Positions 1 through 64,000 of a stretch of 64,000 nucleotides of DNA are shown here, in pieces. The DNA is from an uncultured Bacilli bacterium (GTDB lineage: Bacteria; Bacillota_I; Bacilli_A; RF39; UBA660), in the NCBI GenBank assembly GCA_947626695.1, contig CANQTE010000001.1, forward strand, positions 14 to 64,013, written 5' to 3'. The notes under the pieces are model-generated. The model had not been told where the DNA came from, did not search any database, and saw only the letters and a program-made list of their open reading frames with translations. The position numbers and the translations under genes were made by a program. Position 1 is the first letter of the stretch. The number at the start of each line of letters is the position of its first letter.

Positions 1-11
1 TCCTATTATAT

Positions 12-64
12 GAAAAAACTCCCTAAAATAGGGAGATTAAATCCACATGGCGGAGTAGAGAGGA
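12..64. repeat. attL core: 53-bp perfect direct repeat of the tRNA-Ser 3' end plus downstream sequence
   Basis: Sequence 12..64 is identical to 38594..38646. It includes the 3'-terminal 17 nt of the tRNA (tggcggagtagagagga). Confidence 0.85.
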
Positions 65-168
65 ATTATTTAAACTAATTATTTAACTATATTTATTATT
101 AATTACCCTTATTTTACGTTAAATAGTCTTATTAAAAATTAATGTTAATTATTAATTTTTAAAATTAT

Positions 169-188
169 AGGACGTAGAATAGGACGTA
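169..188. promoter_or_regulatory. Tandem AGGACGTA arm-type (integrase-binding-like) sites inside the attL-side prophage end
   Basis: AGGACGTA occurs at 169-176 and 181-188. The same tandem pair occurs at 38560-38578, just inside the other att core. Confidence 0.45.
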
Positions 189-190
189 AA

Positions 191-730
191 ATGAACTGTA
201 AAAATATTAAAATTAAATTAAATAAAATGGTAGTTTGTAAAATTACAAATAAACCTATAAATTTTAAAAAATGCACAATGAAGTGTAAAAACTATATGCC
301 AAAAAATCAAAAATGCACAATAATTTCAAAAAATTGTGCAATTAAGACAAAAAGTCCAAAAAATGTCGGAATTAAAAATAAAACTGACAATTTGTCATAT
401 ATCAGAGATAGTCCTCTTAAAAATAAATCTAAAAAACTCGCTAAGTTAGAAAGAAATAGATTTAGTATCTTTGGAGATGGCAAAAATAAATGCAGAATAT
501 GTGGAGCTACTACTAGTCTAACATGGCATGAAATTTTTGATGAAAAGAATAGGCAAAATTCCATAAAATTAGGCCTATGTTTAAGGCTTTGCCTATCTTG
601 CCATATAAAATATCAAGAAGATAAAGAATTTAACGAATATTGGCATAAAAAGGGCCAATTAAAATTTATGGAATATTATCATAAATCTAAAGAAGATTTT
701 TTAGATATATTTAAAAGAAATTATTTATAG
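191..730 (+). CDS. Lys-rich protein with a C-terminal zinc-ribbon HNH-like endonuclease domain
   Basis: CRIC...WHEIF...NRQN...CLSCH matches the CxxC-H-N-CxxC-H spacing of HNH nucleases. The N-terminus is highly basic. Confidence 0.4.
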   Translation: MNCKNIKIKLNKMVVCKITNKPINFKKCTMKCKNYMPKNQKCTIISKNCAIKTKSPKNVGIKNKTDNLSYIRDSPLKNKSKKLAKLERNRFSIFGDGKNKCRICGATTSLTWHEIFDEKNRQNSIKLGLCLRLCLSCHIKYQEDKEFNEYWHKKGQLKFMEYYHKSKEDFLDIFKRNYL

Positions 731-768
731 GAGGAATTTGGTATTTATGTCTAACTTGACATAATGTA

Positions 769-987
769 ATGACTATTAAAAAAGAAGTATCTTACGATGA
801 CTTAAGAAACTTAATATTATTAAATCAATTTTATCAAAATTATAGTATTTTAAACAACCCAAAAGAAATTAATGATGCTATCAATAAAGTATTAGATCAT
901 CATTATACTAAAATTTATGGTAAAGATTTCAATAACAAAGAAATAGTAAAAACTCAGTTTCAAGTTATTACAAAATATGAAGATTAA
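769..987 (+). CDS. hypothetical small phage protein
   Basis: ORF only; it lies at the prophage left end. Confidence 0.25.
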   Translation: MTIKKEVSYDDLRNLILLNQFYQNYSILNNPKEINDAINKVLDHHYTKIYGKDFNNKEIVKTQFQVITKYED

Positions 988-1047
988 TTAAAATATTTTT
1001 ACCCAAATAAAAAGGACCAATCCCTATTTAAGAGATTGGTATATTTT

Positions 1048-1851
1048 TTATAGAGATTTTATTTGTACTCCGTCAATTTCTTTTCCATAAAGACCAGCAT
1101 AACCATTTGAAGTATTATCTACCTTCGATACCCAGTCTAGCCAAGAACCACCCTTTATATGTACCCGATATTTAGCATTTTCAATCTTAATTCCATCAAT
1201 AGACTTATTCCAAATACCTGCGTAACCACTAGAAGTGGTATCAACTTTAGTGACTTTAGAAAGCCAACTACCACCTATAGTATGAGCCTGATAAACTCTA
1301 TTTTTAACTTGAATACCGTCGATAGATTTACCATAAATACCAGCATAACCTTCATTAGTGTTATCAGCCTTTTTTACCCATGAAAGCCAATTTCCACCTT
1401 TAATGTGTACTCTGTATTCAATTTCATTTGTTGTTGATGTATCGCTAGTAAAATCTGCATCAATGTATGGTGTTGGATCTATTTTAACATCTCCAGCATT
1501 TCTAACTTCAAAATGTAAATGAGCACCTGTGGAACGCCCTGTTGAGCCCATATAACCAATAGTTTGTCCCTTTTTTACAGTATCACCAACCTTTACAGTT
1601 ACACTTCCATATTTCATGTGAGCATAAAGAGTATAATAATTGCTATGTTTTATTTTAACATAATTTCCATAACTAGAGCCTGTTTTATCAGTAGTTTTAT
1701 AATTACTTCTAACACTAACTACTACTCCATCAGAATGAGCTGTAATATAATCTAAAGCATATTTATACCCTACTAAGTCTATTCCATCATGGTAGCCTTT
1801 TTTATATTTTTGAGTTACTTGATTATCTTTATCTTTAAATACTCTACTCAT
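1048..1851 (-). CDS. Endolysin: M23 (LytM) peptidase domain plus three ~45-aa C-terminal cell-wall-binding repeats
   Basis: HxxxD/HLH motifs (YAHMKY...GSTGRSTGAHLHFEV) mark the peptidase. Three YRVHIKGG.WLSWV...GYAGIYGKSIDGIQ repeats follow. It sits at the end of the lysis cassette. Confidence 0.7.
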   Translation of the reverse strand: MSRVFKDKDNQVTQKYKKGYHDGIDLVGYKYALDYITAHSDGVVVSVRSNYKTTDKTGSSYGNYVKIKHSNYYTLYAHMKYGSVTVKVGDTVKKGQTIGYMGSTGRSTGAHLHFEVRNAGDVKIDPTPYIDADFTSDTSTTNEIEYRVHIKGGNWLSWVKKADNTNEGYAGIYGKSIDGIQVKNRVYQAHTIGGSWLSKVTKVDTTSSGYAGIWNKSIDGIKIENAKYRVHIKGGSWLDWVSKVDNTSNGYAGLYGKEIDGVQIKSL

Positions 1852-1918
1852 ATTTACACTTCCTCATATTCTTCTTTTTCTGTTATTTCTTTTACTTCTT
1901 TCATTACTCCTTCGTCCA

Positions 1919-2095
1919 TCATTTTTCACTGTCCTTTCGAGTAAAAAAATAAGTTATGATAGCACCATAACTCGTACAATATAAAGCTACTATTTCATTT
2001 GGTGGATTAATATTTGGTACTAATAAAAGAATTATTAGTCCTATTGTCATACTAATAGTTACAAAAGACTTAACATCACTCCATGCCTTTTTCAT
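1919..2095 (-). CDS. Small single-TM holin-like protein (~58 aa), not in the ORF track
   Basis: Hand translation gives MKKAWSDVKSFVTISMTIGLIILLLVPNINPP... Its ATG overlaps the upstream ORF stop (ATGA), immediately upstream of the endolysin. Confidence 0.45.
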   Translation of the reverse strand: MKKAWSDVKSFVTISMTIGLIILLLVPNINPPNEIVALYCTSYGAIITYFFTRKDSEK

Positions 2096-2295
2096 GAATT
2101 ATTTTCCTCCCTACTAATACCCTTTATTGCCCAAAATTGAGCTTCTTCTAATTTAGTAATAGCAAGACTTGTTTCTCTACTATTTTTACAATGTTCTTCT
2201 ATTGCATCATATACATTACTAAATAGTTGCCTTATACTTTCTATTCTTTTTTCTTGATTATCATTAATCAAATTGAATTTTGCTCTATTATTCAT
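2092..2295 (-). CDS. hypothetical protein in the lysis cassette
   Basis: ORF with translational coupling to its neighbours. Confidence 0.3.
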   Translation of the reverse strand: MNNRAKFNLINDNQEKRIESIRQLFSNVYDAIEEHCKNSRETSLAITKLEEAQFWAIKGISREENNS

Positions 2296-2698
2296 GCTTT
2301 TTTCTCCTTCCTTTATTCATAACTTTATCCCACCAATTATGAATATAACTATTTCCATGATATAATTTGGTGTATTTTTCATAAGCATCATGAGCTCTCT
2401 CTGTTTCAACTTCTGATACTTCTTCACCATCTTCGACATCTGCCAAATACCTAACTAAGTAATTTTTACATTGGTCTGCACCTACTACATTTATTTTCTT
2501 AGATAAATTTTCTATTTCAAGTTCTAAATCTTTTTTATTGCTATTCATTTTATTTAGAATAGGTTCTGTTATAGCTTTATCTAATACTTTTTTTAAATAT
2601 TTTAAAAGGAGTATTATGCCCCCTATAAATGCTCCTAACCATGCAATATTAGAACCAAGTGTGCCTAAAGTTATACTATTCAATATTACCATCTCCAT
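2288..2698 (-). CDS. Membrane protein, a holin or lysis-accessory candidate
   Basis: The N-terminal hydrophobic segment LGTLGSNIAWLGAFIGGIILLL is followed by a charged tail, with lysis-region context. Confidence 0.4.
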   Translation of the reverse strand: MEMVILNSITLGTLGSNIAWLGAFIGGIILLLKYLKKVLDKAITEPILNKMNSNKKDLELEIENLSKKINVVGADQCKNYLVRYLADVEDGEEVSEVETERAHDAYEKYTKLYHGNSYIHNWWDKVMNKGRRKKHE

Positions 2699-2912
2699 TT
2701 AGAATATCTTCTTCTACATATAACTTGCTTATATCTTCTTCTGTTATATCTAATGGTAAATATATTTTAGTTGAATAGTAAGGTATATGTTCTTCGATTA
2801 TATTACCTTCATTATCTTGTGTTTTTTCTTTATAGGTATCATTTACATCCCTGATATGTTTATTTTCATCTGCTATTAAAATGTTCATATTCTTTTCTTT
2901 AACTAATTTCAT
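2676..2912 (-). CDS. hypothetical phage protein
   Basis: ORF only. Confidence 0.3.
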   Translation of the reverse strand: MKLVKEKNMNILIADENKHIRDVNDTYKEKTQDNEGNIIEEHIPYYSTKIYLPLDITEEDISKLYVEEDILNGDGNIE

Positions 2913-3932
2913 TTAACTCACCGTCCAACCTTTATTTGTAGCAATAGCTATTTGTTCTTCACTTAATTTAGCTAAATTTGTTGCTCCTAATACTAATTGT
3001 TGACTATATAACTGCTCTGTATAAACTTGATTTAAATCATATAAGTTATTTATTACATTCATTAGGCTTTCTTCTGTTAGATTAGGTGCTGTTGATAAGT
3101 CTAATTTGTAATTTACATAATTAGCTTGTTTTTGATTATAACTAAAGCCTAGATTTTTGAACCCACCTAAATCTGTTAAGTTATCATGAGAAAATTCAAA
3201 AATATTAGTTATATTTTGTGCTGAACTAAAATCAAGTTCAGGTACTGTTTGCAAAGCTAATGTATTACTAAACATATTAGCCATAATATTACCACGCGAA
3301 GTATTATATTTTGGAATGGAAATTAAATTTAAGCAGCCGCTAAAAGTTCTGTTAAAATTTGTAGCTTCATTTATATCAAATAAAGGTATACTATCTGTTT
3401 GAATGTTTTGAAAGGCACTATCAAAAGAGGTACATTTTAAGAAATCAAGATATTGAATTGAAGATATATCTCTTACATTGTAGCATGACCTTAAGAAAAA
3501 TCGTGCATTTATTATTTTTTTGTTCTTGATTGCATTAACAAAATTATCAATATTGCTTATGCTTCTGCAATTATTTAATGCATACTCTAAATCAACTTCA
3601 TCCAATTGTTCATTTAATTTAATTTCTGGTATTTCTGTTAAATTAACCATATTTCCAAAAAAGCTCTTTAAAACTTCACGATTATTTATATCAGTTAAAT
3701 CCAAATTTGGTATTTTTTTTATTTTGCTTATAAAAAATCTGCTTATAACATCACTCGTTGGAGCTATTAAATTATTTATAGTTTTACTGCTTATATAATC
3801 TTCTATACTCTCAATTTTACTTATTTCATTATCAAACTCACTTGCTTTAATGTTTGTTTGGTCACCCTTTTTATCTTTGATAGCTTTACCAACATCGGCT
3901 AAGTAATTCTTTAAGTTATCTACTCTTGCCAT
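2913..3932 (-). CDS. Tail-associated protein with BspA-type leucine-rich repeats
   Basis: Repeated FxxCxxLxxIxL-like units (FLRSCYNVRDISSIQYLDF, FSGCLNLISIP...). It lies in the tail-fibre region. Confidence 0.45.
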   Translation of the reverse strand: MARVDNLKNYLADVGKAIKDKKGDQTNIKASEFDNEISKIESIEDYISSKTINNLIAPTSDVISRFFISKIKKIPNLDLTDINNREVLKSFFGNMVNLTEIPEIKLNEQLDEVDLEYALNNCRSISNIDNFVNAIKNKKIINARFFLRSCYNVRDISSIQYLDFLKCTSFDSAFQNIQTDSIPLFDINEATNFNRTFSGCLNLISIPKYNTSRGNIMANMFSNTLALQTVPELDFSSAQNITNIFEFSHDNLTDLGGFKNLGFSYNQKQANYVNYKLDLSTAPNLTEESLMNVINNLYDLNQVYTEQLYSQQLVLGATNLAKLSEEQIAIATNKGWTVS

Positions 3933-3934
3933 GA

Positions 3935-5863
3935 TTAATACTCCTCCTCAAGTGCTCCAGTAACAGCTGTTGAAATAGCATTGTTTACAAAATCAATTGT
4001 TGCAAATTGGCCTTTAATAGGGGCTAAATAAGTCATTTCTGCTTCTTTTACTATACCGTTTTTATCTTCAATAGTTATTCTATTGTAACCCTCGAATAAT
4101 TCAATATTTGTAGATTGTAATTGAATTTGTTCAGGTGTTTCTAATACATAATATATTGTAACTGGTGTTCCTGCATCATATTGGTCTTTTAAGAATTGTT
4201 TAAATGTATTAGAATCTTTATTAAATTGTTTCATTTTAATATCAACTTCAGCATTTCTATCTGTTTGTTGTTTTAAAACCATTACTTTATCATCAATTTC
4301 TATTACTTCATTTGGGCTATCTACTTTAAAATTTTTAAACATATTACTTATAAAATCTATTGGTATCGCTTCATTTTCACTTCTTGAATATTCAGATAAA
4401 ATAGTTTGATTGTAGAAATAATTACCCTTTTCATAAAAATTCCATGGTTCATTACCTGTAATAATGTATTTTTTAATTTTTTTATTTAATATTCCACTTA
4501 TAAAATCTAAATCATCTTCTATATCATTTATTTTTGCTAATTCATATTGTTGTCCTTCCTTGTTAGACATTTTTATTGAAAATTCTTTTTCTTTATAAGG
4601 TTCATAAACAAAGTTTTCAGATGTTATTGTTGTATCCTCCAACACACTTATTCTAAATGTAACACTACCACTTTGACCAGCTTCAAACCTAACATCAGTG
4701 TTTAATCCGTTTATATAAGAAGTACCTCCATCATCAACTTTGCTGGGGCGTACTAATTGAATAATATCACCGTTATGTAATTCAGAAAAATTATGCACAA
4801 ACCAGTACACTATTTGCCCACTTCGACTATATGATGAGCATGGCATTAATGCGCCGTCTCCAGTAATATTTTTTATTTCGGTAATAATATTATAGTTAGT
4901 TCCATCTTGAATAAGAGGCAAATTATTAGTGCTATAATGAACATCCTTTTGCTTTTCACCATTAGAATTATCATAAGTTATAGTTATCCAACCATCTTCA
5001 TCAACGGTAGCACCTTCATTTAACACTACATCCTCATAATTATATAAATTTTTACCTGTTGTTTTCCCTTTTAGCAAATAGTTTCCTTCACTTTCAATGG
5101 GTTCAACTGTTTTAATTTCACTAGGTTCCTCAGGAGAAGGACTTGTTTCAGTTATATTTTGCTCACTATTACCATATATTTTTAAATTTTTAACATTGTA
5201 AGGTCCTGCATTTTCTACCGTAATAGGGTAACCTTTTACAGTATTGTGAATATAATCATAACTTGCGTCTTCTAAATTTTTAATAACACCTTCAATATCT
5301 TTTTTCTTAGTATAATTTTTTTCTAAATCAGTGTTATTCGTGTAATTTGTTAAATCATTTACTTCTTTTGTAATGAAATTACTTACATCTGGTATATCTT
5401 TAGTATCTGCTTTTTCTTTTAATTTTTTTTCTAATTCTGTATTATTAGTAAAATTATCTAATTCTTCTACTTCTTTAGTTATAAAGTTTTCAACATTAGG
5501 TATTTCTGTTTTTTTGGCATATTCTTTCTCTAAATCAGCCGTTTTGGTGTAATTATCTAAGTTATTTACGTCCTTTTTAATAAAGTCTTTTGTATCTGGT
5601 ATTTTTCCTTCTGTTTCTTGTATCTTTTCTTCAAGACTGTTATCTTTATTATTTAATTCCTGTATTTTTTCATCAAAGGTAGATTTTTCTATATAATCTT
5701 TTTTAGGTGCTATACCTAAATCATCAAGAGTTTTATTACCTTCTAAAACAACATCATTAATGCTAGGTTTATTTTTGGCTTTATTATAGTCCATATCTAC
5801 TATTACTGAAAGTTCTTTTTCTACTTCAATTTCTTGTTCAGAAATTTCCTTTTCTAACATCAT
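3935..5863 (-). CDS. Tail fibre with three ~35-aa tandem repeats
   Basis: IPDxxNFITKEVxxLxNYTxxTxLEKxYxKK is repeated three times (DNA ~5293..5605). The protein is large with a beta-rich C-terminus. Confidence 0.5.
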   Translation of the reverse strand: MMLEKEISEQEIEVEKELSVIVDMDYNKAKNKPSINDVVLEGNKTLDDLGIAPKKDYIEKSTFDEKIQELNNKDNSLEEKIQETEGKIPDTKDFIKKDVNNLDNYTKTADLEKEYAKKTEIPNVENFITKEVEELDNFTNNTELEKKLKEKADTKDIPDVSNFITKEVNDLTNYTNNTDLEKNYTKKKDIEGVIKNLEDASYDYIHNTVKGYPITVENAGPYNVKNLKIYGNSEQNITETSPSPEEPSEIKTVEPIESEGNYLLKGKTTGKNLYNYEDVVLNEGATVDEDGWITITYDNSNGEKQKDVHYSTNNLPLIQDGTNYNIITEIKNITGDGALMPCSSYSRSGQIVYWFVHNFSELHNGDIIQLVRPSKVDDGGTSYINGLNTDVRFEAGQSGSVTFRISVLEDTTITSENFVYEPYKEKEFSIKMSNKEGQQYELAKINDIEDDLDFISGILNKKIKKYIITGNEPWNFYEKGNYFYNQTILSEYSRSENEAIPIDFISNMFKNFKVDSPNEVIEIDDKVMVLKQQTDRNAEVDIKMKQFNKDSNTFKQFLKDQYDAGTPVTIYYVLETPEQIQLQSTNIELFEGYNRITIEDKNGIVKEAEMTYLAPIKGQFATIDFVNNAISTAVTGALEEEY

Positions 5864-6198
5864 TATTCCCCTCCTTCAAAAGTTACTTCATTTAATATTT
5901 TTATCTTATCTTTATAAATAGTAGTTACAACATTGTCATTTTGCACTTGAATATCACATACATACTTTTTATATTTAAGATTTTTTGTATCACTAGGCTC
6001 TAATGTTACATGATAATATCCATCATCTGTAAATATAATTCCATTATCTAAAGTTTTTTGCAATTTTATAGTTTTAGTTATATAATTATCTTTAACTGTA
6101 AACCATATTTTTTGAGTTTTTAATAAGATTACATCATCTTTATAATCTTTTCTTTGAAATTTAAATTTAAAAGTGTCTCCTCTTGTAATTTCTAACAT
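5863..6198 (-). CDS. hypothetical phage structural-region protein
   Basis: ORF whose start and stop overlap its neighbours. Confidence 0.3.
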   Translation of the reverse strand: MLEITRGDTFKFKFQRKDYKDDVILLKTQKIWFTVKDNYITKTIKLQKTLDNGIIFTDDGYYHVTLEPSDTKNLKYKKYVCDIQVQNDNVVTTIYKDKIKILNEVTFEGGE

Positions 6199-6203
6199 TT
6201 AAC

Positions 6204-6407
6204 TCACTCTCCTTTTTTATTACTTTTTAAACTAGAGTTATATTTTTCTGTTGCGTTCTTTAATTCGCTTGCTTCTAATTGTTTTAATTCGGTAAGTAGT
6301 TTTTCTAAACTTCTTGCCAAAATAAAAGCAGGTAAGCCTGCATTATTAACAAGTTGTATTAAACTTTCGTCTAACTCTTTTATTTTTAATATTAATGGCT
6401 TTTCCAT
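6204..6407 (-). CDS. hypothetical small protein
   Basis: ORF only. Confidence 0.25.
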   Translation of the reverse strand: MEKPLILKIKELDESLIQLVNNAGLPAFILARSLEKLLTELKQLEASELKNATEKYNSSLKSNKKGE

Positions 6408-6421
6408 GTCTTTACTCCTTT

Positions 6422-8323
6422 CTAATTTTCAGCGACAAAACATATTCCTGATAATGATACTGCGTCAAAAGTAACATCATTGTTTAATGTTATTTGACCA
6501 TTAGATGCAACTTGTACCCAAATAAACATATCGCTACCATAACCACTTGCTAAGGCAAATCTATTGTAATTGCCTGCTGGCCTAAAACCAGATGGCAATG
6601 TTGCTATTGTTCTATTAGTTGTAGTTGTTCTACCAATTAAACCTCGCAAATAAACAACTCCATTAATCTTATAATACATAGGCCTATCTGCACTATATCT
6701 ATAATTGTAACCACTATTTAACGATAAAGTGCCACTTTCCATAGCTGTTTGATTATATAACTCCTGCACTCCTTTTAGTGCAAGGGTAGCTAAGGAATAA
6801 ACATTAATTTTCTTATGTTCTCCATCTTGGACTATTGAAGGCGTGTAATACCCATCAGATGGGACATCCTCCTCATTATCTGCAACTAAGCCTAATTGAT
6901 AAACTGGAAAACCAAAACTATCCTCATAACTATATTGAGCAATATCAATTCTTGCAATTTCTTCTAAAAAACTATCGGCATGGCTTAAATTTTCATAATC
7001 ACTTTTTAAAGCTGGAACTTCATACCGCTTAGCTTCTACTCCGCCATCTATAGTTGCACTAGTACTACTATAAAAAGAACCCAAACTATCAGGAAACGTA
7101 TTAACATTAAACATTGTTATACTGCCTGGTCTTATAAACATTGTATTTCCATAACTATCAGAAAAATGTATCTGATTAGAGCGAAAAGAAATTTGCTCTG
7201 TATCTGAAATTATTGAAAGATGTGGGTTATTCCCACCATCATCTTTTATGGTTACGTCCCCGTTTTCACTTAGAGTAAAGTGTTCACTTACAACGTTCAT
7301 TTTTTGCGTAGTTAAATCTATTGTTGTGCCTTCAAAACTAATTTTATCTGCTTTAATTTTTGCTTCTGACGTTCCATCATTATTTATTAATCCGATTATA
7401 GCCTCCAATGTAAAATCAGTGGCATTTAATTTTAGTGCTATTTCTTTTGATTGCACATCTAATTCAGAAGAAAAAGCTGTAAATTTGCCTTCTGTTTCTT
7501 CTTTAAATTCGGCAACAGATACATTAATATTACCTACATCAACTTTTAAACTTGATATTTCTGTATCATAATACTCATACTTTTCATTTGCAGTTTCAAT
7601 TATTTTTTGAGTAGTAGAGGTAACCTCACCTAAAATACTATCTCTTGTCGTTTCAAGTTGAACACTAGTTGCATATGTTGCACTAACATCTTCTTTAAAC
7701 TGATTTAAAACTGCCTCAACATTTTTAGCATAATCATCATTGGAATAATCAGTTGCTTTTATCCAATCTACTTCATTAAAATCACCTTCCGTTCTTTTCG
7801 CTCGACATCTATATAAATCTTTATCTTCTTTAATCCATAAATCTCCTACTTCATAAGGTGGTATAGGTTCTGTTACAAATACTTGCCTTTTTTTATCTGC
7901 TGTATCTTGTGCTGAATTAGCAAGTGCTAGAGCTTCTACTACATCTGTATCTTTTATTTCTATCCATTTAAATACATTATCATTTAGGGAAAATCTATAA
8001 GCATAACCAGTATCTTGGTCATAATATAAATCTCCCAAATGATTATTCTTAGTAACATCATCTAGCCACTCATTTGCAGGAGCATTTTCAAGTGTTGGAA
8101 TACCTTCAAAAAACCAAGTAGTTATATTTCCATCTACTTGGTCTTGAAGTGTTTTTAAATCTTTTGTAACAGCATCAGCAAAATTTTTAATAAGTGTATC
8201 TGTACTATTCAAATTTCTCTCTAAAGAAGTAATAGTTTTTCTATCTTTAACTAAATTATTTAAATTATATCTGCGTATTAAATCTTCAGCAGTAATAGCT
8301 TTACTATAATCATTATAATTCAT
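6422..8323 (-). CDS. Tail spike or receptor-binding structural protein
   Basis: 633 aa, downstream of the giant virion protein, with a Gly/Ser/Thr-rich beta C-terminus. Confidence 0.4.
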   Translation of the reverse strand: MNYNDYSKAITAEDLIRRYNLNNLVKDRKTITSLERNLNSTDTLIKNFADAVTKDLKTLQDQVDGNITTWFFEGIPTLENAPANEWLDDVTKNNHLGDLYYDQDTGYAYRFSLNDNVFKWIEIKDTDVVEALALANSAQDTADKKRQVFVTEPIPPYEVGDLWIKEDKDLYRCRAKRTEGDFNEVDWIKATDYSNDDYAKNVEAVLNQFKEDVSATYATSVQLETTRDSILGEVTSTTQKIIETANEKYEYYDTEISSLKVDVGNINVSVAEFKEETEGKFTAFSSELDVQSKEIALKLNATDFTLEAIIGLINNDGTSEAKIKADKISFEGTTIDLTTQKMNVVSEHFTLSENGDVTIKDDGGNNPHLSIISDTEQISFRSNQIHFSDSYGNTMFIRPGSITMFNVNTFPDSLGSFYSSTSATIDGGVEAKRYEVPALKSDYENLSHADSFLEEIARIDIAQYSYEDSFGFPVYQLGLVADNEEDVPSDGYYTPSIVQDGEHKKINVYSLATLALKGVQELYNQTAMESGTLSLNSGYNYRYSADRPMYYKINGVVYLRGLIGRTTTTNRTIATLPSGFRPAGNYNRFALASGYGSDMFIWVQVASNGQITLNNDVTFDAVSLSGICFVAEN

Positions 8324-11300
8324 TACCAGTACACTCTCCCATCTCTTATTACAAATCCTAATTCTGTTAATATTTTTGTTTTTTCTTCTATTGTTAGATT
8401 TTTATTATTTATATATTCTGCGATTTCTTTATTATAATCATTAAATGTTTTATAATATTGCTTTATAAAGATAGCTCTCTGGGGAATACTTAAATTTAAA
8501 GAATTAATATATTTGATAGTCTCGGTTTTATCATCATCTGTATTATCTCTAATATTTTGAAGTTCTGTTTTATACTTTTGATATTTATCATAAGTTGTTA
8601 TATTAGTTATCACAGAATATTTATCTGGGTAATCAAGAGAATAATCTATCTCTTTTTTATTAGTATAATAATCAGATATTTTACCACCATTTGAAACATA
8701 TTCATTAATCTTATTATAAGTATTAGCCATAGATAAGCCTAAAGTTTCTTCTCTTGCTTTATTATAAGAATAATTTACAACATCATTTATAACACTTGCT
8801 TTATCTTCATTTGACATACTTGTATATTTACTATTTTTAAGTAAATCTTTCATAGTATTCTCTACTATATTACCAGAGATTTTTTGGAAATTAGCTCTAT
8901 CTTTAGAATTAAATTCTAGTAAGTTACCATCTTTATCTTTATATTTATATTCTGGAACTCTTGGCATAACTGATTTATCACCAGTTGCTTTATATACATT
9001 ATATATTTCTTCTGCACCCTTACTTATGTTTTCTGTATTTACATTTGCAGGATTTAAGAAAACATTAAATATATTATTTTTACCACCATATTTCTTTACT
9101 TCTCTACCCATAGTATCAACCGTAGGTGCAAGAGTTTTACTAACAAATGGTATTTTTGCTTTAACACTATTAATAGCGGATTTGATAGGCTTATCATATT
9201 CAAAAGATGTTCTTTGAGTTCCATCAACCATATCCGCGATTTGCTTTGAAAAAGTTGGAACTGCACGTGCTGGAAGTTCTAATATAGCTTCCTGTATGCC
9301 TGAAACAACTCCATCATTATTTGAAAATACTGTTTTTATACTTTCAAAAAAAGATTGTTCCAATAAAATACTTCCTGCAGTATTTAATGAACTTGTAGCA
9401 TTTTCCAATAATGTAGCATTTTCTTTTTGCTTTTGAACGATATTAGCCATTATTGATAAAGGCGCCGCAATTGGTTGAGCCCAATCATAAGTAAATGACT
9501 TATTTCCTATTTTTATTGAATAAGAACTTATGCCTAAAGTGTTTTTCATAAAATTAGATACATCTTTATCATCATCAGCTTCACCACTTATAACACCTGA
9601 TTTAGCTAGTGCATATCCTAAGACATATAACATTGTTCCAGCTGTTGCTTTTCCTAAGTCTTGAACAAATTTATGTTGCATTTGGGGAGTAAATTGTCCA
9701 TTAGTTAATGATTTTCTTAAATTATTACCTTCTACTAAAGTATTAATCATACCTACTGGAGAATAATCAACTATTGCTTTAGTTAAGTTAGCGGGTGTTT
9801 TGGCAAATGGTATCAAAATATCTCCTACACCATAACTGTCCATACCAGGTAAATGTATTTTATTTAACATACGTCTTATATCAAGTACAAATTTAGTGTA
9901 AGAGTTATTATCGTTCCAAGTTCTTTGCAAGCTTTCAGTTCTTGCTATATCTAACATATCTTGAGTAATTTCAGTAGTATTATTAAGTACCATTTGATTT
10001 TGTAAAGAATTTTCAAATGCTGCCTGACTAAATACTCTATCTCCAACGTCCATAATATAATTAAGCATACTTTCTACTTTATTAAGACTTTTGCCCATAA
10101 GAGTTTTATCATTAAAGTTTTTGCCTTCAGTAATTTCAAATCTATTGCCTTTCATATCTTTAGTATTAATACCTTTTTTATAATCATTAGTTGCCTGATA
10201 TGCTCCCTCTTTAATACCTTTTAGCATTGCTTTAATATTAGTTTTTCCAGTTGTTCTAACACCTGTTTTTTTAGATATAATTTTATCAGCATAGTTTGAG
10301 AATAAATCACTAAAAGAGTTTATTGGCATTATTAAAGCATTACCTGCAACGTTTCTTACTTGTGTTTTAGGATTAAATAACATAGATATACGCATCCATG
10401 ATTTTATTCCTGCACCTTTAACTGGTGGAAGTTTATCAGTCATAAGTTTTTGAATTTCGGCAAGTTTAACTCTTTTATCGTAGCCATCTTCCATAGTTGA
10501 TATTTCTTTCATGTTATCCATGATAAATTGTACTTCATCTGGTGTTAAGTCAAAATCCTCTCTATGTTTGTCTATCCATTCTTTAGATTTATTTTTTATC
10601 ATATAGTCGTACGCTTCTTGAAGCTCACTTTGAGCATATTTTACCATGCCTTCAGGTGTCATACGTTCCAAGATATTAAATGCTTGAACTGTTTGACCAG
10701 CAGTACTTCCAATTCTTCGCATAGTTTTAGCAATTTCAACCATACTATCATAATCTTTATTATCAGCATACTGTTTCATTAATATCCAGCCTTCTGCTAT
10801 ATCAACTGCTGTTGGATTTTGTTTCATTTGACCATTTTTATCTGGTGCAAATCTATTTTGCCAGTTTAAAGTTTCAGATAATCCACCATTATTAATTTTT
10901 TCAAATGCTTTTTCTAAGCTTTCTTTATTAGTAACTTTATCATAATATTTTACTTCTTCCTCAGATAATATTCTATTTTTTTGCTCATCATTTAACATAT
11001 TTACTTTATTTTCAATATTAGAAGCAAATCTACTATCTCCATCACTAGTTGTATTTCTATTAACAACTGGTAGTTTAGGAGTAGTATTTGCGTCTTCTTT
11101 AGTTAGTTTAGATATTTCTAATGGATTTAAAGTTTTATTATTTATATTGTTATTTACTGGTGGTAAGTTTATTTTATTTACATCTTTTGATGTAGGTAAT
11201 TTAATATCACTCATATTTGTTCTTGTACCAGATGTTTTATAATGTTTATCTAAGTATTCTTGCCATGAATTGCTGTTCTCGGAATATTTGGCATCAACTT

Positions 11301-14067
11301 TTGCATATTGTCCCTGCGTTGGGTCAATCCATGCAACATCTGTTAAATTAACTTCTTTTGAGTACACTTTCCCTGTGCCAGAATAACTTTCAGCTTCCAT
11401 TTTAGAAGGAGTTACAAATATTCCCTGCTCTATTGGATAAGAACTATACACTGTGATTTTACCAGTATTTAATGCTTCATTAACTATATCAGCACCATAA
11501 TCTGGGTCAAAGTTGTTGTTTTCCCAATCTTCCCAATCACTATCTTGCAATGTTTCTTCAAATGTTTTTACATCATCAATAGTTCGTATCCAAGTTGCAT
11601 TTTCATTGCCTGCTGGATTTGTTTTTAATACTATATCTAGCTGTTGTTGTTTTAACGTATTATTTTGGCTATTTTGCATAGAGTATTTAGTAGGTAATTT
11701 GACATTTTGGCTAGATTGTGGTATACTTTCAGTACTGGAATTACTAATGTTAGAGTATTGTACTCTTTCATTTAAGGTAGTTCCTTTTTTTGTGTATATT
11801 TTTTTAAAATTATTATTTTGTATATATTTTGTAATATTTTTTCTACCATATGCTGATTTAATTTGATTTTCTTCAATATATACATTATTATATGTTCCTT
11901 TACCATCTATTCGTATAGGTACCACTATATTATTACCCTGTTTATCTAATATTTCAGTAATTATTAAAAATTCATTTTGTGAAGTTTTATATATTTCTGT
12001 TGGATTATCTAAACTATCTATAACATTAATCAATGTTTCCTTCCCTAGTCCATGATAATTTACATTTTTTTCATACATATTGCTATTTTTTGCTTCTAAT
12101 TCGGTTAAAATAGTACTTTTTACATGTTTTGCTGTTATCAACATTGGCAAATCTTTTACACCATTATTTACCAAAATTTCAGGTGTAAAATCTCTAGCTT
12201 TAACTTGATTATTACTTTTATATTTTCCTGTTAACACTTCGTCAATCTCATTAGAGAAATTTCTACTAATATGGTAGTTTGCATTATTATTTAAATTATT
12301 AACAGCTTGTTCTTGAGTTGTATTTCTATAAGCAGTCTCCCATTTATTTTTCAAATCTCTAACAAATAATGCTTCATGTGAATTACCAGTTATTTTATTT
12401 GCTAGTGATATTATTGAATTATATATTCTTTTAAAGATACTAGGCTTTTCTAAAGATAAATTATTAATAAATTCTTGATTACCAAATAACTCTCCTGAAA
12501 TATCTGCTAAAACTTCACTAGATACGTCATTTGTTCTATAAGTTGTTTGTAAATCTTTCAATGCTACTTTAAAATCATCATGTTGACTTGCAAAGTTTAA
12601 TACTAAATCCTTCATTTCTTGAGTTTCAATCGCATGAGTTACTTCATGAATAATTAAAAACTCTCCTGATTTAGGAGAATTTGGATTTAATCTTATTTCA
12701 ATTTCACCATTATCTAACGTTTTTATTTGACCATTTACAGTCTTTCCTTCATCATTGACAATATTACTATCAAATATAACATTATAATCTTTATCACTTA
12801 TAATTTTTGAGATATTATCAATAAAGTTATGAGTTTGCTCACTATTGTTAAAATATTTACTAGCAGATTCACGTAAATTATTTACTTTAATGTTATCACT
12901 TTTTTGATATTGATAAACATTAGTAGGCTGTGAATTTTCAAGATTGCTCATACTATTTTTTACATTATTTTGTGATATTAAGTTTTCATTAATAGGAATA
13001 TTTGTATTTGGTAAGGGTAAATTAGTATTATTTCTATTATTTCTTGTTACCATATTAACAGTTGCTGGTAGGCCACCTACTGCACCTGCTAAAGTCCCTG
13101 CAAAGAAGTTTTCCCATAATTCTTCTTTATTAAATTTTTCTGCTAAACTAGGTGCATCTTTATCGACAACATTTTTAAAATAATCTAAAGCATGAGTTCC
13201 AGCATAATTAAGTAAGTATGATGCAATTTCTTCTGTTCCTTCACCTACTGCTTTAATACCTGCAGTTGCTAGTGTTTTAGCAAGTCCACTTTTCATTTTT
13301 TTAGTGACACCTTTTACTATTGCATCATCTAAATCTGACCCACCTAAGCCAAATGTTCCAAAAAGACTTTCTGATACACCTTCTGCTACTCCACCTAAAG
13401 CACCATTTAACCATACTTGCCAATCTTTAGCGCCTTTTTGAGTTGCCTCAGACATACTATTACTTGCACCACTTATCACAGATGTAACAGGCATATTAAA
13501 TGTCTTACCACCTATATTTAGAGGAATATTGCCATTAGCTCCTAGTAAGGCACTAGAAGTTACACCCATAGCATACATATTACCTATTGAATTAGCAACA
13601 CTATCTAATTTTTCACCCATAACAGAGTTTTTATCAACTATATTATCTACTGGCTTAAATACTTTATTAGTTAAACTTTCTGAAGCTGCTTTTCTTACTT
13701 CATCTGCATAATTTTGTATTCCTTTTGAATTAAATACTTTACCAGTCCAATCAATTACTTGTGCTCCTGCATAAGCTCCTAAATCTCCGATAGACTCGCC
13801 TGCACTTACTACACCTTTAGCAAGATTAGTTCCTATATCTCCTGCTGTTCCAAGTACAGTTTTAGTAAAATCACCAAATTGATAACCATCAGAAAAGGCT
13901 CCACTTTGGAACCATGTATTTTTTGTTTTATTTTTCTTTTTATTTTTAGTTGTTTGTTGCGGTATTTTTGCATCAAATACACTTTCAGCTTGTCCCTCAT
14001 AAGGAACTTTTCTATTATTAAAAGCTATATCTATACCGTATTTAGATACATCGCTTAATTTCACCAT
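8323..14067 (-). CDS. Giant 1914-aa virion protein with a Gly-rich N-terminus and an HExxH zinc-metallopeptidase motif
   Basis: The N-terminal GxxGG-rich region resembles tape-measure or ejection proteins. IIHEVTHAIE is an HExxH site. It is the largest gene in the structural module. Confidence 0.45.
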   Translation of the reverse strand: MVKLSDVSKYGIDIAFNNRKVPYEGQAESVFDAKIPQQTTKNKKKNKTKNTWFQSGAFSDGYQFGDFTKTVLGTAGDIGTNLAKGVVSAGESIGDLGAYAGAQVIDWTGKVFNSKGIQNYADEVRKAASESLTNKVFKPVDNIVDKNSVMGEKLDSVANSIGNMYAMGVTSSALLGANGNIPLNIGGKTFNMPVTSVISGASNSMSEATQKGAKDWQVWLNGALGGVAEGVSESLFGTFGLGGSDLDDAIVKGVTKKMKSGLAKTLATAGIKAVGEGTEEIASYLLNYAGTHALDYFKNVVDKDAPSLAEKFNKEELWENFFAGTLAGAVGGLPATVNMVTRNNRNNTNLPLPNTNIPINENLISQNNVKNSMSNLENSQPTNVYQYQKSDNIKVNNLRESASKYFNNSEQTHNFIDNISKIISDKDYNVIFDSNIVNDEGKTVNGQIKTLDNGEIEIRLNPNSPKSGEFLIIHEVTHAIETQEMKDLVLNFASQHDDFKVALKDLQTTYRTNDVSSEVLADISGELFGNQEFINNLSLEKPSIFKRIYNSIISLANKITGNSHEALFVRDLKNKWETAYRNTTQEQAVNNLNNNANYHISRNFSNEIDEVLTGKYKSNNQVKARDFTPEILVNNGVKDLPMLITAKHVKSTILTELEAKNSNMYEKNVNYHGLGKETLINVIDSLDNPTEIYKTSQNEFLIITEILDKQGNNIVVPIRIDGKGTYNNVYIEENQIKSAYGRKNITKYIQNNNFKKIYTKKGTTLNERVQYSNISNSSTESIPQSSQNVKLPTKYSMQNSQNNTLKQQQLDIVLKTNPAGNENATWIRTIDDVKTFEETLQDSDWEDWENNNFDPDYGADIVNEALNTGKITVYSSYPIEQGIFVTPSKMEAESYSGTGKVYSKEVNLTDVAWIDPTQGQYAKVDAKYSENSNSWQEYLDKHYKTSGTRTNMSDIKLPTSKDVNKINLPPVNNNINNKTLNPLEISKLTKEDANTTPKLPVVNRNTTSDGDSRFASNIENKVNMLNDEQKNRILSEEEVKYYDKVTNKESLEKAFEKINNGGLSETLNWQNRFAPDKNGQMKQNPTAVDIAEGWILMKQYADNKDYDSMVEIAKTMRRIGSTAGQTVQAFNILERMTPEGMVKYAQSELQEAYDYMIKNKSKEWIDKHREDFDLTPDEVQFIMDNMKEISTMEDGYDKRVKLAEIQKLMTDKLPPVKGAGIKSWMRISMLFNPKTQVRNVAGNALIMPINSFSDLFSNYADKIISKKTGVRTTGKTNIKAMLKGIKEGAYQATNDYKKGINTKDMKGNRFEITEGKNFNDKTLMGKSLNKVESMLNYIMDVGDRVFSQAAFENSLQNQMVLNNTTEITQDMLDIARTESLQRTWNDNNSYTKFVLDIRRMLNKIHLPGMDSYGVGDILIPFAKTPANLTKAIVDYSPVGMINTLVEGNNLRKSLTNGQFTPQMQHKFVQDLGKATAGTMLYVLGYALAKSGVISGEADDDKDVSNFMKNTLGISSYSIKIGNKSFTYDWAQPIAAPLSIMANIVQKQKENATLLENATSSLNTAGSILLEQSFFESIKTVFSNNDGVVSGIQEAILELPARAVPTFSKQIADMVDGTQRTSFEYDKPIKSAINSVKAKIPFVSKTLAPTVDTMGREVKKYGGKNNIFNVFLNPANVNTENISKGAEEIYNVYKATGDKSVMPRVPEYKYKDKDGNLLEFNSKDRANFQKISGNIVENTMKDLLKNSKYTSMSNEDKASVINDVVNYSYNKAREETLGLSMANTYNKINEYVSNGGKISDYYTNKKEIDYSLDYPDKYSVITNITTYDKYQKYKTELQNIRDNTDDDKTETIKYINSLNLSIPQRAIFIKQYYKTFNDYNKEIAEYINNKNLTIEEKTKILTELGFVIRDGRVYW

Positions 14068-14079
14068 AGAAAAAACCTC

Positions 14080-15231
14080 CTATCTAACTCTACTTACTAG
14101 CTGTACCTCGAAATATTTATTCTGGGAACCGTCCCAAATATAATATTTACCATCTTTAGTTTGCCATATTGTTTGATTATCAAGACTAGCTCCAGTTTCT
14201 CCAAATAATTTGCCTGTGCCAAATATGTCTTTAACTTTATACCCACTTTTAGAAAGTTTTTTCCCTTCATAATTGTCTGGCTGATATTCAACACCGTTTT
14301 TATCTTTAGTTCCAAAAGTTCCATATTTTACATCTTTATTAATTGGTCCGTTCCAATAATCAGTTTCTATTATACGATTATCTTCTAATTCAGCTGAATT
14401 TTCATAAGCTTTCTTTTGTAATTCATATTCTTTTTGCCATTGTTGTTGAGCAAGTCTATCTTGTTCTTTTTGATAAGCCATTTGTTGTTCCCACTGTTGC
14501 TGTGCACGTTGAGCCTGTTCTCTTTGATAAGCAAGATTTTCATTATATTGTCTTTGTTGTTCTGCCATTTCAGCTTCCCACTGTCTAATAGCTTCTTGTC
14601 TTGCAAGTTCTTCTTGATAACGATTATACTCATCACTATAACGTCCATAATATTCACTATCAATATTTTGATTATTTGTTAATTGTTGTTGCGTAATTGA
14701 ATTTTTATTTTGAGTAAATTCTTTTAAAGCGTCCATTTGAGCCTGTAATTTAGCAAGAGCATTCTGAGCCATATTAGAATCATGATTAAGTCTTGCCTGT
14801 GCCATTTCATCATCATATTGTACAAAAGCATCTTGCATAACTTTATTTGCAGTTGCATTTCTATTTTGATAAATAGTATAAGCTCCCATTTGAGCATTTC
14901 CTGAAACACCACTATTAAGTAGTCCTTGACTTCCTAAGGCCTCAGCCTGTGCACCATAAGGATTAATATAATTTAAATAATCATTACGTGCTTTTTTCTG
15001 CTCAGTTTCCATGTTTTTACGTGCTTCTTCTTTATTTCTATTTACTACTTGCTCATTATAGGCAAGTTGTTTATCTAATAATTCATTTTGTGTTCTTTCT
15101 GCATCTTCTGCAAGTTGATATTGTTTATCATATAAATTTTGATTATCTTGAAGCATATCACCATAAGTATTATTACTATTTTGAAGTGCTTGTGCTTTTT
15201 GTCTTTCTAATTCTGCTATTCTTTCGTCCAT
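14080..15231 (-). CDS. Virion protein with a Q-rich coiled-coil N-terminus
   Basis: The N-terminal half is predicted coiled coil with many Gln/Glu/Ala residues. Structural-module context. Confidence 0.3.
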   Translation of the reverse strand: MDERIAELERQKAQALQNSNNTYGDMLQDNQNLYDKQYQLAEDAERTQNELLDKQLAYNEQVVNRNKEEARKNMETEQKKARNDYLNYINPYGAQAEALGSQGLLNSGVSGNAQMGAYTIYQNRNATANKVMQDAFVQYDDEMAQARLNHDSNMAQNALAKLQAQMDALKEFTQNKNSITQQQLTNNQNIDSEYYGRYSDEYNRYQEELARQEAIRQWEAEMAEQQRQYNENLAYQREQAQRAQQQWEQQMAYQKEQDRLAQQQWQKEYELQKKAYENSAELEDNRIIETDYWNGPINKDVKYGTFGTKDKNGVEYQPDNYEGKKLSKSGYKVKDIFGTGKLFGETGASLDNQTIWQTKDGKYYIWDGSQNKYFEVQLVSRVR

Positions 15232-15246
15232 AATTAATCTTCCTTT

Positions 15247-17001
15247 CTATTTTTTAATGTATCCTGCTACAAAGCCCTGTAAAGTACAAGAGAATAGTCC
15301 AAATGGCTTATTTGAACTAAATTTAAGTTGTATATCTTTAAATTTTTTATCTTTTATGCGATAAGTAATATATCCTTTTTCATCACTTAATATTGTTTTT
15401 TCTTTTAAAGTACCATCTACTATTGTATCAACATGAATTTCTTTATTATCCATCTTATATAAATTAGCAACATTTCCTCTTTTATTAGTAGTTTTAGTAT
15501 AACTTGGGTAATTAAAATCATCTTTAGCGGTAGTCCAGTAACTTTCAATATCTTGATTATTATCTATAATTCCATCTAATATAAATAAATCACCCGTTTC
15601 ATTACCTAAATAAAGATTTCCTCTATATTCTTTAATAAATGTAATATTAAATGGTAATTCCCAATAAAACCACTCATACTCAATATCAGTATTATTATTA
15701 AAACGTGCTCTACTATCTGCTAGATAAACATGAGAATTAACTAAGCAAAATAAATAGCCATTATATTCTGCTATTTTCATATCTTCATATCCATGCTCTT
15801 TTAATAATTTAGAATCTATTTTACTAGATCTATGTTGAAGTATTTGCTCACTATATAAAGAGCTATTAGATACACCTTCTAATCCTCTTTTAGAAAAGAA
15901 TACTATATCATCATTAAAGTTTACACCAAGTGAAGTACAACCTAGACTAATAGAACCATTTACACTAGGATATATTTTATTATAAGAACTATCTAATGTA
16001 GGTGTTAAATAATAAATACTACTACTATTTTGCTCCATTTCTTTAATAACCCATAATACACCGTTACCTGGAACAATAGCTCTTATTTTGGCTAAATCCA
16101 TACCACAAGTATAATGGACATCTTCTCTTATGTATCTTGGATTGTCTATCTCACAATGAAAAACTGTATTAGGATAATTAGGATTACCACTAAAAAATAT
16201 TCTATTATCAAATTCACACAATAATTTACAATTAAGTATTCTTTCTTTATTACCTTTTTCAGTCTTACTATACGTAATAATTACTTCAACATCTTTTTCT
16301 GGTGCTTCATTAAATGTTACTATTCCCTTTAATCTATCAACTGAAAAATCAATATTTTCTACTAAAATTTGGCCATTTACTGTTGCAGACATTAAATAAG
16401 TACTAGAACTATCTAAATCTTCACTATTTAAGTGATATTCTGTACTCTCACCATCTCCAATAAATAAATTATTTCTAAGGCTAGTTAAAAGATTTACAGG
16501 CTGATACACTAAATCTGTATCTGTATCACTATCAATTGGAGTTGACCCATCTGGATTACGATAATATGTAACATTAGGAATTGTTCCTTCAACTTGTTTT
16601 AAAGTCTCTCCATCATATTCTAAATAATTTATCCCATCTAAAATAAACAAAGTATTATTAAATATAAACGATTTACTCTCAACAATATTCATAGTATCCC
16701 ATAATTCTGTTGTTTGGGCGGGCATATTAGGGTAATTATTCCATTTTAATAGTTTAGGCCCAGTATGAACTAAAACGTGTTCTACACCATCTAAATTTAA
16801 AAAAAATAAACCTAGAATTTTATTGCCAAAATTATTTAACAATTTCATTCCAGGTCTAGTTTGTACACAATCATTTACATCATATTTTTTCCACATATTT
16901 AGAGCATCAGGACTTCTTTGTAAAGAAACATCGCCATTAGAAAAATCTACTCCTCTAAAATTAGAATATTCTCTAGTTATTAAATCACTTATACTAGACA
17001 T
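15247..17001 (-). CDS. Phage structural protein, a tail-tube or adaptor candidate
   Basis: 584 aa, between the head-completion genes and the giant protein. Confidence 0.3.
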   Translation of the reverse strand: MSSISDLITREYSNFRGVDFSNGDVSLQRSPDALNMWKKYDVNDCVQTRPGMKLLNNFGNKILGLFFLNLDGVEHVLVHTGPKLLKWNNYPNMPAQTTELWDTMNIVESKSFIFNNTLFILDGINYLEYDGETLKQVEGTIPNVTYYRNPDGSTPIDSDTDTDLVYQPVNLLTSLRNNLFIGDGESTEYHLNSEDLDSSSTYLMSATVNGQILVENIDFSVDRLKGIVTFNEAPEKDVEVIITYSKTEKGNKERILNCKLLCEFDNRIFFSGNPNYPNTVFHCEIDNPRYIREDVHYTCGMDLAKIRAIVPGNGVLWVIKEMEQNSSSIYYLTPTLDSSYNKIYPSVNGSISLGCTSLGVNFNDDIVFFSKRGLEGVSNSSLYSEQILQHRSSKIDSKLLKEHGYEDMKIAEYNGYLFCLVNSHVYLADSRARFNNNTDIEYEWFYWELPFNITFIKEYRGNLYLGNETGDLFILDGIIDNNQDIESYWTTAKDDFNYPSYTKTTNKRGNVANLYKMDNKEIHVDTIVDGTLKEKTILSDEKGYITYRIKDKKFKDIQLKFSSNKPFGLFSCTLQGFVAGYIKK

Positions 17002-17013
17002 TTAAATCTCCTC

Positions 17014-17616
17014 CTAAATATTTACTCCACCACTTATTTCAAATAAATTAACACTTGAACGCATATCTATACTATTTTTCATTTCTAAGTATCTATTATA
17101 AAAATAAGTACCATAGTTACTAATCATATCCATTTTAAGTAAATCCGCTGCAATACCATAAGGCATTATTTCAAGTAAAACATTATCAAGTTCAAATTCA
17201 TATGTATTATCATAATTTTCATCATTAGGATTTAATTCTACTAACTCTGGATATTTATAATAATAAACATAAAATGTTCCTTCATAATCACTTGGTAGCT
17301 TCATAGTTAGATCATCAAGCATTTTATATTCTACTTCTTCGTTATATTCTTCTCCAAAATAAATTTTATTTATTTGATATAAGTCCTCAATATAATCTTT
17401 TAAATTAATTATTTTATCATCATCTTTAGTTATTTCTATTTCCGTATTAGCAGTTAATTTACGATATTTCATTAAATCTAACATTGTTTGATTTATTACA
17501 CCATTTATTTTATTTTTAACATCTTCATCTTCTGCTAAGCCATTTGCATTTGGGTAATATTCTTCTATAAGACTAAATGTTTTTTGCTTCATTTCCTTTA
17601 GTGTCATCTTTATCAC
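17014..17616 (-). CDS. Head-tail joining or structural protein
   Basis: Position directly after the capsid and connector genes. Confidence 0.3.
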   Translation of the reverse strand: MIKMTLKEMKQKTFSLIEEYYPNANGLAEDEDVKNKINGVINQTMLDLMKYRKLTANTEIEITKDDDKIINLKDYIEDLYQINKIYFGEEYNEEVEYKMLDDLTMKLPSDYEGTFYVYYYKYPELVELNPNDENYDNTYEFELDNVLLEIMPYGIAADLLKMDMISNYGTYFYNRYLEMKNSIDMRSSVNLFEISGGVNI

Positions 17617-17992
17617 CTTTATATATATCTTTAATATCTTTTATCTCTTCTTCAAGCTCCTCTAAAGTACACATTTGATATTGTGGAACAATAAATCCTT
17701 CTTTTTCGTCCCATATTAAAATAGTTCCTTCTGGTACTTTTACTTTAATGGTACTTTCTTCTTCGATTTCAAATTTACCTGCTGTTTCTTTTCTTTTAAT
17801 GGTAGTTACAAGAGTTAAATCTTTAAGTTCTTGTTTTACAACTCCATTTTCTGTTTGCTCTGTAAATTTAGTATCTTTCATAATTTTTTTGCCATAAATT
17901 TGTTTTAAATTAGGTTTTAATGTATAGTATTCTATCTTTTCTGTCATAAATATTCTTTTCCTTTCATTTAGTCGTGTTTGTAAGAATTGCAC
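17573..17992 (-). CDS. Head completion or connector protein
   Basis: Small ORF immediately downstream of the capsid gene. Confidence 0.3.
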   Translation of the reverse strand: MQFLQTRLNERKRIFMTEKIEYYTLKPNLKQIYGKKIMKDTKFTEQTENGVVKQELKDLTLVTTIKRKETAGKFEIEEESTIKVKVPEGTILIWDEKEGFIVPQYQMCTLEELEEEIKDIKDIYKGDKDDTKGNEAKNI

Positions 17993-18018
17993 TTACTTAA
18001 ACTTTTAACACGATATTA

Positions 18019-18036
18019 AGAGGTTTTTATACCTCT
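18019..18036 (-). terminator. Hairpin after the capsid module
   Basis: AGAGGT-ttttat-ACCTCT inverted repeat overlapping the stop codon of the extension. Confidence 0.35.
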
Positions 18037-18344
18037 ATTCATCTGCGGTTACTTCAATACTAAATTCAGCACTTTCTTTTTCTTTACTGTTTTTATCAGT
18101 AACCTTTACTTTTGCTGTGTAAGTTTTTTCTTCTGTAAGAGCCTCTGCTAATTTAACCTTAGCTTCTTCCTCTTTAAACTTAGCAGCATCTGTACCAGTT
18201 ATTTCATAAGTATATGGTTCTTCACCACCATCAACTGAGATACTAGCAACTTCTTTATCAAGAGTAGCTTCTGATTTCTTAATTGATGCAGCAGTAACAC
18301 TAACTGTTACAGAGTTAATTTCGCCCTTTTCGGGCTTACTAGGG
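18035..18344 (-). other. +1-frame Ig-like (Big_2-type) C-terminal extension of the capsid, candidate programmed +1 frameshift at CCC-UAG
   Basis: The frame-0 gene ends CCC TAG. The +1 frame (CCT AGT AAG CCC...) is open for ~102 codons. It encodes PEKGEINSVTVSVTAASIKKSEATLDKEVASISVDGGEEPYTYEITGTDAAKF..., which is Ig-like. There is no ATG, and a hairpin terminator follows. Confidence 0.5.
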
Positions 18345-19172
18345 TGTTAATCCAGCTTTCTTAGTTTTAAGAACAACTATTTCTTCTTTACGAGTTAATA
18401 GTCCACCAAAAACATAAAGTCCTTTTAAAGCATCTTCAAAAGCATCTTGTGGTCTATATGCTTCTACTTTATTGATTTGTTCAGCAAAAGCAATAGCATG
18501 CTCAGTTCTTAAGATGTTAAATACATCTGTTTCATCATGTGGAAGTAAGTTTTCAATGGTGATGTTAGCATTACCATATTTTCCAACAATACCTTTCTTA
18601 GCCATCTCAACATTGTTAGTTAATAGCTCTGTAATAGATGGTCTAATATATTTGTAATATGATGGGTCAACTTCTAGCCAATAGTTTTCACTAACTTTAC
18701 AATTATTACTATAAAGAGCTGCAAAGCCATCTTCGATATGTTCTATCGCATTAGCTTTTGATGGTGTGATACTATCAATTGCTTTAATGTCCTCATTAGT
18801 TACACCAGTTTTAACGATTTCTGCGACGTATTTATCGCCTTCCTCTGATAATGCAATAGCTCCTTCTTTAGCTGTTGCTTCCATAGCACCTGGAACACTT
18901 TGTGCTTTTTTAACATCATCTAATGCAATGTTAAAATAATAGAATTGGTCCATTTTTAAAGTCATATCAGTTGCACTAATATATTCTTTATCAATTTTTG
19001 TACCAGGTACATATTTTTTAATAGTTGGTCTTACTGCATTTAAGATTTTTACCTCCTTTGCATTTGGAGTATCTTTTTCATATTTGAAATCACAGTGATT
19101 TCTTAAGCTCGTAATTGTTTTTAGAGCTCTTTCATAGGCTTTATGCCAAATAGTTTGCATAGCGCCGTCCAT
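18339..19172 (-). CDS. Major capsid protein (frame-0 product ending ...KKAGLTP*)
   Basis: It follows a scaffold-like acidic protein and a portal. Its size and position are typical of a capsid gene. Confidence 0.55.
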   Translation of the reverse strand: MDGAMQTIWHKAYERALKTITSLRNHCDFKYEKDTPNAKEVKILNAVRPTIKKYVPGTKIDKEYISATDMTLKMDQFYYFNIALDDVKKAQSVPGAMEATAKEGAIALSEEGDKYVAEIVKTGVTNEDIKAIDSITPSKANAIEHIEDGFAALYSNNCKVSENYWLEVDPSYYKYIRPSITELLTNNVEMAKKGIVGKYGNANITIENLLPHDETDVFNILRTEHAIAFAEQINKVEAYRPQDAFEDALKGLYVFGGLLTRKEEIVVLKTKKAGLTP

Positions 19173-19188
19173 AAATTATCATTCCTTT

Positions 19189-20040
19189 CTAACTTTTGGA
19201 AGTCATTGATTTTCTTACCTTTTCCCAAACTCCAGGTTTATCTAAATCTTCTAAGCTAAGTTTAGATATTTCTTCACCAGTATAAAAATCTTTATCTCCA
19301 TTTATTTGAGTGTTTTTCATACTACCTGGATTTTTAAAATTTTTCTTTGGACTGTTATTCATATATAAAGCATAAATATTCTTAACAGGTTCATTAGGAT
19401 TAAATTTCTTTCTAAAAGATATAAAATCTTCATTAGTTAGTAAATCTTCCTTAGCCCCCAAAGATTTTAAAATTTTTTTGTCATTTTCCTCTGTAAGTTT
19501 TTCACTTAAAGTAGTAAAAATAACTTTTTCACGGTCTGTCATATTAGCATAGCCTTTACTAGCTAAACGATTTGCTTCATTTAGCATTGCATCGTAGCCA
19601 TCTTCGATAAATTCATTTGCTTCATCTTTAGCTAAAACTTCAATCTCGTGTTTGGAATATCCAGGTTTTATAGGTTCTGGAATATTTATTCCTTGTTCTT
19701 TATAAAACTCTCGCATTTTTTGATTAGCTTCTTGGATATTTGACGTGCCTAAGCCTGCATTTAAAACAGCTTCAGTATCTTTATAATTAGCATACTTTTT
19801 TTCATAGTCACGCTCTAACTTAGACATTTTTCTTGCCACTCTTTTATCAACTAAATCATTTAGTTCCTCATCAGTAACAAAACGTCCTTGCGGTTTACTA
19901 TCTTCTTCTTTTTCTTCAGTAGCCTCATTATTTTCTACTTCAGCGGTATCAGTTAGTTCTATACCTTCCTCTTTTTCTTCTACTGTTTGAGCATCAGTAT
20001 TTTCAGTAACTTCTTCTGTTACATTTTCTTTTTCCTCCAT
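19189..20040 (-). CDS. Scaffolding protein
   Basis: Highly acidic Glu-rich N-terminus. It sits between portal and capsid. Confidence 0.5.
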   Translation of the reverse strand: MEEKENVTEEVTENTDAQTVEEKEEGIELTDTAEVENNEATEEKEEDSKPQGRFVTDEELNDLVDKRVARKMSKLERDYEKKYANYKDTEAVLNAGLGTSNIQEANQKMREFYKEQGINIPEPIKPGYSKHEIEVLAKDEANEFIEDGYDAMLNEANRLASKGYANMTDREKVIFTTLSEKLTEENDKKILKSLGAKEDLLTNEDFISFRKKFNPNEPVKNIYALYMNNSPKKNFKNPGSMKNTQINGDKDFYTGEEISKLSLEDLDKPGVWEKVRKSMTSKS

Positions 20041-20125
20041 ATATCCTCCTATTTTTTTATAAGTGTTTGCTTCACTATCCCACAGCTTTTAAAGTCATCA
20101 GGCTTTGGACTAAAAAGCATCGACA

Positions 20126-21814
20126 TTACATCGACGTTTGCATTTCATTAATTAAATTATTTCCTTGCTCGGCAATAGTATCTATATCTCTATCATTTGC
20201 CATTTGCATTTGCATGGTATTTTTAAGGTTGTTTGCCTGTTGTTCCATTAAATTAATTTGTTTATCGGCTTCTTTTCTTTTGCGTAATATTTCCTCTAGT
20301 TTAGCTTTAGGCATAACACTATCTGGGTCTAAGCTTTCTACATATTCATCAAAAGAAATTTTATTTTGAATAAACATATTTTCTAAAGAAAGTTCTTGTG
20401 CATATTTGTCATAAGCACCTTTTGGGGTTATATCTACTTTTACACTTGTGTTTAATGCTTCTAATATAAAACTATCTACTTGAGCTAAATTAGTTGTTAC
20501 AGCCCCTGTAATAGGGTCTTTTTCTTCTACTTCAATAATAAGTCCATTTTGGGCATAAGTTTTCCACATATCGAACCAAATTCTTGCAATATCTTCTATA
20601 AAACTTTTTAAGGCTACCATTTGGTCATTTAACGGCTGATTTTGAGCATTTTGTACTGCAAGAATTGCTCTACCACTTGCACTTTCAGGATTAACATTAC
20701 CAGTTGTAACATCACTAGCATTATTTAAATCTCTGGAATAAGTAATAAGTTCTGATTGTAATTTTTCACTATCAGCACTCATTTGAGCAGGTTGAGTAAC
20801 TTGGAAAACATCACTTGCTTTCATCGTTCCATTACCATTAAATTTAACTACTCCACCGACTGTATTTACTGCCTCAGGATTTTTAACCATGCCTATGTCA
20901 ACAACCTTGTTAGGGTAAGCAATATTTTTAACTGTGATTGCTCTACGCATTGCCGTTTTATTCGTTTCTAATTGGTTAGGAATAAGCTGTCTTACCTCTC
21001 CAATACCTCTTGCATTTCCTTCTTGGTCTTCCCAGTTAAAATGTGCTACTGGATAAAGTCTTAACCCCGTATCACTATCTTTTTCAAACTCACAATATTT
21101 AGTAGATTGACTAAAATGTATAGTACCATCTTTGCGATATAACTTAGTAATAAGCCAAGCTTTATCATCTAATTCATCTTTAGCACTTTCACCACTTGCC
21201 TCAGATGTATCATTGTCTCCTACAATACTTTTTATTAATTCATCTGGTAAGCCTTTATCTTTCGCTATTTGTTGTAGTTCTATAATTGTTTTACGTTGTC
21301 TAAGTAAAATATAAGGCTGTAATTGTATTTCTTCTTCGTTTTCATCACCATACATAATATCATTTTTACTTATAATTTCATTTATTGGAATATTATTAAC
21401 GGTATCATAAGTAACATAACATACTGCCTCATCATTAATAGCAGCCTGTTTAGCCCATTTTTTAACCTTTTTGTCCATGAAGTCTTTATCCCAAGCTTTG
21501 CTAGCTTTTTTATTAAGTAAACTACATACTTTACTTGCAGTATCACTAAATTCACTTGTTTCTAAGTTTTCAGGACTATAATTTATAGCAAACAAATTAG
21601 ATGTAATAGTTGATACTTTTTGTTTTACTGTTGTTTTAATAAAATTGTATTGTATCTTCTCAATACCTTTAATATTAAGTCCTGCCCATTGGTCTCCATT
21701 ATACATACGATAATTTAAATCAGTATCAGAAAATATATGCCTTAATCTCATGAAATCTAAATGCTTTTCATAAATTGTCCATATATCTGTTTTTTGTAAC
21801 TCCTCTAAATTCAT
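20126..21814 (-). CDS. Portal protein
   Basis: 562 aa, immediately downstream of terL. Its size and position are typical. Confidence 0.6.
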   Translation of the reverse strand: MNLEELQKTDIWTIYEKHLDFMRLRHIFSDTDLNYRMYNGDQWAGLNIKGIEKIQYNFIKTTVKQKVSTITSNLFAINYSPENLETSEFSDTASKVCSLLNKKASKAWDKDFMDKKVKKWAKQAAINDEAVCYVTYDTVNNIPINEIISKNDIMYGDENEEEIQLQPYILLRQRKTIIELQQIAKDKGLPDELIKSIVGDNDTSEASGESAKDELDDKAWLITKLYRKDGTIHFSQSTKYCEFEKDSDTGLRLYPVAHFNWEDQEGNARGIGEVRQLIPNQLETNKTAMRRAITVKNIAYPNKVVDIGMVKNPEAVNTVGGVVKFNGNGTMKASDVFQVTQPAQMSADSEKLQSELITYSRDLNNASDVTTGNVNPESASGRAILAVQNAQNQPLNDQMVALKSFIEDIARIWFDMWKTYAQNGLIIEVEEKDPITGAVTTNLAQVDSFILEALNTSVKVDITPKGAYDKYAQELSLENMFIQNKISFDEYVESLDPDSVMPKAKLEEILRKRKEADKQINLMEQQANNLKNTMQMQMANDRDIDTIAEQGNNLINEMQTSM

Positions 21815-21826
21815 TTTACACCTCTA

Positions 21827-22102
21827 TTAAAAATCTTTTTGTCCAAGTCCAGTACCATCATAATTTTCAATATTCTCTAAATTAATCTCCATTATTTTGG
21901 CTTTTTCATCTAATTTCTCTTGTTCTATTTTCTCTGTTTTATATTCTTTATATATCTTTACTGGATTTAACTCTGGCATTTTAATTTCTTTGTTATTTTT
22001 TAAGTTATTTCCTAATATTAATCCAAGTGAAAAGCCTCCTATAATAAGGAAACTTATTAATGCTGATAATATAATCATACAACAACTATCTCCTCTCCCC
22101 AA
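21827..22102 (-). CDS. Small membrane protein
   Basis: N-terminal TM segment. It sits between terL and the portal. Confidence 0.3.
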   Translation of the reverse strand: MGRGDSCCMIILSALISFLIIGGFSLGLILGNNLKNNKEIKMPELNPVKIYKEYKTEKIEQEKLDEKAKIMEINLENIENYDGTGLGQKDF

Positions 22103-23451
22103 TCATAATTTCTTGGTCTTTCTATTTCAAAATTAAATACTTCATCTTTATTTATTATTTCTTTACTTGGTGCAGTTCTACTTACGCAAAAATATCTAAG
22201 TGCGTCAGTAATGTGTGTTAATTCATGTGGTTCTGTTGCAACATCATTAGGATTTTTTTCATCGTGTTGTAATTGTGGTAAACATCTAATTAAATTAATA
22301 CAATTACTAAATATTTTTAAATCAGTATCTTCTATTAATTCGCCTGTTTGTTCATGTCTTACTTTCCTTACCTTTAACCACTCTTTAACATTTAACCAAC
22401 CAGCAATTCGATTATTACTTGCTTTAGTTAAATATATTTTACCTTCTGCAAATAACTCCGCTGTACTCTTACCAGTATCTCTATTTTTACTCCAAAGGTC
22501 TGGCGGTGCAAATATATCTTTATACTCATTATTTCGCATTATGCTTTTTAAAGTTTGTCTTGCCTCACTTACAATTAATCCACTTTTATATATTTCATTA
22601 TAAACATAGGCTTTTCCTTTCGTATCTATTGCAATAAAAATAACTGCGAACATATCTAGTCCGTAGTCCATTGCTATATATCTATTCCAATGCTTAGGTA
22701 TCTCAAAAGGTTTTACAACATGTAAACTTCTTTTAAATTCTGGAAAGAACATACCGTCATATATATCCCAGTCACCATATTTTAGAGCTTTTCTTTCTTT
22801 TTCAGGTAGGTTATCTAATCTGTTAATATAATCTGGGTCATAATCTAGCATAAACTTATTATCAGTTACTAAACTAGGAATAAATATTCTTGTACTTGTC
22901 TCAGTTGAATTTTCACCTAATTTGCAGTTATGAATTACATTAGGTTCCCCTATATCTATAAATCTTGTCTTTACCCAACTGTGTCCGACACCTCCTGGAT
23001 TAGTGGAACTTTTCATCATCTTAGGATAATTATTTGCCCCTCTACATCTTGAAATCATATAAGTGTACATATATTCAGTAAAATGAGTTAATTCATCAAA
23101 TCTTATTACATCATACTCTGCTGATTGATACTGATATACATCTTTCTCACTATCAATATAGCCAAAATCTATAATACTTCCATTTTGGAAAGTCCATATA
23201 TGTTTACTAGAATTATAATTTGCTATTTCTTTAGGATATAATTCTAAACTTACTCTAATTAATGATTTTTCTAAATCTGGAAATGTACGTCTAAATATTA
23301 TTTGTTTAGATTTAGAATATTTAAGAGCATATAAAAAGGCATCTATTAATTGCCCATAACTTTTTCCTCCACCTGCTGCACCACCAAATAAAGTTTCAAA
23401 AGCAACACTATCTATAAATGATTTTTGCTTTTTAGTTATTGATAACTTCAT
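22075..23451 (-). CDS. terL: Terminase large subunit
   Basis: Walker A motif GGAAGGGKS near the N-terminus and a nuclease-like C-terminal half. It is followed by the portal. Confidence 0.75.
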   Translation of the reverse strand: MKLSITKKQKSFIDSVAFETLFGGAAGGGKSYGQLIDAFLYALKYSKSKQIIFRRTFPDLEKSLIRVSLELYPKEIANYNSSKHIWTFQNGSIIDFGYIDSEKDVYQYQSAEYDVIRFDELTHFTEYMYTYMISRCRGANNYPKMMKSSTNPGGVGHSWVKTRFIDIGEPNVIHNCKLGENSTETSTRIFIPSLVTDNKFMLDYDPDYINRLDNLPEKERKALKYGDWDIYDGMFFPEFKRSLHVVKPFEIPKHWNRYIAMDYGLDMFAVIFIAIDTKGKAYVYNEIYKSGLIVSEARQTLKSIMRNNEYKDIFAPPDLWSKNRDTGKSTAELFAEGKIYLTKASNNRIAGWLNVKEWLKVRKVRHEQTGELIEDTDLKIFSNCINLIRCLPQLQHDEKNPNDVATEPHELTHITDALRYFCVSRTAPSKEIINKDEVFNFEIERPRNYDWGEEIVVV

Positions 23452-23458
23452 TTAGCAC

Positions 23459-23815
23459 CTATTCAATTACATTAATATCAACTTTAAATGTTGTATTAGT
23501 AGTTGCTTCTCCTTTAGCTAATGCTCTTTTATCATATAATGTCCCTATAACTGTTGTTAAGTTATTTACTGGTATATCATCTTTGTCTAATGCTTTATCT
23601 AAATTATCCATAGCTTTATCTATTATTTTAGTTGCTTTTTCTATAAATTCACTCTTTTTTTGTTCGTATAGTTTTGGATTTTCCATAACTGCTTTTTTTA
23701 CAGTTTTATCATGTATTCCTACTTCTCTTGCAGTTTCACTGTAATTGCCAGTTTTAGCATAGCTAGTAATAGCTTTTACTTTAGTTTCATTATCTATCTT
23801 TTTTCCTTTAACCAT
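23459..23815 (-). CDS. terS: Terminase small subunit (HTH)
   Basis: 118 aa, directly upstream of terL, with an HTH-like segment (YSETAREVGIHDKTVKKA). Confidence 0.55.
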   Translation of the reverse strand: MVKGKKIDNETKVKAITSYAKTGNYSETAREVGIHDKTVKKAVMENPKLYEQKKSEFIEKATKIIDKAMDNLDKALDKDDIPVNNLTTVIGTLYDKRALAKGEATTNTTFKVDINVIE

Positions 23816-23967
23816 AAACTAGCTCCTCTCCATTTGTTTTTATTTTTTGAAAGCATAAAATAATGGAAAGAATTTATTAAATCTAAATATTAAAGTTTTA
23901 TACCATATAAGATAATATAGATTTATGACTATTTTATGCTCTCGAAAAGTAAAAAAAGGTAAAAGAA

Positions 23968-23990
23968 GAATTATGCTCTTTAATAATTAG
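23968..23990. repeat. Left arm of a 23-bp perfect inverted repeat flanking the GC-rich noncoding island
   Basis: gaattatgctctttaataattag is the reverse complement of 24567..24589. Confidence 0.8.
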
Positions 23991-24049
23991 ATATTTGATG
24001 TTCCTCACATTAATTTACTATATAAACATATTTTTTATTTCAGCCATAG

Positions 24050-24565
24050 ATTAACAAAAGCCCTCATTAAGATAGCTAGTCTTAAGTCTCTTTTGCCGTA
24101 CATCACAATCTAAGGAGGCTTGCACTCCTAAATTTCACACGTGTAGGGAATTGTTTCATTTACTGTATTAAAATCCGCTCTAATACTTAAATTCTTGAAA
24201 GAGGTGTAGATTTGTGCTACTTTAACCAGTTTCTAATCTTATAGCCTATCACTAGGTATCAACTACACTATAACTTATTAGCCTGTCTATCATTTAGTCT
24301 TTACTCGCTACAGTAATAACATCAGATTCTTAGTCCCGGTAAGGAGTGTCAGTCCCTACGTTTTCAGAGGTTATTACGATTAGTACTGTGCCTTATACAC
24401 CTACATAGTAAACTACTAATGTCTTTTTTCATACTTTGTATGTCACGATTTTGGTGTTGCCAACAAAATCAACTCAATCCCTTAAAAAGCCACCCTTTTA
24501 AGTAATAAGTATAAGACATTATCCTTGCAAGATTACCTCTCTTGTTTTTCACAAGGTTCAAATAT
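24050..24565. ncRNA. Candidate large structured noncoding RNA, or the cargo of a small TIR-bounded element, between the late-activator gene and terS
   Basis: About 0.5 kb with clearly higher GC than the flanking phage DNA. No ORF of 60 aa or more on either strand. There are many short complementary segments (e.g. cgtgtaggga with tccctacg), and the region is enclosed by the 23-bp inverted repeat. Confidence 0.4.
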
Positions 24566-24566
24566 T

Positions 24567-24589
24567 CTAATTATTAAAGAGCATAATTC
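24567..24589. repeat. Right arm of the 23-bp perfect inverted repeat
   Basis: ctaattattaaagagcataattc; the arms are 576 bp apart. Confidence 0.8.
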
Positions 24590-24659
24590 AAATGAAAAAA
24601 ACAATAAAACTTCCTATAAGATATTAAAAATATCTTATAATACCATAATACCACAAATT

Positions 24660-25103
24660 TTAATGACATTGGGTGACATCTTTTAATTCTTTATAAATTC
24701 TTTGTACTTGCCTTTTAGAATACCCAATTAAAACTGCGATTTCATCATATGAATAGTGCATTTTTTCTTTATAAAACTGTATCATTTCCTCTTTAGTTGA
24801 TTTCTTTTCTTTTTCCCAAATTAATTCTATTAATAAATCTTTATAGCTATAATAAGCTTTTTTAACCTCACTAAGTTCTGTTCTTAAATCATCTTGTTCC
24901 GCGATACTTAGTAATATTTTATCATTAGTTCTTCTTCCACCTTTTACCATAATATCTTTTGGTACTACACTCCTTAATCTTATTTTAGCAAAGTTAATAC
25001 GTAATCTATGAGCTATATCATAGTATCGTATTTTTAGCTTTCCCATTTCTTCTATTACTTCTTCAATAGTTAATTCTTTTCCACTCATATAAATTCCTTT
25101 CAT
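24660..25103 (-). CDS. ArpU/RinA-like phage late-gene transcriptional activator (sigma region-4-like HTH)
   Basis: 147 aa. The C-terminal YDEIAVLIGYSKRQVQRIYKEL matches a sigma-70 region-4-type HTH. It lies immediately upstream of the packaging module. Confidence 0.5.
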   Translation of the reverse strand: MKGIYMSGKELTIEEVIEEMGKLKIRYYDIAHRLRINFAKIRLRSVVPKDIMVKGGRRTNDKILLSIAEQDDLRTELSEVKKAYYSYKDLLIELIWEKEKKSTKEEMIQFYKEKMHYSYDEIAVLIGYSKRQVQRIYKELKDVTQCH

Positions 25104-25113
25104 AGGAAGTTTT

Positions 25114-25467
25114 TTATTTTTTTAATTCATTTATAACACCATTTATTAATTCAGTTAATTTTTCAACAGAACCATCTAACTTACCATGAAATAATTTTTC
25201 TGCTACATAACCTGGGTGTTTTTCAGAATCTAGTTTAAATCCAAATGATCCAATACTCATTACACTTACATATAAATCAGTTTGTTTTAATCCCCGTTGC
25301 AGCATACCAAATTTTTGACAGCCCAAGTTAAATAAAATATCATAATGAGTATATTCCTCATCAGTCCAACCTATAATTACAGGTTCTTTAATTAATAAGA
25401 AATCTGCGATTGTTCTATATGTATTTTTTCCATTTATTACTTCTTCGTATTTATCAAAATTTACCAT
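25114..25467 (-). CDS. hypothetical phage protein
   Basis: ORF only. Confidence 0.3.
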   Translation of the reverse strand: MVNFDKYEEVINGKNTYRTIADFLLIKEPVIIGWTDEEYTHYDILFNLGCQKFGMLQRGLKQTDLYVSVMSIGSFGFKLDSEKHPGYVAEKLFHGKLDGSVEKLTELINGVINELKK

Positions 25468-25747
25468 CTTTAGTTACCTCCAACAATGTATCAATATCAA
25501 CCATTTTTAATTTTACTAAGTTATTTAAACTACTAGCTAGTAATGTATTTATACTTACCATATTTCCATAAAATATCTGTTTACTTGAATCCATGCCAGG
25601 CAATCTATAAACTAAGATTAAACCTTCATAAGGAAGATTATACTTACTTTTATTTAATCCACCTTTTGTTTTAACTTTTAAATCATATTTTTTTAAAATA
25701 TCATCTTCAATCAATATTTGATTTGCTTTCGGTTTTGTTATTTTCAT
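25454..25747 (-). CDS. hypothetical phage protein
   Basis: ORF only. Confidence 0.3.
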   Translation of the reverse strand: MKITKPKANQILIEDDILKKYDLKVKTKGGLNKSKYNLPYEGLILVYRLPGMDSSKQIFYGNMVSINTLLASSLNNLVKLKMVDIDTLLEVTKDGKF

Positions 25748-26017
25748 TTCCTTACCCTACCTTTACCTTTTAAATTTTCTAATTCAATTTTTGCTTTTTC
25801 AAGTTCTATATTTAGTTCAAAAATTAATTTAGTATATATTTCAATTAAATATTCTAATTGTTCTTCTCTAGTTACTTTTCTGTAATTATCATTCATTTAT
25901 CTTCTCCATTAAATGATTTATTATGTTGTATTTCTTCTTTTTCACTGCACCTTTTTGATACGACTAAACAGCAATAAATAAATACAAACATAATTGATAA
26001 TAATATTAGTAATATAA

Positions 26018-26251
26018 TTAACATTGGCTTTCTTCCTTATCTTTTAAAATTAATAATAAATCATCTAAATATGGATTAAAATTGCTACACACTTTACTTG
26101 AATTAATATTACTTATATAAGTTATTGCTTTATCAATTCTTTGTTGTAAATCATAATTTGTTACAAATAGTTGTGCATAATCATCTTTTAAATGATTAAA
26201 AGCAATTATCATTTGTTCTCTATTTAATTTAACAAATTCTCTGCTTTCCAT
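26018..26251 (-). CDS. hypothetical phage protein
   Basis: ORF only. Confidence 0.3.
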   Translation of the reverse strand: MESREFVKLNREQMIIAFNHLKDDYAQLFVTNYDLQQRIDKAITYISNINSSKVCSNFNPYLDDLLLILKDKEESQC

Positions 26252-26626
26252 TTATTCATCTCCTATTCTATAACAATAATTCTCAAATTGTTCTTTAGTT
26301 AAAATTGTTTTAATATCATTTGATAACCAAGACTTATTATGTGATACATTGCCAATTCTAACATATTCGCCTGTTATATCTTGTATTAATTCACCATTAA
26401 CATAATCTCCAACTTCAATTAAATCTGTAATATTATGACTTGCTTTTATAATATTTTGGCTTGTAGCTCTATATCTTTTACGTTCTAAAAGAAAGTTATC
26501 TCTCCAATGATTTTTAGATGGGTGTGTTGGATATTTTTTCTTTCTTTCATCAGCATAATCAATATGCAATATTTTATCAATTTCACCTTTTTTAGTTCTA
26601 CAATACATTCCTACTTCTAATTTCAT
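26252..26626 (-). CDS. hypothetical phage protein
   Basis: ORF only. Confidence 0.3.
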   Translation of the reverse strand: MKLEVGMYCRTKKGEIDKILHIDYADERKKKYPTHPSKNHWRDNFLLERKRYRATSQNIIKASHNITDLIEVGDYVNGELIQDITGEYVRIGNVSHNKSWLSNDIKTILTKEQFENYCYRIGDE

Positions 26627-27051
26627 AGCCCTAATTCCTCTAATGTATATTCTTTATCTAATTCCATGCCTTTGTACATTGTATCTTTATCAAAACTAGG
26701 AAAAATTGCTTGACCTCCTAAATGATTTATTATAATGTATTCCTTTCCATTTTCAATTACGCTATGACTGTAATTATAATGATGCTTAATTATGTATCTT
26801 ACTTTATCTCTAAACGGTCTAATAACACCACTTAAATATCTTCTTTCAACGTCATCAAGTATTGGTTCTTCTCCTTCTAAAATTAGTTTTATTTTTCCTT
26901 GTCTTTTCATTTTTTCCAATATTTTATTATCTTCAGTAGTTAATTTATTTAAAAATTCTATTTCTAAACCATTAGTTGTTTTATCTTCATAATTTTTTAA
27001 TGTATAATTCAGAATAAATTTTTCAATTCTAACTTCTTTTTCCAATTTCAT
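26623..27051 (-). CDS. hypothetical phage protein
   Basis: ORF only. Confidence 0.3.
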   Translation of the reverse strand: MKLEKEVRIEKFILNYTLKNYEDKTTNGLEIEFLNKLTTEDNKILEKMKRQGKIKLILEGEEPILDDVERRYLSGVIRPFRDKVRYIIKHHYNYSHSVIENGKEYIIINHLGGQAIFPSFDKDTMYKGMELDKEYTLEELGL

Positions 27052-27359
27052 TTTTCTTCACCCTCTATTCTCTCTAATTGTCTGTTTATTTTTTGTTCCA
27101 TTGTCATATGTATATCATAAGGTTCTATTTTGTAATATTCCATAAATTGACTAAGCATAACTAATACATCAGCTATTTCTTCAGTAATATGTTCTGTCGC
27201 TATATCACTTGGATAAGCTTCTTGATCATGTCGGATAATAGCTTCATTTAATTCAAATATTTCACTTTGAAAATATTTTAACTGAGGTATTATTCCATAA
27301 TGATTAATTATCTTTAATAAATCTTCGCTCATTTTTTTCACCTGTATTATCTCTTTCAT
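27048..27359 (-). CDS. MazG-like nucleotide pyrophosphohydrolase
   Basis: EHITEEIADVLVMLSQF...EQKINRQLER matches the all-alpha MazG/dUTPase-like EExxD core. Confidence 0.5.
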   Translation of the reverse strand: MKEIIQVKKMSEDLLKIINHYGIIPQLKYFQSEIFELNEAIIRHDQEAYPSDIATEHITEEIADVLVMLSQFMEYYKIEPYDIHMTMEQKINRQLERIEGEEK

Positions 27360-27990
27360 AAATTCTTTTTAAATCATTTAATAAACTATCAATATCCAAT
27401 CCACTAGTATCTTCTATAATTGCCTCTATTAGCATTTCAATACCTAATAGCATAGTTGTATGTGGTGTTCCCATTTCAATCTTTAATTCAGCATTATCCT
27501 TATCTACGGTTTTTATTGTTATCATTTTAATTTTACTTCCTTATCTACAACTTCAATATAGTAAATACTTGATTTTGGGATTATATAGTTTTTAAAATTT
27601 ACACTACTGTCATTGTTGTTCATTTTATTAAAAATATTATCTAAAAATATATAATCTTCTTCTATTTCAATAATTTTTTCATTCATTAAATGTATTAACA
27701 TTTTCTTTTCCATTTTTTTCCTCTTTCTAATTGCCCTAATCAATTTTTAAAGAATAGCCATTATCAAGTAACCATTTTTTAGATTTTTCTACCAAGTTTT
27801 TTGGCATAATAGGAACTTGCAATCTCATTTTATGTAATGCTATTCTAGCTACTTTAGGACTTGGTGGCATATTATTTAAGTTTATATCACTTAATTTATC
27901 TAAAAGTTCTTTATCGCTTAAATCCTCAAATATTATTAATAATTCATTTCTCTTTTTTACATATTCACTTATTTTTATTTCATCGCTCAT
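27304..27990 (-). CDS. Three small hypothetical phage ORFs (27304..27525, 27522..27743, 27736..27990)
   Basis: Overlapping start/stop coupling. Confidence 0.3.
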
Positions 27991-28013
27991 TATTTATTAC
28001 TTCCTTTCTAATC

Positions 28014-28568
28014 TTTCAAAAATCAATTGTTTAGGTAATACCTTATGGCAAAACCAACTTGTATTAAACCAATTACTGCTCCTTTTTTTATCATAGTTTT
28101 CAATCATGTTTTCCATAAATTGGATTCTACCATCAAGCACCATAAATTCTATCCCATTTTTTCTAAACATTTCACCTCTTGTTTTACCCTCTAATGTCGT
28201 AATAGAAAGTAATAAACAAAAAGGTTTTCCATATTCATAACATTTTTTAAAAAATCATCTTTAAGGCTATACGGCGGATTAGTTATAATCATATCAAAAT
28301 CAAAGTTGGCATTATCAGTTAAAAAGTTAAAATTATCTTTATGTGTTGATATTACTTCATATCCATTTTCTTTTAGCACTTTTGTAATATTACTACTACC
28401 ATAATCGGTACATTCCCAGATAATAGGTCTTCTATATTCATAGTTAAAACCATATTGCTTTTCTATTTCTTTAGGTATATATTTTAATAAAGGTTTTATT
28501 GCATAAGCTGGTGTATATATATCATCAAATTTTGGCTTTTGCATATAATCAATCATTGTTTTTTTCAT
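28014..28568 (-). pseudogene. N6-adenine DNA methyltransferase interrupted by a frameshift or stop (fragments 28191..28568 and 28014..28190)
   Basis: The NPPY motif (IITNPPYSL) is in the 125-aa ORF. Translation continues in another frame (TTLEGKTRGEMFRKNGIEFMVLDGRIQF...) directly after the stop. Confidence 0.4.
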
Positions 28569-28899
28569 TTTTGCCTTCTTTCAATTCTTGTAATTTATAT
28601 AAACATTCTTTAAAAATATCATACCTATATCTATCTTCGCCATGTGTAGATAAATAGCAAAATTTTTCATTTTCCAAAGTTGTTTCAAACCAATGTTCAA
28701 ATTCAACTAAAACTTCACTATCTGTTAGTTTATGATTTTCTTTTAAGCGGCCTCCACAATCGTTTCTTTTACAAATATATTTTTTTAATTTTTTATTTTC
28801 TTGTTCCAATTTTTCATAAGCTTTTGCGATTGCTAAAGCATAAGGAAATTCCTCTTGTTTTATTGTATCAATTATTTTTTTAGTTTCTTCTTCACTCAT
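28549..28899 (-). CDS. hypothetical phage protein
   Basis: ORF only. Confidence 0.3.
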   Translation of the reverse strand: MSEEETKKIIDTIKQEEFPYALAIAKAYEKLEQENKKLKKYICKRNDCGGRLKENHKLTDSEVLVEFEHWFETTLENEKFCYLSTHGEDRYRYDIFKECLYKLQELKEGKNEKNND

Positions 28900-29105
28900 T
28901 TTTTACCTCTTTTAAAAAACATATAATCTATCTTCTCTTTTAATTTCAAATATTCTTCATCAAATTCAAAGGATTTACATTCGTGCATATCTTTTAAACC
29001 CATATTAGTTGTATGAATTGACCAAGCTGATATTAAAACCTTTTTACAAGTGCATTTACCTTTATCATTTCTATATTTACATCTTAAATCAGCACATAAT
29101 ATCAT
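28896..29105 (-). CDS. Small Cys-rich protein
   Basis: CxxxxxC...CTCKK...HECK cysteine pattern. Confidence 0.3.
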   Translation of the reverse strand: MILCADLRCKYRNDKGKCTCKKVLISAWSIHTTNMGLKDMHECKSFEFDEEYLKLKEKIDYMFFKRGKK

Positions 29106-29869
29106 TCTTTACCACCTTTATTAACAAAAGCCAAGACTTCTTGGAGTGCTTTTGACGTTGTAGTAAAAATTCCATAATAATTTATCCTATCTACCAAAAA
29201 ATTAACAAGTTGTTGTTTAAATCGGTCATTTTCCTTAGTTGTGTTTGTTAATCTACTTTTTTTAGTATTATCATATAAACTTTCCATTTTATTTTTCTTC
29301 CAACCTTTCTTTTAAGTATTTTTGATTTTTAATAAGTTGATTACATACTGCACCAATTTTTATTAAACATGTATCATAATAACTATCTTCAAATTTATCT
29401 ACAAAATTTATTTCTTTTATGTCTTCCCACCCATTTTCTTCTGGCAGAATTTCAACTGTATCATTTAAAATTGCATATCCTCCTGAAATTTTATAATATA
29501 AATCTTTTTCTCTTTCTAATATTCCATTTAAATAATAATGTGTTGCTAATAATTCAAATATGTCATCATATATTTTTATTTTTTTAGGTGCTTTATTATC
29601 TTTAATAAGCCCAATTAATTCATAAATTGTTATTGTCATTTCTTACCTCCGAAAATGTCCATTTGTTCAACATTTAAACTCTTCAATTCTTCTATTTTAT
29701 CGTTTTGCTCTTTAATAAAATTCTTTAATTTTTCAATATCTTTGTTCTTACACTTTATAATACCTTCTAATGCTAAATTATTAGTTTTTAGCATAGTATT
29801 TTCAGCTTTCAATTTTTCAAAATTTTCTATTTTAAATGCATCGTCCATCGTTAAATATTTTCCTTTCAT
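29102..29869 (-). CDS. Three hypothetical phage ORFs (29102..29287, 29289..29639, 29636..29869)
   Basis: ORFs only; the last is coiled-coil. Confidence 0.3.
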
Positions 29870-30004
29870 TTTACACTCCTATTTAAAAAATAAAGCCCAA
29901 ACCCGCTACTGCAAACTCGACTTTAAGTAAAGGACTCATTTTATATTTGATATGGTGTATTACTTTGCATAGCAGTGACTAGTGATTAGTAGCTTTTAAG
30001 ACAA

Positions 30005-30457
30005 TTATTCAAAAGGCATATCACTTAAGTCAACTTCATTAGCGAACTCCTCAAAAGGATTTGCTTCTTGTGGTATTTCTCCTACATTTACTTGTTCTTG
30101 TGTTGTTCCTTCTGTTTTTCCTTTTGTATCTAAAAATGTAATATTACTACAAATAACTTCTGTAATATATTTTTTAGTACCATTTTGTGCCTGATAATTT
30201 CTTGTTTGTATTCTTCCTTCAACTGCAACTTGACTTCCTTTATGACAATACTTAGTTAAATTATCTGCAAGTTTTCCCCAGGCAACACAGTTGATAAAAT
30301 CTGCGTCTTGCTTTTCGTCATTTTGAGAATTATAAGGCCTCGAAACTGCAAGTGCAAAAGTCGCTACACCTAAATTAGATTGTGTAAATCTAAGCTCTGC
30401 ATCTTTAGTTAATCTTCCAATTAAAATAACTTTATTCATAATCTTCCTCATTTTCAT
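30005..30457 (-). CDS. ssb: Single-stranded DNA-binding protein
   Basis: OB-fold signature (VILIGRLTKDAELRFT...GVATFALAV...NCVAWGKLADN) and an acidic C-terminal DxxDMPFE tail. Confidence 0.8.
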   Translation of the reverse strand: MKMRKIMNKVILIGRLTKDAELRFTQSNLGVATFALAVSRPYNSQNDEKQDADFINCVAWGKLADNLTKYCHKGSQVAVEGRIQTRNYQAQNGTKKYITEVICSNITFLDTKGKTEGTTQEQVNVGEIPQEANPFEEFANEVDLSDMPFE

Positions 30458-30576
30458 ATTTTTCTATTATCTCTAGTAAGTCCTCAATTATTGATATTAA
30501 CTGATCCTTTATAGGCAATTTATCATAATTGTATATTGTTTTTTTACAAGCTTTCTCAACTATTTTTCTATCAAAT

Positions 30577-31050
30577 CTATTTAAATCCATTTTCTAACTC
30601 CTTTAACATTTCTTTTATTTCTTTATCTTCTAAAGTATCTATTCCCAAATTACGTGCTTCTTCATTAACACCATCTATAAATATAGACATTTCTTTAGAA
30701 TTGTACTTACTTGTTCCAATATAGAACATATAACTTTTAAATTTTCTGTTATTTTTAATAAATGTTCCATTTTCTTCATAATAATCACTTATTCTATTTG
30801 GAGATACTTCTGCAGGTATGCAAACATATGCTCTTTGCCCATAATCTTTTAACATTTGAAAATATATTTCCTCTTTAGATAATCTTAATACATTACTTAT
30901 TTGAGTTATTAATTCCCAAGCATAATTATTAGCATTTAAACTCCTTTTATTATGGTGTTTTTCAAGTTTTATGTCCCAGATAGTATCTTTATCTAGTTTA
31001 TATAAAAAGTGGCTTATTTCTTGTTTATTTCCTGTAAATTTCATATTCAC
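30577..31050 (-). CDS. hypothetical phage replication or recombination-region protein
   Basis: ORF only. Confidence 0.3.
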   Translation of the reverse strand: MNMKFTGNKQEISHFLYKLDKDTIWDIKLEKHHNKRSLNANNYAWELITQISNVLRLSKEEIYFQMLKDYGQRAYVCIPAEVSPNRISDYYEENGTFIKNNRKFKSYMFYIGTSKYNSKEMSIFIDGVNEEARNLGIDTLEDKEIKEMLKELENGFK

Positions 31051-31429
31051 CTTTATTAATTAATTTAATTGTTTTTTTTACATCTTCAAATATTTCTTCT
31101 GTTGACCATTTTTTAAGTTTGCAAGATACCATTGGCAAGTATTCTGGGTAAGGGTAATAATCATATGCGTGTGCATAATCCCAACCAATAAACCAACCAT
31201 ATATTGTTTTATCACCTATAAGTAGTTCACTACTGCTATAAGTTAACCCACCATGGACACTCAAATCTATATCAAAATAATCTTTATTAGTTAAATTAGG
31301 ATTAGATTGCACGTCTATATATGCAGTTGGGTGTGTTCCTAAATTCAATATATAAAAAGAATAACCCCTATACTTACCAGAGTGTAATAATTCTACTTTA
31401 CTTTCATGTGTATAAACCATTTTTTTCAT
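31025..31429 (-). CDS. hypothetical phage protein
   Basis: ORF only. Confidence 0.3.
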   Translation of the reverse strand: MKKMVYTHESKVELLHSGKYRGYSFYILNLGTHPTAYIDVQSNPNLTNKDYFDIDLSVHGGLTYSSSELLIGDKTIYGWFIGWDYAHAYDYYPYPEYLPMVSCKLKKWSTEEIFEDVKKTIKLINKGEYEIYRK

Positions 31430-32046
31430 ATAGTATTTTCCCTTTCTTGAAATTTTTTTAAAACATCTAGTATTTCTTTATAACTCTTTCGTTCTATTTC
31501 AACTAGCTCACCATAGCCTTTACGTGGTAACCAAATAGCATATAATTTATCAAATTGTGGTGTATGATACATATATCTATAAGCAAGTTCATATAAGCTT
31601 AATTGCCAACTTAAATATTCTTTATCAAGTTCTGCAGTTGTCTTAATATCACATAAAGAATAAAAATCTTTAACTGTTGCAATCATATCAAATCTTCCTG
31701 CATAAATATCTTTATAGTTTAACATCATTTCTTGCATTTGGACTTTGATGTTATATTTTTCTTTTAGCCTAAGATATTGCTTTAAAGAAAATTGCTGGAC
31801 ATCATTTAGATCTAATGCCACAGTTGTTATGTCAAAAGCTTCATCTTTTTGGACAACCTTTAAATTATGCTCATACATTTCTACTGATTTATGAATTACT
31901 TCCCCATAATCAGCTTTTTTATTTAAAATATACTCTGGAATACTTTTATATTTATCTGGAAAAATGAAGTGTAATATTTCAGATACACTAGGAATAATTA
32001 CTCCATTTTCGCTTAAATAAATATGTCCATCTTCTAAAAAAGTCAT
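31426..32046 (-). CDS. Putative PD-(D/E)xK exonuclease, partner of the annealing protein
   Basis: D...D-I-K arrangement (RFDMIATV...SLCDIKTT). It is adjacent to an SSAP-like gene. Confidence 0.35.
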   Translation of the reverse strand: MTFLEDGHIYLSENGVIIPSVSEILHFIFPDKYKSIPEYILNKKADYGEVIHKSVEMYEHNLKVVQKDEAFDITTVALDLNDVQQFSLKQYLRLKEKYNIKVQMQEMMLNYKDIYAGRFDMIATVKDFYSLCDIKTTAELDKEYLSWQLSLYELAYRYMYHTPQFDKLYAIWLPRKGYGELVEIERKSYKEILDVLKKFQERENTI

Positions 32047-32363
32047 TAGTCTAAAATTTTAAGAGTTAAACTTGAATATGGGTCACCTTGTTTTAAATAT
32101 TCTTCATAAATATCTGGAAGTTCTTGTTCTAATCTTTTTGTATCTACTGACTTTCTACCTTTAGAATATTTTATTTCAGCATATATTCCACACCCACTTA
32201 TTTTTTCGATGTTATTTTCGGTCATTAAGTCTTTTATTTTTTGTTTTAACTCTTTATCCATTAACTCGAATTTTTCAGCTGCCTTTTTTAACTCTTTATA
32301 AGTATTTATATAATCTTCTTTAACTTGAATATTATTATTCTCAAGTGTTATTATTTCGTTCAT
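32046..32363 (-). CDS. hypothetical phage protein
   Basis: ORF only. Confidence 0.3.
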   Translation of the reverse strand: MNEIITLENNNIQVKEDYINTYKELKKAAEKFELMDKELKQKIKDLMTENNIEKISGCGIYAEIKYSKGRKSVDTKRLEQELPDIYEEYLKQGDPYSSLTLKILD

Positions 32364-32971
32364 TATTGGTCCTCCTTCTTCGGTAATCTTTTTGAAATAA
32401 GACTACTTGCCTCTTGTACTGTTAATTCTTCTATTTTGGCCTTTTTTACAATTGCTAAAGCCTTTGTTAATTCTTCTTCTGTATAGAGTTCTTTAATTTT
32501 ATCTAATTGTACATTTGTTGCTAGAATTATTTTTGTTTGATTAGTAGTAGGGGTTCTTCTATTATTTTCTTCTTTACCTGCGACTGCGTCAAACATATCA
32601 TTTTCAACAATGTCAAATGCACTCATGTATAAGTATCTTCTTGAATAAGTTTCAACACCACCTAATGCCTGAATATCATTACACCCTTTAAGTTGTAAAT
32701 CTCGCATTGGACTAGTATATATCTCTTTTTGGTCTTGCTTATCACTATTGATTATTTCTAAAGTAGCAACTTCATTGCTAAATGTAAATTTAGTAAATAA
32801 CCCAACTTCATTACATAGTTTTATAATTGTTGGTGTAAAATCTGATAATTCATAATATTTAAAACCTGAGAACTTATTTTCTCCAGTTTTCTTCAAATTA
32901 GATTCTAATAATTTTTGTTTAACAAATTGAATTTTTTTCCAAATACCCATGTTAGCAAAATCTTTTTCCAT
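32363..32971 (-). CDS. Single-strand annealing protein (ERF/Rad52-like)
   Basis: ~200 aa, next to a nuclease and ssb. The family assignment rests on size and context only. Confidence 0.3.
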   Translation of the reverse strand: MEKDFANMGIWKKIQFVKQKLLESNLKKTGENKFSGFKYYELSDFTPTIIKLCNEVGLFTKFTFSNEVATLEIINSDKQDQKEIYTSPMRDLQLKGCNDIQALGGVETYSRRYLYMSAFDIVENDMFDAVAGKEENNRRTPTTNQTKIILATNVQLDKIKELYTEEELTKALAIVKKAKIEELTVQEASSLISKRLPKKEDQ

Positions 32972-33134
32972 TATTTTTCCTTCTCCCCTAACTCCAATTC
33001 TTTTAAAAGTGTTTTCATATATAATTCATTATTCTTTTTTCGCATTTTATAAAGCTTATTTTCATGTATTATTATAGTTACAAGCCAAACTGTTAAAAGT
33101 ATTAATGCTAATACCTGAGATATTGTCATTATCA

Positions 33135-33326
33135 TTATTTTTTGCCTCCTAATAATTCTGCATTAAAAATGCCAAAGATTAGTGTTACAAGCATAACATT
33201 AGTTGCAATCTCTTTAGGATCATCTTCTGAAAGTTTTTCAGAAAGCATTTTTATTGTTTCAGCCTCAGCCTCAATAATTATTTTTTCTAAGTTTTCGTAT
33301 TTGTAAGTTTTATTTTTTTCTATCAT
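33135..33326 (-). CDS. hypothetical small protein
   Basis: ORF only. Confidence 0.25.
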   Translation of the reverse strand: MIEKNKTYKYENLEKIIIEAEAETIKMLSEKLSEDDPKEIATNVMLVTLIFGIFNAELLGGKK

Positions 33327-34192
33327 TTCAATTCCTCTTCTCTAAAATCTTTAAATAGTTCCTCTAGCTCTTCCCTCTCTTTATCGCTTACTTTTTCTTT
33401 TTTTACATTGTCCCACTTCTCCAGCTTTATCTTGTCTTTAAGAGATTTATTAACTCCTGTAGTCTTGCTCTCTTGAAAGATTTTTTCTCTTTCCTCTGCT
33501 TCTGCTACTGTTGTTATTCCCTCTTTTTGATAAGAGTAAAGAATTTTGTTAATGTATTTTACGTTAAAAACTCTAGCTAGTTCTGCTTGCTTAATAGCAT
33601 ACCTTGTAAGGCTATTATCTTTCCAAGTTCCTATCATTTCAATTTCTGTATCTCCTAGTGGCCTACCAAATGTTTTTTCAACAAACTCAAATAAGTTTTC
33701 GTCCCCGTTTCTCTTGTTCCCATCTCGTTCGCTTATAGTAGTTGTTGTATTATTATCTAATTGTATATCTCTATGTATATCTCTCTTTCTCATTTTTAGA
33801 GTACCCCATTCTAATTTTGAGAGTACCCCATTCTCATTTTTAGAGTACGTACCCTCATTATTAGAGTACCCCTCATATTCATTAGTAGAACGTTTAGGAT
33901 AAGGTGGTTTATTAACTTTAATTATACGTTTTACAATTTCTTTACCATTACGTTCATAATTAATACTAATCCAACCTTTTTCTTTTAAACTTTTAATTAT
34001 TCTTGTAGCATTATTACTGCTTTGACCAAACATCGTTTTAAAATGTTTATTACTAGCATAACAGCCATCATCTTCATTATCTAAACTGTCTATTTCAACT
34101 AAATACATTTTTTCTAGTGGTGTTAAATCATTATTTAACCAAATATCTTTTGGAATCCAAACCCCCTTAAAGTTTCTAGTTTGTTCCTCCAT
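33323..34192 (-). CDS. Replication initiation protein: phage replisome-organizer N-terminus plus DnaD-like C-terminal domain
   Basis: The C-terminal LFEFVEKTFGRPLGDTEIEMIGTWKD...YAIKQAELA resembles a DnaD domain. The gene contains internal iterons. Confidence 0.5.
   Translation of the reverse strand: MEEQTRNFKGVWIPKDIWLNNDLTPLEKMYLVEIDSLDNEDDGCYASNKHFKTMFGQSSNNATRIIKSLKEKGWISINYERNGKEIVKRIIKVNKPPYPKRSTNEYEGYSNNEGTYSKNENGVLSKLEWGTLKMRKRDIHRDIQLDNNTTTTISERDGNKRNGDENLFEFVEKTFGRPLGDTEIEMIGTWKDNSLTRYAIKQAELARVFNVKYINKILYSYQKEGITTVAEAEEREKIFQESKTTGVNKSLKDKIKLEKWDNVKKEKVSDKEREELEELFKDFREEELK
33794..33879. repeat. Four ~21-bp direct iterons (core AGAGTACCC), candidate phage replication origin
   Basis: ttttagagtaccccattct, ttttgagagtaccccattct, ttttagagtacgtaccctcatt and attagagtacccctcatatt, in tandem inside the initiator gene. 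Confidence 0.5.
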
Positions 34193-34250
34193 ATATTTTT
34201 TCCTTTTCCATTATATACTTCCTGTTAATTACGTAATTTTTATTGATTGT

Positions 34251-34544
34251 CTAACCTTCTAAAATTGCTCTTAACATTTCTTTGTTTTCAGCAAAATATT
34301 TTTTCAAACTTGAACCTGTGATATATTCTTTTAACAAACCTGGACTTATTTGATAGGTCCATTTTTTACTACTAATTTGTACAGCAGTCCCAATTGGTAA
34401 TCTATTACATTGGAGCCCTGCTCTTATGTAACTTTCACTTACATCTAATAATTTAGCTGCAACGCATACAGGTACATTTTTATATTTTTCTAAAATTTCC
34501 AGCATTTTAGTCCTCCTATTCGCACAAGATTTTTTTCTTTTCAA
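34251..34544 (-). CDS. HTH DNA-binding protein
   Basis: Candidate HTH at VCVAAKLLDVSESYIRAGLQ. Confidence 0.35.
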   Translation of the reverse strand: MKRKKSCANRRTKMLEILEKYKNVPVCVAAKLLDVSESYIRAGLQCNRLPIGTAVQISSKKWTYQISPGLLKEYITGSSLKKYFAENKEMLRAILEG

Positions 34545-34558
34545 TTACATACTTCCTA

Positions 34559-34813
34559 TTAATTACGTGAAATTTTCTTTAAATACTTGATATTTATATC
34601 AAAATATTTTATAACATATTCTGTAGGGACTAAACCATATGGTGTTTCTTTACCAGTTTCATTTTTAACAAGCTCACGAATATTGTTAAAATGTTTACTT
34701 GCTATACTGTAACCACAGTATGCAATGGCCATAATCCCTCGTTTATCGACCCAAATGCCATTTAATATATCCAGTATTTCAGTAGCATTGGGTCTTTTTG
34801 TTAGTTTTTTCAT
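34559..34813 (-). CDS. hypothetical phage protein
   Basis: ORF only. Confidence 0.3.
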   Translation of the reverse strand: MKKLTKRPNATEILDILNGIWVDKRGIMAIAYCGYSIASKHFNNIRELVKNETGKETPYGLVPTEYVIKYFDINIKYLKKISRN

Positions 34814-34909
34814 AAAACCTCCAGTCTGGTAAGATTATTTTTCAATATTACAAATATTGATTTTTTACTTTTACTCCTTTAAAATACAAGTTCAGAAAGG
34901 AGTATTTTT

Positions 34910-35263
34910 ATGTTAGATAAGAAAACTTATAAATTTTTAATTTTTCTTGTAAATAATAATTCTATTACTCATGAAGAGTATTTTGATTATCATAAAAAGC
35001 ATAAAACTAACAAATGGATTACAATTCAAATGTATATATTTTTGCTAAATAATGGATACATTTATGTAAAAGATGACAAAATTTATTATTCATATCAAAC
35101 TAATATAATTATTAATTATTACAAAGAAAATAAACTAAGCAATATATTTACAAATTATATCTTACCTTACATACAACAATTATTTATATTTCTAATAGGA
35201 CTGCTAACACCATACCTATTAAAAACACTACAGCATATTCTAGAAATCTTAAAATTCTTTTAA
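34910..35263 (+). CDS. Plus-strand membrane protein, possible moron, inside the early region
   Basis: C-terminal hydrophobic segment. It is on the opposite strand to its neighbours. Confidence 0.3.
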   Translation: MLDKKTYKFLIFLVNNNSITHEEYFDYHKKHKTNKWITIQMYIFLLNNGYIYVKDDKIYYSYQTNIIINYYKENKLSNIFTNYILPYIQQLFIFLIGLLTPYLLKTLQHILEILKFF

Positions 35264-35422
35264 TATAGAATATTGTTTCCATTAAATCTTCGACTTCTCC
35301 CTTTCTCCAAATGTGTTTTTCAAACATTGGGAAGTTTTGTCCAAAATCTTTAGATATTTTATCTTTCATATATTCTCCTTTATGAAGTTATACTTCTGCT
35401 TTATTTCCTAAAAAAATAATGT

Positions 35423-35674
35423 TTAACATTTTTGCAATTTCTTATAAGACTTAAAATCTTGTTCTAAAGCATTAAAAAGTTCTTCTATATTTCCGTTAAG
35501 AACAGAAGTAATTTCACACAATTCTATTACAGTAGCATCTAATGGGAATTTTTCTTTTTTCGAATATGTATTTGGGTGCCAACCTAGCAATTTTCCGCTT
35601 TCTTCCTGATTTTTGCCAGCTCTTGCTCTAAAAGATTTTAATACTTTTGTTGTTTCATATTCTATGTTCATCAA
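35423..35674 (-). CDS. Cro-like XRE-family HTH regulator
   Basis: QEESGKLLGWHPNTYSKKE is an XRE-type HTH. It is divergent from the repressor gene. Confidence 0.5.
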   Translation of the reverse strand: MMNIEYETTKVLKSFRARAGKNQEESGKLLGWHPNTYSKKEKFPLDATVIELCEITSVLNGNIEELFNALEQDFKSYKKLQKC

Positions 35675-35703
35675 AAACTTTATCTCCTTTCATGTTTTAT
35701 TTT

Positions 35704-35722
35704 ATAAGATTTTAAATCTTAT
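35704..35722. promoter_or_regulatory. Perfect 19-bp palindromic operator candidate in the CI/Cro intergenic region
   Basis: ATAAGATTTTAAATCTTAT lies between the divergent HTH genes. Confidence 0.45.
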
Positions 35723-35830
35723 GTCAATATAAAATGTGATTTTTATTCTTATAATTTATGATTTTTTCTCTTGTCACTGTTGCTTTTTTTATAAATAAGT
35801 GTTAAAATTGTAATGAAATGAGGTGAAATT

Positions 35831-36190
35831 GTGACATTTAATTTACCTCCTAATTTTCTTTCATCAAATGTTGAATACTTGAGAAAAAAGAACAATATGT
35901 CCCAAGCTCAATTAGGAAAATTGGTAAATAAAGATTATTCAACAATAGGTAAATGGGAAAAAGGAATAAATCAACCGTCAATTGAGGATAGTTTTAAATT
36001 AGCAATTATATTTAATGTAGATTGGAGTTCTTTAATAAGAGAAAATTTACGTAATTCAAAAGCAAATAGTAATGATACTTTTACATTATATGATAACAAT
36101 AAAGATATCCTTACTAAAGATGATGAAGATTATATAAAATTTATAATAGAAAAAAGGAAAAAAGAAAGCGAAGAAGAAAAGAAGGAGTAA
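35831..36190 (+). CDS. CI-like XRE-family repressor (no peptidase domain)
   Basis: MSQAQLGKLVNKDYSTIGKWEKG is an XRE-type HTH, in the lysogeny-side orientation. Confidence 0.5.
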   Translation: MTFNLPPNFLSSNVEYLRKKNNMSQAQLGKLVNKDYSTIGKWEKGINQPSIEDSFKLAIIFNVDWSSLIRENLRNSKANSNDTFTLYDNNKDILTKDDEDYIKFIIEKRKKESEEEKKE

Positions 36191-36240
36191 AAACATTTTT
36201 TCTCTCTATGTTATATTTTTAAAGATAAAAAGGAGTTAAT

Positions 36241-36657
36241 GTGAAAAAAATAATTTGTTTAGTAATTATACTATTTGTAATATGTTTAATATTTTCTATA
36301 AGCATTAATAAAACTTCTTATGCTTCAAGAGGGTGTTGCTCATGGCATGGTGGAGTTAGTTATTGTGGAAGTAACGGTTATTATATTTGCAATGATGGCA
36401 CTCAAAGTCCTAGTTGTAGATGTTCTTCAACATCATTAGAAGATAATAATAATGATAACCATTATTTAGATTTATATGATAGTTCTTGTAATTATTCTGA
36501 TTACGAAAATGAAATTAAAGAACTAAAGGAAAAAAATGAAGATTTAGAAGAAAAAAACAATGACTATTTAGGCTATATTGAATTTTTAATTTTTATCTTG
36601 TTTATAGGAAGCATATATTGTTATTACAAAATTAGAAATTTAAAAAATACAGAATAA
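36241..36657 (+). CDS. Secreted, membrane-anchored Cys-rich small protein, moron candidate
   Basis: N-terminal signal/TM, a CCSWHGG...C..C.C Cys-rich block, an acidic coiled coil and a C-terminal TM. Confidence 0.4.
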   Translation: MKKIICLVIILFVICLIFSISINKTSYASRGCCSWHGGVSYCGSNGYYICNDGTQSPSCRCSSTSLEDNNNDNHYLDLYDSSCNYSDYENEIKELKEKNEDLEEKNNDYLGYIEFLIFILFIGSIYCYYKIRNLKNTE

Positions 36658-36670
36658 AAAAGGAGTAAAT

Positions 36671-37231
36671 ATGTTTGAATTTATTATAGAGCTTTTAGGA
36701 GTTATATTTATTATTTTTTTAATTATATATATTGTATCAGCAATAAAAGATAATTCACCTAAAAAAATTAATTCAATATGTAATAATATATATGATAATT
36801 CTCTTACCATTACTGAAAAATTAAACAATTTATTAAAAATTTATGGATATGAGCCTACAACAGATAATGAAATGACAACATTTTGTGCTGTTTCTTCAAT
36901 GTATTGTTATTACTTCTTTATTTTAGCCTTAAGAAAACATTATGGAGCTTCTAATAAAATATGTTCTACTATAACAAAACAGTTGTTAGGCAAATTATCA
37001 GCTAATATAAATAATATTAGTTTTGAACAAATTTCGAATATATACTTAGAAATAACATCTACATTAATAAAAACTCCTCAAAATAATTATGAAGAATTAG
37101 AAAAATATGTCGGATTATGTTATTTAAATCATGCTATAAACTTTAAAGGAGATGAAGTAGAAACAGATTTACTATTAAATATTTATGAAGAATTTAATAT
37201 CATATTAAAAAATAGTTATAAAATATATTAA
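36671..37231 (+). CDS. Membrane protein, a superinfection-exclusion or abortive-infection-type candidate
   Basis: N-terminal TM. It sits between the repressor and integrase, which is a typical moron position. Confidence 0.3.
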   Translation: MFEFIIELLGVIFIIFLIIYIVSAIKDNSPKKINSICNNIYDNSLTITEKLNNLLKIYGYEPTTDNEMTTFCAVSSMYCYYFFILALRKHYGASNKICSTITKQLLGKLSANINNISFEQISNIYLEITSTLIKTPQNNYEELEKYVGLCYLNHAINFKGDEVETDLLLNIYEEFNIILKNSYKIY

Positions 37232-37436
37232 TTTAATACTAGAAGAAAAAGAAATAATTTTCTTGTATTATATATTTACCAGAAAAAAATTCGGGTATAA
37301 AAAAAGTGCCCCCTACCCGCTGGAACGAGTAGAGGAAAACTGCTATAAGCAGTACATAAAAAATCTCACCAGACTTTTATGTACTCTAATTATAGCAAAA
37401 TAAAAAAATAAATGCAATAATTGGAGGTTAAAATTT

Positions 37437-38561
37437 ATGCCAGTATATCAAGAAAATGAAAATAAATGGACCAAAGATGGTCGTAAATGGTACTTTAAAG
37501 TTTACTATACAGATATGTATGGAAAACGTAAAAGAAAAAGAAGTAAATTATATTTAATGAAAAGAGATGCAATAGAAGCCGAATCTGAGTTTCTAACAAA
37601 AATAAAAACTGTTGATGAAACAGATAATAATATAAAGTTCGATACTGTATATAATGAGTGGCTAGAATTTAAAAAATCAAAAGTAAAGGTTTCTACCTAC
37701 TATAAAATTGTAAAAACATTAAACAAGCATATTTTAGATTTTTTTAAATCTTTTAAATTACATAATATAAAATTGAACTCTATTAATCAATGGAGAATTA
37801 AATTAGTAAATCAAGGACTTGATATAGATTATACAAATATAATTATTAATTATTTAAAAGAAATTTTGAATTTTGCTAAAACTAATTATAATTTTGATTA
37901 TAAAATTATTGATAAAATTTATACTATTAGAGATGACACACCAAAATCTGAAAAAACTGATGCAGAATTGAACTTTTGGACATATAGCGAGTTTAAAAAA
38001 TTTATAAATAAGGTTGATGATAAATTTTACTATTTAATATTTAATTTCTTGTATTTTACAGGTTTAAGAATTGGAGAATTTTCCGCATTAACTTGGAAAG
38101 ATATTGACCTAAGAAATAAAACTGTTAGTATTACAAAAAGTTTAACCTGTAAAGTCATTGATAAAAAATATATGATTACAAGCCCTAAAACTTCTAATTC
38201 TATAAGAGTAATAGATTTAGATGATAATTTAATAAAATTGCTTAAAGAGCATAAAAACAATGAAAAAAATATTCTTGGATTTAATGAGAATATGTTTGTA
38301 TTCGGAAATGTAAAATATATTTCACAAACAACATTAAGGAGGCATATTGCAAATTATGCGAAATTAGCTAAAGTTAAATATATTTCAATACATGGGTTTA
38401 GACACTCTCATGTGAGCTTACTAATATATTTAGGCTGTGATGTAAGAGACGTAGCAAATAGAATTGGAGATACAGTACAAATAGTTGAAAGTACATATTA
38501 TCATATGTTTCCTAAAAAGAAAGAAAATGCAATAAAATTACTAAATAATTTAGAAAAATAG
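37437..38561 (+). CDS. int: Tyrosine site-specific integrase
   Basis: C-terminal catalytic signature (R...HGFRHSHVSLL...Y). It is adjacent to the tRNA attachment site. Confidence 0.85.
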   Translation: MPVYQENENKWTKDGRKWYFKVYYTDMYGKRKRKRSKLYLMKRDAIEAESEFLTKIKTVDETDNNIKFDTVYNEWLEFKKSKVKVSTYYKIVKTLNKHILDFFKSFKLHNIKLNSINQWRIKLVNQGLDIDYTNIIINYLKEILNFAKTNYNFDYKIIDKIYTIRDDTPKSEKTDAELNFWTYSEFKKFINKVDDKFYYLIFNFLYFTGLRIGEFSALTWKDIDLRNKTVSITKSLTCKVIDKKYMITSPKTSNSIRVIDLDDNLIKLLKEHKNNEKNILGFNENMFVFGNVKYISQTTLRRHIANYAKLAKVKYISIHGFRHSHVSLLIYLGCDVRDVANRIGDTVQIVESTYYHMFPKKKENAIKLLNNLEK

Positions 38562-38578
38562 GACGTAAATAGGACGTA
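38560..38578. promoter_or_regulatory. Tandem AGGACGTA arm-type sites at the integrase-proximal prophage end
   Basis: AGGACGTA occurs at 38560-38567 and 38571-38578, overlapping the integrase stop codon, 15 bp from the att core. Confidence 0.45.
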
Positions 38579-38593
38579 ATTAATAAATGATAC

Positions 38594-38646
38594 GAAAAAA
38601 CTCCCTAAAATAGGGAGATTAAATCCACATGGCGGAGTAGAGAGGA
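38594..38646. repeat. attR core, overlapping the tRNA-Ser 3' end
   Basis: Perfect 53-bp copy of 12..64. It overlaps the 3' end of the minus-strand tRNA at 38630..38646. Confidence 0.85.
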
Positions 38647-38722
38647 TTTGAACCTCCGCGCCAGCATTCGCCGACCTAGATCCTTAGCAGGGACCCCTCT
38701 TCAGCCTCTTGAGTACTACTCC
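38630..38722 (-). tRNA. tRNA-Ser (anticodon GCU), long variable arm
   Basis: The reverse complement reads GGAGTAG...CUGCUAA...GGCGCGGAGGTTCAAATCCTCTCTACTCCGCCA. It has an acceptor stem, a T-arm GGTTCAAAT, the anticodon loop and an ~93-nt length. Confidence 0.8.
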
Positions 38723-38866
38723 AAAAAAACTTACATTTAGAGTATAACACTAAAATGGCTATTTAGTCAATAATTATATTGTGCGTTTACCATCTTTTTA
38801 TACATTTTTTTATAAATAATTGCATATATTCCCCTAATTTACTAATACTAAAGGTATGGTGATAGT

Positions 38867-40294
38867 ATGAATAATATTATTAAAAGACTTCAAGAAGAAT
38901 TTAAAAATGTTCCAGATTTAACTATTAAAAAAATTAAATTATCTTTTTTTGATACAGTTTATGTTGCTTATTTAGAAACTATATGTTCTAGTGATAGAGT
39001 TAATGATTATATATTAAAAAATTTAAGTGATTTAAGTGGTAAGAAAAAAAATAAAATTTTAAATACCAATAGTATTCTTCCTGGTCCTAATACTAAAATA
39101 ATAGATAATTATGATAAATTAGAGTTTTATATAAATAATGGATTTGCTATTATTATTAGGAAAAATAGAGCACTTGCAATTGAAGTTAAAGGAGATATAA
39201 ATAGAAGTATTCCAACTCCTGATTCTGAGCCCGCAATAAATGGTCCTAAAGATGCTTTTAATGAAAATTATCAAGTAAATATGGGACTTATTAAAAGAAG
39301 AATTAAAAGTAATACTCTTAAAACAGAAGAGTTTTTTCTAGGAAGAAAAACTAATACTAAAGTAGGTTTATTATATATAGATGATATCGCAGATACAAAA
39401 TTAATTAATAATATTAAGAATAAAATAACAAAAATAGATATAGATGGTATTCTTGATTCTTCCTCTTTAGGACAACTTATAAATAAAGAAAATAAAGTTC
39501 ATTTTCCCACATATATTTTAACAGAAAGACCTGATAATGTTGCAAGAGCTCTTTTAGAAGGTAAAATAGCAATACTTGTTGATACTTCTCCTTTTGTAAT
39601 TATTATACCTGCTTTTTTTGGTGATTTTATTAATCCTGGAGTAGATGCTTACAATAAAAGTAATAATATTAATTTTTTAAAAATAGTAAGACTTGCTTGT
39701 TTTTTCTTATCTATGAGTGTCCCAGCAATATATATAGCACTAGTTAATTATAATCAAGAAACTATACCTACACCCCTTCTTGCTAGTTTTGCTATTCAAA
39801 GAGATGGTGTTCCCTTCCCAGCCATAGTAGAAGCCGTGATGATGCTTTTTATATGTGAAATGTTAAGAGAAAGTGATATAAGGTTCCCTAATTCTTATGG
39901 GAGTGCTATTTCAATACTTGGTGCTTTAGTTTTAGGAGATGCCGCAGTTTCAGCAGGAATTGTCTCCCCTATAATGATAATTGTTATAGCTCTAACATTC
40001 ATGGCTAGTCTAATATTTACCGAAGCAGAAGTTACTAGTGCTCTTAGATTTATGCGTTTTATATTTATTATTTTAGCATCCTTTTATGGAATACTTGGAT
40101 TAGTATTTGGTTTATTTTTCTTTCTTATTAAAATTAATGATATTAAATCATTTGGTATGCCATACTTTTACCCTATTATGCCTTTTGATAAAAATTATTT
40201 CTTTAAAACTATTCTTAAAAAGCCCACAAAAAAAGATAAAAAAAGAAGTTCTATTTTAGCTAAAAAGAATTTGATTAAACAAGGAGAAAATTAA
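38867..40294 (+). CDS. Spore germination receptor, GerA-family A subunit
   Basis: Conserved GerAA core (ILTERPDNVARALLEGKIAILVDTSPFVIIIPAFF...) and C-terminal TM helices. Confidence 0.8.
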   Translation: MNNIIKRLQEEFKNVPDLTIKKIKLSFFDTVYVAYLETICSSDRVNDYILKNLSDLSGKKKNKILNTNSILPGPNTKIIDNYDKLEFYINNGFAIIIRKNRALAIEVKGDINRSIPTPDSEPAINGPKDAFNENYQVNMGLIKRRIKSNTLKTEEFFLGRKTNTKVGLLYIDDIADTKLINNIKNKITKIDIDGILDSSSLGQLINKENKVHFPTYILTERPDNVARALLEGKIAILVDTSPFVIIIPAFFGDFINPGVDAYNKSNNINFLKIVRLACFFLSMSVPAIYIALVNYNQETIPTPLLASFAIQRDGVPFPAIVEAVMMLFICEMLRESDIRFPNSYGSAISILGALVLGDAAVSAGIVSPIMIIVIALTFMASLIFTEAEVTSALRFMRFIFIILASFYGILGLVFGLFFFLIKINDIKSFGMPYFYPIMPFDKNYFFKTILKKPTKKDKKRSSILAKKNLIKQGEN

Positions 40295-41376
40295 TGAAAA
40301 AAATACTATTTATATTAATATTACCAATTTTATTAGGTGGTTGTTATGATTATAATGAACTTAACGATTTAGCTTTAATTTCTGGAATAGGAATAGATTT
40401 TAAAGATAATAAATATGAAGTTACTTTTGAAGTATTAAGTACTAAAAAACAAGGAGAAAGTGCTGGTATCACTAAAACTTATACTGTTAGTGCTATGGGA
40501 AGTAATATTCCAGAAGCTTTTATGAATAATGGTAATAATTTAGATAAAGTTCCCTATTATGACCATGTTGAAGTTGTTGTAATTAGTGAAGATGTTGCTA
40601 AAAATCATTTAGAAGATGTTGCAGAATATATTATTAGAAGTTCTAAATTTCGAAATGAAGTTTATTTAAGTATTGCTAAAAATACAAGTGCTTCTAATTT
40701 ACTCAAAACTACTAGTGAAGATAATCCTGTTGCAAGTACTTTTATAGTTAATTTATTAAATAATAGTAATACTTCTTCTAGTGCAGGCTATTATACTCCT
40801 TTTACAAAATTTTTAAATAAAGTTTTAACTGATGGCGAAGATGCCTTAGCTCCCGTATTTAAAATTCAAGATGAAAAAATTGTTTTAGATGGTATTGGAA
40901 CCTTTAAAGATTTTAAATTAGTTGCTACTTTTAATAATCATGATTCTTCTATTATAAATTTAATTAATAATTTTAAAGCTAAAACAGTAGTATTTTCTAA
41001 AAGTTGTGGGGAAAATAAAACTGTTTTAAGTATATATGATTCTGATATTAAAATACAAGCTTATAAAGATTATGTTAAAATAAGTGGTATGTTAAATGGA
41101 AGAATAAATGCTGATTCATGTGGGTATAATATGAGAAGTATTGATACTTATAAAACCCTTGAAAAAGAATTTAATACTATAATTGAAAAAGAAATAGATA
41201 AAATAATTAATAATTTTAAAGAAATAAAGTCTAATGCTTTTAGTATAGGTAAAATTTATTATAATAAATATCGCGATAAAAATGTGTTTTTATGGACCAA
41301 TCAAGAATTTAAATATGATATAGACTTAAAAATAAATAAGAAAGGATTAATATTTGAGGTGGAAGATGAAAAATAA
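40294..41376 (+). CDS. Spore germination receptor C subunit (lipoprotein)
   Basis: Lipobox LLGGC followed by DYNELNDLALISGIGID, typical of Ger(x)C. Confidence 0.75.
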   Translation: MKKILFILILPILLGGCYDYNELNDLALISGIGIDFKDNKYEVTFEVLSTKKQGESAGITKTYTVSAMGSNIPEAFMNNGNNLDKVPYYDHVEVVVISEDVAKNHLEDVAEYIIRSSKFRNEVYLSIAKNTSASNLLKTTSEDNPVASTFIVNLLNNSNTSSSAGYYTPFTKFLNKVLTDGEDALAPVFKIQDEKIVLDGIGTFKDFKLVATFNNHDSSIINLINNFKAKTVVFSKSCGENKTVLSIYDSDIKIQAYKDYVKISGMLNGRINADSCGYNMRSIDTYKTLEKEFNTIIEKEIDKIINNFKEIKSNAFSIGKIYYNKYRDKNVFLWTNQEFKYDIDLKINKKGLIFEVEDEK

Positions 41377-42367
41377 TATTGGTATTGCCTATTTCTTAAC
41401 TAGAAGTTTATTTTTAGGTTTTGGTATTTCATTGCTTTTTTATCAAAGTGGAAAAGATGCTTATTTTGGGGCTATATTAGGACTTTTTTTAGGCTTAATA
41501 ATAATCTATTTTTATTCTGATATAAAAAGTAAAAGCTTAAATGATTTATATAATATGGGATTAATGGGTAAAATAGCAAGAATATTAATGTTTATTATAA
41601 GTTATATAATATTAATTTATACTTTAGTTTTATATTGTTTATTTGTTATTAGTTTTTTACTTGTAAATAGTACTATATTATATGTTATTATTCCTTTTGT
41701 AATAATAGGTTTTTATCTAGCAAGTAAAGAAATAACAATAATTAGTAGAGTTGCAAATATTTTAATGCCTATAAGTGTTTTATTTAGTATTATTATTTTA
41801 TTTGGCTTAGGAAGTTTTTTTGAGACAACTAATTTTTTACCTATTCTAACTAATAGTCCTAAAAGTTTTTTTATGACGGCTTTTACTTTTGCCGGGATAA
41901 GTTCTTTTCCTAATATTTTAACCCTCCATTTAAATGATACTAAAAATAATATGAAAGGTTATATTTTAGCTAGTATTTTAATAATAATTTGTATTATATG
42001 TATCAATGGTGTTTTTGGTGAGAGTTTAACTAAAATATTTAGATTTCCTGAATATATGGTATTAAAACAAATACAAGTATTTAAATTTATAGAAAAAGTT
42101 GAAAATATATTCTCTAATATTTGGATTTTTGATTTATTTATAACTTCTGTCATGGCTATATATTCCATTAGAAAAACATTAAACTTTAAAAATAATAAAT
42201 TAGTTACTGTTTTAATACTTATTTTAACAGTCACTTTAATAAATAAAATATTAGTCCCAAACTATATAAATGAACTAAAACTCTATTATATACTTCCCCC
42301 TTTATCTCTTATTCTTTCTCTTATTACAATTTGTCTATTTAAGTATTTAATAAAAAAGAATCAATAA
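41354..42367 (+). CDS. Spore germination receptor B subunit (APC-like membrane protein)
   Basis: About 10 TM segments. It is the third gene of the ger operon. Confidence 0.7.
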   Translation: MRWKMKNNIGIAYFLTRSLFLGFGISLLFYQSGKDAYFGAILGLFLGLIIIYFYSDIKSKSLNDLYNMGLMGKIARILMFIISYIILIYTLVLYCLFVISFLLVNSTILYVIIPFVIIGFYLASKEITIISRVANILMPISVLFSIIILFGLGSFFETTNFLPILTNSPKSFFMTAFTFAGISSFPNILTLHLNDTKNNMKGYILASILIIICIICINGVFGESLTKIFRFPEYMVLKQIQVFKFIEKVENIFSNIWIFDLFITSVMAIYSIRKTLNFKNNKLVTVLILILTVTLINKILVPNYINELKLYYILPPLSLILSLITICLFKYLIKKNQ

Positions 42368-42938
42368 TATAATAAACATCAGAATATATAAATTTATCTT
42401 TTTTAGTTAGAGCATATAAAAATATTTCAATATTATTCTTTTTAAAATAAGATAACATAAGAGGAGTTGCAACATCATAAATTAAACCAATAAAATCATA
42501 ATTATAAGTAGGAGTACTATTTAAAACATAATTAAGAACCCCTATTTTAAAGGAAGGATTATGAAAACTTGCAATAACTCTATTAAAAAAACTCATAACA
42601 TATATATTTTTATTTTTATATTTATTTAATAATTTAGTAAATTTATTTATATCTATATTAATATCTTTTATTTCAATTAAAATTATTTTATCAGTATCAA
42701 GTTTTAAGACTTCTTCTAATTTAACTATTCCTTTATTTTTTAATTCTTTATAATTATATTTCCAAATAAATTTGCCTTTTATAACAGGATTATGATTAAC
42801 CACAAACTCTTTATCTTTAGTTGTATATACATCTAGTTCAAAACCAGCATATGATGGGTTATTTATGGCACCTAAAAAGGCTGGAATGGTATTTTCTTTT
42901 TGAATTTTATTTACTATACCTCGATGAGCTATAAACAT
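42339..42938 (-). CDS. Glycerophosphodiester phosphodiesterase family protein
   Basis: HRG...ENT(IPAF)...ELDVY...HN match the GDPD catalytic motifs. Confidence 0.7.
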   Translation of the reverse strand: MFIAHRGIVNKIQKENTIPAFLGAINNPSYAGFELDVYTTKDKEFVVNHNPVIKGKFIWKYNYKELKNKGIVKLEEVLKLDTDKIILIEIKDINIDINKFTKLLNKYKNKNIYVMSFFNRVIASFHNPSFKIGVLNYVLNSTPTYNYDFIGLIYDVATPLMLSYFKKNNIEIFLYALTKKDKFIYSDVYYIIDSFLLNT

Positions 42939-43040
42939 GATATCACCTCTTTAATTATATGAAAATAAAGAGAAAAAAAGTTTAAATAATACGTAATAAA
43001 TGGTATAATTTAGATAGATAAAAATTATGGAGAAACATAA

Positions 43041-43760
43041 ATGAATATTAAAAATATTAAAAATGCATTAACTAATTTATCAGGAAATTTATATCACAGA
43101 ACTCAAATAGATTTTGCATATCATACTAATTATATTGAAGGTTCTACTATTACCCCAAGTGAGGCTCAAAATATCTATGATACAGGAACTATTTTAACTA
43201 GTAAAGATAAAGTTATTGTTTTAAAAGATGTAACTGAAATCAAAAACCATTTTACTTTATTTAAATACATGTTAGATACCATAGACGAAGAATTATCCGA
43301 AGATTTAATTAAAAAATTTCATTTTATCTTAAAAGATGGCACTTTAACGGATGTTGAAAAAACTTGGGTTAATATAGGGGAATATAAATCAAAAAAGAAC
43401 TTTGTAGGTAATATTACTACTTCACTTCCTAAAGATGTTAAAAAAGATATGGAAAATTTACTAGACTGGTACTCTAAAATTCCTAAAAAAAGCATTTTAG
43501 ATATAATAGAATTTCATGTTAGATTTGAACACATTCACCCTTTTCAAGATGGTAATGGTCGTATAGGAAGAATAATCATGTTTAGAGAGTGTTTAAACAA
43601 TGATATAATGCCATTTTTTATTGAAGATAGAAATAAAGATTTCTATATCAGAGGAATTAAAGAATATCAAAATAACAACGAAAAAGGTTATTTAATTGAT
43701 ACTTGTTTAAATAGTCAAGATAACTATGAAAAACTAGTAAAATATTTCTTAGAAGATTAA
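43041..43760 (+). CDS. Fic family protein
   Basis: Fic motif HPFQDGNGRIGR. Confidence 0.85.
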   Translation: MNIKNIKNALTNLSGNLYHRTQIDFAYHTNYIEGSTITPSEAQNIYDTGTILTSKDKVIVLKDVTEIKNHFTLFKYMLDTIDEELSEDLIKKFHFILKDGTLTDVEKTWVNIGEYKSKKNFVGNITTSLPKDVKKDMENLLDWYSKIPKKSILDIIEFHVRFEHIHPFQDGNGRIGRIIMFRECLNNDIMPFFIEDRNKDFYIRGIKEYQNNNEKGYLIDTCLNSQDNYEKLVKYFLED

Positions 43761-43811
43761 TTCTAATAAAAACTAAATCATTTTAATCACACTCCTAATC
43801 ATAATAAATAA

Positions 43812-44162
43812 TTATTTTAAATTAAACATACCATTATATTTATTTATTATTTTTTCTAGATTTACTTCTATCTTTTTTAAATCATTATTAAGTCTTTTAT
43901 GTTCTTTTTCTGTTTTATAATCTTTAATTTCTAAAGCATACATAATATACCTACTAGCAGCGATTGTAAGAAGTGACTTAGCAATCTCTCCCATACCAAT
44001 ATTTCTAAATTTTTTTCTCCAATATTTATACGCTAAATAAGCATTAAAATACCAATAGTGGACATCAAGTATCGAATCATAATACGTATCTACTAGCTCC
44101 ATTTCTTCTTTCTTATAGCATATAAAATATACTTCTACATTTTCTGACTTATCATTATACAT
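43812..44162 (-). CDS. hypothetical protein
   Basis: ORF only. Confidence 0.3.
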   Translation of the reverse strand: MYNDKSENVEVYFICYKKEEMELVDTYYDSILDVHYWYFNAYLAYKYWRKKFRNIGMGEIAKSLLTIAASRYIMYALEIKDYKTEKEHKRLNNDLKKIEVNLEKIINKYNGMFNLK

Positions 44163-44230
44163 AAGTTCGCCTCTTTTCTATGCTATAATCATAATACAAA
44201 ATTATTGATATGTCAAATTGCAGATTTTCG

Positions 44231-44314
44231 AAGATTCACCGACGAATCTTTAAAATTGATGCGCCAATCTTAAAGATTGATTAACCAAACGTGAAGATTG
44301 ATGCACCAATCTTC
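44231..44314. promoter_or_regulatory. Array of three related palindromes built on AAGATTG/CAATCTT upstream of rpn
   Basis: aagattc-accgac-gaatctt (44231-44250), caatctt-a-aagattg (44265-44279) and gaagattg-atgcac-caatcttc (44293-44314). Confidence 0.45.
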
Positions 44315-44421
44315 AAAATTTGCAAAATTTAATTTTTTTTAAATTTTTTTTCTTAGTATAAATAATTTTTTGCTTAAAATACTGATTTCCCCCATAGAAC
44401 GACAAATTTCGCACTTTCTTT

Positions 44422-45351
44422 GTGTTATTATATGCCCTCGAAAGGAGGAAATTCATGAAAATGAAAGAAAAAGTCTTTTTAAAGTTAAGTGATGATTTAC
44501 TATTTAAGGAAGCTTTTGCTCACCCAGATAATCGAGATATACTTATTTACTTTTTATCATGTTTTACTGACTTTACTAAAGAATATTTAGAAAGTGTAGA
44601 TATAAAAGTAGAATATGAAAGTGTTTTAACTAAAACAAAAAGTAACGATAGGTCTGTTCGAGGTGACGTCATAATCAAGTTTGATGGGCATATAATAAAT
44701 TTAGAAGCTTATTCTTCATTTGATAGAAATTCTTTTGATAAATCTATGTATTATATTATGAGAATATTCTCGACTCGAACTAATCGAGGAAAGAAAAGTT
44801 ATAAAAAACTAGAGAAAGTAATTCAAATAAATATAGTAGACGATGTAACACCAAAAGATTTAATCGAAAAAATGGTAGAAAATACTATGTCAGTAAAAGA
44901 TGCTAAAAATAATGAAATATATTCAGATATATTTCAAATAAAATATTATAGGCTTGACACCTTGAAAAAAATGGTATATGATAAAAACAACTTAAAACAA
45001 AGATGGCTTAAATTTATTTGTGCAAAAACTGCCGAGGAAAGAAAGACAATAGCTAAAGGAGATGAATTGTTAATGAAATTTGATAATTGGTGTGAAGAAT
45101 ATGTCAATGACGAGCAAACAAAAAAGATTTTTGCAGATTGGGCTGATTATATTGCCGAGAACAAAGGTATAAGAAAAGGAATTGACATGGGAATTGCTCA
45201 AGGTGCTTTAGAAAAAGCTTATGAGATAGCTAGAAATATGTATAATAAAAATATGAATATTAAAGATATCATGGCTATAACAGAACTTTCCAAAAAAGAT
45301 ATAGCTAAAGCAACAGGTTTATCTATGAAAGAAATACAAAGTTTAGCATAA
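44422..45351 (+). CDS. Rpn (YhgA-like) family PD-(D/E)xK recombination-promoting nuclease/putative transposase
   Basis: The N-terminus DLLFKEAFAHPDNRDILIYFL is typical of the TIGR01784-type family. The C-terminal helical domain reads GIRKGIDMGIAQG...ITELSKKDIAKATGLSMKEIQSLA. Confidence 0.65.
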   Translation: MLLYALERRKFMKMKEKVFLKLSDDLLFKEAFAHPDNRDILIYFLSCFTDFTKEYLESVDIKVEYESVLTKTKSNDRSVRGDVIIKFDGHIINLEAYSSFDRNSFDKSMYYIMRIFSTRTNRGKKSYKKLEKVIQINIVDDVTPKDLIEKMVENTMSVKDAKNNEIYSDIFQIKYYRLDTLKKMVYDKNNLKQRWLKFICAKTAEERKTIAKGDELLMKFDNWCEEYVNDEQTKKIFADWADYIAENKGIRKGIDMGIAQGALEKAYEIARNMYNKNMNIKDIMAITELSKKDIAKATGLSMKEIQSLA

Positions 45352-45365
45352 GTATTACTTATTAA

Positions 45366-45400
45366 AACAGATATTAAAAATTTAAAATATCTGTTTTTCT
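45366..45400 (+). terminator. Rho-independent terminator after rpn
   Basis: aacagatatt...aatatctgtt hairpin plus a T-run. Confidence 0.5.
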
Positions 45401-45513
45401 TTAATTTTAGAAATAGTATTATAAATATATTTCACATAGAATATTATTTTCTTGACATAGTAAGTAAAATAGTATATTATAAAATTGATTTATAATAAAG
45501 AAATGAGGTTATT

Positions 45514-45723
45514 ATGCAATCAAATAAACAGTGCGAAGAATATGTCAATGACGAACAAACAAAAAAGATATTTGCAGATTGGGCTGATTATGTTGCGGAG
45601 AATAAAGGTGCTTTAAAAAAAACTTATGAGATTGCCAAAAATATGTTAAATCTTAATATATCTAAAAAAGATATAGCTAAAGCAACAGGTTTATCTATGA
45701 AAGAAATTAAAAGTTTAGCTTAA
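45514..45723 (+). CDS. Stand-alone 69-aa copy of the Rpn C-terminal domain (RpnS-like small protein)
   Basis: CEEYVNDEQTKKIFADWADYVAENKG...KDIAKATGLSMKEIKSLA is ~90% identical to the Rpn C-terminus, with an internal ~20-aa deletion. It has its own RBS (gaggt), an upstream TTGACA-17-TATTAT promoter and a downstream terminator. Confidence 0.6.
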   Translation: MQSNKQCEEYVNDEQTKKIFADWADYVAENKGALKKTYEIAKNMLNLNISKKDIAKATGLSMKEIKSLA

Positions 45724-45738
45724 ATATTAATTATTAAA

Positions 45739-45772
45739 AACAGGTACTAAAAATTAAAATATCTGTTTTTTT
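45739..45772 (+). terminator. Terminator after the small rpn-C-domain gene (duplicated copy)
   Basis: aacag...ctgtt stem plus a T-run, homologous to 45366..45400. Confidence 0.4.
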
Positions 45773-45814
45773 ATTATATTTAAAATTGTATAAAAAAAGA
45801 TAACCTAAATTATC

Positions 45815-46444
45815 TTAACTTGCACCAGCCGCAGCTGTCTCATTAACTTCATTTATAACAAAAAGTCTTAAACTTACTTTTCCAGAAATTTCATCCGTAA
45901 CTTTACTTTCGTCAACCCAAACTTGTAATTTTTTACTAGTCGTTTTGGCACCAGCATTTAAATTTCCGCTTTCTATTTGATAACCCCAACATTTACTACC
46001 CGCCGTCGTACCTTTAGCAGCACAACCAGTATTTACAGCAGATGTAGTCGCATCTATAGCAACTCCAGAAGCAATCGATGTAAGCAACTGCGCATTTCCA
46101 CCACCAACAGAAATTTTAATCTTACCTAAATCAACCGCATTACTATCATCCGCATATAAATAAAGCTTATATGAACTTGGTAAATTACTACTTGTATTTT
46201 CTATTACATAAGATAGACCAGTACTTGATTTTCCAGTTGCATCATCCGAAACATCAACACTTCCAAGTGCGGTTACACCCGTAATATTTACTTTTAAAGT
46301 TCCCGCGGTTATAACCTGGTTATTTGCATTCTTCTTTACATCAAAAAATACAGCATAACTAACACCCATCGCAGCCATTGCAACTAAAACAACCGCTATT
46401 GCAATAATTGTAGTTTGTTTCTTGATAATATCCTTTACTTTCAT
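45815..46444 (-). CDS. TasA/camelysin-family secreted protein with a SipW-cognate-class signal peptide
   Basis: The N-terminal TM is followed by YAVFFD...ITAGTLKV, matching the AxFxD...AGTL pattern. The body is Gly/Ser/Thr-rich and beta-type. Confidence 0.5.
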   Translation of the reverse strand: MKVKDIIKKQTTIIAIAVVLVAMAAMGVSYAVFFDVKKNANNQVITAGTLKVNITGVTALGSVDVSDDATGKSSTGLSYVIENTSSNLPSSYKLYLYADDSNAVDLGKIKISVGGGNAQLLTSIASGVAIDATTSAVNTGCAAKGTTAGSKCWGYQIESGNLNAGAKTTSKKLQVWVDESKVTDEISGKVSLRLFVINEVNETAAAGAS

Positions 46445-46511
46445 ATACTATCACCATATTATTATAATACCATAAAAGACTAATAATTAAAAGATAATTT
46501 TCTCATTTTAT

Positions 46512-46973
46512 TTAAAAATTAACATTTTCTTCAAAAATATAAGCATAATTAGTTGTTTTTCCATATAAATTAGGTGTAATATCATAGTGTAAAACTTCGT
46601 CAGTAATATAATCTGCTACTATTGTAAAGTAATAGTTATTTTCTCTTTTTTCTTTATTAAATTCATTTAACCCATAACTTTTATCATTAATAATTAAACT
46701 AGATTTACCAATATTGACATTTTTATCTACTCTTAAAGTTATTCTAAAACTTTTATTTACTCCATACTGATTTGTAATAATTAAAATTTCCCCTTTTTCT
46801 TTACTTTCTATATCAAAATCTAAATGTAAATCATCAACAGTCATTACCTCTGCACTACTAAGTATTTTTCCAAAAGTATTCCATACAGGAATTGATATTA
46901 TAAGTAAACTTAAAGCTATTATTATTTCAATAATTTTTCCCCTGATAAGTGCCTCAACCATAAAAACCTCCAC
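46512..46973 (-). CDS. hypothetical membrane-anchored protein adjacent to the TasA-like gene
   Basis: N-terminal TM; no signal-peptidase motifs seen. Confidence 0.3.
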   Translation of the reverse strand: MEVFMVEALIRGKIIEIIIALSLLIISIPVWNTFGKILSSAEVMTVDDLHLDFDIESKEKGEILIITNQYGVNKSFRITLRVDKNVNIGKSSLIINDKSYGLNEFNKEKRENNYYFTIVADYITDEVLHYDITPNLYGKTTNYAYIFEENVNF

Positions 46974-47012
46974 AATTTAGGATGTATTATAGCAAAACTT
47001 ATCTTTAAAGTC

Positions 47013-47055
47013 AAATAATTTACATAAAAACATCACTTACCTTTTTAAGTAAATG
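47013..47055 (-). terminator. Terminator downstream of leuS
   Basis: catcacttacc...gtaaatgatg hairpin followed by a T-run on the minus strand. Confidence 0.4.
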
Positions 47056-47067
47056 ATGTAATATTTT

Positions 47068-49884
47068 TTATTTAACAACAATATTTACTATTTTACCTTT
47101 AATAACTATTATTTTAACTATTTCTTTTCCTGTTATATATTTTTTTACATTTTCATTTTCTAAAGCTTTATTTTTAATACTTTCTTCATCTTCATTTATA
47201 GAAATAGTTACTTCCCCTCGAAGTTTACCATTTACTTGAACACCAATAGTTACTTCATTATCAACAGTTTTTTCTTCGTCATATTTAGGCCAAGATAGCT
47301 CTGCAATAGGTTTATAGCCTAATTCTTCATTTAATTCTTCCGTAATATGAGGAGCAATAGGATTTAATAAAATAAGTAATACTTGATAATCTTTTTTAGT
47401 TATTTCTTTTTTATCTTCATAGTTATTTGCTAAAATCATTAAACTAGATACTGCTGTATTATATTTCATTGTAGATAAATCATTAGTTACTTTTTTAATA
47501 GTTTTATGAATAATATTTTCTAAATCTTTAGAATATTCTTCACTTTGATTAACTTTATCTTTAAGTTTAATTATTCTATCTAAAAATCTCCTACAACCTT
47601 TAAGACCTTCATTACTCCATGGAATATCTTTTTCATAATCTCCCATAAACATTTCAAATAATCTTAAAGTATCTGCCCCATATTTATTTACAACATCAAC
47701 TGGATTAATTCCATTTCCTTTAGATTTACTTATTTTAGTTCCATCTTCCGCTAAAACCATACCATGAGCAACTCTCTTTTTAAATGGCTCTTTAGTAGGT
47801 ACTAAGCCTTGGTCATAAAGAAATTGATGCCAAAATCTCGCATAAAGTAAATGGCGAGTGGCGTGCTCCATACCACCATTATAATAATCAACCATACCCC
47901 AGTATTTAAGAGCATCTTTTCCCACAAACTCTTTATCATTATGAGGGTCCATATATCTTAACCAATACCAACTAGAACCAGCCCAATTAGGCATTGTATC
48001 TGTTTCTCTTTTCGCAGGTTTACCACATTTAGGACATGGAGTATTTACCCAATCTGTAATATTTGCAAGTGGGGATTCTCCTGTATCAGTAGGCTCATAA
48101 TGAGCAACAGTTGGTAATAATACAGGAAGTTTGTTTTCTGGAACAGGAACCCAACCACAAGTATCGCAATAAATCATAGGAATAGGTTCACCCCAGAATC
48201 TTTGACGAGAGAATATCCAATCTTGTAAACGATAATTAGTTGTTTTCTTACCAACATGATTTGCTTCTAAAAATTCTAACATTTTTTTAATTGCATCTTC
48301 TTTATTAAGACCATTTAGAAATTCAGAATTAATATGTTTACCATCACCAATCATAGCACCAGGATTTAGAGCATATAGATAAGTTTTCGCGTGAAGTTCA
48401 TCTTTAACTTCTTCTAATATAGTTTTTTTATCTACCCATTCACAATCAAATTTTTCATCATCATCTAGATTTTTAGAATCTTGTTCATAATTATCTAATT
48501 CAAAATATAGTCCTGTTGAATTAATATCAAAATATTTATCTTTATTATAAGCATAATAATGATGTTCAATAATTGGTAAAGTATATTTTAATGTTAAATT
48601 TTTATAACCTGTTTCTTCTTTTATTTCCCGTATAGCACAGTCTAAAGGACTTTCATTTTCTTTTATTGTTCCTCCAATAAATAAGCGTCCTCCTAATTCA
48701 TGCCAGTTAAGAGTTAAATATTTATCTTCTTTTTTATCATAGACAATAGCAACGATAGAATTTTTTTTGATTTCGTGCGTTTTAGGAGTACCTGTTTCTT
48801 CTGCTAGAACTTGAATAATTGGTATATTAAATTTCTTAGCAAAAGCATAATCTCGCTCATCATGAGCTGGAACAGCCATGATAGCACCAGTTCCATAACT
48901 TGCTAAAACATAATCACTTATCCATATTTCTATTTCTTTATTATTTACAGGATTAATAGCTACAAGTCCTTCTAATTTAACACCTGTTTTATCTTTAGTT
49001 ATATCTGTTCTTTCAATATCACTTTTTTCTTTAGCTTTTTCTTGATAAATATTTACTTCTTTAATATTTTTAATTTTATCTTTATATTTTTCTAAAAAAG
49101 GGTGTTCTGGAGACATAACCATAAAAGTTGCTCCAAATAAAGTATCACATCTTGTTGTAAATACTTTTAAGACATCTTCTGTTCCTTTAAGTTTAAAATC
49201 TACTTCAGCACCAATGCTTTTACCTATCCAATTTATTTGAGCAGTTTTAATTTTTTCTTCAAATTCTGTATCTTTAAGACCATCAAGTAACCTTTCAGCA
49301 TAATCACTCATTCTAAGTATCCATTGTGATTTTAACTTTTTAGTTACTTTAGAGCCACATCTTTCACATACTCCTCCAGCAGCATCTTCATTTGAAAGAC
49401 CTGTTTTACAATTAGGACACCAATTTATTTCTTTTTCACCTTTATAGGCCATACCTTTTTTATAAAATTGTAAAAATTGCCATTGGGTCCATTTATAATA
49501 TTCAGGGTCTGTTGTAGAAAATTCTCTTGACCAATCAAAGGACATACCTAAAGATTTTATTTGTCCTTTAAAAGTTTTAATATTTTCTCTTACAGCATCC
49601 TCAGGATAAATATGATTTTTTATGGCATATTGTTCTGCTGGAGCCCCAAAAGCATCCCAACCCATAGGAAATAAAACATTATAGCCTTGTAACCTTTTCA
49701 TTCTTGCCATGGCATCTAATGCGGAATAACTCCTAACATGACCAACATGTAAGCCAGAACCACTAGGATATGGAAACTCTACTAAAATATAATACTTTTC
49801 TTTAGTTCCTCCATTTTGAGCTTCAAAATAATGATTTTCTTCCCATTTTTTTTGCCATTTCTTTTCAATTTCAATATTATTCAT
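47068..49884 (-). CDS. leuS: Leucyl-tRNA synthetase carrying an inserted Nudix hydrolase domain
   Basis: HVGH class-I motif, editing-domain motifs (AVPAHDERDYAFAKK) and KMSKS-region equivalents are all present. At 938 aa it is ~130 aa longer than typical bacterial LeuS, because of an insertion carrying a complete Nudix box. Confidence 0.9.
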   Translation of the reverse strand: MNNIEIEKKWQKKWEENHYFEAQNGGTKEKYYILVEFPYPSGSGLHVGHVRSYSALDAMARMKRLQGYNVLFPMGWDAFGAPAEQYAIKNHIYPEDAVRENIKTFKGQIKSLGMSFDWSREFSTTDPEYYKWTQWQFLQFYKKGMAYKGEKEINWCPNCKTGLSNEDAAGGVCERCGSKVTKKLKSQWILRMSDYAERLLDGLKDTEFEEKIKTAQINWIGKSIGAEVDFKLKGTEDVLKVFTTRCDTLFGATFMVMSPEHPFLEKYKDKIKNIKEVNIYQEKAKEKSDIERTDITKDKTGVKLEGLVAINPVNNKEIEIWISDYVLASYGTGAIMAVPAHDERDYAFAKKFNIPIIQVLAEETGTPKTHEIKKNSIVAIVYDKKEDKYLTLNWHELGGRLFIGGTIKENESPLDCAIREIKEETGYKNLTLKYTLPIIEHHYYAYNKDKYFDINSTGLYFELDNYEQDSKNLDDDEKFDCEWVDKKTILEEVKDELHAKTYLYALNPGAMIGDGKHINSEFLNGLNKEDAIKKMLEFLEANHVGKKTTNYRLQDWIFSRQRFWGEPIPMIYCDTCGWVPVPENKLPVLLPTVAHYEPTDTGESPLANITDWVNTPCPKCGKPAKRETDTMPNWAGSSWYWLRYMDPHNDKEFVGKDALKYWGMVDYYNGGMEHATRHLLYARFWHQFLYDQGLVPTKEPFKKRVAHGMVLAEDGTKISKSKGNGINPVDVVNKYGADTLRLFEMFMGDYEKDIPWSNEGLKGCRRFLDRIIKLKDKVNQSEEYSKDLENIIHKTIKKVTNDLSTMKYNTAVSSLMILANNYEDKKEITKKDYQVLLILLNPIAPHITEELNEELGYKPIAELSWPKYDEEKTVDNEVTIGVQVNGKLRGEVTISINEDEESIKNKALENENVKKYITGKEIVKIIVIKGKIVNIVVK
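48361..48801 (-). other. Nudix hydrolase domain inserted in the LeuS editing-domain region (residues ~362-508)
   Basis: GGTIKENESPLDCAIREIKEETGY fits the Nudix box GX5EX7REUXEEXGU exactly. The insert lies between ...NIPIIQV and GDGKHINSEFLNGL, which are contiguous in ordinary LeuS. Confidence 0.7.
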
Positions 49885-50261
49885 TTTTTTCTTTCCTCCA
49901 TTTTCTTTAAGTATCTACCATATATCTCATATAAAGCATATATTAAGCTAAATAATAAGGCAAAGGCAATTAATAATTGTAAAACTATCATAATATCTAG
50001 AAGCATTACTATACTAGATACAAAAGATATAATAAAACTATTTAAAAGAGATATTACAATAATTACTTTATCTTTATTTAATTTCTTTTCATTTAGTTTA
50101 AATTTACTTACTAAATAATCTAATTCTCCAATTCTTTTTATTTTCTTTTTTCTTTTTTTATTTTTGTTTTCCATATTACTTAATTTTCTTTTATTAATAA
50201 AGAAATAATCAATTATAAAAACAATAATAAAGAGTCCTATAAACCAATAAAGTGTTTGCAA
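49881..50261 (-). CDS. Small basic membrane protein co-transcribed upstream of leuS (TTG start)
   Basis: A GGAGG RBS lies 8 nt before the TTG start. Two hydrophobic segments flank a Lys/Arg-rich stretch. The stop overlaps the leuS start. Confidence 0.35.
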   Translation of the reverse strand: MQTLYWFIGLFIIVFIIDYFFINKRKLSNMENKNKKRKKKIKRIGELDYLVSKFKLNEKKLNKDKVIIVISLLNSFIISFVSSIVMLLDIMIVLQLLIAFALLFSLIYALYEIYGRYLKKMEERKK

Positions 50262-50269
50262 ATAAATAC

Positions 50270-50470
50270 CTCCTTTAACTAAAAAAAGTGATTACCAAAG
50301 GGCGAGATAAACCCGCGGTACCACCTTTATTTATTACTCTTTTATTTATATAGGAATAACCCTAAATACTCTAAAAAGCAAGTTCATAAATTTTTATTAC
50401 TTAGTTACACCTACCCTAAGTTCTCTATAAATAAATTAATTTATTACTACTCTTTTCTTCAACATATTAC
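50270..50470 (-). promoter_or_regulatory. T-box leader (likely Leu-specific) controlling the leuS operon
   Basis: The minus strand carries AAAGGTGGTACCGCGGG, the conserved T-box sequence. An upstream AGAGA element and a candidate specifier ACUUA (CUU Leu) are present, and a T-run precedes the small ORF. Confidence 0.55.
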
Positions 50471-50480
50471 AAGTATTTTA

Positions 50481-52886
50481 CTAAATTTCTGAGACATATT
50501 CAAGTAGTTTTATAAACATTCTAATAAAAATATCTTTTAAACCTTTTCTTTTTAATTTCCTTATTTCTATTCTTTTTTTATTAACTTCTAAATTACTAAA
50601 CATAATTGAGGCTATTTTTTCTTTTAGATTAGTATTAATTCTTGCATCACTTATAATGGAATTAATATCTTCATTAATAAGTCTTACAGCATCTATTTCA
50701 ATATCTTTTCCTTTACAATTAATAGTTAATTGACAAGTTGTAGGTATTTTTTTTACTTCAACAATAAAATCTACATCATCACTATAGGCATCAAGTGGTA
50801 TTTCTTCACCATTAATATAGGCTTTAACATCTTCAGCCTCTCGGGTATTCCTAAATCTAATTTTATAATTACGCATTTTTGGAATAATACCTGCTTTACC
50901 TTCTATTGGCCTAATAATTAAAGTATAGTTATTGGCAAGATAATTATAATCAATCGCAGTTACTATATAATAGCCTTCTTCTTGTAAGTTAGAATAGCCA
51001 TCATCTTCATATAATTTATAAATATTACTACGCCCTGGGAAAACATGGATTTCAAGGGCTGTTGGGGGGTTAGTATCATTTATGTTTTTAGGTAAAATTG
51101 CTAAAGGAATAATAGCACCACTTTTAGCAAATACAGGATAATCATCATCTTTATAGAAAGCAACATATCTTCTATTACCAGGGAATTTTTTACCTGTTTT
51201 AAAATCATACCAAGTTCCTTTAGGTAAAAATATTTGTTCTACACATCTATTCATAACATTATCTTGTTTTTTAGTAATAGGTTTTACTAAAAATTCACTT
51301 CCAAAATAATATTCATTTTTATAAGCTGGTTCATCATATATTTCGGGGTAACTATAATAGAGAGGTTCTACTAGAGGAAGGCCTGTTTTATGATATTTAT
51401 AATTTTCTGTATATAAATAAGGGATTAATCTATGTCTTAAATTACAATAATATTTAGCTATAGTATATGTTTTAATATCCCAAGCCCATGGTTCTCTTTT
51501 ATAATAGTGTCCCCGTTCTGATGCAAATCTAAATATTGGACTAAAACACCCAAGTTCAACATATCTAATATAAAGTTCACTATCTTCCATGCCACCTTTA
51601 AAGCCTCCAATATCATGACTCCACCAAGATATACCTATATTAGAAGCACTTGAATTAAATGATGGTAAATAATTAAGAGTATCCCAACTAACACTTGTTT
51701 CTCCTGAGTAATGAATACCATTTAAGTGAGAAGATATACCACTTGCTCTACTTAGTAAATTAGGACGTTTACGATTATCTTTGCGATAATTATAAAAATG
51801 ATAATGATTTAAAGCTTTTAAACTGTCTAAATCTTTATGATAATCTAACCAATAAAAATCTACTCCTAAACTATCTAAAGGTTTAATTAAATGGGTAAAA
51901 TAAATAGCCATGAAAGTTTTATCAAAAGCATTAAAAGGTATATTTCTTGTGTTTATAAGTCCTAGTTCAGTTGAGATAGTTCTAAATTTTTCTTCATGTT
52001 CCCCAATACCCTCAGTTGGGTCAATATTAATACCTACTCTTACTCCTCTTTCATGCATATAAGTTGTAAATTCATAAGGGTCTGGGAATAAGTCTTTAGC
52101 AAAAGTAAAGCCTGTTTTATGTTTATTTAAATCTCTTTTATCTTTTAAATGCCAAAATTCATTAAGTAAGAATACGGAGATAGGAATTTCATGACTATTA
52201 AAAGCTTTTAATAATTTTTGACAATCTTTAAAAGAATATATAACATCTTTATTCCACCAAATACCTAAAGCATATCTTGGAATTAAAGGAGGATAACCTG
52301 TTAGAGTAAAATAATCTTTTAAACATAAGCCAAAATCTCTTCGATATATAAATAAATAAGTATCTACTCTTTTTACTGTTGGTTTTACTAAAAAGCCATC
52401 TTCCATATAGACTAAGCTTTTAGAATCATCAAATGAAGCAAAGCCATCAGTAGAATATAATCCCCGATTTAAAGGGCCTCTTATACCCCTATCTAAAGAG
52501 ACTTTAGTTCCTCCAAAATTACGAGCTTCAGGGTGATTAAAATACCATATTTTATCACTATTCATAAGGCCTACTTTAAGATAACTATCAGGAGCATATT
52601 TAGGGCCTTCAAAGGGTCGCTCTTTTACATATTGTAAAACAAAATATTTAGTTTGAATAACTAACATTTTATCATTTTCTTCAACTTGAAATTCAGGCAC
52701 AGGAAAGTTACGGAATCTAGCAAATTCTGTTGGGTGGTCAAAAAATGTTCCATTAACGTCATATTCTAGTCTAATAAGCCTTTCTGATAAAATAGTAATA
52801 CGATATTTAGCTCCCCGAAAGATGGCTTTACTTTGACTCATAGCGTTCTCATAATCAACTTTAAAATGAGCTTCTAACTGTGCCAC
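50481..52886 (-). CDS. Glycoside hydrolase family 31 enzyme (alpha-glucosidase/xylosidase-like)
   Basis: PRYALGIWWNK, GVDFYWLDY (nucleophile region) and WSHDIGGFKGG...ELYIRYVELGCFSPIFRFAS follow the GH31 pattern. Confidence 0.6.
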   Translation of the reverse strand: MAQLEAHFKVDYENAMSQSKAIFRGAKYRITILSERLIRLEYDVNGTFFDHPTEFARFRNFPVPEFQVEENDKMLVIQTKYFVLQYVKERPFEGPKYAPDSYLKVGLMNSDKIWYFNHPEARNFGGTKVSLDRGIRGPLNRGLYSTDGFASFDDSKSLVYMEDGFLVKPTVKRVDTYLFIYRRDFGLCLKDYFTLTGYPPLIPRYALGIWWNKDVIYSFKDCQKLLKAFNSHEIPISVFLLNEFWHLKDKRDLNKHKTGFTFAKDLFPDPYEFTTYMHERGVRVGINIDPTEGIGEHEEKFRTISTELGLINTRNIPFNAFDKTFMAIYFTHLIKPLDSLGVDFYWLDYHKDLDSLKALNHYHFYNYRKDNRKRPNLLSRASGISSHLNGIHYSGETSVSWDTLNYLPSFNSSASNIGISWWSHDIGGFKGGMEDSELYIRYVELGCFSPIFRFASERGHYYKREPWAWDIKTYTIAKYYCNLRHRLIPYLYTENYKYHKTGLPLVEPLYYSYPEIYDEPAYKNEYYFGSEFLVKPITKKQDNVMNRCVEQIFLPKGTWYDFKTGKKFPGNRRYVAFYKDDDYPVFAKSGAIIPLAILPKNINDTNPPTALEIHVFPGRSNIYKLYEDDGYSNLQEEGYYIVTAIDYNYLANNYTLIIRPIEGKAGIIPKMRNYKIRFRNTREAEDVKAYINGEEIPLDAYSDDVDFIVEVKKIPTTCQLTINCKGKDIEIDAVRLINEDINSIISDARINTNLKEKIASIMFSNLEVNKKRIEIRKLKRKGLKDIFIRMFIKLLEYVSEI

Positions 52887-52948
52887 ACTTATTCTCTCCC
52901 TTTAACTAGTATTATAATATCACAAAATAGATTTTAACACAATTATTT

Positions 52949-54931
52949 TTAAAAAATATTAATTATTAAACATAAAATTATTCCTACTAACAAAGGTATT
53001 AAAAAGGCTAAAATGGTGTAATAAAGACTATTAGTTTCTTTTTTTATAGTAAGTAGAGTTGTGGAACATGGATAGTGAAACATCATTAAGAGAATAAAAC
53101 TAATAGCCATTTTAATATTCCAACCATTCATAATTAAAATATTTTTTAAAGTATCTAAACTATTATATTCTATTAAAGTATTAGTTTTTAAATAACCCAT
53201 AAGCATAACAGGAACTACTATTTCATTTGCCGGAAACCCTAGTAATAAAGCAAGAATTATTACTCCATCTAAACCTAACACGTTTCCTACTGGATTTAAG
53301 TATGTAATTAAATATTCCATGATAGATAAATTTCCAATATGAATATTTGCTACACACCATATTATTGCACCTGTTGGAATTGACACTTTAATAGCTCTAA
53401 TTAAAACAGAAAGAGCTTTATCTTTAATACTTCTAATAATAGATTCTAATATCTTAGGTACTCGGTAAGGGGGTAATTCGAGAGTAAAACTAGATGTTTC
53501 TCCTTTTAAAATAAATTTTGATAAAATAAAACTAATAATAAAAGTAATAATTATACCTATAAATATAAAACTAGTTAAGATAAGAGCACTAATTAAACTA
53601 CCAAAGTGGGACATGCTACCCATAAACATAGATATAATAGCAATTAAAGTAGGAAATTTACCATTACAAGGCATAAATACATTAGTAAGTATTGCTATTA
53701 TTCTTTCTCTTTTAGAATCAATAATACGAGCATTAGTAACTCCAACAGCATTACAGCCAATTCCCATACACATAGTTAGTGCTTGTTTTCCTGATACTTT
53801 ACATTTACAAAAAAATTTATCGATATTAAAAGCTATTCTTGGTAATAATCCTAAATCTTCTAATAAAGAAAATAAAGGGAAAAATATTAACATGGGAGGC
53901 ATCATAACAGATATAACCCAATATAATGTTTTATATACACCATCTACTAATAAAGAGATAATATTACTTGGCAAATGAATAAACTTTAATATATTAATTA
54001 TATTATCTTCTAAGCTTTGGAAAAATTTAAATAAAAAATCAGAGGGATAATTTGCAAGTTTTATAGTTATGTAAAATAATATAAAAAGTATTGATAACAT
54101 TATAGGTATGCCAAATATTTTACTAGTTATTATTTTATCAATTTTTCTTTCTCTTTCTAGATTATCTTTTTTATAGGTGATTACTCCTTTTAATCTTTTT
54201 TTAACTTCTTTTTTTATTTTAATTACTATTTCTAATGATATATCAATATTATTTAAGTTTTCTAAATTAATATTTTTAGAAAACACAATATTACTTTTAA
54301 ATAGATTAATGTAATGTTTATCATTTTCAAGTATTCTTAGGGCAAGCCATTTTTTATTTCCTTTAAAATCCTTAATAGAGTTTGATATATCTTTTATACT
54401 TTTATTTAATATACCATAATCAATATCTAAGTAAGGTTCTTCTTTTACATCTTTTATTTTTTCTAATAGTTTATCTAAGCCAATATTTTTTTTAGCACTA
54501 ATAGATACAAGAGGACAATTTATGTTTTTAGATAATAATTCATAGTTTATTACTATTCCCTTTTTTTCTGCTTCATCTATTAAATTTATGCATAAGACAA
54601 CTTTTTTGGCAAGTTCTTCTACTTGTAATAATAAATTTATACCCTTTTCTAGGCTTGTTGCATCACAGACTACAACGGCGACATCAAAATTTTCTTTTAC
54701 AATAAAGTCAGTTGTTACTACTTCTTCTTTGGATTTAGAGATAAGAGAATATGTGCCTGGTAAGTCATAGAATATATATTTGATATCATTTTTAATGCAT
54801 GTTCCTTTAGAAAATTCGACTGTTTTTCCGGCCCAGTTTCCTGTGTGGACATGATTGTTAGTTAAAGCATTATAGACAGTAGATTTACCAACATTAGGAG
54901 TTCCTATTAAAGCTACTTTAATTTCTCTCAT
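52949..54931 (-). CDS. feoB: Ferrous iron transporter FeoB
   Basis: N-terminal G-domain (LIGTPNVGKSTVYNALT) and a polytopic C-terminal membrane domain. Confidence 0.85.
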   Translation of the reverse strand: MREIKVALIGTPNVGKSTVYNALTNNHVHTGNWAGKTVEFSKGTCIKNDIKYIFYDLPGTYSLISKSKEEVVTTDFIVKENFDVAVVVCDATSLEKGINLLLQVEELAKKVVLCINLIDEAEKKGIVINYELLSKNINCPLVSISAKKNIGLDKLLEKIKDVKEEPYLDIDYGILNKSIKDISNSIKDFKGNKKWLALRILENDKHYINLFKSNIVFSKNINLENLNNIDISLEIVIKIKKEVKKRLKGVITYKKDNLERERKIDKIITSKIFGIPIMLSILFILFYITIKLANYPSDFLFKFFQSLEDNIINILKFIHLPSNIISLLVDGVYKTLYWVISVMMPPMLIFFPLFSLLEDLGLLPRIAFNIDKFFCKCKVSGKQALTMCMGIGCNAVGVTNARIIDSKRERIIAILTNVFMPCNGKFPTLIAIISMFMGSMSHFGSLISALILTSFIFIGIIITFIISFILSKFILKGETSSFTLELPPYRVPKILESIIRSIKDKALSVLIRAIKVSIPTGAIIWCVANIHIGNLSIMEYLITYLNPVGNVLGLDGVIILALLLGFPANEIVVPVMLMGYLKTNTLIEYNSLDTLKNILIMNGWNIKMAISFILLMMFHYPCSTTLLTIKKETNSLYYTILAFLIPLLVGIILCLIINIF

Positions 54932-55181
54932 AAGATACCTCGATATTTTTAGAATCTATATCTCTAATAGCAATAATATTATTATTAATTAAATATGCTT
55001 TTATTCCTTTAAAAGGACTAATAAGAAGACATTTTGTAGTTTCTCCAGGAATAAAGCCTAAATCTAAAAATCTTCTTTTTATATCACTTTCTCCCCCAAC
55101 TTTTTTTATATAAACAGTTTCATTTATTAAAACTTTGTCTAAAGTCATAATCATACCCCTAACTACTTTAATATATGACAA
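54918..55181 (-). CDS. feoA: FeoA
   Basis: Small SH3-like protein immediately upstream of feoB, overlapping it. Confidence 0.7.
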   Translation of the reverse strand: MSYIKVVRGMIMTLDKVLINETVYIKKVGGESDIKRRFLDLGFIPGETTKCLLISPFKGIKAYLINNNIIAIRDIDSKNIEVSYERN

Positions 55182-55371
55182 AAAAATAGAGATGTGTTCT
55201 CTATTTCTTTGTACCTCGTTAGGTTTGACATAGTAAAGAAAATAGAATGATGGTATAACTCTATCTTCTTATTAAGATAAATGTGTGTCATTTAACTGAC
55301 ACGTTTATTATTATACACTTATTTCTAAAAAAGTAAAGAAAAAATTACTAAAAGTAAAAATTTTCTTAATT

Positions 55372-55845
55372 CTATTTTAAATATTTAGGACTATCTATCC
55401 TACCAAGTAGATAATCTGCACTTATATTATATTTTTTACAAATAGTATAAAGAAAGGGAGTTGCTATTAAGTTTCTACCTTTTTCATAAAAAGCTATATT
55501 AGAAAAAGTAGTATTTAAAATGTTTGCTAATTTAACTTGAGTTAAATTTTGTTCTTTTCTAAATTCTTTTAATCTATTACCTGATTTTATTTCATCTATC
55601 TTTTTACTAGAATTAGAATAATTTTTTATAGAAGATAATTCAAATAAATAATCTATGGAAATATTAAAAAAATTGCATATATCATTTAAATGTTTAACTG
55701 GAATAATTTTATCTTGAAGCTCATAACAAGTATAAGTTCTTCGAGAAATATTTAAAATATCTGCAATTTCCTTTTGTGTGATTTTTCTCTTATCATTACT
55801 ATATTCTCTCAATTCTTTTAATCTTTCGCCATAGTTCATTATCAA
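55372..55845 (-). CDS. Transcriptional regulator with two tandem XRE-type HTH domains
   Basis: Two HTH segments (ITQKEIADILNISRRT and LTQVKLANILNTTFSNI). Confidence 0.6.
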   Translation of the reverse strand: MIMNYGERLKELREYSNDKRKITQKEIADILNISRRTYTCYELQDKIIPVKHLNDICNFFNISIDYLFELSSIKNYSNSSKKIDEIKSGNRLKEFRKEQNLTQVKLANILNTTFSNIAFYEKGRNLIATPFLYTICKKYNISADYLLGRIDSPKYLK

Positions 55846-55890
55846 TCACCAATCTAATTTTCTCACTTTTTGCTATTCAAAAAAGATTTA

Positions 55891-55991
55891 GGATACTACT
55901 GTGTTATAAAAAACATATTATTTTAAATAATACATAAATATATCTTTTTAATTTTTATATTATCATCTTTTTTTGGATACTACTGTGTTAT
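55891..55991. promoter_or_regulatory. Two copies of the 17-mer GGATACTACTGTGTTAT (55891-55907, 55975-55991), candidate regulator sites, next to a consensus promoter
   Basis: The direct repeats are 84 bp apart. The second abuts TTGACA(55997)-17 nt-TATAAT(56020), which would drive the 56081 gene. Confidence 0.45.
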
Positions 55992-56080
55992 TTTTCTTGA
56001 CATTTGCTATTTTTAAGTTTATAATTTAAATATAAATTAGAAATTTCTAATATTATTGATAATTAGAAAGAAAGGTTGAT

Positions 56081-57409
56081 ATGAAATTAGAAAAGTTAAG
56101 TAAGGGAAGATTTATTAAAGCTAGTATTATAGTTTTAGTAGTAATAAGTATATTTGGAGTTATATTTATAAATAGAAGTAAGGCTAAGTATAGAGTAACT
56201 CAAAGTATTCAAATAGTTAATGGTGAAGTTAATTATACTAACCCTGATTTTAGTATGCTAGGAGTAAAATTACAAAGTGCTAAAGGAAGTAGTGATTATG
56301 TTTCGGCTAGTAATAATGAAGTGCCTGCAAGTGGTTATAAATTAAAGCCTTTAGGTGATAGTGCAACTGATAGTTATTGTACTATTAATGGAGAAAAAGA
56401 TAATACAGGTATTAGCATTACTTATGAAAACGGAACTGTGACTTTTAAAGGTATTAAAAAACAAGGAACTAGGTGCTATTTGTTTTTTGACCTACAGACA
56501 GACCAAACTGGGACAGAATTATTAGGAAAGTATACCGTAAATAGTACAAGTGAGGGATGTCCTAATTATGAAGATGCACCATCAGTAACAAGTGTAAAAT
56601 CTTCAAAAAGTTTATTATGTAAGGGAAAAGATGATTTTGGAGATACTTATTATTTTAGAGGAAACCCAACAAATAACTGGGTTAAAATTGGAAATTTCTA
56701 CTGGAGAATAATAAGATTTAATGGTAATGGTAGTATAAGATTAATATATTCTGGAAATGGTAAAGCTGAAACAAGTGGAACAGGTACACAGATAAGTACT
56801 TCTGCATATCATTCACAAGATAATAGTGCAAATTATGTAAAATATATGAACGGTAGTACAGATAGTACCATAAAAGGTGTATTAGATAGTTGGTATAATA
56901 CTAACTTAAAGAGCACTTATGGAAGTAAGATGGATGGAAGTGTAGGTTTCTGTAATGATGCTGATAACGGAACATATTCTGGTGGTACACAATATTTTAA
57001 ACCATATGATAGAATAGCAACTAATAAAAAACCAACGTTTAAATGTGGAACACCAACAACTAACTTATTTACAACAAGTGGAGGTACAAAAGGTAATCAA
57101 AAATTAACAAACCCAATAGGTTTAATTACGATTGACGAAGTAAGTTTTGCGGGTGGACTTTATGATACAGCTAATTCAGGTTATTATTTATATACTAATA
57201 GTGCATACTGGACAATGTCTCCGTGTTACTTTAATGGCGGTCGCGCGCGCGTGTTCATTGTGGGTAGCAATGGTACCCTCTACCCCAGCAACTATGTGGG
57301 CGACACGTTGGGTGTGCGCCCAGTAATAAATCTGAAGGCTGATACACTGTTTAAAACAGCATCAGAAGTTGATAAAGGGACAGCTGATAATCCATATATA
57401 GTGCAATAA
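56081..57409 (+). CDS. Secreted, membrane-anchored protein with a C-terminal DUF1566/C-type-lectin-like domain
   Basis: N-terminal TM. The C-terminus reads GLITIDEV...YWTMSP...GVRPV, resembling the WRLPTIxEL...YWSST...VRCVR pattern of DUF1566 (Lcl C-terminal) domains. Confidence 0.4.
   Translation: MKLEKLSKGRFIKASIIVLVVISIFGVIFINRSKAKYRVTQSIQIVNGEVNYTNPDFSMLGVKLQSAKGSSDYVSASNNEVPASGYKLKPLGDSATDSYCTINGEKDNTGISITYENGTVTFKGIKKQGTRCYLFFDLQTDQTGTELLGKYTVNSTSEGCPNYEDAPSVTSVKSSKSLLCKGKDDFGDTYYFRGNPTNNWVKIGNFYWRIIRFNGNGSIRLIYSGNGKAETSGTGTQISTSAYHSQDNSANYVKYMNGSTDSTIKGVLDSWYNTNLKSTYGSKMDGSVGFCNDADNGTYSGGTQYFKPYDRIATNKKPTFKCGTPTTNLFTTSGGTKGNQKLTNPIGLITIDEVSFAGGLYDTANSGYYLYTNSAYWTMSPCYFNGGRARVFIVGSNGTLYPSNYVGDTLGVRPVINLKADTLFKTASEVDKGTADNPYIVQ
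57220..57355 (+). other. GC-rich, A-poor, NNC-codon-biased patch at the 3' end of the gene, candidate DGR variable repeat
   Basis: Codons GGC GGT CGC GCG CGC GTG TTC ... TAC CCC AGC AAC ... GGC GAC ACG ... GTG CGC occur in a genome that otherwise uses AT-ending codons. The patch covers exactly the YW...VRPV segment of the lectin-like fold. Confidence 0.35.
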
Positions 57410-57412
57410 TTT

Positions 57413-57490
57413 AACTTGCTTAAGTAGCTCTAATTCATACTTAAGCAAAAAATTTAGGTGATACTCTCACCTATTTTTATTTTTATCTAT
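57413..57490. terminator. Two hairpins between convergent genes
   Basis: TTGCTTAAGTA-gctctaattca-TACTTAAGCAA (11-bp perfect stem), then AGGTGA-tactc-TCACCT followed by a T-run. Confidence 0.5.
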
Positions 57491-57493
57491 TTG

Positions 57494-58750
57494 TTAATAA
57501 TCTAAACAACTATCATCTAGTAAAAAATTATATATACCCACTATAGTTATTCCATTATCGTCTTTTCTTGGTTTCATATCGGCTTTTACAATAATTATCT
57601 TTTTAAAAGAGTCGTTTATACTAATTAATGATTTTTTTTCTTGTTTTGCTTTTTCTTCTGTATCAATATTTAATGCTGATTGTATATAATATTTATTATC
57701 TCCCATTGTTGCAACAAAATCAACTTCATAATTTTTTCTTATAGTATTGCCATTTTTATTTTGAGTGGTAGTTTCCACTATACCTACATCTACATTATAA
57801 CCTCTAATTTTTAATTCATTATAAATAATATTTTCCATGATATGGTCCTCTTCTGTTTGTCTAAAATTTAGTCTAGCATTTCTAAGGCCTATATCTTCAA
57901 AATAGTATTTATATGGAGAATTAATATAATTTTTCCCTTTAATATCATATCTTTGGGCTTTACTAATAAGAAATGAATCTTCAAAATATTCAATATATTT
58001 ACTTATAGTTTTATCACTTATTGTTTTATTTTTTATACTTTTAAATGTATTTGATAATTTTATTGGATTAGAAAGTGAACCAATAGATGAAGATAAAATA
58101 TTTAATAGTTCGTTTAATTCTTCTTTATTTTTTATTTTATTATGTCTTTCTAAAATATCAGAAATATATACTTTTTCAAACAAAGATTTTAAATAGTCTT
58201 CTTTTCTTTTTTTAGTATTACATGATAATATAAAAGGCATACCACCATAATTATAGTAATCATCCCATGCTTGATAAATTGAACCATTGTAGGCACTAGT
58301 ATATTCTTTAAAACTAAGAGGAAAAACATGAATTTCGTCCCCTCTACCCCTAAATTCTGTAATAACATCAGTTGATAAAAATTTTGAATTACTGCCTGTT
58401 ACATATACATCTACATTTCTAATATGTAATAAACTATTTAAGACATCTTCAAATTCATTCATTAATTGTACTTCATCAATTAATATATAATATAATTTAT
58501 CATCTATTATTTTTGAGTTTATAAACTTAAGCATATTATCAGGATCTCTTAAATCTTTATAAATTCTATTATCTAAAGCTATATCAATTATATGACTTTT
58601 TTCTATTCCTTTATCAAGTAAATAATTATAAAATATATTAAATAGCAGAAAAGTTTTTCCCGCTCTCCGTAACCCTGTGATAACTTTAATAAGTCCATTT
58701 TCTTCTCTTGCTTTTAATTCATTTAAATAGTAATCTCTTTTTATTTCCAT
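57494..58750 (-). CDS. AAA-family ATPase (DUF4143-type ATP-binding protein)
   Basis: Walker A GLRRAGKT and Walker B ILIDEVQ, ~418 aa, the typical COG1373 architecture. Confidence 0.6.
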   Translation of the reverse strand: MEIKRDYYLNELKAREENGLIKVITGLRRAGKTFLLFNIFYNYLLDKGIEKSHIIDIALDNRIYKDLRDPDNMLKFINSKIIDDKLYYILIDEVQLMNEFEDVLNSLLHIRNVDVYVTGSNSKFLSTDVITEFRGRGDEIHVFPLSFKEYTSAYNGSIYQAWDDYYNYGGMPFILSCNTKKRKEDYLKSLFEKVYISDILERHNKIKNKEELNELLNILSSSIGSLSNPIKLSNTFKSIKNKTISDKTISKYIEYFEDSFLISKAQRYDIKGKNYINSPYKYYFEDIGLRNARLNFRQTEEDHIMENIIYNELKIRGYNVDVGIVETTTQNKNGNTIRKNYEVDFVATMGDNKYYIQSALNIDTEEKAKQEKKSLISINDSFKKIIIVKADMKPRKDDNGITIVGIYNFLLDDSCLDY

Positions 58751-58806
58751 AATTTTATCACACTTTCTAAGATAATTATAAAATATATTTAATAATAAAT
58801 CAATAT

Positions 58807-58852
58807 TTAACTCCGAGATTTTGCATATTTATGCACTTTCTCGGAGTTATAA
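58807..58852. repeat. 46-bp direct repeat copy 1, containing a 10-bp-stem hairpin
   Basis: ttaactccgagattttgcatatttatgcactttctcggagttataat, with internal AACTCCGAGA...TCTCGGAGTT. It is identical to 59036..59081. Confidence 0.8.
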
Positions 58853-58924
58853 TCACTTTTTAACTACTTGTTTTTAATTTAAAAATACTTGCATTTTATA
58901 TACTTTTTAGTGTATAATACTAAT

Positions 58925-59012
58925 AGGACAAACAAAAAGAGACACTTTGTTGGTGTTTCTAAAGTCCATTGCTGGAATACACCTAACAAATCGTAGGTGT
59001 TTTATTTTTTTA
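58925..59012 (+). ncRNA. Candidate ~85-nt small RNA with its own promoter and terminator
   Basis: TTGCAT (58889) -18 nt- TATAAT (58913), then ~85 nt without an ATG, then an ACACCTA...TAGGTGT hairpin plus T7 terminator. Confidence 0.4.
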
Positions 59013-59035
59013 TTTTTTCTTTAAAACTTTGATAA

Positions 59036-59081
59036 TTAACTCCGAGATTTTGCATATTTATGCACTTTCTCGGAGTTATAA
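59036..59081. repeat. 46-bp direct repeat copy 2
   Basis: Identical to 58807..58852. It sits immediately downstream of the tadC stop. Confidence 0.8.
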
Positions 59082-59088
59082 TTATTTT

Positions 59089-59784
59089 TTAACTACTAAT
59101 AAACTTTATTAATAAAGGCCCTAATATTATTAATAACATAATAGGAATAAAGAATATAACACTTATAACACTTATTTTAGTAGGTAATTTAGCTATTTCC
59201 CCTTTTACTCTTAATATTTGTTTATTTCTTAAGAAATCTATTTCATTATATATAGCTTCTTTAATATTAGTACCATAATTACTTGCTTGAATCATATTTA
59301 ATATAGTATTATTTATTACTTCACTAGGTATTCTTTTTTTCATATTTTCTAAACTTTCATTTAAACTTTTACCTAATCTAACTTCTTTTAAAGTTATTTC
59401 AAACTCATGAGATATTTCTGAATCTACATTATTAATAGTTAATCTAAGAGCATTTTCTAAATTTCTTCCTCCCTCTAAAGTTAAAACTAATACTTCCATA
59501 AATAATATAGCTTCTTTTTCTAATTTTTCGCCTCTTTTTTTTATCTTATAATCTAAACATATTTTTTCAAAAAGAATATACGTTGTAATACATAATATAG
59601 GGCCCATAATAAAACCATATTTAAAATATATTAAACTAATAATTAATATAAGTATAGAGGTTAATACTCTCATATTTAAATATTTATAAACTAAACTTTT
59701 ATCATTTATTCCAAGTAATTTTAATTTATGTTCTACTCTTTTAATAGTATTTTTAGCATATATTTTAGAACTAATATCATCCAT
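59089..59784 (-). CDS. tadC: Tad pilus assembly protein TadC-like (T2SS F-domain)
   Basis: Polytopic membrane protein with GspF-type topology, downstream of the tadB-like gene. Confidence 0.55.
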   Translation of the reverse strand: MDDISSKIYAKNTIKRVEHKLKLLGINDKSLVYKYLNMRVLTSILILIISLIYFKYGFIMGPILCITTYILFEKICLDYKIKKRGEKLEKEAILFMEVLVLTLEGGRNLENALRLTINNVDSEISHEFEITLKEVRLGKSLNESLENMKKRIPSEVINNTILNMIQASNYGTNIKEAIYNEIDFLRNKQILRVKGEIAKLPTKISVISVIFFIPIMLLIILGPLLIKFISS

Positions 59785-60779
59785 TATAAATCTACCTCCA
59801 ATACTTTTTGAACTACTAATATATATAAAATATATAATAATATTATAAATATTAATAATATAATCCCTAAAGGTTCTTTAATCATTACTTCAAAATAACT
59901 AGGATTTAACATAAATATTAAACTAACTAATAAAAGAGGTAAAAATATTAATAATTTAAAGACAAACTGACTAGAAGCTGTTAAACTATTAAGTTCATTT
60001 TTTAAATTCTTTTTTTCAAAAATAGATTTTTCAATTAAAGAAAATACTTTAACTATATCTCCTCCTGTTTTATTAAGAAGAGTTAGAGAAGAAGAAATAT
60101 ATTTAGCGTCCTCTAATTTTACACGTTCATAAAATCTTTTAAAGACTAAATCTAATTCTAAACCATAAGTTATATCTAAATATATTTTTTTAAATTCATC
60201 TTGGATAGGTCCATCTAGTTCATCTTTAACTACTTCTACTGCTTGCATGATATTGCGACCACTTTTAAATGCACTATTCATAATAATTATAGCTTTTAAT
60301 AAATCATTTTCTACTATCTTTCTTTTTTTATTATAATTAATAGTTAAATATATATCTAAACTATAAAAACCAATTAAAAATATTAATAATAAAACTGGAA
60401 AATCTAATTTTATTTTATAAAAACTAGATATAACTATACTTAGTATAATACTTAATATACTAATTAATATCTTTAAAGAAACATAATCTATTTCATTATA
60501 TTTATCTTTATCTTTATATTCTATATATTTATTATATTTTAAACTATATTTACTTAAAAAAACTGAATGTTTAATAACTTGAGATATTTTTTTTATGAGC
60601 TTATTTTTTATATTAATTATTTTATCTAATAGAGAATAATTTTCTTTATCTAGATTAGAACTAATCGCATACTCGCCTATTCTTTTTTCTAATTTTAAAG
60701 TATGAGAAAGACGAAGTAAATACCATATTACTCCTAAAATAATAACTATAATTAATATTTTTATTATATTAAAAGCCAT
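59784..60779 (-). CDS. tadB: TadB-like inner-membrane platform protein
   Basis: Membrane protein of T2SS-F type, paired with tadC. Confidence 0.55.
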   Translation of the reverse strand: MAFNIIKILIIVIILGVIWYLLRLSHTLKLEKRIGEYAISSNLDKENYSLLDKIINIKNKLIKKISQVIKHSVFLSKYSLKYNKYIEYKDKDKYNEIDYVSLKILISILSIILSIVISSFYKIKLDFPVLLLIFLIGFYSLDIYLTINYNKKRKIVENDLLKAIIIMNSAFKSGRNIMQAVEVVKDELDGPIQDEFKKIYLDITYGLELDLVFKRFYERVKLEDAKYISSSLTLLNKTGGDIVKVFSLIEKSIFEKKNLKNELNSLTASSQFVFKLLIFLPLLLVSLIFMLNPSYFEVMIKEPLGIILLIFIILLYILYILVVQKVLEVDL

Positions 60780-60791
60780 AAAAACTCCAAT

Positions 60792-62123
60792 CTATTCATT
60801 TATATTAAATATATCATCTATATCTGTTATACCTCTTGCTTTTATCTTTTTATATACTTCTGGTAATGTTTTATATTGGATAAATTCACCATCTACTTCC
60901 CCTTTTAGAGTTAAACCTTTTTGTTTAAAAGCAAATATTTCTTTTAATTTTATTTCCCCATTATTAAAGCCTTCTAATTCAGAAATACTAGTAATTTTTC
61001 TTTTTCCATCACTCATTCTTTCAATATTAATAACTAAATCTATGGCACTAACAATATATTCTCTTATAGCTTTAATTGGTATTTCTACTCCACCCATTAG
61101 AACCATTGTTTCTAGTCTATTTAAAGCGTCTTGGGCACCATTCGCGTGCATTGTTGTAAGTGAACCATCATGACCAGTATTCATGGCTTGTAACATATCA
61201 AATGCTTCTTTTCCACGAACCTCTCCTACTATTATTCTATCAGGCCTCATACGAAGAGAATTAATAACTAAGTCTCTAATTGTAATTTCTTTATCTTTAC
61301 TGTAATTAAATGATTTTGTTTCAAGTGATATAACATGATTTTGTTTTAATTTTAATTCAGCAGCATCTTCAATAGTTATTATTCTTTCATTATCACTAAT
61401 AAAACCACTTAAAATATTTAAAAGAGTAGTTTTTCCAGAACCTGTTCCACCGCACACAATCATATTACATTTACCACGTACTGCAGCATCTAAAAATCTT
61501 GCCATATAAGGAGTAAGAGTTCCAATTCTAATTAATTCATCTATATTATTCATGGATTCTTTAAATTTTCTAATTGTAACGACAGGGCCTTTAGTAGATA
61601 AAGGAGGTATTACAGCATTTATTCTTGAACCATCAAGTAATCTAGAATCTACCATGGGGTTACTCGCGTCTATTGTTCTTCCTAAAGGTTGAATTAATCT
61701 TTGAACTGTTCTTATAATATGTTCATCATTTATAAAAGAAACGCTTTCATCTTTAACTAATACTCCATCTATTTCAATATATATTTCATTAGGAGAATTA
61801 ACCATTATTTCTGTAACATTTTTACTATTTAAAAGTTCTGTTAAAGGTCCGTATCCACTTATTTCATTATCTATTAAATTAAATAAATGACTTCTTTCTA
61901 AATTAGATAAATCATAGCCTTCAAGTTTTTTATCTATCTCATTATTTATCCATTCATTTAAACTTATATCATTTGGCATTTCATTATCTATTAAATCTTC
62001 TACTATTTCTGTTCTTAATTTATCAAGTAATTTTTTATCTTTAAATATTTCATAATCATTTAATATTCTTATATCTTTATCTTTTATTTTAATATCAAAA
62101 GCACTTCTTAAACTTTGTCTCAT
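60792..62123 (-). CDS. cpaF: CpaF/TadA secretion ATPase
   Basis: Walker [11 protein letters not shown] plus VirB11/CpaF-type Asp and His boxes. Confidence 0.85.
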
Positions 62124-62881
62124 TATTTTACCTCCTCTTTATATATGTCGGTAATAAGTTGCATAAATGTTGTATAATCTTTACTAAATGTCGAGGCAGC
62201 CTTAGGATTTAAAGTAATAATATCTCCTTTCATAATTATGCTATCTATATTTTTAATATAAAAATCTTTAGAAATAACATAATCAATATTATTACCTATA
62301 ATATTTTTAATATCATATAAACTAAAATATTTTCTAAATGGGTATATACTTTCATTTAATATTACTTTATAATTATTATAATTAACATCTTTTAAAATAC
62401 TCATTAAGCTCCGCATATTCTTTAAATCAAGAGGGTCATTAGTCATAACAAAAACTATTTTATCGACTAAATCCATAGTAAATATATTAAAATCATTTAA
62501 TTCATGAGAAGTATCTATTAAAACAATATCATAATTAAAAACTGCTTTATCAAGAATTAATTCCACATATTTAGGATTAATTTTACTTGCTTGTCTTGGG
62601 TCTTTAGGACTTGCTAAAATATCTATTTTATCATCATATTTAGTAACATAATCATTAAATTCTTTATATCTATTATTATTATAATCATCAACTAAATTAT
62701 AAATACTTTTACGAGGGTTTCTATTTAAAGAAGCACATATACCTCCACTTGCTAAATCAAAATCAATGATTAAGACTTTTTTATCTAATATTTCATATAA
62801 GCCTGCAAGATTAAGAGTTGTAATTGTTTTACCTACTCCACCTTTCGCAGATGATATACATATTGTAATTCCTTTATTCAT
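62123..62881 (-). CDS. CpaE/TadZ-like ParA-family ATPase
   Basis: Deviant Walker A (SAKGGVGKTT). Confidence 0.65.
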   Translation of the reverse strand: MNKGITICISSAKGGVGKTITTLNLAGLYEILDKKVLIIDFDLASGGICASLNRNPRKSIYNLVDDYNNNRYKEFNDYVTKYDDKIDILASPKDPRQASKINPKYVELILDKAVFNYDIVLIDTSHELNDFNIFTMDLVDKIVFVMTNDPLDLKNMRSLMSILKDVNYNNYKVILNESIYPFRKYFSLYDIKNIIGNNIDYVISKDFYIKNIDSIIMKGDIITLNPKAASTFSKDYTTFMQLITDIYKEEVK

Positions 62882-62890
62882 AATATCACC

Positions 62891-63259
62891 CTAATCTATA
62901 ACTATTTTATTATTATTTATATACCCCTTTAAATTAACTTTAATTTCATATTTTTTAATACCTATTATACTGCCAAAAATACTATTTATTTCTATTTTAT
63001 TATTAACTTCTATTTCTTTATTAGCAACATTTAATTTTAGGTTATCTATATCTATTTTATTTTTAATAAATAAATCATGTATTTCATCTTCTGTTAAATC
63101 TTTTTCTATTCCCTCATGTATAATTAATTTAGTAACTTCTTTTAAATTAGTTGTTTTACTCATAATTAAGCCTATATCAACTACAAAGGCCATGATACCT
63201 ATTATTAATGGTAATAGAAAGACAAATAATATTAAAGTTTGACCCTTTTTATTAATCAT
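62891..63259 (-). CDS. TadE/TadG-like pseudopilin
   Basis: N-terminal KGQTLILFVFLLPLIIG, a prepilin-like hydrophobic segment. Confidence 0.5.
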   Translation of the reverse strand: MINKKGQTLILFVFLLPLIIGIMAFVVDIGLIMSKTTNLKEVTKLIIHEGIEKDLTEDEIHDLFIKNKIDIDNLKLNVANKEIEVNNKIEINSIFGSIIGIKKYEIKVNLKGYINNNKIVID

Positions 63260-63665
63260 TTATAATACTCCTTTTTACTTCTAATTTATAAGGATTATTT
63301 AATATTAAATTTAAGCCAGGAGTAATGATTTCTATTTCTTTTGCTAAACTAATTTCTTTATAAGAAGTATCTTCATTTATAATTAAATTCATATCTTCTA
63401 GGTTTAATTTTTCCTTTATTTCTTCTTCACTCATATTATTTTCATTTAAACTAATAATATCATTTATTGTACTTTCTAAAATAATTTTATTGTAAAATAT
63501 TTTTCCAAAATCTATAACTCCTAAAAAAAGCATTAAAAATATTGGTAAAATAATTACAAATTCTACTAGTGCTTGCCCTTCTTTCTTTAAGGAAAAGTTA
63601 TTCTTCTTTTTTCTCTTCACACTTACCATCTCCAGGTTTATCTCCTTTAATATATACTTCATCAA
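63252..63665 (-). CDS. TadE-like pseudopilin (true start probably internal, near 63629)
   Basis: EGQALVEFVIILPIFLMLFLG, a G/XXXXEF prepilin-type motif. Confidence 0.5.
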   Translation of the reverse strand: MMKYILKEINLEMVSVKRKKKNNFSLKKEGQALVEFVIILPIFLMLFLGVIDFGKIFYNKIILESTINDIISLNENNMSEEEIKEKLNLEDMNLIINEDTSYKEISLAKEIEIITPGLNLILNNPYKLEVKRSIIND

Positions 63666-63798
63666 CTAAACTACAAGATGTTTTAGTAATCGCATCTTTA
63701 AGGTATCCCCCAAAATAATTAACTAGTGCAATGGCAATAACACTAATAAGTGCAATAATTAAAATATACTCTACTAATGCTTGGCCATTTTTTTTCAT
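63598..63798 (-). CDS. flp: Flp-family type IVb pilin (likely start MKKNGQALVEY)
   Basis: Flp motif GQALVEY followed by a hydrophobic helix. The track ORF 63598..63849 carries a spurious N-terminal extension. Confidence 0.65.
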   Translation of the reverse strand: MKKNGQALVEYILIIALISVIAIALVNYFGGYLKDAITKTSCSLVDEVYIKGDKPGDGKCEEKKEE

Positions 63799-64000
63799 AA
63801 CTTTCACCCTTATCATAATAATGATATAATAAAATAAAATAAAAGTCAATTTTTAAGAATTAAAAACTTAAAAAGATTTACTTTTATTAAAAAATGTAAT
63901 ATACTTAATTTAAGCGAGACACTTATAGTGCTTGCCTAAAATATTTAGTAACAAGCGCCATATAACATGAAGCAAATTTGAGGCGCTTTTAATATGTAAC

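What the first reader, a model, noticed from the sequence alone, without database searches (positions are those of the whole stretch)
18035..18344. Probable programmed +1 frameshift at CCC-UAG fusing the major capsid protein to an Ig-like domain
The capsid ORF ends ...CCC TAG. The +1 frame from that point (CCT AGT AAG...) stays open for ~102 codons with no ATG. It encodes a Big_2-like Ig fold (TLDKEVASISVDGGEEPYTYEITGTDAAKF) and ends at a hairpin terminator. Shifting at a Pro CCC codon with a stop in the A-site is the mechanism documented for capsid and tail genes of Listeria phage PSA. The result would be a minor capsid species displaying an Ig-like decoration.
Basis: partly seen in the sequence, partly recalled or inferred. 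Interest (0 to 1): 0.6.

Follow-up and report, generated by a model that had tools for sequence, protein, structure and literature searches.

The report
Portable +1 frameshift cassette on capsid
A prophage capsid gene ends in a rare proline codon plus a stop codon, where some ribosomes most likely slip one base forward and add an immunoglobulin-like domain; the same 25-base signal plus domain sits behind at least eight unrelated phage head genes, so the signal travels with the domain.

Summary
The 277-aa major head protein gene (19172..18339, minus strand) ends ACA CCC TAG TAA. The +1 frame is then open for 102 codons (18343..18038) with no ATG, GTG or TTG. Chance expectation for such an open frame is 3.7e-5.

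Comparison with relatives supports a programmed +1 shift (CCC to CCU) at a "shifty stop". I found 16 distinct junction variants on 24 contigs, and all keep ACA-CCC-TAR, a 3-nt spacer, a GCCC-N5-GGGC hairpin and the +1 frame. Seven variants have no canonical start codon, yet the extension is under purifying selection (dN/dS 0.06-0.10 between close pairs). CCC is a rare codon (1.5 per 1000) and occurs only once in the capsid gene, as its last codon.

The new result is that DNA homology between contexts begins exactly at ACA CCC. The same module follows eight head-gene groups that BLAST does not link (six PHROG families). 80 IMG/VR relatives and three closer ones lack it.

The closest documented analogues are the lactococcal 936-group MTP-TpeX site (CCC.UAG, supported by Western blot) and the Q54 site. 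Both share the 3-nt spacer and a short GC hairpin.

There is no protein-level proof for this phage.

The parts
18339..19172 (-). Major head (capsid) protein gene, 277 aa, frame 0; ends ...GLTP then TAG
   Evidence: PHROG 267 'major head protein', E 4.5e-29. tblastn at 26-32% identity over 86-97% of its length to annotated major capsid/head proteins of phiSASD1 and mycobacteriophages. Follows a portal gene (P22_portal in the homologous locus L081) and an acidic scaffold-like gene.
18339..18347 (-). Shift site ACA CCC TAG: proposed E-site ACA, P-site CCC (rare Pro codon), A-site stop; tRNA-Pro re-pairs to CCU at 18343-18341
   Evidence: Invariant in 16 junction variants, with TAG in 13 and TAA in 3. 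It is the 5' edge of the shared module. The ACA CCC U heptamer is the same as in both PSA +1 sites. CCC is 25 of 16,435 codons.
18336..18338 (-). 3-nt spacer (TAA here, which is also a second in-frame stop)
   Evidence: Length is invariant and sequence is free: taa, ctt, aga, cga, caa, tgt, ggc, tga, cac.
18323..18335 (-). Hairpin GCCC-GAAAA-GGGC starting 3 nt after the stop codon; proposed frameshift stimulator. Its 5' arm contains a second CCC in the +1 frame
   Evidence: Predicted in every variant, -6.5 to -10.1 kcal/mol. The stem is invariant while the loop varies (GAAAA, GAAGA, GATGA, CTAGT). Four stem bases are third-codon positions fixed as G, C, G, C, whereas third positions in the rest of the extension are 6% G and 5% C. 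Q54 has the stem at the same positions with a G-C to C-G swap. The covariation test is not significant (78 of 500 shuffles).
18035..18343 (-). +1-frame extension: 102 codons from CCT plus the TAG stop; a P/E/K/G-rich linker (PSKPEKGE) followed by one Ig-like (PKD/He_PIG/cadherin-like) domain
   Evidence: Weak Ig-like Pfam hits for the sequence itself. Homologues pass Pfam thresholds for K319L-like PKD, He_PIG, cadherin and SprB. 289 homologues at E<=1e-3, mostly tandem-repeat surface proteins. AF2 model with pLDDT 71 is beta-rich, and its weak Foldseek hits are all Ig-like, the best being the phage N4 capsid entry. dN/dS is 0.06-0.15 between close variants in this frame only.
18019..18036 (-). 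Hairpin AGAGGT-ATAAAA-ACCTCT after the extension's stop codon; position homologous to the capsid-gene terminator of relatives, with a degenerate T tail
   Evidence: fold; does not reach the terminator consensus; relatives have hairpin + TTTTTATCGTG directly after the capsid stop.

Best explanation
What it is: a compact recoding module at the 3' end of the prophage's major capsid gene. It consists of ACA-CCC-UAG, a 3-nt spacer, a 4-bp GC hairpin, and an Ig-like domain encoded in the +1 frame.

How it most likely works: most ribosomes terminate at UAG and make the 31-kDa capsid protein. In a minority, the peptidyl-tRNA-Pro sits on the rare CCC codon while the A site holds a slowly decoded stop codon. 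The tRNA slips one base forward and re-pairs with CCU. Translation then continues as ...AGLTP-SKPEKGEINS..., giving a 42-kDa capsid protein with a flexible linker and a C-terminal Ig-like domain. The hairpin that starts 3 nt after the stop codon probably raises the efficiency.

The long form would co-assemble with the short form. The capsid would then display a sub-stoichiometric number of Ig-like domains, most plausibly weak glycan or mucus adhesins.

The shift signal belongs to the mobile module itself. The same DNA, starting exactly at ACA CCC, is attached to the 3' ends of unrelated head genes in other phages of rabbit-gut Bacilli.

Shown from sequence: the site, the open frame, the lack of start codons, the conservation, the purifying selection, the codon rarity and the homology boundary. 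Inferred: that the slip occurs, its efficiency, the role of the hairpin, incorporation into the capsid and the adhesin role.
For: (1) The site matches the established shifty-stop design. CCC plus a stop codon with an overlapping CCU is used in SPP1 (CCCUAA; PMC6316719), in Q54 and the Listeria phage tail genes (PMC3082878), and in the 936 group, where CCC.UAG gives an MTP-TpeX fusion seen by Western blot and immunogold (PMC4759559). The ACA CCC U heptamer equals both PSA sites in the deposited record.
(2) There are 16 distinct junctions on 24 contigs from independent assemblies. All keep the site and the +1 frame.
(3) Seven variants, including the window, have no ATG, GTG or TTG from the upstream +1-frame stop to 60 codons downstream. 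In the others the start codons are scattered from -17 to +5 codons.
(4) dN/dS among the start-less variants is 0.06-0.10 for close pairs and 0.19-0.57 for distant pairs. The other two frames give about 0.7-12.
(5) CCC is 1.5 per 1000 codons against 13.6 for CCT. It is the capsid gene's only CCC and the last codon of only 1 of 47 long ORFs. It is 0 of 59 Pro codons in the extensions outside the cassette.
(6) Mean pairwise DNA identity across nine contexts is 0.28-0.37 upstream and jumps to 0.94 exactly at ACA.
(7) The upstream genes are all head proteins, in eight groups unlinked by BLAST, from PHROGs 267, 212, 247, 909, 10 and 544. In all eight the ORF reads into ACA CCC TAR in frame. If insertion phase were random this would happen with probability about (1/3)^8.
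(8) One shared Ig domain cannot plausibly bind six different capsid protein families on its own. Covalent fusion solves the attachment problem (inference).
(9) Internal control: more distant homologues that are stand-alone genes have a strong RBS, an ATG and their own N-terminal region. The prophage's real genes all have an SD motif plus ATG.
(10) 80 IMG/VR relatives and L086-L088 lack the module. Their capsid genes never end in CCC and run straight into the terminator.
Against: There is no protein or ribosome-profiling evidence for this phage or for any member of the cassette. Every argument is comparative.

Six of the junctions were found with a DNA pattern that required the site and the stem, so their invariance is partly built in. 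The other ten were found by protein search and are independent of the pattern.

Support for the hairpin from covariation is weak: one compensatory pair, contributed by Q54, and 78 of 500 shuffles do as well. SPP1 and PSA tsh work without such a hairpin.

The 3' arm of the stem (GAGGG or AAGGG) looks like a Shine-Dalgarno sequence 5 nt upstream of an AUU or AUC codon in 15 of 16 variants. A separately initiated Ig protein therefore cannot be fully excluded.

A bare CCC_stop site generally gives 2% or less frameshifting in E. coli (PMC3082878), so the yield could be very low.
Confidence: 0.8

Rival explanations
1. Separate small protein made by translational coupling. Ribosomes terminating at UAG melt the hairpin and expose its SD-like 3' arm (GAGGG or AAGGG). 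They then reinitiate at the AUU or AUC codon 5 nt downstream (or at TTG or GTG where present). The result is a free Ig-like decoration protein of about 10 kDa that binds the capsid non-covalently.
For: A GAGG-like motif lies 5 nt upstream of AUU or AUC in 15 of 16 variants. Gene callers annotate the extension as a separate gene wherever a TTG, GTG or ATG happens to be nearby. Free-standing Ig-like capsid decoration proteins exist: T4 Hoc, and the phage N4 capsid entry that was the best fold hit.
Against: AUU and AUC are very poor initiators, and L106 has CCA at that position. Seven variants have no canonical start codon. This model does not explain why the rare CCC and the ACA are invariant and form the edge of the module. 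A lone Ig domain with no anchoring domain would have to bind six unrelated head-protein families. Stand-alone homologues do carry an RBS, an ATG and an N-terminal region. The structurally similar 936-group site gives a fusion protein on Western blots (PMC4759559).
Confidence: 0.08
2. Translational hop rather than a one-base slip. The peptidyl-tRNA-Pro leaves CCC (18344-18342) and lands on the second CCC 10 nt downstream (18334-18332, inside the stem and in the +1 frame). It skips the stop codon and two codons, giving ...AGLTP-EKGEINS....
For: Both CCC codons are invariant although CCC is otherwise absent from the extensions (0 of 59 Pro codons). The 10-nt spacing is constant. A stop codon directly after the take-off codon and a nearby stem-loop are features of T4 gene 60 bypassing (established knowledge; touched on in PMC3082878).
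Against: The one-base re-pairing of CCC to CCU is the documented event at the same kind of site in SPP1 and the 936 group. The second CCC is equally well explained as half of the stem. Q54 and the 936 group have CCC or GCC at that position, so 936 has no matching landing codon. The nascent-peptide signal needed for efficient hopping cannot be conserved across unrelated upstream proteins.
Confidence: 0.06
3. No recoding. The extension is an untranslated remnant of a once in-frame or separately expressed gene, or the frame break is an assembly or sequencing error.
For: Most assemblies are low-coverage metagenomes (coverage 2-10x in the contig names). All gene callers stop the capsid at 277 aa.
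Against: The same frame break occurs in 24 contigs from many independent assemblies and in 16 sequence variants. There are no stops or indels in 102-234 codons despite synonymous divergence up to pS of about 0.5, with strong purifying selection in that frame only. There is no homopolymer run at the junction that would favour indel errors.
Confidence: 0.02

Closest known systems
Lactococcus 936-group phages MTP-TpeX (PhiC0139, PhiL.6, Phi17) and Lactococcus phage Q54 MTP-RBP +1 'shifty stop'
   Same: CCC followed by UAG or UAA with a shift to CCU. A 3-nt spacer, then a short GC-rich hairpin with a purine-rich loop: Q54 CCCU-GACGA-GGGG (-8.5 kcal/mol) and 936 GCCU-GACG-AGGC (-6.2). The +1 peptide is P-[KNS]-x-P-[DE]-E-[GA]. 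Homology between Q54 and the 936 group also starts at the CCC. The added part is an accessory, probably carbohydrate-binding, surface domain present on only some subunits. The fusion was shown by Western blot and immunogold (PMC4759559).
   Different: Those sites are on the tail tube protein, not the capsid. The cargo is TpeX or RBP, not this Ig domain. The preceding codon is AUA or CAY rather than ACA. The stem register differs slightly in the 936 group. No sequence match to the cassette or its domain exists in 50,697 deposited phage genomes.
Bacillus phage SPP1 tail tube gp17.1 / gp17.1*
   Same: +1 shift at CCCUAA, from the rare CCC to the frequent CCU. It adds an 87-aa FN3 (Ig-like superfamily) domain to about a quarter of subunits and is non-essential (PMC6316719; site read).
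   Different: Tail tube, not capsid. No ACA and no hairpin after the stop (-0.3 kcal/mol). FN3 rather than a PKD/He_PIG-like domain.
Listeria phage PSA Cps and Tsh (+1 frameshifts)
   Same: The heptamer ACA CCC U is identical at both PSA sites. tsh has a stop codon in the A site, as here. cps gives a long and a short capsid protein. Both were documented by protein sequencing according to the literature (PMC5009743).
   Different: PSA cps has a sense codon (UCC) in the A site and a pseudoknot. The shift occurs 8 codons before the stop, and the extension is not Ig-like. The PSA tsh extension is only 24 aa.
T3/T7 gene 10B and Lactobacillus phage A2 capsid extensions
   Same: A minor capsid species with a C-terminal extension made by programmed frameshifting at the end of the major capsid gene. 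The extension is Ig-like in T3 and A2 (PMC5009743), and this arrangement is the basis of phage display on the capsid surface (PMC13370021 for K1F).
   Different: -1 frameshifting on a slippery heptamer, with no shifty stop.
Free-standing Ig-like capsid decoration proteins (T4 Hoc, the phage N4 decoration protein)
   Same: Ig-like domains displayed on the capsid surface. The best fold hit is the N4 capsid entry 9e99_J, and there is a weak PHROG 2973 'Hoc-like' hit.
   Different: Those are separate proteins with their own start codon and a capsid-binding domain. Here there is no start codon and no anchoring domain.

Membership tests
Shifty-stop +1 programmed frameshift sites (SPP1 17.1*, PSA/A118/A500 tsh, Q54, 936 MTP-TpeX) | P-site CCC directly followed by a stop codon in frame 0, with an overlapping Pro codon (CCU) in the +1 frame | tested here: met
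   ACA CCC TAG at 18347-18339; +1 frame reads CCT AGT.
Shifty-stop +1 programmed frameshift sites (SPP1 17.1*, PSA/A118/A500 tsh, Q54, 936 MTP-TpeX) | Long +1 ORF that begins at the site and has no initiation signals of its own | tested here: met
   102 open codons, P = 3.7e-5. No ATG, GTG or TTG. Real genes of the prophage have an SD motif plus ATG.
Shifty-stop +1 programmed frameshift sites (SPP1 17.1*, PSA/A118/A500 tsh, Q54, 936 MTP-TpeX) | Site and frame relation conserved among relatives, with the extension under purifying selection | tested here: met
   16 junction variants; dN/dS 0.06-0.57 in the +1 frame only.
Shifty-stop +1 programmed frameshift sites (SPP1 17.1*, PSA/A118/A500 tsh, Q54, 936 MTP-TpeX) | Shift codon is rare or slowly decoded while the +1 codon is common | tested here: met
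   CCC 1.5 per 1000 against CCT 13.6 per 1000.
Shifty-stop +1 programmed frameshift sites (SPP1 17.1*, PSA/A118/A500 tsh, Q54, 936 MTP-TpeX) | A stimulatory element in the mRNA | tested here: inconclusive
   A conserved 4-bp GC hairpin lies 3 nt after the stop, with invariant wobble positions. The covariation test is not significant, and the SPP1 and PSA tsh sites lack such a hairpin.
Shifty-stop +1 programmed frameshift sites (SPP1 17.1*, PSA/A118/A500 tsh, Q54, 936 MTP-TpeX) | Two protein products with a common N-terminus and different C-termini, both in the virion | not testable with these tools
   Needs virion proteomics or Western blots.
Phage Ig-like accessory domains (Fraser et al. 2006 classes: I-set, FN3, Big_2) | Ig-like beta-sandwich domain appended to a virion structural protein | tested here: met
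   Homologues at E 1e-46 to 1e-9 pass the Pfam cut-offs of K319L-like PKD, He_PIG, cadherin and SprB. The AF2 model (pLDDT 71) is beta-rich, and all of its weak Foldseek hits are Ig-like. The fold evidence is moderate, not strong.
   No Big_2 hit for the extension at E<=1 or for ten homologues.
Major capsid (head) protein, PHROG 267 | Profile match and the expected position in the head module | tested here: met
   E 4.5e-29. tblastn to annotated major capsid proteins. Gene order is portal, scaffold-like gene, capsid. The HK97 fold itself was not tested.
PSA cps-type site (+1 at CCC with a sense A-site codon plus a pseudoknot) | Rare sense codon in the A site and a downstream pseudoknot | tested here: not met
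   The A site holds a stop codon. Only a simple hairpin is predicted, and no loop-downstream pairing is conserved across variants.
T4 gene 60-type translational bypass | Matched take-off and landing codons flanking a stop codon, with a take-off stem-loop | tested here: inconclusive
   CCC ... CCC are 10 nt apart with a stop codon after the take-off codon. The gap is 10 nt rather than 50, and 936-group analogues lack the landing codon. The nascent-peptide signal cannot be tested here.

The most novel reading that the evidence does not exclude
The recoding signal and the display domain form one self-contained mobile cassette: ACA-CCC-UAR, a 3-nt spacer, a GC hairpin and an Ig-like domain. It can be grafted onto the 3' end of any capsid-surface gene and at once gives sub-stoichiometric display without disturbing assembly. 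It has spread in this way among at least eight unrelated head genes (six PHROG families, including a 111-aa gene lying where decoration protein genes usually lie) in phages of rabbit-gut Bacilli, carrying one Ig domain, two Ig domains, or an Ig domain plus another domain. It appears related to the shifty-stop modules on lactococcal tail genes. This differs from the published view (PMC5009743, citing Fraser et al.) that Ig domains land out of frame by chance and frameshifting is selected afterwards. Here the frameshift site travels with the domain.
Probability: 0.6. Interest if true: 0.72.

Novelty: new variant of a known kind. Interest (0 to 1): 0.6.

Why it matters
Shifty-stop +1 frameshifting that adds accessory domains to phage structural proteins is already known, so the window's site alone would be one more member of that kind.

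What the comparison adds is that a signal of about 25 nt is physically part of the transferable domain module. The module is used on many unrelated capsid proteins in one gut ecosystem.

If confirmed, this would matter in four ways:
- It explains how phages can acquire surface adhesin domains in a single recombination step, without poisoning capsid assembly.
- It gives a direct test of how frameshift-expressed Ig domains arise.
- It provides a natural, minimal and context-independent +1 frameshift element for Gram-positive hosts, useful for phage display or for tuning fusion ratios.
- It shows that gene callers systematically mis-annotate these modules, either as separate genes with arbitrary starts or not at all.

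Tried and rejected
- **Nucleotide and protein searches of 50,697 deposited phage genomes.** The region, the cassette and the extension gave no match.
- **Exact cassette patterns in IMG/VR.** Zero hits. The cassette seems confined to the ENA rabbit-gut-type assemblies and the 'Lapin' MAGs.
- **Scans with the Ig-domain alignment in IMG/VR and JGI metagenomes.** These returned only distant (about 40% identity), ordinary in-frame multi-Ig proteins in contigs of 80-370 kb (one 16 kb).
- **Four Solirubrobacteraceae pattern hits.** Rejected as chance: GC 0.65-0.70 and a small ATG-initiated ORF.
- **Pseudoknot.** Pairing of the loop with downstream sequence is not conserved. GAAGA could pair with CUUC about 50 nt downstream in some variants, but not in the window or L089.
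- **Upstream SD-like stimulator, as in prfB.** No conserved motif; the upstream sequence is unrelated between contexts.
- **Stop-codon reassignment.** Rejected. TAG is followed in frame by TAA in the window, three variants use TAA at the site, and long ORFs are intact under code 11.
- **Transcriptional slippage.** No homopolymer run at the junction.
- **Covariation test of the hairpin.** Not significant.
- **Fold search.** No hit at E<=0.001; the model has only moderate confidence.
- **Papers not held.** Fraser et al. 2006 and Fortier et al. 2006 could not be read, so I could not check whether co-transfer of the shift site with the domain has been noted before.
Full report
**1. The observation**

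The relevant genes are on the minus strand. The ORF 19172..18339 encodes a 277-aa protein. It ends AAA GCT GGA TTA ACA CCC TAG TAA, with CCC at 18344-18342 and TAG at 18341-18339.

In the +1 frame a TAA at 18349-18347 is followed by CAC CCT AGT AAG CCC GAA AAG GGC GAA ATT... This frame stays open to GAA 18040-18038 and TAG 18037-18035, which is 102 codons counted from CCT.

The frame has no ATG, GTG or TTG within 60 codons of the site. Given the strand's composition (26.7% G+C; 9.5% of random codons are stops), 102 open codons have a probability of 3.7e-5. The median +1 run-on after the 49 long ORFs of the window is 9 codons. The fusion would be 378 aa and 42.0 kDa, against 31.1 kDa for the capsid alone.

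The hairpin after the extension exists (18036-18019). Its tail is T-poor, and the consensus scan does not call it a terminator.

**2. What the two coding parts are**

The upstream protein matches PHROG 267, 'major head protein' (E 4.5e-29). It also matches annotated major capsid proteins of phiSASD1 and many mycobacteriophages at 26-32% identity over nearly its full length. It follows a portal gene and an acidic scaffold-like gene.

On its own, the extension gives only sub-threshold hits to several Ig-like families: K319L-like PKD, Big_13, Big_5 and He_PIG. An exhaustive HMMER search finds 289 homologues. Most are large proteins with many tandem copies of the domain. Those homologues pass the Pfam thresholds for K319L-like PKD, He_PIG, cadherin and SprB. 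Big_2 never appears.

An AF2 model built from three sequences has pLDDT 71 and is beta-rich. Its Foldseek hits are weak (best E 8e-3) but are all Ig-like sandwiches, led by the phage N4 capsid entry. So the domain is Ig-like, of the PKD/He_PIG/cadherin type. The fold evidence is moderate.

**3. Relatives without the module**

80 IMG/VR relatives (48-77% capsid identity) stop about five codons earlier. They run straight into a terminator hairpin followed by a conserved TTTTATCGTGTTAAGA motif, and none ends in CCC.

In the window that same motif lies after the extension. Three closer relatives (L086 at 91% identity, L087, L088) also lack the extension. L086 has a capsid of the same length that ends AGT GCA TAG. 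The roughly 320-nt module is therefore an insertion between the capsid's last codons and its terminator.

**4. Relatives with the module**

Contigs encoding capsids 91-99% identical (L081-L085, L090-L092) keep TTA ACA CCC TAG, a 3-nt spacer, GCCC-N5-GGGC and the +1 extension. Gene callers start the extension at a TTG that is AAG in the window.

Searching with the extension itself led to other contexts:

| Locus | Upstream gene | Junction |
|---|---|---|
| L089 | PHROG 212 major head protein, unrelated to the window's (BLASTP E 1.4) | GGA ACA CCC TAA aga GCCCCTAGTGGGC |
| L102-L104 | PHROG 247 / Gp13-like capsid, after a DUF4355 scaffold gene | ACA CCC TAG cga GCCCGAAGAGGGC |
| L105 | Head protein in the PHROG 10 BLAST group | ACA CCC TAG caa GCCCGAAGAGGGC |
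| L106 | 111-aa PHROG 909 gene between the scaffold and Phage_cap_E genes | ACA CCC TAG tgt GCCCGAAGAGGGC |

A DNA-pattern scan of GTDB genomes added nine loci in rabbit-gut 'Lapin' Bacilli MAGs (GC 28-32%). It also returned four chance hits in high-GC Solirubrobacteraceae.

In total there are 16 distinct junctions on 24 contigs. The upstream genes form eight groups that BLAST does not link, and all are head proteins (PHROGs 267, 212, 247, 909, 10 and 544). The cargo is one Ig domain (102 aa), two Ig domains (196-221 aa), or an Ig domain plus a PHROG 31690 domain (230-234 aa). L117 has the window's capsid family with two Ig domains.

**5. Where the homology begins**

I aligned nine contexts in register. 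Mean pairwise identity is 0.28-0.37 in every 9-nt bin upstream, which is background for this AT-rich DNA. It jumps to 0.94 at the A of ACA CCC. The shift site is therefore the 5' end of the shared module, and the final Thr-Pro of each host protein is supplied by the module.

In all eight contexts the upstream ORF enters ACA CCC TAR in frame. If insertion phase were random, that would happen with probability about (1/3)^8.

**6. Is the extension translated, and from where?**

- **No conserved start codon.** Seven junctions (window, L109, L112, L113, L115, L117, L118) have no canonical start codon between the upstream +1-frame stop and 60 codons downstream. In the others the start codons are scattered from -17 to +5 codons.
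- **Purifying selection without a start codon.** Among the start-less variants dN/dS is 0.06-0.10 for close pairs and 0.19-0.57 for distant ones. The other two frames give about 0.7-12.
- **Internal control.** More distant stand-alone homologues (P0130, P0156) have strong RBS-ATG starts and their own N-terminal regions. The prophage's own genes have an SD motif plus ATG.
- **Codon rarity.** CCC is 25 of 16,435 codons. It is the capsid gene's only CCC and the last codon of 1 of 47 long ORFs.

**7. The hairpin**

GCCC-N5-GGGC is predicted in all variants, at -6.5 to -10.1 kcal/mol. The spacer length (3 nt) and the loop length (5 nt) are constant while their sequences vary.

Four stem bases are third-codon positions fixed as G, C, G and C. 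Elsewhere in the extensions, third positions are only 6% G and 5% C, and CCC is 0 of 59 Pro codons. The codon before the stem varies at its first two positions (AAG, TTG, GAG, GTG, GCG, ACG) but always keeps its G. This points to a constraint at the nucleotide level.

A formal pair count on the junctions found by protein search plus Q54 gives 100% pairing and one compensatory pair. However, 78 of 500 shuffles do as well. A stimulatory role for the hairpin is therefore inferred, not shown.

**8. Comparison with documented sites, read from the deposited records**

| Site | Sequence | Hairpin after stop |
|---|---|---|
| SPP1 17.1 | GCT CCC TAA | none (-0.3 kcal/mol) |
| PSA tsh | ACA CCC TGA | none |
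| PSA cps | ACA CCC TCC (sense codon) | not folded here (pseudoknot per PMC5009743) |
| Q54 orf23 | ATA CCC TAA tga CCCTGACGAGGGG | -8.5 kcal/mol |
| 936-group phages | CAY CCC TAA ggc GCCTGACGAGGC | -6.2 kcal/mol |

So PSA shares the ACA CCC U heptamer. Only its tail gene has the stop codon, and neither PSA extension is Ig-like.

In Q54 the +1 peptide is PNDPDEG, against PNEPEEG in L119, and the stem lies at the same positions with a G-C to C-G swap. The 936-group records are annotated as joined 'MTP+TPX' CDSs. BLAST homology between Q54 and the 936 phages begins at the CCC.

The literature states the following:
- CCC_UGA is especially shift-prone. The bare site generally gives no more than 2%, so utilised sites usually have stimulators (PMC3082878).
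- SPP1 gp17.1* arises at CCCUAA, at a ratio of about 3:1 short to long form (PMC6316719).
- PhiC0139 makes an MTP-TpeX fusion at CCC.UAG, shown by Western blot and immunogold (PMC4759559).
- Frameshift-expressed Ig-like extensions are thought to result from chance out-of-frame landing of mobile domains (PMC5009743).

**9. Explanation and rivals**

The best explanation (confidence about 0.8) is a +1 slip of peptidyl-tRNA-Pro from CCC to CCU, with a stop codon in the A site, probably helped by the hairpin. It would give a minor 42-kDa capsid species that displays an Ig-like domain.

The rivals are:
- Termination-reinitiation at AUU or AUC, using the SD-like 3' arm of the stem, to make a free Ig protein (0.08).
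- A 10-nt hop from CCC to the second CCC (0.06).
- A non-functional remnant or a sequencing error (0.02).

The first rival fails to explain the invariant rare CCC, the module boundary, L106, and how a lone domain would attach to six capsid families. The second is less parsimonious and has no counterpart in the 936 group. The third is contradicted.

**10. Novelty and limits**

The site type, including CCC.UAG, and the principle of adding accessory domains by frameshifting are both known. On its own, the window's site is a new member of that kind: on a capsid gene, with a PKD-like Ig domain, in an uncultured Bacilli prophage.

The new element is the evidence that the recoding signal is part of a portable cassette shared by many unrelated head genes. 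I could not read Fraser et al. 2006 or Fortier et al. 2006, so prior mention of this cannot be excluded.

All of the evidence is comparative. Six of the 16 junctions were found with a pattern that fixed the site and the stem. The frameshift efficiency, incorporation into the capsid and the function of the domain are unknown.

Noticed in passing
window 12-64 and 38594-38646; 38630-38722 (-): A 53-bp exact direct repeat whose second copy overlaps the end of an ARAGORN-predicted tRNA-Ser(GCT). This suggests that about 38.6 kb of the window is a prophage integrated at a tRNA-Ser gene, with host chromosome from about 38.7 kb onward. An Rfam gathering-threshold scan of the whole window returned no family at all, not even tRNA, so the tRNA call is unconfirmed.
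   Followed up: partly
window about 17970-18014 (-), and after the capsid gene in L001-L088: A conserved intergenic element downstream of the capsid module: ATCGTGTTAAAAG...GTAAGTGCAATTCTTAC.AAACACGAC. It folds as nested hairpins (z = -2.0). TTTTATCGTGTTAAGA is kept in relatives down to 48% capsid identity. Its function is unknown; it could be a late-gene regulatory or RNA-processing element.
   Followed up: no
L122 (Q54) 13752-13900; L123-L125 (936-group phages): In lactococcal phages, BLAST homology between the Q54 and 936-group tail-extension modules also begins exactly at the CCC of the shifty stop. Both have a short GC hairpin 3 nt after the stop codon. The papers I could read do not mention that hairpin.
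   Followed up: partly
L126 47-757; L127 2501-3694: More distant homologues of the Ig domain (41-46% identity) are ordinary stand-alone genes with a strong RBS, an ATG and their own N-terminal region. One lies in a 111-kb phage-like contig.
   Followed up: partly
window 8323-14067 (-): A 1914-aa ORF in the structural module of a prophage of about 38.6 kb, which is unusually large for a phage of this size. It was not analysed.
   Followed up: no
L107, L110, L111, L116: Four Solirubrobacteraceae genomes (GC 0.65-0.70) match the cassette DNA pattern. The match is a conserved leader, ACACCCTAGGAGGCCCMCAATGGGCGAG, of a small ATG-initiated ORF (MGEKTDKISGRAKQ...). It is unrelated to the phage cassette and is probably a chance match.
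   Followed up: partly
L026 and L034, after the capsid stop codon: Two IMG/VR relatives without the Ig module have +1-frame run-ons of 144 and 149 codons that pass through the terminator. I assumed this is the frame of the next gene and did not check.
   Followed up: no
L103 730-1768 compared with L102 1980-3029: The same capsid gene is called as one 349-aa ORF in L102 but as 264-aa and 62-aa ORFs in L103, although the two have identical junctions. This is probably an assembly indel in a low-coverage contig.
   Followed up: no

What the first reader, a model, noticed from the sequence alone, without database searches (positions are those of the whole stretch)
23968..24589. GC-enriched 0.6-kb noncoding island enclosed by a 23-bp perfect inverted repeat between the phage late-activator gene and terS
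The phage is very AT-rich, but this block is markedly GC-richer. It has no ORF of 60 aa or more on either strand and many mutually complementary short segments. It sits in the ~850-bp gap between the ArpU-like activator and terS, where only a late promoter and pac/cos site are expected. It is bracketed by a perfect 23-bp inverted repeat (23968-23990 / 24567-24589), consistent with a closing long-range stem or terminal inverted repeats. Large ornate RNAs of unknown function (ROOL- or GOLLD-type) are typically prophage-borne in Firmicutes. A MITE-like insertion is the alternative explanation.
Basis: partly seen in the sequence, partly recalled or inferred. Interest (0 to 1): 0.75.

Follow-up and report, generated by a model that had tools for sequence, protein, structure and literature searches.

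The report
ROOL RNA gene in prophage
The 0.6-kb noncoding island is a complete gene for ROOL RNA, a known large phage-borne RNA that self-assembles into eight-copy cages and whose function is still unknown; here it lies just upstream of the DNA-packaging genes of a prophage.

Summary
Window 23968-24589 (minus strand, the gene strand) encodes a full-length ROOL RNA. The Rfam model RF03087 matches end to end at 146.8 bits against a gathering score of 99.1 (E 2e-32). The perfect inverted repeat is 24 bp and is the closing helix P1. Fifteen homologues from viral metagenomes (57-79% identity among the first five) keep the fold. Of 160 pairs, 97 show compensatory changes; no shuffle reached this and slid controls gave at most 37. 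The kept features include a pseudoknot and the loop-to-junction contact that the cryo-EM work names bridge B4. The mobile-element, coding and packaging-site readings are rejected. New details: Rfam's standard fast filters miss this AT-rich copy. The RNA lies about 40 nt downstream of a predicted activator-dependent late promoter. Related phages carry ROOL, tRNAs, a hammerhead ribozyme, an unclassified conserved hairpin or nothing detected in the same slot. The normally invariant L18 loop is replaced by a 6-nt palindrome. "ArpU-like" and "Clostridium" are unverified. Verdict: a new member of a known family, of modest interest.

The parts
23968..24589 (-). ROOL RNA gene (622 nt including the full closing helix). 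The Rfam RF03087 match covers 23980-24580.
   Evidence: cmscan gives 146.8 bits against gathering score 99.1, E 2.1e-32, model 1-574 of 574. Structure covaries in 5- and 16-sequence alignments.
24566..24589 (-). P1 closing helix, 5' arm (GAAUUAUGCUCUUUAAUAAUUAGA)
   Evidence: 24-bp perfect complement of 23968-23991. Homologues have 21-32-bp closing stems that include G.U pairs. 19 of 28 P1 pairs show compensatory change in 16 sequences.
23968..23991 (-). P1 closing helix, 3' arm. It is followed directly by a U-rich tract (UUCUUUUACCUUUUUUU).
24339..24359 (-). GC-rich 7-bp hairpin (GUAGGGA-CUGACAC-UCCUUAC). It lies in a 33-nt insertion at the position of the variable P7 stem and accounts for much of the local GC peak.
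   Evidence: Local-end insertion *[33]* in the cmscan alignment; sequence read directly. The P7 assignment is my inference from the order of helices.
24307..24310 (-). Loop L8 tetranucleotide UAGC, one side of the quaternary kissing contact B4
   Evidence: Pairs with GCUA at 24279-24282. Window UAGC:GCUA, L018 UGGC:GCCA, most others UGGU:ACCA. 95% of cells paired. The B4 assignment follows PMC12286853 (J6/8:L8).
24279..24282 (-). Junction tetranucleotide GCUA (consensus gCCA), partner of L8
24263..24267 (-). Pseudoknot 5' strand UGUAG (probably P10)
   Evidence: Pairs with CUACA at 24205-24209. The middle pair is U-A in 8 and C-G in 7 of 16 sequences, and 97.5% of cells are paired.
24205..24209 (-). 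Pseudoknot 3' strand CUACA, at the 5' flank of the linker
24143..24202 (-). Variable linker (60 nt). It cannot be aligned between homologues and corresponds to the disordered linker inside the cage.
   Evidence: Low posterior probabilities in the cmscan alignment; no conserved columns in A1 or A2; coordinates; PMC12286853.
24073..24079 (-). L18 loop CUAGCUA (6-nt palindrome UAGCUA). It replaces the UCGC loop core that is invariant in the other 15 homologues.
   Evidence: Alignment A2, columns about 625-635; coordinates. L18:L18 is bridge B6 in PMC12286853 supplementary table 3.
24663..24679 (-). Two direct repeats ATGTCAC / ATGTCAT, 10 nt apart, overlapping the end of the 147-aa gene: the predicted activator-binding site of the late promoter
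   Evidence: Read. In 12 related loci (8 distinct repeat words), tandem repeats with 10-nt spacing lie 8-30 nt upstream of a GGTAWTATGG-like box. Function is inferred.
24637..24650 (-). Two overlapping -10-like boxes (GGTATTATGGTATTAT) with no -35 element. The predicted late transcription start is about 24625-24630.
   Evidence: Inferred, not shown.
24615..24639 (-). 11-bp perfect A/U hairpin between the predicted promoter and ROOL
   Evidence: (I14). Weak: z -1.95.
23816..23967 (-). 152-nt spacer between ROOL and terS. It folds into a long hairpin in which the U-tract after P1 pairs with the terS Shine-Dalgarno sequence.
   Evidence: -28.9 kcal/mol, z -3.4. Conservation not tested.
24660..25103 (-). 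147-aa upstream gene: helical protein with a C-terminal helix-turn-helix, a possible sigma-region-4-like late regulator
   Evidence: Sub-threshold HTH_23 and HTH_28 hits only. No ArpU or RinA hit. AF2 model pLDDT 81. Weak Foldseek similarity to phage DUF1492 and sigma-70-r4 proteins, E about 0.01.
23459..23815 (-). 118-aa gene directly upstream of terL, the presumed small terminase subunit
   Evidence: Position; 35-68% identical homologues in the same position in 14 related loci. No family HMM hit except a weak HTH.
22075..23451 (-). Large terminase subunit
   Evidence: Pfam Terminase_6N 8.4e-9; PHROG 979 2.2e-49.

Best explanation
The island is a gene for a ROOL RNA (Rfam RF03087), about 620 nt, transcribed from the minus strand in the same direction as the flanking phage genes.

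Shown:
- The sequence matches the ROOL covariance model end to end.
- The 24-bp inverted repeat is the closing helix P1.
- The multi-junction fold, one pseudoknot and the L8-to-junction complementarity are kept through compensatory changes in 15 homologues.
- Many invariant G.U pairs fix the strand.

Inferred from solved ROOL structures (PMC12286853; Ling et al., summarised in PMC12515178): the RNA folds into a flat monomer, and eight copies assemble without protein into a hollow cage about 28 nm across. The L8:junction kissing contact joins neighbours within a half-shell. L18:L18 contacts join the two half-shells. The 60-nt variable linker lies inside.

Inferred from comparative anatomy: the RNA begins about 40 nt downstream of an activator-dependent late promoter, which consists of two direct repeats 10 nt apart plus an extended -10 box and follows the 147-aa regulator gene directly. 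ROOL would therefore be the first product of late transcription, made together with or just ahead of the terminase mRNA. A U-tract after P1 (separate terminator-like hairpins in four relatives) may let ROOL accumulate in excess over the mRNA.

The cellular function of the cage is not known for any ROOL. In related phages the same slot holds tRNA genes, with or without ROOL. My working guess is that ROOL is a late-expressed accessory RNA acting on host or phage RNA or translation components, not a cis-regulator of terS.
For: Identity:
- Full-length ROOL hit, 146.8 bits against gathering score 99.1, E 2.1e-32, minus strand.
- Homologues L010, L018 and L014 score 184.8, 163.4 and 139.3 bits.

Structure:
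- RNAalifold on 5 sequences of 57-79% identity gives 155 pairs, 64 of them compensatory.
- Counting on those 5: 95.7% of cells paired, 0 of 500 shuffles reach the observed value, slid controls give 8-14 compensatory pairs.
- On 16 sequences: 160 pairs including pseudoknots, 87.9% paired, 97 compensatory, 0 of 500 shuffles, slid controls at most 37.
- P1 is 21-32 bp in all five first homologues, with G.U pairs.
- Pseudoknot UGYAG:CURCA is U-A in 8 and C-G in 7 sequences. L8:junction is UAGC:GCUA in the window, against UGGC:GCCA and UGGU:ACCA elsewhere.

Strand: G.U pairs invariant in all 16 sequences, for example A2 columns 66:89 and 434:550.

Noncoding.

Expression context:
- All 16 ROOLs are co-oriented with their flanking ORFs.
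- The repeat-plus-box promoter motif lies downstream of the regulator gene in 12 relatives.
- Terminator-like hairpins follow ROOL in L018, L014, L002 and L010 (read by eye, not scanned), and a U-tract follows P1 in the window.

Slot equivalence: relatives carry tRNAs (L001, L016, L018, L035, L037, L039, L041), a hammerhead (L032) or only a short 230-360-nt gap in the same slot.

Published background: ROOL occurs in phages and prophages, often near tRNAs, and forms an octameric cage.
Against: - No transcript data exist for this locus. The promoter, start site and 3' end are predictions. The consensus promoter scan found fewer sites than shuffles gave, and no terminator.
- The 147-aa protein is not demonstrably a late activator.
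- The L18 loop, invariant in the other 15 homologues and described as highly conserved in the literature, differs here. Cage closure could therefore be altered or lost.
- The P7-P8 region aligns poorly (helices 13, 14 and 16 are only 37-53% paired), so that part of the fold rests on the covariance-model alignment alone.
- No tRNA lies next to ROOL in this window. The only tRNA is the attachment-site tRNA-Ser 14 kb away.
- No function can be derived from sequence.
Confidence: 0.9

Rival explanations
1. A MITE-like or other mobile DNA element. The 24-bp repeat would be a pair of terminal inverted repeats recognised by a transposase, and the interior would be cargo or junk.
For: The repeat is perfect in this copy. 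The element is present or absent in a syntenic slot among related phages. The same ROOL subgroup sits in different genomic neighbourhoods in other phages.
Against: The element is single-copy in 64 kb, with no blastn match in 50,697 phage records. No target-site duplication is visible at the junctions (..TTTCATTT|GAATT and AATTC|TTCTTTT). The closing stems of homologues differ in sequence but stay paired (19 of 28 pairs compensatory), and their G.U pairs work only in RNA and on one strand. The interior is a covarying fold with 160 pairs that matches a curated RNA family.
Confidence: 0.02
2. The structure is mainly a cis-acting leader of the late operon. It would work as an attenuator or terminator, or as a translational control element for terS, and its resemblance to ROOL would be secondary.
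For: It lies between the predicted late promoter and terS. P1 is followed directly by a U-tract. The downstream spacer can pair that U-tract with the terS Shine-Dalgarno sequence.
Against: The same RNA subgroup occurs next to tail-fibre, head, HNH and exonuclease genes and next to tRNAs, not only before terS. Many relatives with the same terS and terL have no ROOL. Members of the family fold and assemble on their own in vitro (PMC12286853). The U-tract and Shine-Dalgarno pairing were seen in this copy only.
Confidence: 0.07
3. A pac or cos packaging signal: repeats and bent DNA upstream of terS that the terminase recognises.
For: The location upstream of terS is where cos sites lie in some phages.
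Against: Nothing in the island is needed beyond the RNA explanation. Related phages with 55-68% identical terS lack it. Covariation preserves RNA pairing rather than DNA sequence.
Confidence: 0.01
4. A short conserved protein-coding gene is hidden in the island.
For: Three small ORFs of 30, 31 and 53 aa touch the island.
Against: They lie at the edges and overlap P1. The homologues have no ORF in a conserved position or frame. Indels in A1 and A2 are not multiples of three. Gene callers leave the gap empty.
Confidence: 0.01

Closest known systems
ROOL RNA (Rfam RF03087; Weinberg et al. 2017, PMC5737381; cryo-EM by Kretsch et al. 2025, PMC12286853, and by Ling et al. 2025, summarised in PMC12515178)
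   Same: Length (622 nt against a mean of 581). Full-length covariance-model match. A long closing helix. Multi-junction architecture with a pseudoknot. L8:junction complementarity. An unalignable internal linker. Prophage location in an AT-rich Bacillota host. Homologues adjacent to tRNA genes.
   Different: Rfam's standard filters miss it. The L18 loop reads CUAGCUA instead of the conserved UCGC core. A 33-nt insertion with a GC-rich hairpin sits at the variable P7 position. No tRNA is adjacent in this copy. It occupies a defined slot directly behind a predicted late promoter and ahead of terS; I found no paper in the searchable library that holds both 'ROOL RNA' and 'terminase'.
GOLLD RNA (large ornate phage and prophage RNA, 14-copy cage)
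   Same: The same kind of genomic setting (phages, near tRNAs), the same kind of RNA-only cage, and an unknown function. GOLLD expression rises during phage lysis (PMC12286853).
   Different: Sequence and fold are unrelated. cmscan of the slice at E up to 10 gave no GOLLD match.
Phage lambda pR'-6S RNA-tR' arrangement (from my own knowledge, not tested here)
   Same: A late promoter followed by a short noncoding transcript and a terminator-like signal ahead of the late genes.
   Different: The lambda leader is an unstructured by-product whose terminator is overridden by the Q protein. Here the leader is a 0.6-kb autonomous structured RNA, and no antiterminator is identified. This is an analogy of layout only.

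Membership tests
ROOL RNA (RF03087) | Full-length match to the family covariance model at or above the curated gathering score (99.1 bits) | tested here: met
   146.8 bits, E 2.1e-32, model positions 1-574 of 574, not truncated. It is found only with permissive filters. Gathering mode with Rfam's fast filters returns nothing for the window or for a 1.1-kb slice.
ROOL RNA (RF03087) | Size of about 0.58 kb, with a long closing helix (P1) enclosing the whole RNA | tested here: met
   622 nt. 24-bp perfect P1. 21-32-bp P1 in the homologues. 19 of 28 P1 pairs compensatory in 16 sequences.
ROOL RNA (RF03087) | Ornate multi-junction secondary structure supported by covariation | tested here: met
   19-23 helices. 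95.7% (5 sequences) and 87.9% (16 sequences) of cells paired. 64 and 97 compensatory pairs. 0 of 500 shuffles reach these values, and slid controls are far lower. The P7/P8 region aligns poorly.
ROOL RNA (RF03087) | Pseudoknot(s) (P10 in the cryo-EM numbering) | tested here: met
   UGUAG (24263-24267) pairs with CUACA (24205-24209). The middle pair alternates U-A (8) and C-G (7) across 16 sequences. Naming it P10 is my inference. P13 was not identified.
ROOL RNA (RF03087) | Conserved L8:J6/8 complementarity (quaternary kissing loop B4) | tested here: met
   The window has a double change, UAGC:GCUA, against UGGC:GCCA and UGGU:ACCA elsewhere. 95% of cells paired. An alternative partner at the 3' UGGC was rejected on the 16-sequence alignment (helix 10).
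ROOL RNA (RF03087) | Internal linker with no sequence or structure conservation | tested here: met
   The 60-nt stretch 24143-24202 cannot be aligned in A1 or A2 and has low posterior probability in the cmscan alignment.
ROOL RNA (RF03087) | Highly conserved L18 loop (symmetric L18:L18 bridge B6) | tested here: inconclusive
   15 of 16 sequences have the UCGC core. The window has the 7-nt loop CUAGCUA. The loop sequence is not conserved, but it is a perfect 6-nt palindrome, so a symmetric loop-loop contact remains possible. The mapping of L18 rests on supplementary table 3 of PMC12286853 and on the order of helices.
ROOL RNA (RF03087) | Protein-free assembly into a homo-octameric cage | not testable with these tools
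   This needs in-vitro transcription followed by mass photometry or cryo-EM.
ROOL RNA (RF03087) | Typical setting: phage or prophage, often next to tRNA genes | tested here: met
   Prophage of about 1-38.6 kb with an integrase next to tRNA-Ser. No tRNA is adjacent here, but tRNAs flank ROOL in L018, L056, L050, L062, L055, L064 and L059.
GOLLD RNA | Match to the GOLLD covariance model | tested here: not met
   No GOLLD match at E up to 10 on the 1.1-kb slice with permissive filters.
MITE / non-autonomous transposon | Several copies with conserved terminal repeats and target-site duplications | tested here: not met
   One copy in the window. No duplication at the junctions. The termini covary instead of being conserved.
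ArpU / RinA late transcriptional activators (for the upstream 147-aa gene) | Match to the family HMMs (NCBIfam phage_arpU or phage_rinA, or Pfam or PHROG equivalents) | tested here: not met
   No hit for the window protein or for 10 positional counterparts. Only weak fold similarity to phage DUF1492 and sigma-70-region-4 proteins, E at least 0.01. The position upstream of terS and the promoter motif are compatible with a late regulator of another family.

The most novel reading that the evidence does not exclude
In this phage lineage ROOL may be the promoter-proximal product of the activator-dependent late promoter. It would be interchangeable with tRNA cassettes in a dedicated RNA-cargo slot ahead of terS, which would fix its time of expression (late, with packaging) and give a tractable genetic system for the unknown function of ROOL cages.

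In addition, this copy replaces the otherwise invariant L18 loop with a 6-nt palindrome (UAGCUA). That is natural variation of the kind the cryo-EM authors reported they could not analyse for the inter-shell bridge B6, because the loop was too conserved in their alignment. It would predict a cage closed by a stronger, HIV-DIS-like kissing loop.
Probability: 0.35. Interest if true: 0.5.

Novelty: new member of a known kind. Interest (0 to 1): 0.3.

Why it matters
ROOL is one of the few natural RNAs known to build a protein-free cage, and its biological role is still open. This copy adds no new class, but it is useful in three ways.

1. It shows that standard Rfam annotation misses bona fide ROOLs in very AT-rich phage DNA. 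The window copy scores 146.8 bits but gets no hit in gathering mode. L014 scores 139.3 bits in a 0.75-kb slice but was missed, together with L002, in a 22-kb permissive search. Published counts (1,596 non-redundant ROOLs) may therefore be underestimates for gut Bacillota phages.

2. It places ROOL in a defined transcriptional position behind a late promoter. Relatives carry tRNAs or nothing in the same slot, a natural presence/absence series suited to testing function.

3. Its L8:junction double change and its palindromic L18 loop are informative variants for the quaternary contacts seen by cryo-EM.

Tried and rejected
- Rfam in gathering mode on the whole window and on a 1.1-kb slice found nothing. 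This is a filter artefact, not absence.
- blastn ('distant' mode) of the island against 50,697 phage records gave no match.
- A search for terS relatives in IMG/VR by peptide patterns found none. terL worked instead.
- None of the 16 terL relatives in GTDB genomes carries ROOL by nhmmer. These loci were not all rescanned with the covariance model, so divergent copies could have been missed.
- A candidate pseudoknot between the junction RCCA and the 3' UGGY was rejected. In 16 sequences the 3' segment covaries with the 5' strand of P4 instead, and L054, L050 and L062 break the alternative.
- RNAalifold helices 14 and 18 were replaced by the Rfam-type pairs.
- Host identification failed. An exact look-up of LeuS found nothing. 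Exact copies of the phage proteins occur only in unnamed ENA assemblies. Relatives come from MAGs labelled Bacilli, Clostridia or Eubacteriales. The host here has a GerA-type germination protein, so it is a spore-forming Bacillota of unknown genus.
- ArpU/RinA HMM searches found nothing. Foldseek of an AF2 model against the PDB found nothing significant.
- The similarity between the P1 arms and the downstream hairpin arms (I4 and I8) was judged not distinguishable from chance in AT-rich DNA.
- The 17-nt direct repeat flanking ROOL (D1, 82% identity) was likewise not pursued.

Full report
**What is there.** All genes around the finding read on the minus strand. In transcription order they are a 147-aa gene (25103..24660), an 844-nt gap, a 118-aa gene (23815..23459) and the large terminase (23451..22075; Pfam Terminase_6N, PHROG terL).
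- The gap holds a perfect inverted repeat of 24 bp, one base longer than reported: 23968-23991 / 24566-24589. It occurs nowhere else in the window and in no shuffle.
- No ORF of 60 aa or more overlaps the island. Independent gene calls on the same phage in two ENA assemblies leave the gap empty.
- The island is 32.5% GC, against 26.7% for the window and 17-21% for its noncoding flanks. However, 7.5% of equal-sized windows are as GC-rich, so 'markedly' overstates it.

**Identification.** Rfam in its standard gathering mode found nothing in the window, nor in a 1.1-kb slice.
- With permissive filters the same slice gives a full-length match to ROOL (RF03087) on the minus strand at 24580..23980: 146.8 bits against a gathering score of 99.1, E 2.1e-32, model 1-574 of 574, composition bias 46.6 bits. 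No GOLLD match appears.
- The miss is therefore a filter effect in AT-rich sequence. The same happened to homologues L014 and L002 in a 22-kb permissive search. L014 scores 139.3 bits when given alone.
- The inverted repeat is helix P1 and extends about 9 bp beyond the ends of the Rfam model.

**Homologues and structure.** terL relatives in IMG/VR (L001-L032) gave four further distinct ROOLs, in L018, L014, L002 (identical in L025) and L010 (identical in L009). All are on the gene strand, in the gap between a gene of about 145 aa and terS. They are 57-79% identical to one another and to the window copy.
- All have closing stems of 21-32 bp that include G.U pairs.
- RNAalifold on the five sequences predicts 155 pairs in 19 helices, 64 with compensatory changes.
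- Counting gives 95.7% of cells paired. No shuffle out of 500 reaches the observed values, and slid controls give 38-45% paired and 8-14 compensatory pairs.
- A DNA pattern from the conserved core found 11 more distinct ROOLs in viral contigs.
- On the 16-sequence alignment, a structure of 160 pairs including two non-nested helices is 87.9% paired with 97 compensatory pairs. Again 0 of 500 shuffles reach this, and slid controls give at most 37.
- The weak helices (37-53% paired) lie in the P7/P8 region, where MAFFT aligns poorly.
- Invariant G.U pairs fix the strand as the gene strand.

**Features tied to the solved structures.**
- Cryo-EM shows ROOL as a D4 octameric cage of about 28 nm. It has stems P1-P19 and pseudoknots P10 and P13. 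A disordered internal linker lies inside. Bridges B1-B4 hold each half-shell together, and B5-B6 join the two halves.
- Pseudoknot: UGUAG (24263-24267) pairs with CUACA (24205-24209) at the 5' flank of the linker. The middle pair is U-A in 8 and C-G in 7 of the 16 sequences.
- Bridge B4: the L8 loop and the junction 3' of P8 are complementary in every sequence. The window has the double change UAGC:GCUA, against UGGC:GCCA in L018 and UGGU:ACCA in most others. This fits the published J6/8:L8 contact.
- Linker: 24143-24202 (60 nt) cannot be aligned between homologues.
- P7 position: the window has a 33-nt insertion with a GC-rich 7-bp hairpin (24339-24359).
- L18 differs. Its core is UCGC in the other 15 sequences, but the window has a 7-nt loop CUAGCUA whose last six bases form a perfect palindrome. 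L18:L18 is the symmetric bridge B6. A palindromic replacement is what a self-pairing loop would tolerate, but this is inference only.

**Context and likely expression.** The window holds a prophage of roughly 1-38.6 kb. Its integrase (37437-38561) lies next to tRNA-Ser (38630-38722). Beyond it lie host genes for a GerA-type germination protein, LeuS and FeoB.
- Predicted promoter: directly after the 147-aa gene lie two direct repeats 10 nt apart (ATGTCAC and ATGTCAT, 24679-24663) and a GGTATTATGGTATTAT box (24650-24637) with no -35 element. The same layout recurs in 12 related loci with 8 distinct repeat words: exact tandem repeats with 10-nt spacing, 8-30 nt upstream of a GGTAWTATGG-like box. 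This looks like an activator-dependent late promoter.
- ROOL would then start about 40 nt into the late transcript.
- 3' side: in L018, L014, L002 and L010, terminator-like hairpins followed by U-runs come after ROOL (read by eye). In the window, P1 is followed directly by UUCUUUUACCUUUUUUU. The 152-nt spacer can fold so that this tract pairs with the terS Shine-Dalgarno sequence.
- None of this is shown experimentally. The consensus scan gave nothing above background.
- The regulator is not ArpU or RinA by any HMM, and it has only three homologues among 5.8 billion proteins. Its AF2 model (pLDDT 81) resembles phage DUF1492 and sigma-70-region-4 proteins only weakly.

**The slot is variable.** Of the 48 terL-related loci, six (four distinct sequences) carry ROOL. 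Others carry tRNAs in the same slot (L001, L016, L035, L037, L039, L041), and L018 has ROOL followed by three tRNAs. L032 has a type II hammerhead. Many have only a 230-360-nt gap.
- In the wider subgroup ROOL is always co-oriented with its neighbours.
- It lies upstream of a terminase in L050 and L056.
- Elsewhere it lies next to tail-fibre, minor-head/HNH or exonuclease genes, often with tRNAs.
- This matches the published association with phages and tRNA islands.

**Rivals.** The MITE reading fails. The element is single-copy, has no target duplication, and has covarying termini with G.U pairs rather than conserved ones. Coding fails. A pac/cos role is unnecessary and does not fit the absence of the element from phages with related terS. 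A purely cis-regulatory role is unlikely given the other contexts, but a side effect on terS expression is not excluded.

**Verdict.** Its interest lies in the details: the annotation blind spot, the late-promoter slot shared with tRNAs, and the informative L8 and L18 variants. It is not a new kind of element.

Noticed in passing
L001 1405-1512; L010 1608-1677; L065 7086-7143; L012 2358-2495; L016 700-773; L018 2059-2191; L035 1242-1374; L037/L041 2439-2529; L038 1737-1850; L059/L068 (not in the window): A long hairpin whose arms are conserved in sequence (ATAGRTAG-TGTACTGATGATAT ... ATATCATTAGTACAG-TATCTAT) around a variable insert of 30-110 nt. It recurs in the regulator-terS slot of many related phages, immediately 5' of ROOL, 5' of a tRNA, or just before a ribosome-binding site. 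The loci scanned with Rfam in permissive mode (L001, L010, L016, L018, L035) gave no hit for it. It could be an RNase III-type processing site, a protein-binding RNA or a packaging element.
   Followed up: partly
L032 1869-1933 (minus strand of the locus): A type II hammerhead ribozyme (59.1 bits, gathering score 37) lies in the gap upstream of the terminase genes of a terL-related phage, on the strand opposite to terL.
   Followed up: no
window 23700-24800; L014 1540-2290; L002: Rfam's fast filters drop ROOLs that score well above the gathering threshold in AT-rich DNA. The window copy scores 146.8 bits and L014 scores 139.3 bits. L014 and L002 were missed in a 22-kb permissive search, and L014 was found only when a slice under 1.1 kb was given.
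   Followed up: yes
window 24663-24679 and 24637-24650; L001, L009, L010, L013, L014, L016, L033, L034, L035, L039, L042: A shared promoter-like layout directly after the small regulator gene. It has two or three direct repeats at 10-nt spacing, whose sequence differs between phages (ATGTCMC, TGCCCAC, TTGATACC, AATATTTCG, TGACAC), followed by a GGTAWTATGG box. This suggests that each regulator has its own repeat specificity.
   Followed up: partly
window 23816-23967 (minus strand): The spacer between ROOL and terS folds into a long hairpin (-28.9 kcal/mol, z -3.4). In it the U-tract right after ROOL pairs with the terS Shine-Dalgarno sequence GGAGAGGAG, which hints at coupling between the ROOL 3' end and terS translation.
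   Followed up: no
window 37437-38722: A tyrosine integrase (37437-38561, plus strand) lies next to tRNA-Ser(GCU) (38630-38722, minus strand) and marks one prophage end. The host genes beyond it include a GerA-family spore germination protein (38867-40294), so the host is a spore-forming Bacillota. The closest terL relatives come from gut MAGs labelled Bacilli or Clostridia, and the genus Clostridium is not established.
   Followed up: partly
window 24660-25103 (minus strand): The 147-aa putative regulator has only three homologues in a database of 5.8 billion proteins and matches no family model. Its AF2 model (pLDDT 81) is a long helical hairpin plus a C-terminal helix-turn-helix, and it resembles phage DUF1492 and sigma-70-region-4 proteins only weakly.
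   Followed up: partly

What the first reader, a model, noticed from the sequence alone, without database searches (positions are those of the whole stretch)
44422..45772. Rpn (YhgA-like) nuclease gene followed by a separately expressed duplicated copy of its own C-terminal domain, a candidate toxin plus RpnS-like antitoxin pair
The 309-aa Rpn-family PD-(D/E)xK protein is followed 160 bp later by a 69-aa ORF that is ~90% identical to the Rpn C-terminal helical domain, with a ~20-aa internal deletion. The DNA duplication includes the terminator hairpin (45366-45400 and 45739-45772). The small gene has its own sigma-A-like promoter and RBS. In E. coli, Rpn proteins are toxic nucleases held in check by small C-terminal-domain proteins made from an internal start within the same gene, and they act in anti-phage defence. 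Here the inhibitor-like domain is a free-standing gene, an architecture I have not seen described. The locus sits next to a prophage and a Fic gene, as in a defence or toxin island.
Basis: partly seen in the sequence, partly recalled or inferred. Interest (0 to 1): 0.8.

Follow-up and report, generated by a model that had tools for sequence, protein, structure and literature searches.

The report
Rpn nuclease gene with spare antitoxin-domain gene
A toxic-nuclease defence gene of the Rpn family is followed by a small separate gene copied from its own tail; the copy is real and looks maintained, but the same arrangement was described in E. coli in 2023, so this is a new example rather than a new kind of system.

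Summary
An Rpn-family PD-(D/E)xK gene (best start ATG 44455, 298 aa, ends 45351) is followed 162 nt later by an intact 69-aa ORF (45514-45723). The ORF is homologous to Rpn residues 207-298 (56/69 identical, two gaps).

The pair is a head-to-tail duplication of a ~498-bp unit (44927-45424 / 45425-45797). The unit runs from just upstream of a promoter-like site inside rpn (TTGACA-17-TATGAT, 44954-44982), through an internal RBS and ATG (M207, 45073), to the terminator. So the whole predicted RpnS transcription unit was copied.

In copy 2 the promoter, RBS, ATG and ORF survive, while the former coding leader carries stop codons and a 57-nt deletion. At least two further rpn loci, probably in the same genome, carry an intact small gene. 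dN/dS is 0.25-0.46.

The novelty claim fails. Zhong et al. 2023 (PNAS) described downstream free-standing rpnS copies (rpnE-ypaA, rpnC-rpnCSs). The small protein differs from its neighbour's tail by three 4-aa repeats and an 11-aa insertion, so by the E. coli rule it is probably not the cognate inhibitor; the internal RpnS is.

One added point: the small genes are mosaics whose C-terminal halves match the tails of other rpn paralogs.

Verdict: new member of a known kind, modest interest.

The parts
44455..45351 (+). rpn (RpnL): Rpn-family PD-(D/E)xK nuclease, 298 aa from ATG 44455. The listed ORF starts at GTG 44422. RBS GGAGG at 44444-44448.
   Evidence: Residues D14, D71, E84, Y86 and K96 are conserved in a 47-sequence alignment. 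They correspond by motif to RpnA D11, D63, E82, Q84 and R94. The AlphaFold model has pLDDT 84.5; its best PDB match is McrC.
44360..44454 (+). Conserved 5' leader/promoter region of rpn, shared by paralogous rpn loci.
   Evidence: nearly identical in the window, L018 and the 67%-identical paralog L019.
44954..44982 (+). Promoter-like site inside rpn: TTGACA (44954-44959), 17 nt, TATGAT (44977-44982). Predicted promoter of the short RpnS transcript.
   Evidence: 11 of 12 matches. Invariant position in all 10 paralog copies that include the region. Its Asp codon GAC is otherwise rare, and is the only GAC in three paralogs.
45055..45075 (+). Predicted internal translation start: AAAGGAG (45055-61), 11 nt, then ATG (45073-75) = Met207.
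   Evidence: Conserved in all paralogs. The small ORF's ATG aligns exactly to this ATG.
45073..45351 (+). [quoted passage not shown]
   Evidence: Profile hit to PDB 7TH0 RpnA-S (E = 0.011). NCBIfam RpnA tail match to aa 225-286.
45166..45201 (+). Three 4-aa repeats (GIRK GIDM GIAQ) in the long helix. Absent from the small ORF. Hypervariable among paralogs.
   Evidence: Length differences between tails are always multiples of 4 aa.
45253..45285 (+). 11-aa insertion (MNIKDIMAITE) unique to this Rpn. A local duplication that adds an extra short helix.
   Evidence: TRF finds a 15-nt repeat at 45234-45269. Extra helix at residues 269-276 in the model.
45364..45400 (+). Intrinsic-terminator hairpin after rpn (12-bp stem plus T run).
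   Evidence: -9.9 kcal/mol, z = -4.1. Conserved in L004 and L005.
44927..45424 (+). Duplication unit 1 (498 bp): from rpn codon ~158, through the internal promoter, internal start and tail, to past the terminator.
   Evidence: repeat families D1-D3, D5, D6, D8.
45425..45797 (+). Duplication unit 2 (373 bp): the same unit, differing from unit 1 by 57-, 36- and 33-nt indels.
45425..45513 (+). Decayed former coding leader of unit 2. It reads NIFHIEYYFLDIVSKIVYYKIDL** against Rpn 158-180, followed by the 57-nt deletion.
45452..45480 (+). Promoter-like site of the small gene: TTGACA-17-TATTAT. Homologous to the site inside rpn.
   Evidence: Identical in L004. The -35 hexamer is deleted in L005, L006 and L018.
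45505..45508 (+). RBS GAGG, 5 nt before the small-ORF ATG. A new, better-spaced site compared with the internal start in rpn.
   Evidence: invariant in all three loci.
45514..45723 (+). Free-standing RpnS-like gene (rpnSs type), 69 aa.
45736..45773 (+). Second, duplicated terminator hairpin after the small gene.
   Evidence: -7.5 kcal/mol, z = -2.6..

Best explanation
This is an Rpn (RpnL/RpnS) toxin-antitoxin-type defence gene with an extra, free-standing downstream copy of its RpnS part. That makes it the counterpart of E. coli rpnE-ypaA ('rpnSs').

Shown by sequence:
- A ~498-bp segment was duplicated head to tail. It contains the promoter-like site inside rpn, the internal RBS and ATG (Met207), the C-terminal three-helix/HTH domain and the terminator.
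- In the second copy the expression signals and the ORF have been kept. The RBS is better spaced than the original. The now-useless upstream coding remnant has decayed.
- The rpn-plus-small-gene module occurs at three or more loci, probably in one genome. The small genes have recombined with the tails of other rpn paralogs.

Inferred from the E. coli work (Kingston 2017; Zhong 2023):
- RpnL is a toxic, non-specific DNA endonuclease.
- The intragenic RpnS (aa 207-298) binds the identical tail of RpnL through the long repeat-bearing helix and keeps it inactive until phage infection.
- The free-standing 69-aa protein is expressed from its own promoter as a shorter-helix RpnS variant.
- Because it lacks three 4-aa repeats and the 11-aa insertion, it is more likely a modulator, a partner of lower or altered affinity, or a spare tail for recombination, than the primary cognate antitoxin of the adjacent RpnL.
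For: Family membership:
- PF12784 and TIGR01784 hits are above their cut-offs.
- The predicted active-site residues are conserved.
- The model has a PD-(D/E)xK fold.
- The tail and small ORF match E. coli RpnA-S, PDB 7TH0, by profile (E = 0.011) and by fold (probability 0.99, TM 0.87, rmsd 0.7 A, 33% identity).

The duplicated unit is the RpnS transcription unit:
- tblastn and DNA alignments show homology starting at Rpn aa ~158, with the two TTGACA-17-TAT(G/T)AT sites in register.
- The site inside rpn is invariant in 10 paralog copies.
- It uses a GAC codon that is otherwise rare: 27 of 194 Asp codons, and the only GAC in L007, L008 and L010.
- Free-standing copies in two other contexts (L014, L022) also begin just 5' of this TTGACA.

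Maintenance of the small gene:
- Intact 69-77-aa versions exist in five sequence variants.
- Two further loci also pair an rpn with a small gene: L004, and L005/L018.
- dN/dS is 0.25 against the gene's own tail and 0.29-0.46 between small genes, at dS up to 0.67.
- The RBS and ATG are invariant.
- The adjacent former coding stretch has two stops and a 57-nt deletion.

Repeats:
- Tails differ by multiples of 4 aa, as Zhong et al. describe.

Known precedent:
-.
Against: - No expression, binding or toxicity data exist for this organism.
- Promoter-like hexamers are common in 27% GC DNA: 12 found against 14 expected at the 9/12 threshold.
- In the third locus (L005/L018) the -35 hexamer of the small gene is deleted.
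- Such copies can decay. The third copy in L014 is frameshifted, and RefSeq annotates E. coli ypaA as a pseudogene.
- The dN/dS values rest on few substitutions (8-16 synonymous) and are blurred by recombination.
- The third active-site position is Tyr, not Gln or Lys.
- PADLOC has no model that matches the Rpn or the small protein.
- That all paralogous loci come from one genome is inferred from shared samples, equal coverage (~5x) and NCBI contig records, not proven.
Confidence: 0.65

Rival explanations
1. One reading: the 69-aa protein is the cognate antitoxin of the adjacent Rpn, so this is a detached two-gene toxin-antitoxin pair that replaces the intragenic arrangement.
For: - Same strand, immediately downstream, with its own promoter-like site and RBS.
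- Same fold as RpnA-S.
- The first 31 residues, which include the start of the dimerising helix, are nearly identical to the Rpn tail.
Against: - The rpn keeps its own promoter-like site, RBS and ATG, just like paralogs that lack a downstream copy.
- The small protein lacks three 4-aa repeats and the 11-aa insertion. In E. coli RpnC a one-repeat mismatch abolishes inhibition.
- Its C-terminal half is 96% identical to another paralog's tail but only 84% to its neighbour's.
Confidence: 0.15
2. The small ORF is a functionless remnant of a tandem duplication, or of a second rpn copy that lost its 5' part. It is still open only by chance.
For: - Rpn loci are prone to tandem duplication.
- A third copy in L014 is frameshifted.
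- E. coli ypaA is annotated as a pseudogene.
- The -35 hexamer is lost in L005/L018.
Against: - The ORF is intact in three paralogous loci and five sequence variants, at dS up to 0.67.
- dN/dS is 0.25-0.46.
- The RBS and ATG are invariant, and the RBS is better spaced than the original.
- The neighbouring former coding stretch from the same duplication has already acquired stops and a deletion.
- 82 of the 150 best representatives found with the domain profile are 120 aa or shorter, though some may be truncated or internal-start gene calls.
Confidence: 0.15
3. The small protein is mainly an HTH DNA-binding regulator, for example a repressor of rpn or of neighbouring genes, rather than a protein-protein inhibitor.
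For: - Weak Pfam Trp_repressor hit (E = 0.0046, below cut-off).
- TrpR-like proteins are among the best Foldseek matches (E about 0.4-1).
- Zhong et al. note HHpred similarity of RpnS to HTH motifs.
- The rpn 5' leader is strongly conserved.
Against: - All these hits are non-significant.
- The best geometric match is RpnA-S itself.
- No operator-like repeat is shared between the paralogous modules. The 21-nt palindromes at 44231-44314 are absent from L018.
Confidence: 0.1
4. The small genes act as spare C-terminal cassettes. Recombination between them and the full-length genes, within and between loci, swaps tails and repeat numbers and so diversifies toxin-antitoxin specificity. This does not exclude the best explanation.
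For: - Mosaic identities. In the first 32 codons the small genes cluster together (99% and 89%). In the part after the repeats, the window's small gene is 96% identical to the L004 Rpn tail (own tail 84%), and the L018 small gene is 94% identical to the L019 Rpn tail (own tail 71%).
- L014 carries three tandem units.
Against: - Past recombination does not show a selected function.
- Only seven sequences were compared.
- The loci come from metagenome assemblies whose contigs break inside rpn, so some chimerism cannot be excluded. Against that, the window, L018 and three independent assemblies agree.
Confidence: 0.2

Closest known systems
E. coli rpnE-ypaA (rpnESs) and rpnC-rpnCSs: downstream free-standing RpnS copies (Zhong et al. 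2023, PNAS, PMC10400941)
   Same: - A small gene immediately downstream of rpn on the same strand.
- It starts at the position homologous to the internal start and includes that start's RBS.
- It is a diverged copy of the gene's own tail. YpaA is 75% identical to RpnE 244-299; here the figure is 81%.
- It differs from the upstream tail in the number of 4-aa repeats: YpaA has one more (KLEG); here there are three fewer.
   Different: - In E. coli, ypaA starts 13 nt after the rpnE stop, with no terminator or promoter between them. Here the duplicated unit also carries the promoter-like site inside rpn and the terminator. The copy is therefore a predicted autonomous transcription unit, 162 nt downstream.
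- Zhong et al. find that each RpnSs clusters with its own upstream RpnS. Here the small genes cluster with each other in the N-terminal part and with the tails of other paralogs in the C-terminal part.
- The nuclease belongs to PF12784, not PF04754. The host is an uncultured low-GC Bacilli bacterium.
Intragenic RpnL/RpnS toxin-antitoxin defence (E. coli RpnA-E, plasmid RpnP2, C. difficile Rpn; Zhong 2023; Kingston 2017)
   Same: - PD-(D/E)xK N-terminal domain with conserved acidic residues.
- A variable three-helix tail matching RpnA-S, PDB 7TH0.
- A promoter-like site plus RBS and ATG inside the gene.
- 4-aa repeat variation.
- Many paralogs per genome.
   Different: - Expression, toxicity, inhibition and phage defence are untested here.
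- The repeats start 31 residues after the internal Met, against 8-20 reported.
- The third catalytic-motif position is Tyr.
Free-standing RpnS-like small proteins annotated DUF4351 (PF14261) or HTH_Rpn_C (PF27070)
   Same: - A small stand-alone protein made only of the Rpn tail domain.
- Precomputed Pfam lists a (weak) PF27070 hit for this protein.
- A profile search finds 3889 relatives. 82 of the best 150 are 120 aa or shorter.
   Different: - No PF14261 hit at E <= 0.01.
- Here the origin from the adjacent gene is still directly visible.

Membership tests
Rpn family (NCBIfam TIGR01784 / COG5464; Pfam PF12784 PDDEXK_2 branch) | Whole-protein HMM match above the curated cut-off | tested here: met
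   PF12784: 81.6 bits against a cut-off of 27.4. TIGR01784: 70 bits against 52.1, covering profile positions 2-272 of 273.
Rpn family (NCBIfam TIGR01784 / COG5464; Pfam PF12784 PDDEXK_2 branch) | PD-(D/E)xK fold with catalytic residues equivalent to RpnA D11, D63, E82 and Q84 | tested here: met
   D14, D71 and E84 are invariant or nearly so in 47 homologs. The third motif position is Tyr86 (invariant) instead of Gln or Lys. The equivalence to RpnA residues is by motif, not by a direct alignment. Model matches: McrC (E = 7e-4), XisH, BglII, BbvCI.
Rpn family (NCBIfam TIGR01784 / COG5464; Pfam PF12784 PDDEXK_2 branch) | C-terminal three-helix/HTH domain homologous to RpnA-S | tested here: met
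   Profile against PDB 7TH0: E = 0.011. Foldseek against 7TH0: probability 0.99, TMt 0.87, rmsd 0.7 A, 33% identity; the E-value is not significant for so small a domain. NCBIfam RpnA tail match, E = 0.004.
Rpn family (NCBIfam TIGR01784 / COG5464; Pfam PF12784 PDDEXK_2 branch) | Hypervariable 4-aa repeats in the long tail helix | tested here: met
   G-hydrophobic-x-x units. The tails of paralogs and the small genes differ by 4, 8, 12 or 16 aa.
Rpn family (NCBIfam TIGR01784 / COG5464; Pfam PF12784 PDDEXK_2 branch) | Internal promoter and internal translation start producing RpnS | tested here: inconclusive
   The sequence signals are present and invariant among paralogs, and they were copied together with the small gene. 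Expression cannot be tested here.
Rpn family (NCBIfam TIGR01784 / COG5464; Pfam PF12784 PDDEXK_2 branch) | RpnL toxicity, inhibition by RpnS, protection against phage | not testable with these tools
   Needs experiments. PADLOC-DB 2.0 has no model that matches.
[quoted passage not shown] | Match to PF04754 | tested here: not met
   No PF04754 hit at E <= 0.01; only PF12784. Only the tail matches the NCBIfam RpnA equivalog: 16.6 bits against a cut-off of 583.
rpnSs (downstream free-standing RpnS copy, ypaA type; Zhong 2023) | Small gene directly downstream of rpn, same strand, starting at the homolog of the internal start | tested here: met
   Compared with rpnE-ypaA.
rpnSs (downstream free-standing RpnS copy, ypaA type; Zhong 2023) | Clusters with its own upstream RpnS (independent local origin) | tested here: not met
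   The N-terminal parts cluster among the small genes. The C-terminal parts cluster with the tails of other paralogs. A local tandem origin is still visible in the flanks.
rpnSs (downstream free-standing RpnS copy, ypaA type; Zhong 2023) | The protein is synthesised | not testable with these tools
   Indirect support only: promoter-like site and RBS and dN/dS below 1.
DUF4351 (Pfam PF14261) | HMM match | tested here: not met
   No hit at E <= 0.01 for the small ORF or for the 92-aa tail.

The most novel reading that the evidence does not exclude
The free-standing RpnS genes are not just extra antitoxin. Together with the tails of the several rpn paralogs, they would form a recombining pool of cassettes. 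Exchange through the 4-aa-repeat region and the ~500-bp tandem units would swap HTH halves and repeat numbers between small genes and full-length nucleases. That would re-pair toxins and inhibitors across loci and so diversify, or cross-regulate, a multi-paralog Rpn defence network.
Probability: 0.2. Interest if true: 0.6.

Novelty: new member of a known kind. Interest (0 to 1): 0.3.

Why it matters
The locus adds independent, Gram-positive evidence for the Rpn gene-within-gene model. Evolution has here cut out and copied the predicted RpnS transcription unit (internal promoter, RBS, ATG, tail, terminator). That is what one expects if this unit is expressed on its own.

It also raises a question the 2023 work left open: what downstream RpnS copies do when their repeat number does not match the neighbouring nuclease. 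The paralog mosaics suggest that tails are exchanged between loci. None of this changes the classification. The architecture is already described.

Tried and rejected
- A genome-contig scan with the single Rpn protein found nothing. A second scan with an alignment found relatives only in three rabbit-gut 'uncultured Bacilli' MAGs.
- Scans of JGI metagenome contigs and of viral contigs with the small-protein alignment found nothing. I therefore have no broad census of rpn-plus-small-gene pairs and no phage-encoded copies.
- PADLOC has no model matching the Rpn or the small protein.
- Rfam finds nothing in 43700-46000.
- A single-sequence PDB search gave only chance hits.
- Tandem Repeats Finder does not detect the diverged 12-nt repeats.
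- Exact-sequence look-ups failed for the NCBI-only proteins P0009, P0010 and P0067.
- P0008 lies at a contig end, so it may be an internal-start gene call rather than a free-standing gene.
- I considered matching each small protein to a paralog with the same helix length. The lengths are 8, 8 and 12 aa for the small proteins against 12, 20, 20 and 28 aa for the nucleases. This gives no clean pairing, so I dropped it as a claim.
- I rejected 'transposase'. Zhong et al. find no terminal repeats or target duplications at rpn genes, and I saw none here.
Full report
**What is there**

The window has 26.7% GC. Its closest relatives are uncultured rabbit-gut Bacilli MAGs. An ORF on the + strand ends at 45351.

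The listed start is GTG 44422 (309 aa). ATG 44455 is the better start. It lies 6 nt after GGAGG, and the paralog L018 has only this ATG. That gives 298 aa.

The protein matches Pfam PF12784 (PDDEXK_2; 81.6 bits, cut-off 27.4). It also matches NCBIfam TIGR01784, 'Rpn family recombination-promoting nuclease/putative transposase' (70 bits, cut-off 52.1). It does not match PF04754, the YhgA/Transposase_31 family of E. coli RpnA-E.

In an alignment of 47 homologs, D14, D71, E84, Y86 and K96 are invariant or nearly so. By motif these sit where RpnA has D11, D63, E82, Q84 and R94 (Kingston et al. 2017, PMC5350276). An AlphaFold model (pLDDT 84.5) matches PD-(D/E)xK nucleases best: McrC (E = 7e-4), then XisH, BglII and BbvCI.

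A 69-aa ORF (45514-45723) starts 162 nt after the stop. It aligns to Rpn residues 207-298 with E = 8e-32. There are 56 identities, which is 81% of the small protein. There are two gaps, of 12 and 11 aa.

**Anatomy of the duplication**

tblastn extends the homology upstream of the small ORF's ATG. In the same frame, 45424-45492 reads NIFHIEYYFLDIVSKIVYYKIDL**, against Rpn 158-180 DIFQIKYYRLDTLKKMVYDKNNL. A 57-nt deletion follows.

DNA alignment and the repeat finder show a head-to-tail duplication. Unit 1 is 44927-45424 (498 bp). Unit 2 is 45425-45797. The start-to-start spacings are 498, 441, 405 and 372 nt, falling as the three indels accumulate.

It is the homolog of a site inside rpn, TTGACA-17-TATGAT at 44954-44982. 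Both match 11 of 12 positions. Two such sites compare with 0.105 expected per strand in this region.

The small ORF's ATG aligns to Met207 of Rpn (ATG 45073). That Met is preceded by AAAGGAG. Both units end in a hairpin plus T-run terminator.

So the duplicated segment is what Zhong et al. 2023 call the RpnS unit of an rpn gene: internal promoter, internal translation start, tail and terminator.

**Is the internal unit real?**

The TTGACA-17-TATGAT site is present at the same position, 152 nt before the NDEQTKK motif, in all 10 paralogous copies that include the region. The amino acids between the hexamers differ among these copies.

The -35 hexamer requires an Asp GAC codon. GAC makes up only 27 of 194 Asp codons in nine paralogs. 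It is the only GAC in three of them (L007, L008, L010).

The GGAG and ATG of the internal start are also invariant.

Free-standing copies in two other contexts also begin just 5' of this TTGACA. They are L014 from another MAG and L022 from another sample.

This is comparative support. It is not proof of expression.

**Is the small gene maintained?**

A search of 5.8 billion proteins found eight relatives of 69-114 aa, including five intact 69-77-aa variants.

Contigs from the same samples, at the same ~5x coverage, show two more loci where an rpn is followed by an intact small gene:
- L004, next to gltX (P0002, 69 aa).
- L005, L006 and L018, next to trmD/rimM (P0006, 73 aa).

A fourth paralog (L019, 67% identical) has no small gene.

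NCBI cluster records place the three ~90%-identical Rpn proteins on NCBI contigs of 64,269, 18,596 and 40,911 bp. Those contigs probably belong to one MAG.

The RBS (GAGG, then 5 nt, then ATG) and the ATG are invariant in all three loci. The full promoter-like site is identical in the window and L004. In L005/L018 the -35 hexamer is deleted.

Nei-Gojobori dN/dS is 0.25 between the small gene and its own upstream tail (dS 0.43). Between small genes it is 0.29-0.46 (dS 0.28-0.67).

The former coding leader of the same duplication has two stops and a deletion. That serves as an internal control for what unconstrained sequence looks like here.

Decay does occur elsewhere. L014 carries three tandem units, and the third is frameshifted.

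**The tail domain**

A profile of the tails and small proteins hits PDB 7TH0, E. coli RpnA-S, with E = 0.011.

The AlphaFold model of the 69-aa protein (pLDDT 77) has a short helix, a long helix (residues 14-46) and two short helices. It superposes on 7TH0 with probability 0.99, TM 0.87 normalised to 7TH0, rmsd 0.7 A and 33% identity. The Foldseek E-value (0.62) is not significant for so small a domain.

The 12-aa gap equals three 4-aa units, GIRK GIDM GIAQ. Paralog tails and small genes differ from one another by 4, 8, 12 or 16 aa at this spot. This is the hypervariable 4-aa repeat that Zhong et al. describe.

The 11-aa difference is an insertion found only in this window's Rpn. It came from a local duplication and adds a helix at residues 269-276 in the model.

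**Comparison with what is known**

Zhong et al. 2023 (PMC10400941) showed four things. RpnL proteins are toxic endonucleases. RpnS, made from an internal start under an internal promoter, binds and inhibits them. A one-repeat mismatch abolishes inhibition in RpnC. A plasmid Rpn protects against T-even phages.

[quoted passage not shown] Their examples are ypaA (rpnESs) downstream of rpnE and rpnCSs downstream of rpnC. They add that such copies can be lost by deletion or by fusion. Koonin's commentary repeats this.

I checked E. coli K-12 directly. YpaA (61 aa) is 75% identical to RpnE 244-299. It has one extra 4-aa repeat. It starts 13 nt after the rpnE stop, and the duplication includes the RBS but no promoter or terminator.

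A profile search of 1.84 billion representatives gives 3889 hits at E <= 1e-3. Of the best 150, 82 are 120 aa or shorter, and many carry long runs of G-x-x-x repeats. Some of these may be truncated or internal-start gene calls.

The architecture is therefore known. This locus is a new member in the PF12784 branch and in a Gram-positive lineage. It differs in that the copy is a predicted autonomous transcription unit.

**What the small protein probably does**

Zhong et al. showed only that RpnESs is made. They did not test its function.

Here every small protein has a shorter repeat region (8, 8 and 12 aa) than any full-length tail (12, 20, 20 and 28 aa). By the E. coli rule, the 69-aa protein is unlikely to be the cognate inhibitor of its neighbour. 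The internal 92-aa RpnS is the better candidate.

I therefore read the small gene as a second, divergent RpnS. It may act as a modulator or as a partner of altered affinity.

**An added observation**

The small genes are mosaics.
- In the first 32 codons they cluster with each other. The window's small gene is 99% identical to L004's and 89% to L018's, but 86% to its own upstream tail.
- After the repeats, the window's small gene is 96% identical to the tail of the L004 Rpn, against 84% for its own neighbour.
- After the repeats, the L018 small gene is 94% identical to the tail of the L019 Rpn, against 71% for its own neighbour.

This indicates recombination between small genes and the tails of other paralogs, with breakpoints in or near the repeats. 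It fits the suggestion by Zhong et al. that recombination generates and removes these copies. Whether it has a selected role is open. That is the novel reading I rate at about 0.2.

**Context**

The upstream neighbour is a Fic protein that strongly matches the PADLOC candidate defence family PDC-S04 (8e-94). A 116-aa ORF with no family match lies between Fic and rpn.

The prophage is about 6 kb away. It has ERF, SSB and DnaB_2 genes and an integrase at 37437-38561 next to tRNA-Ser. It lies beyond a gerA operon and a GDPD gene.

The paralogous modules sit between housekeeping genes (leuS, trmD/rimM, gltX). All short-read contigs break inside rpn, which fits a multi-copy gene.

**Verdict**

The finding is a new member of a known kind. 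Interest is about 0.3.

Noticed in passing
window 47068-49884 (-): The leucyl-tRNA synthetase (938 aa) carries a NUDIX domain (PF00293, E = 6e-13, residues 376-498). It is inserted right after a shortened editing domain (PF13603, residues 217-372). This is an unusual domain insertion for LeuRS.
   Followed up: partly
window 44231-44314: Four tandem 21-nt units, each roughly a palindrome (AAGATTG-N7-CAATCTT). They lie between the divergent 116-aa ORF (43812-44162, minus strand, promoter-like site 44216-44188) and rpn. They look like operator sites and are absent upstream of the paralog L018.
   Followed up: partly
window 44360-44454: The ~95-nt region upstream of rpn is almost identical in three paralogous loci, including one whose protein is only 67% identical. 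It is more conserved than the coding sequence, which suggests a shared promoter or regulatory leader.
   Followed up: no
window 43041-43760 (+): The Fic-domain protein next to rpn matches the PADLOC candidate defence family PDC-S04 (8e-94) and, more weakly, SoFic.
   Followed up: no
window ~26000-38722: A prophage-like block with SSB, ERF, a PD-(D/E)xK protein, a DnaB_2 replication protein and a tyrosine integrase (37437-38561), ending next to tRNA-Ser (38630-38722). A gerA-type spore-germination operon follows at 38867-42367.
   Followed up: partly
L014 1-1330 (MAG Lapin-005 bin8): Three tandem RpnS units. The first is the end of an rpn at the contig edge. The second is an intact 73-aa free-standing gene with an undeleted leader and TTGACA-17-TATGAT. 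The third is frameshifted (56 aa). An unrelated ~150-nt insert lies at about 779-935 between copies 2 and 3.
   Followed up: partly
L022 1-700: A free-standing RpnS unit that begins about 21 nt upstream of the TTGACA. The 240 nt before it are unrelated AT-rich DNA, so it is not directly preceded by an rpn tail.
   Followed up: no
proteins P0077 (579 aa), P0084 (743 aa) and others: Some database proteins carry 2-7 tandem copies of the HTH half of the RpnS domain. This architecture was not examined further.
   Followed up: no
window 45234-45285: This Rpn's tail has a private 11-aa insertion produced by a local duplication (NMYNK/NMNIK; KDIMAIT against KDIAKAT). It is predicted to add a fourth short helix. 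No paralog or small gene has it.
   Followed up: partly
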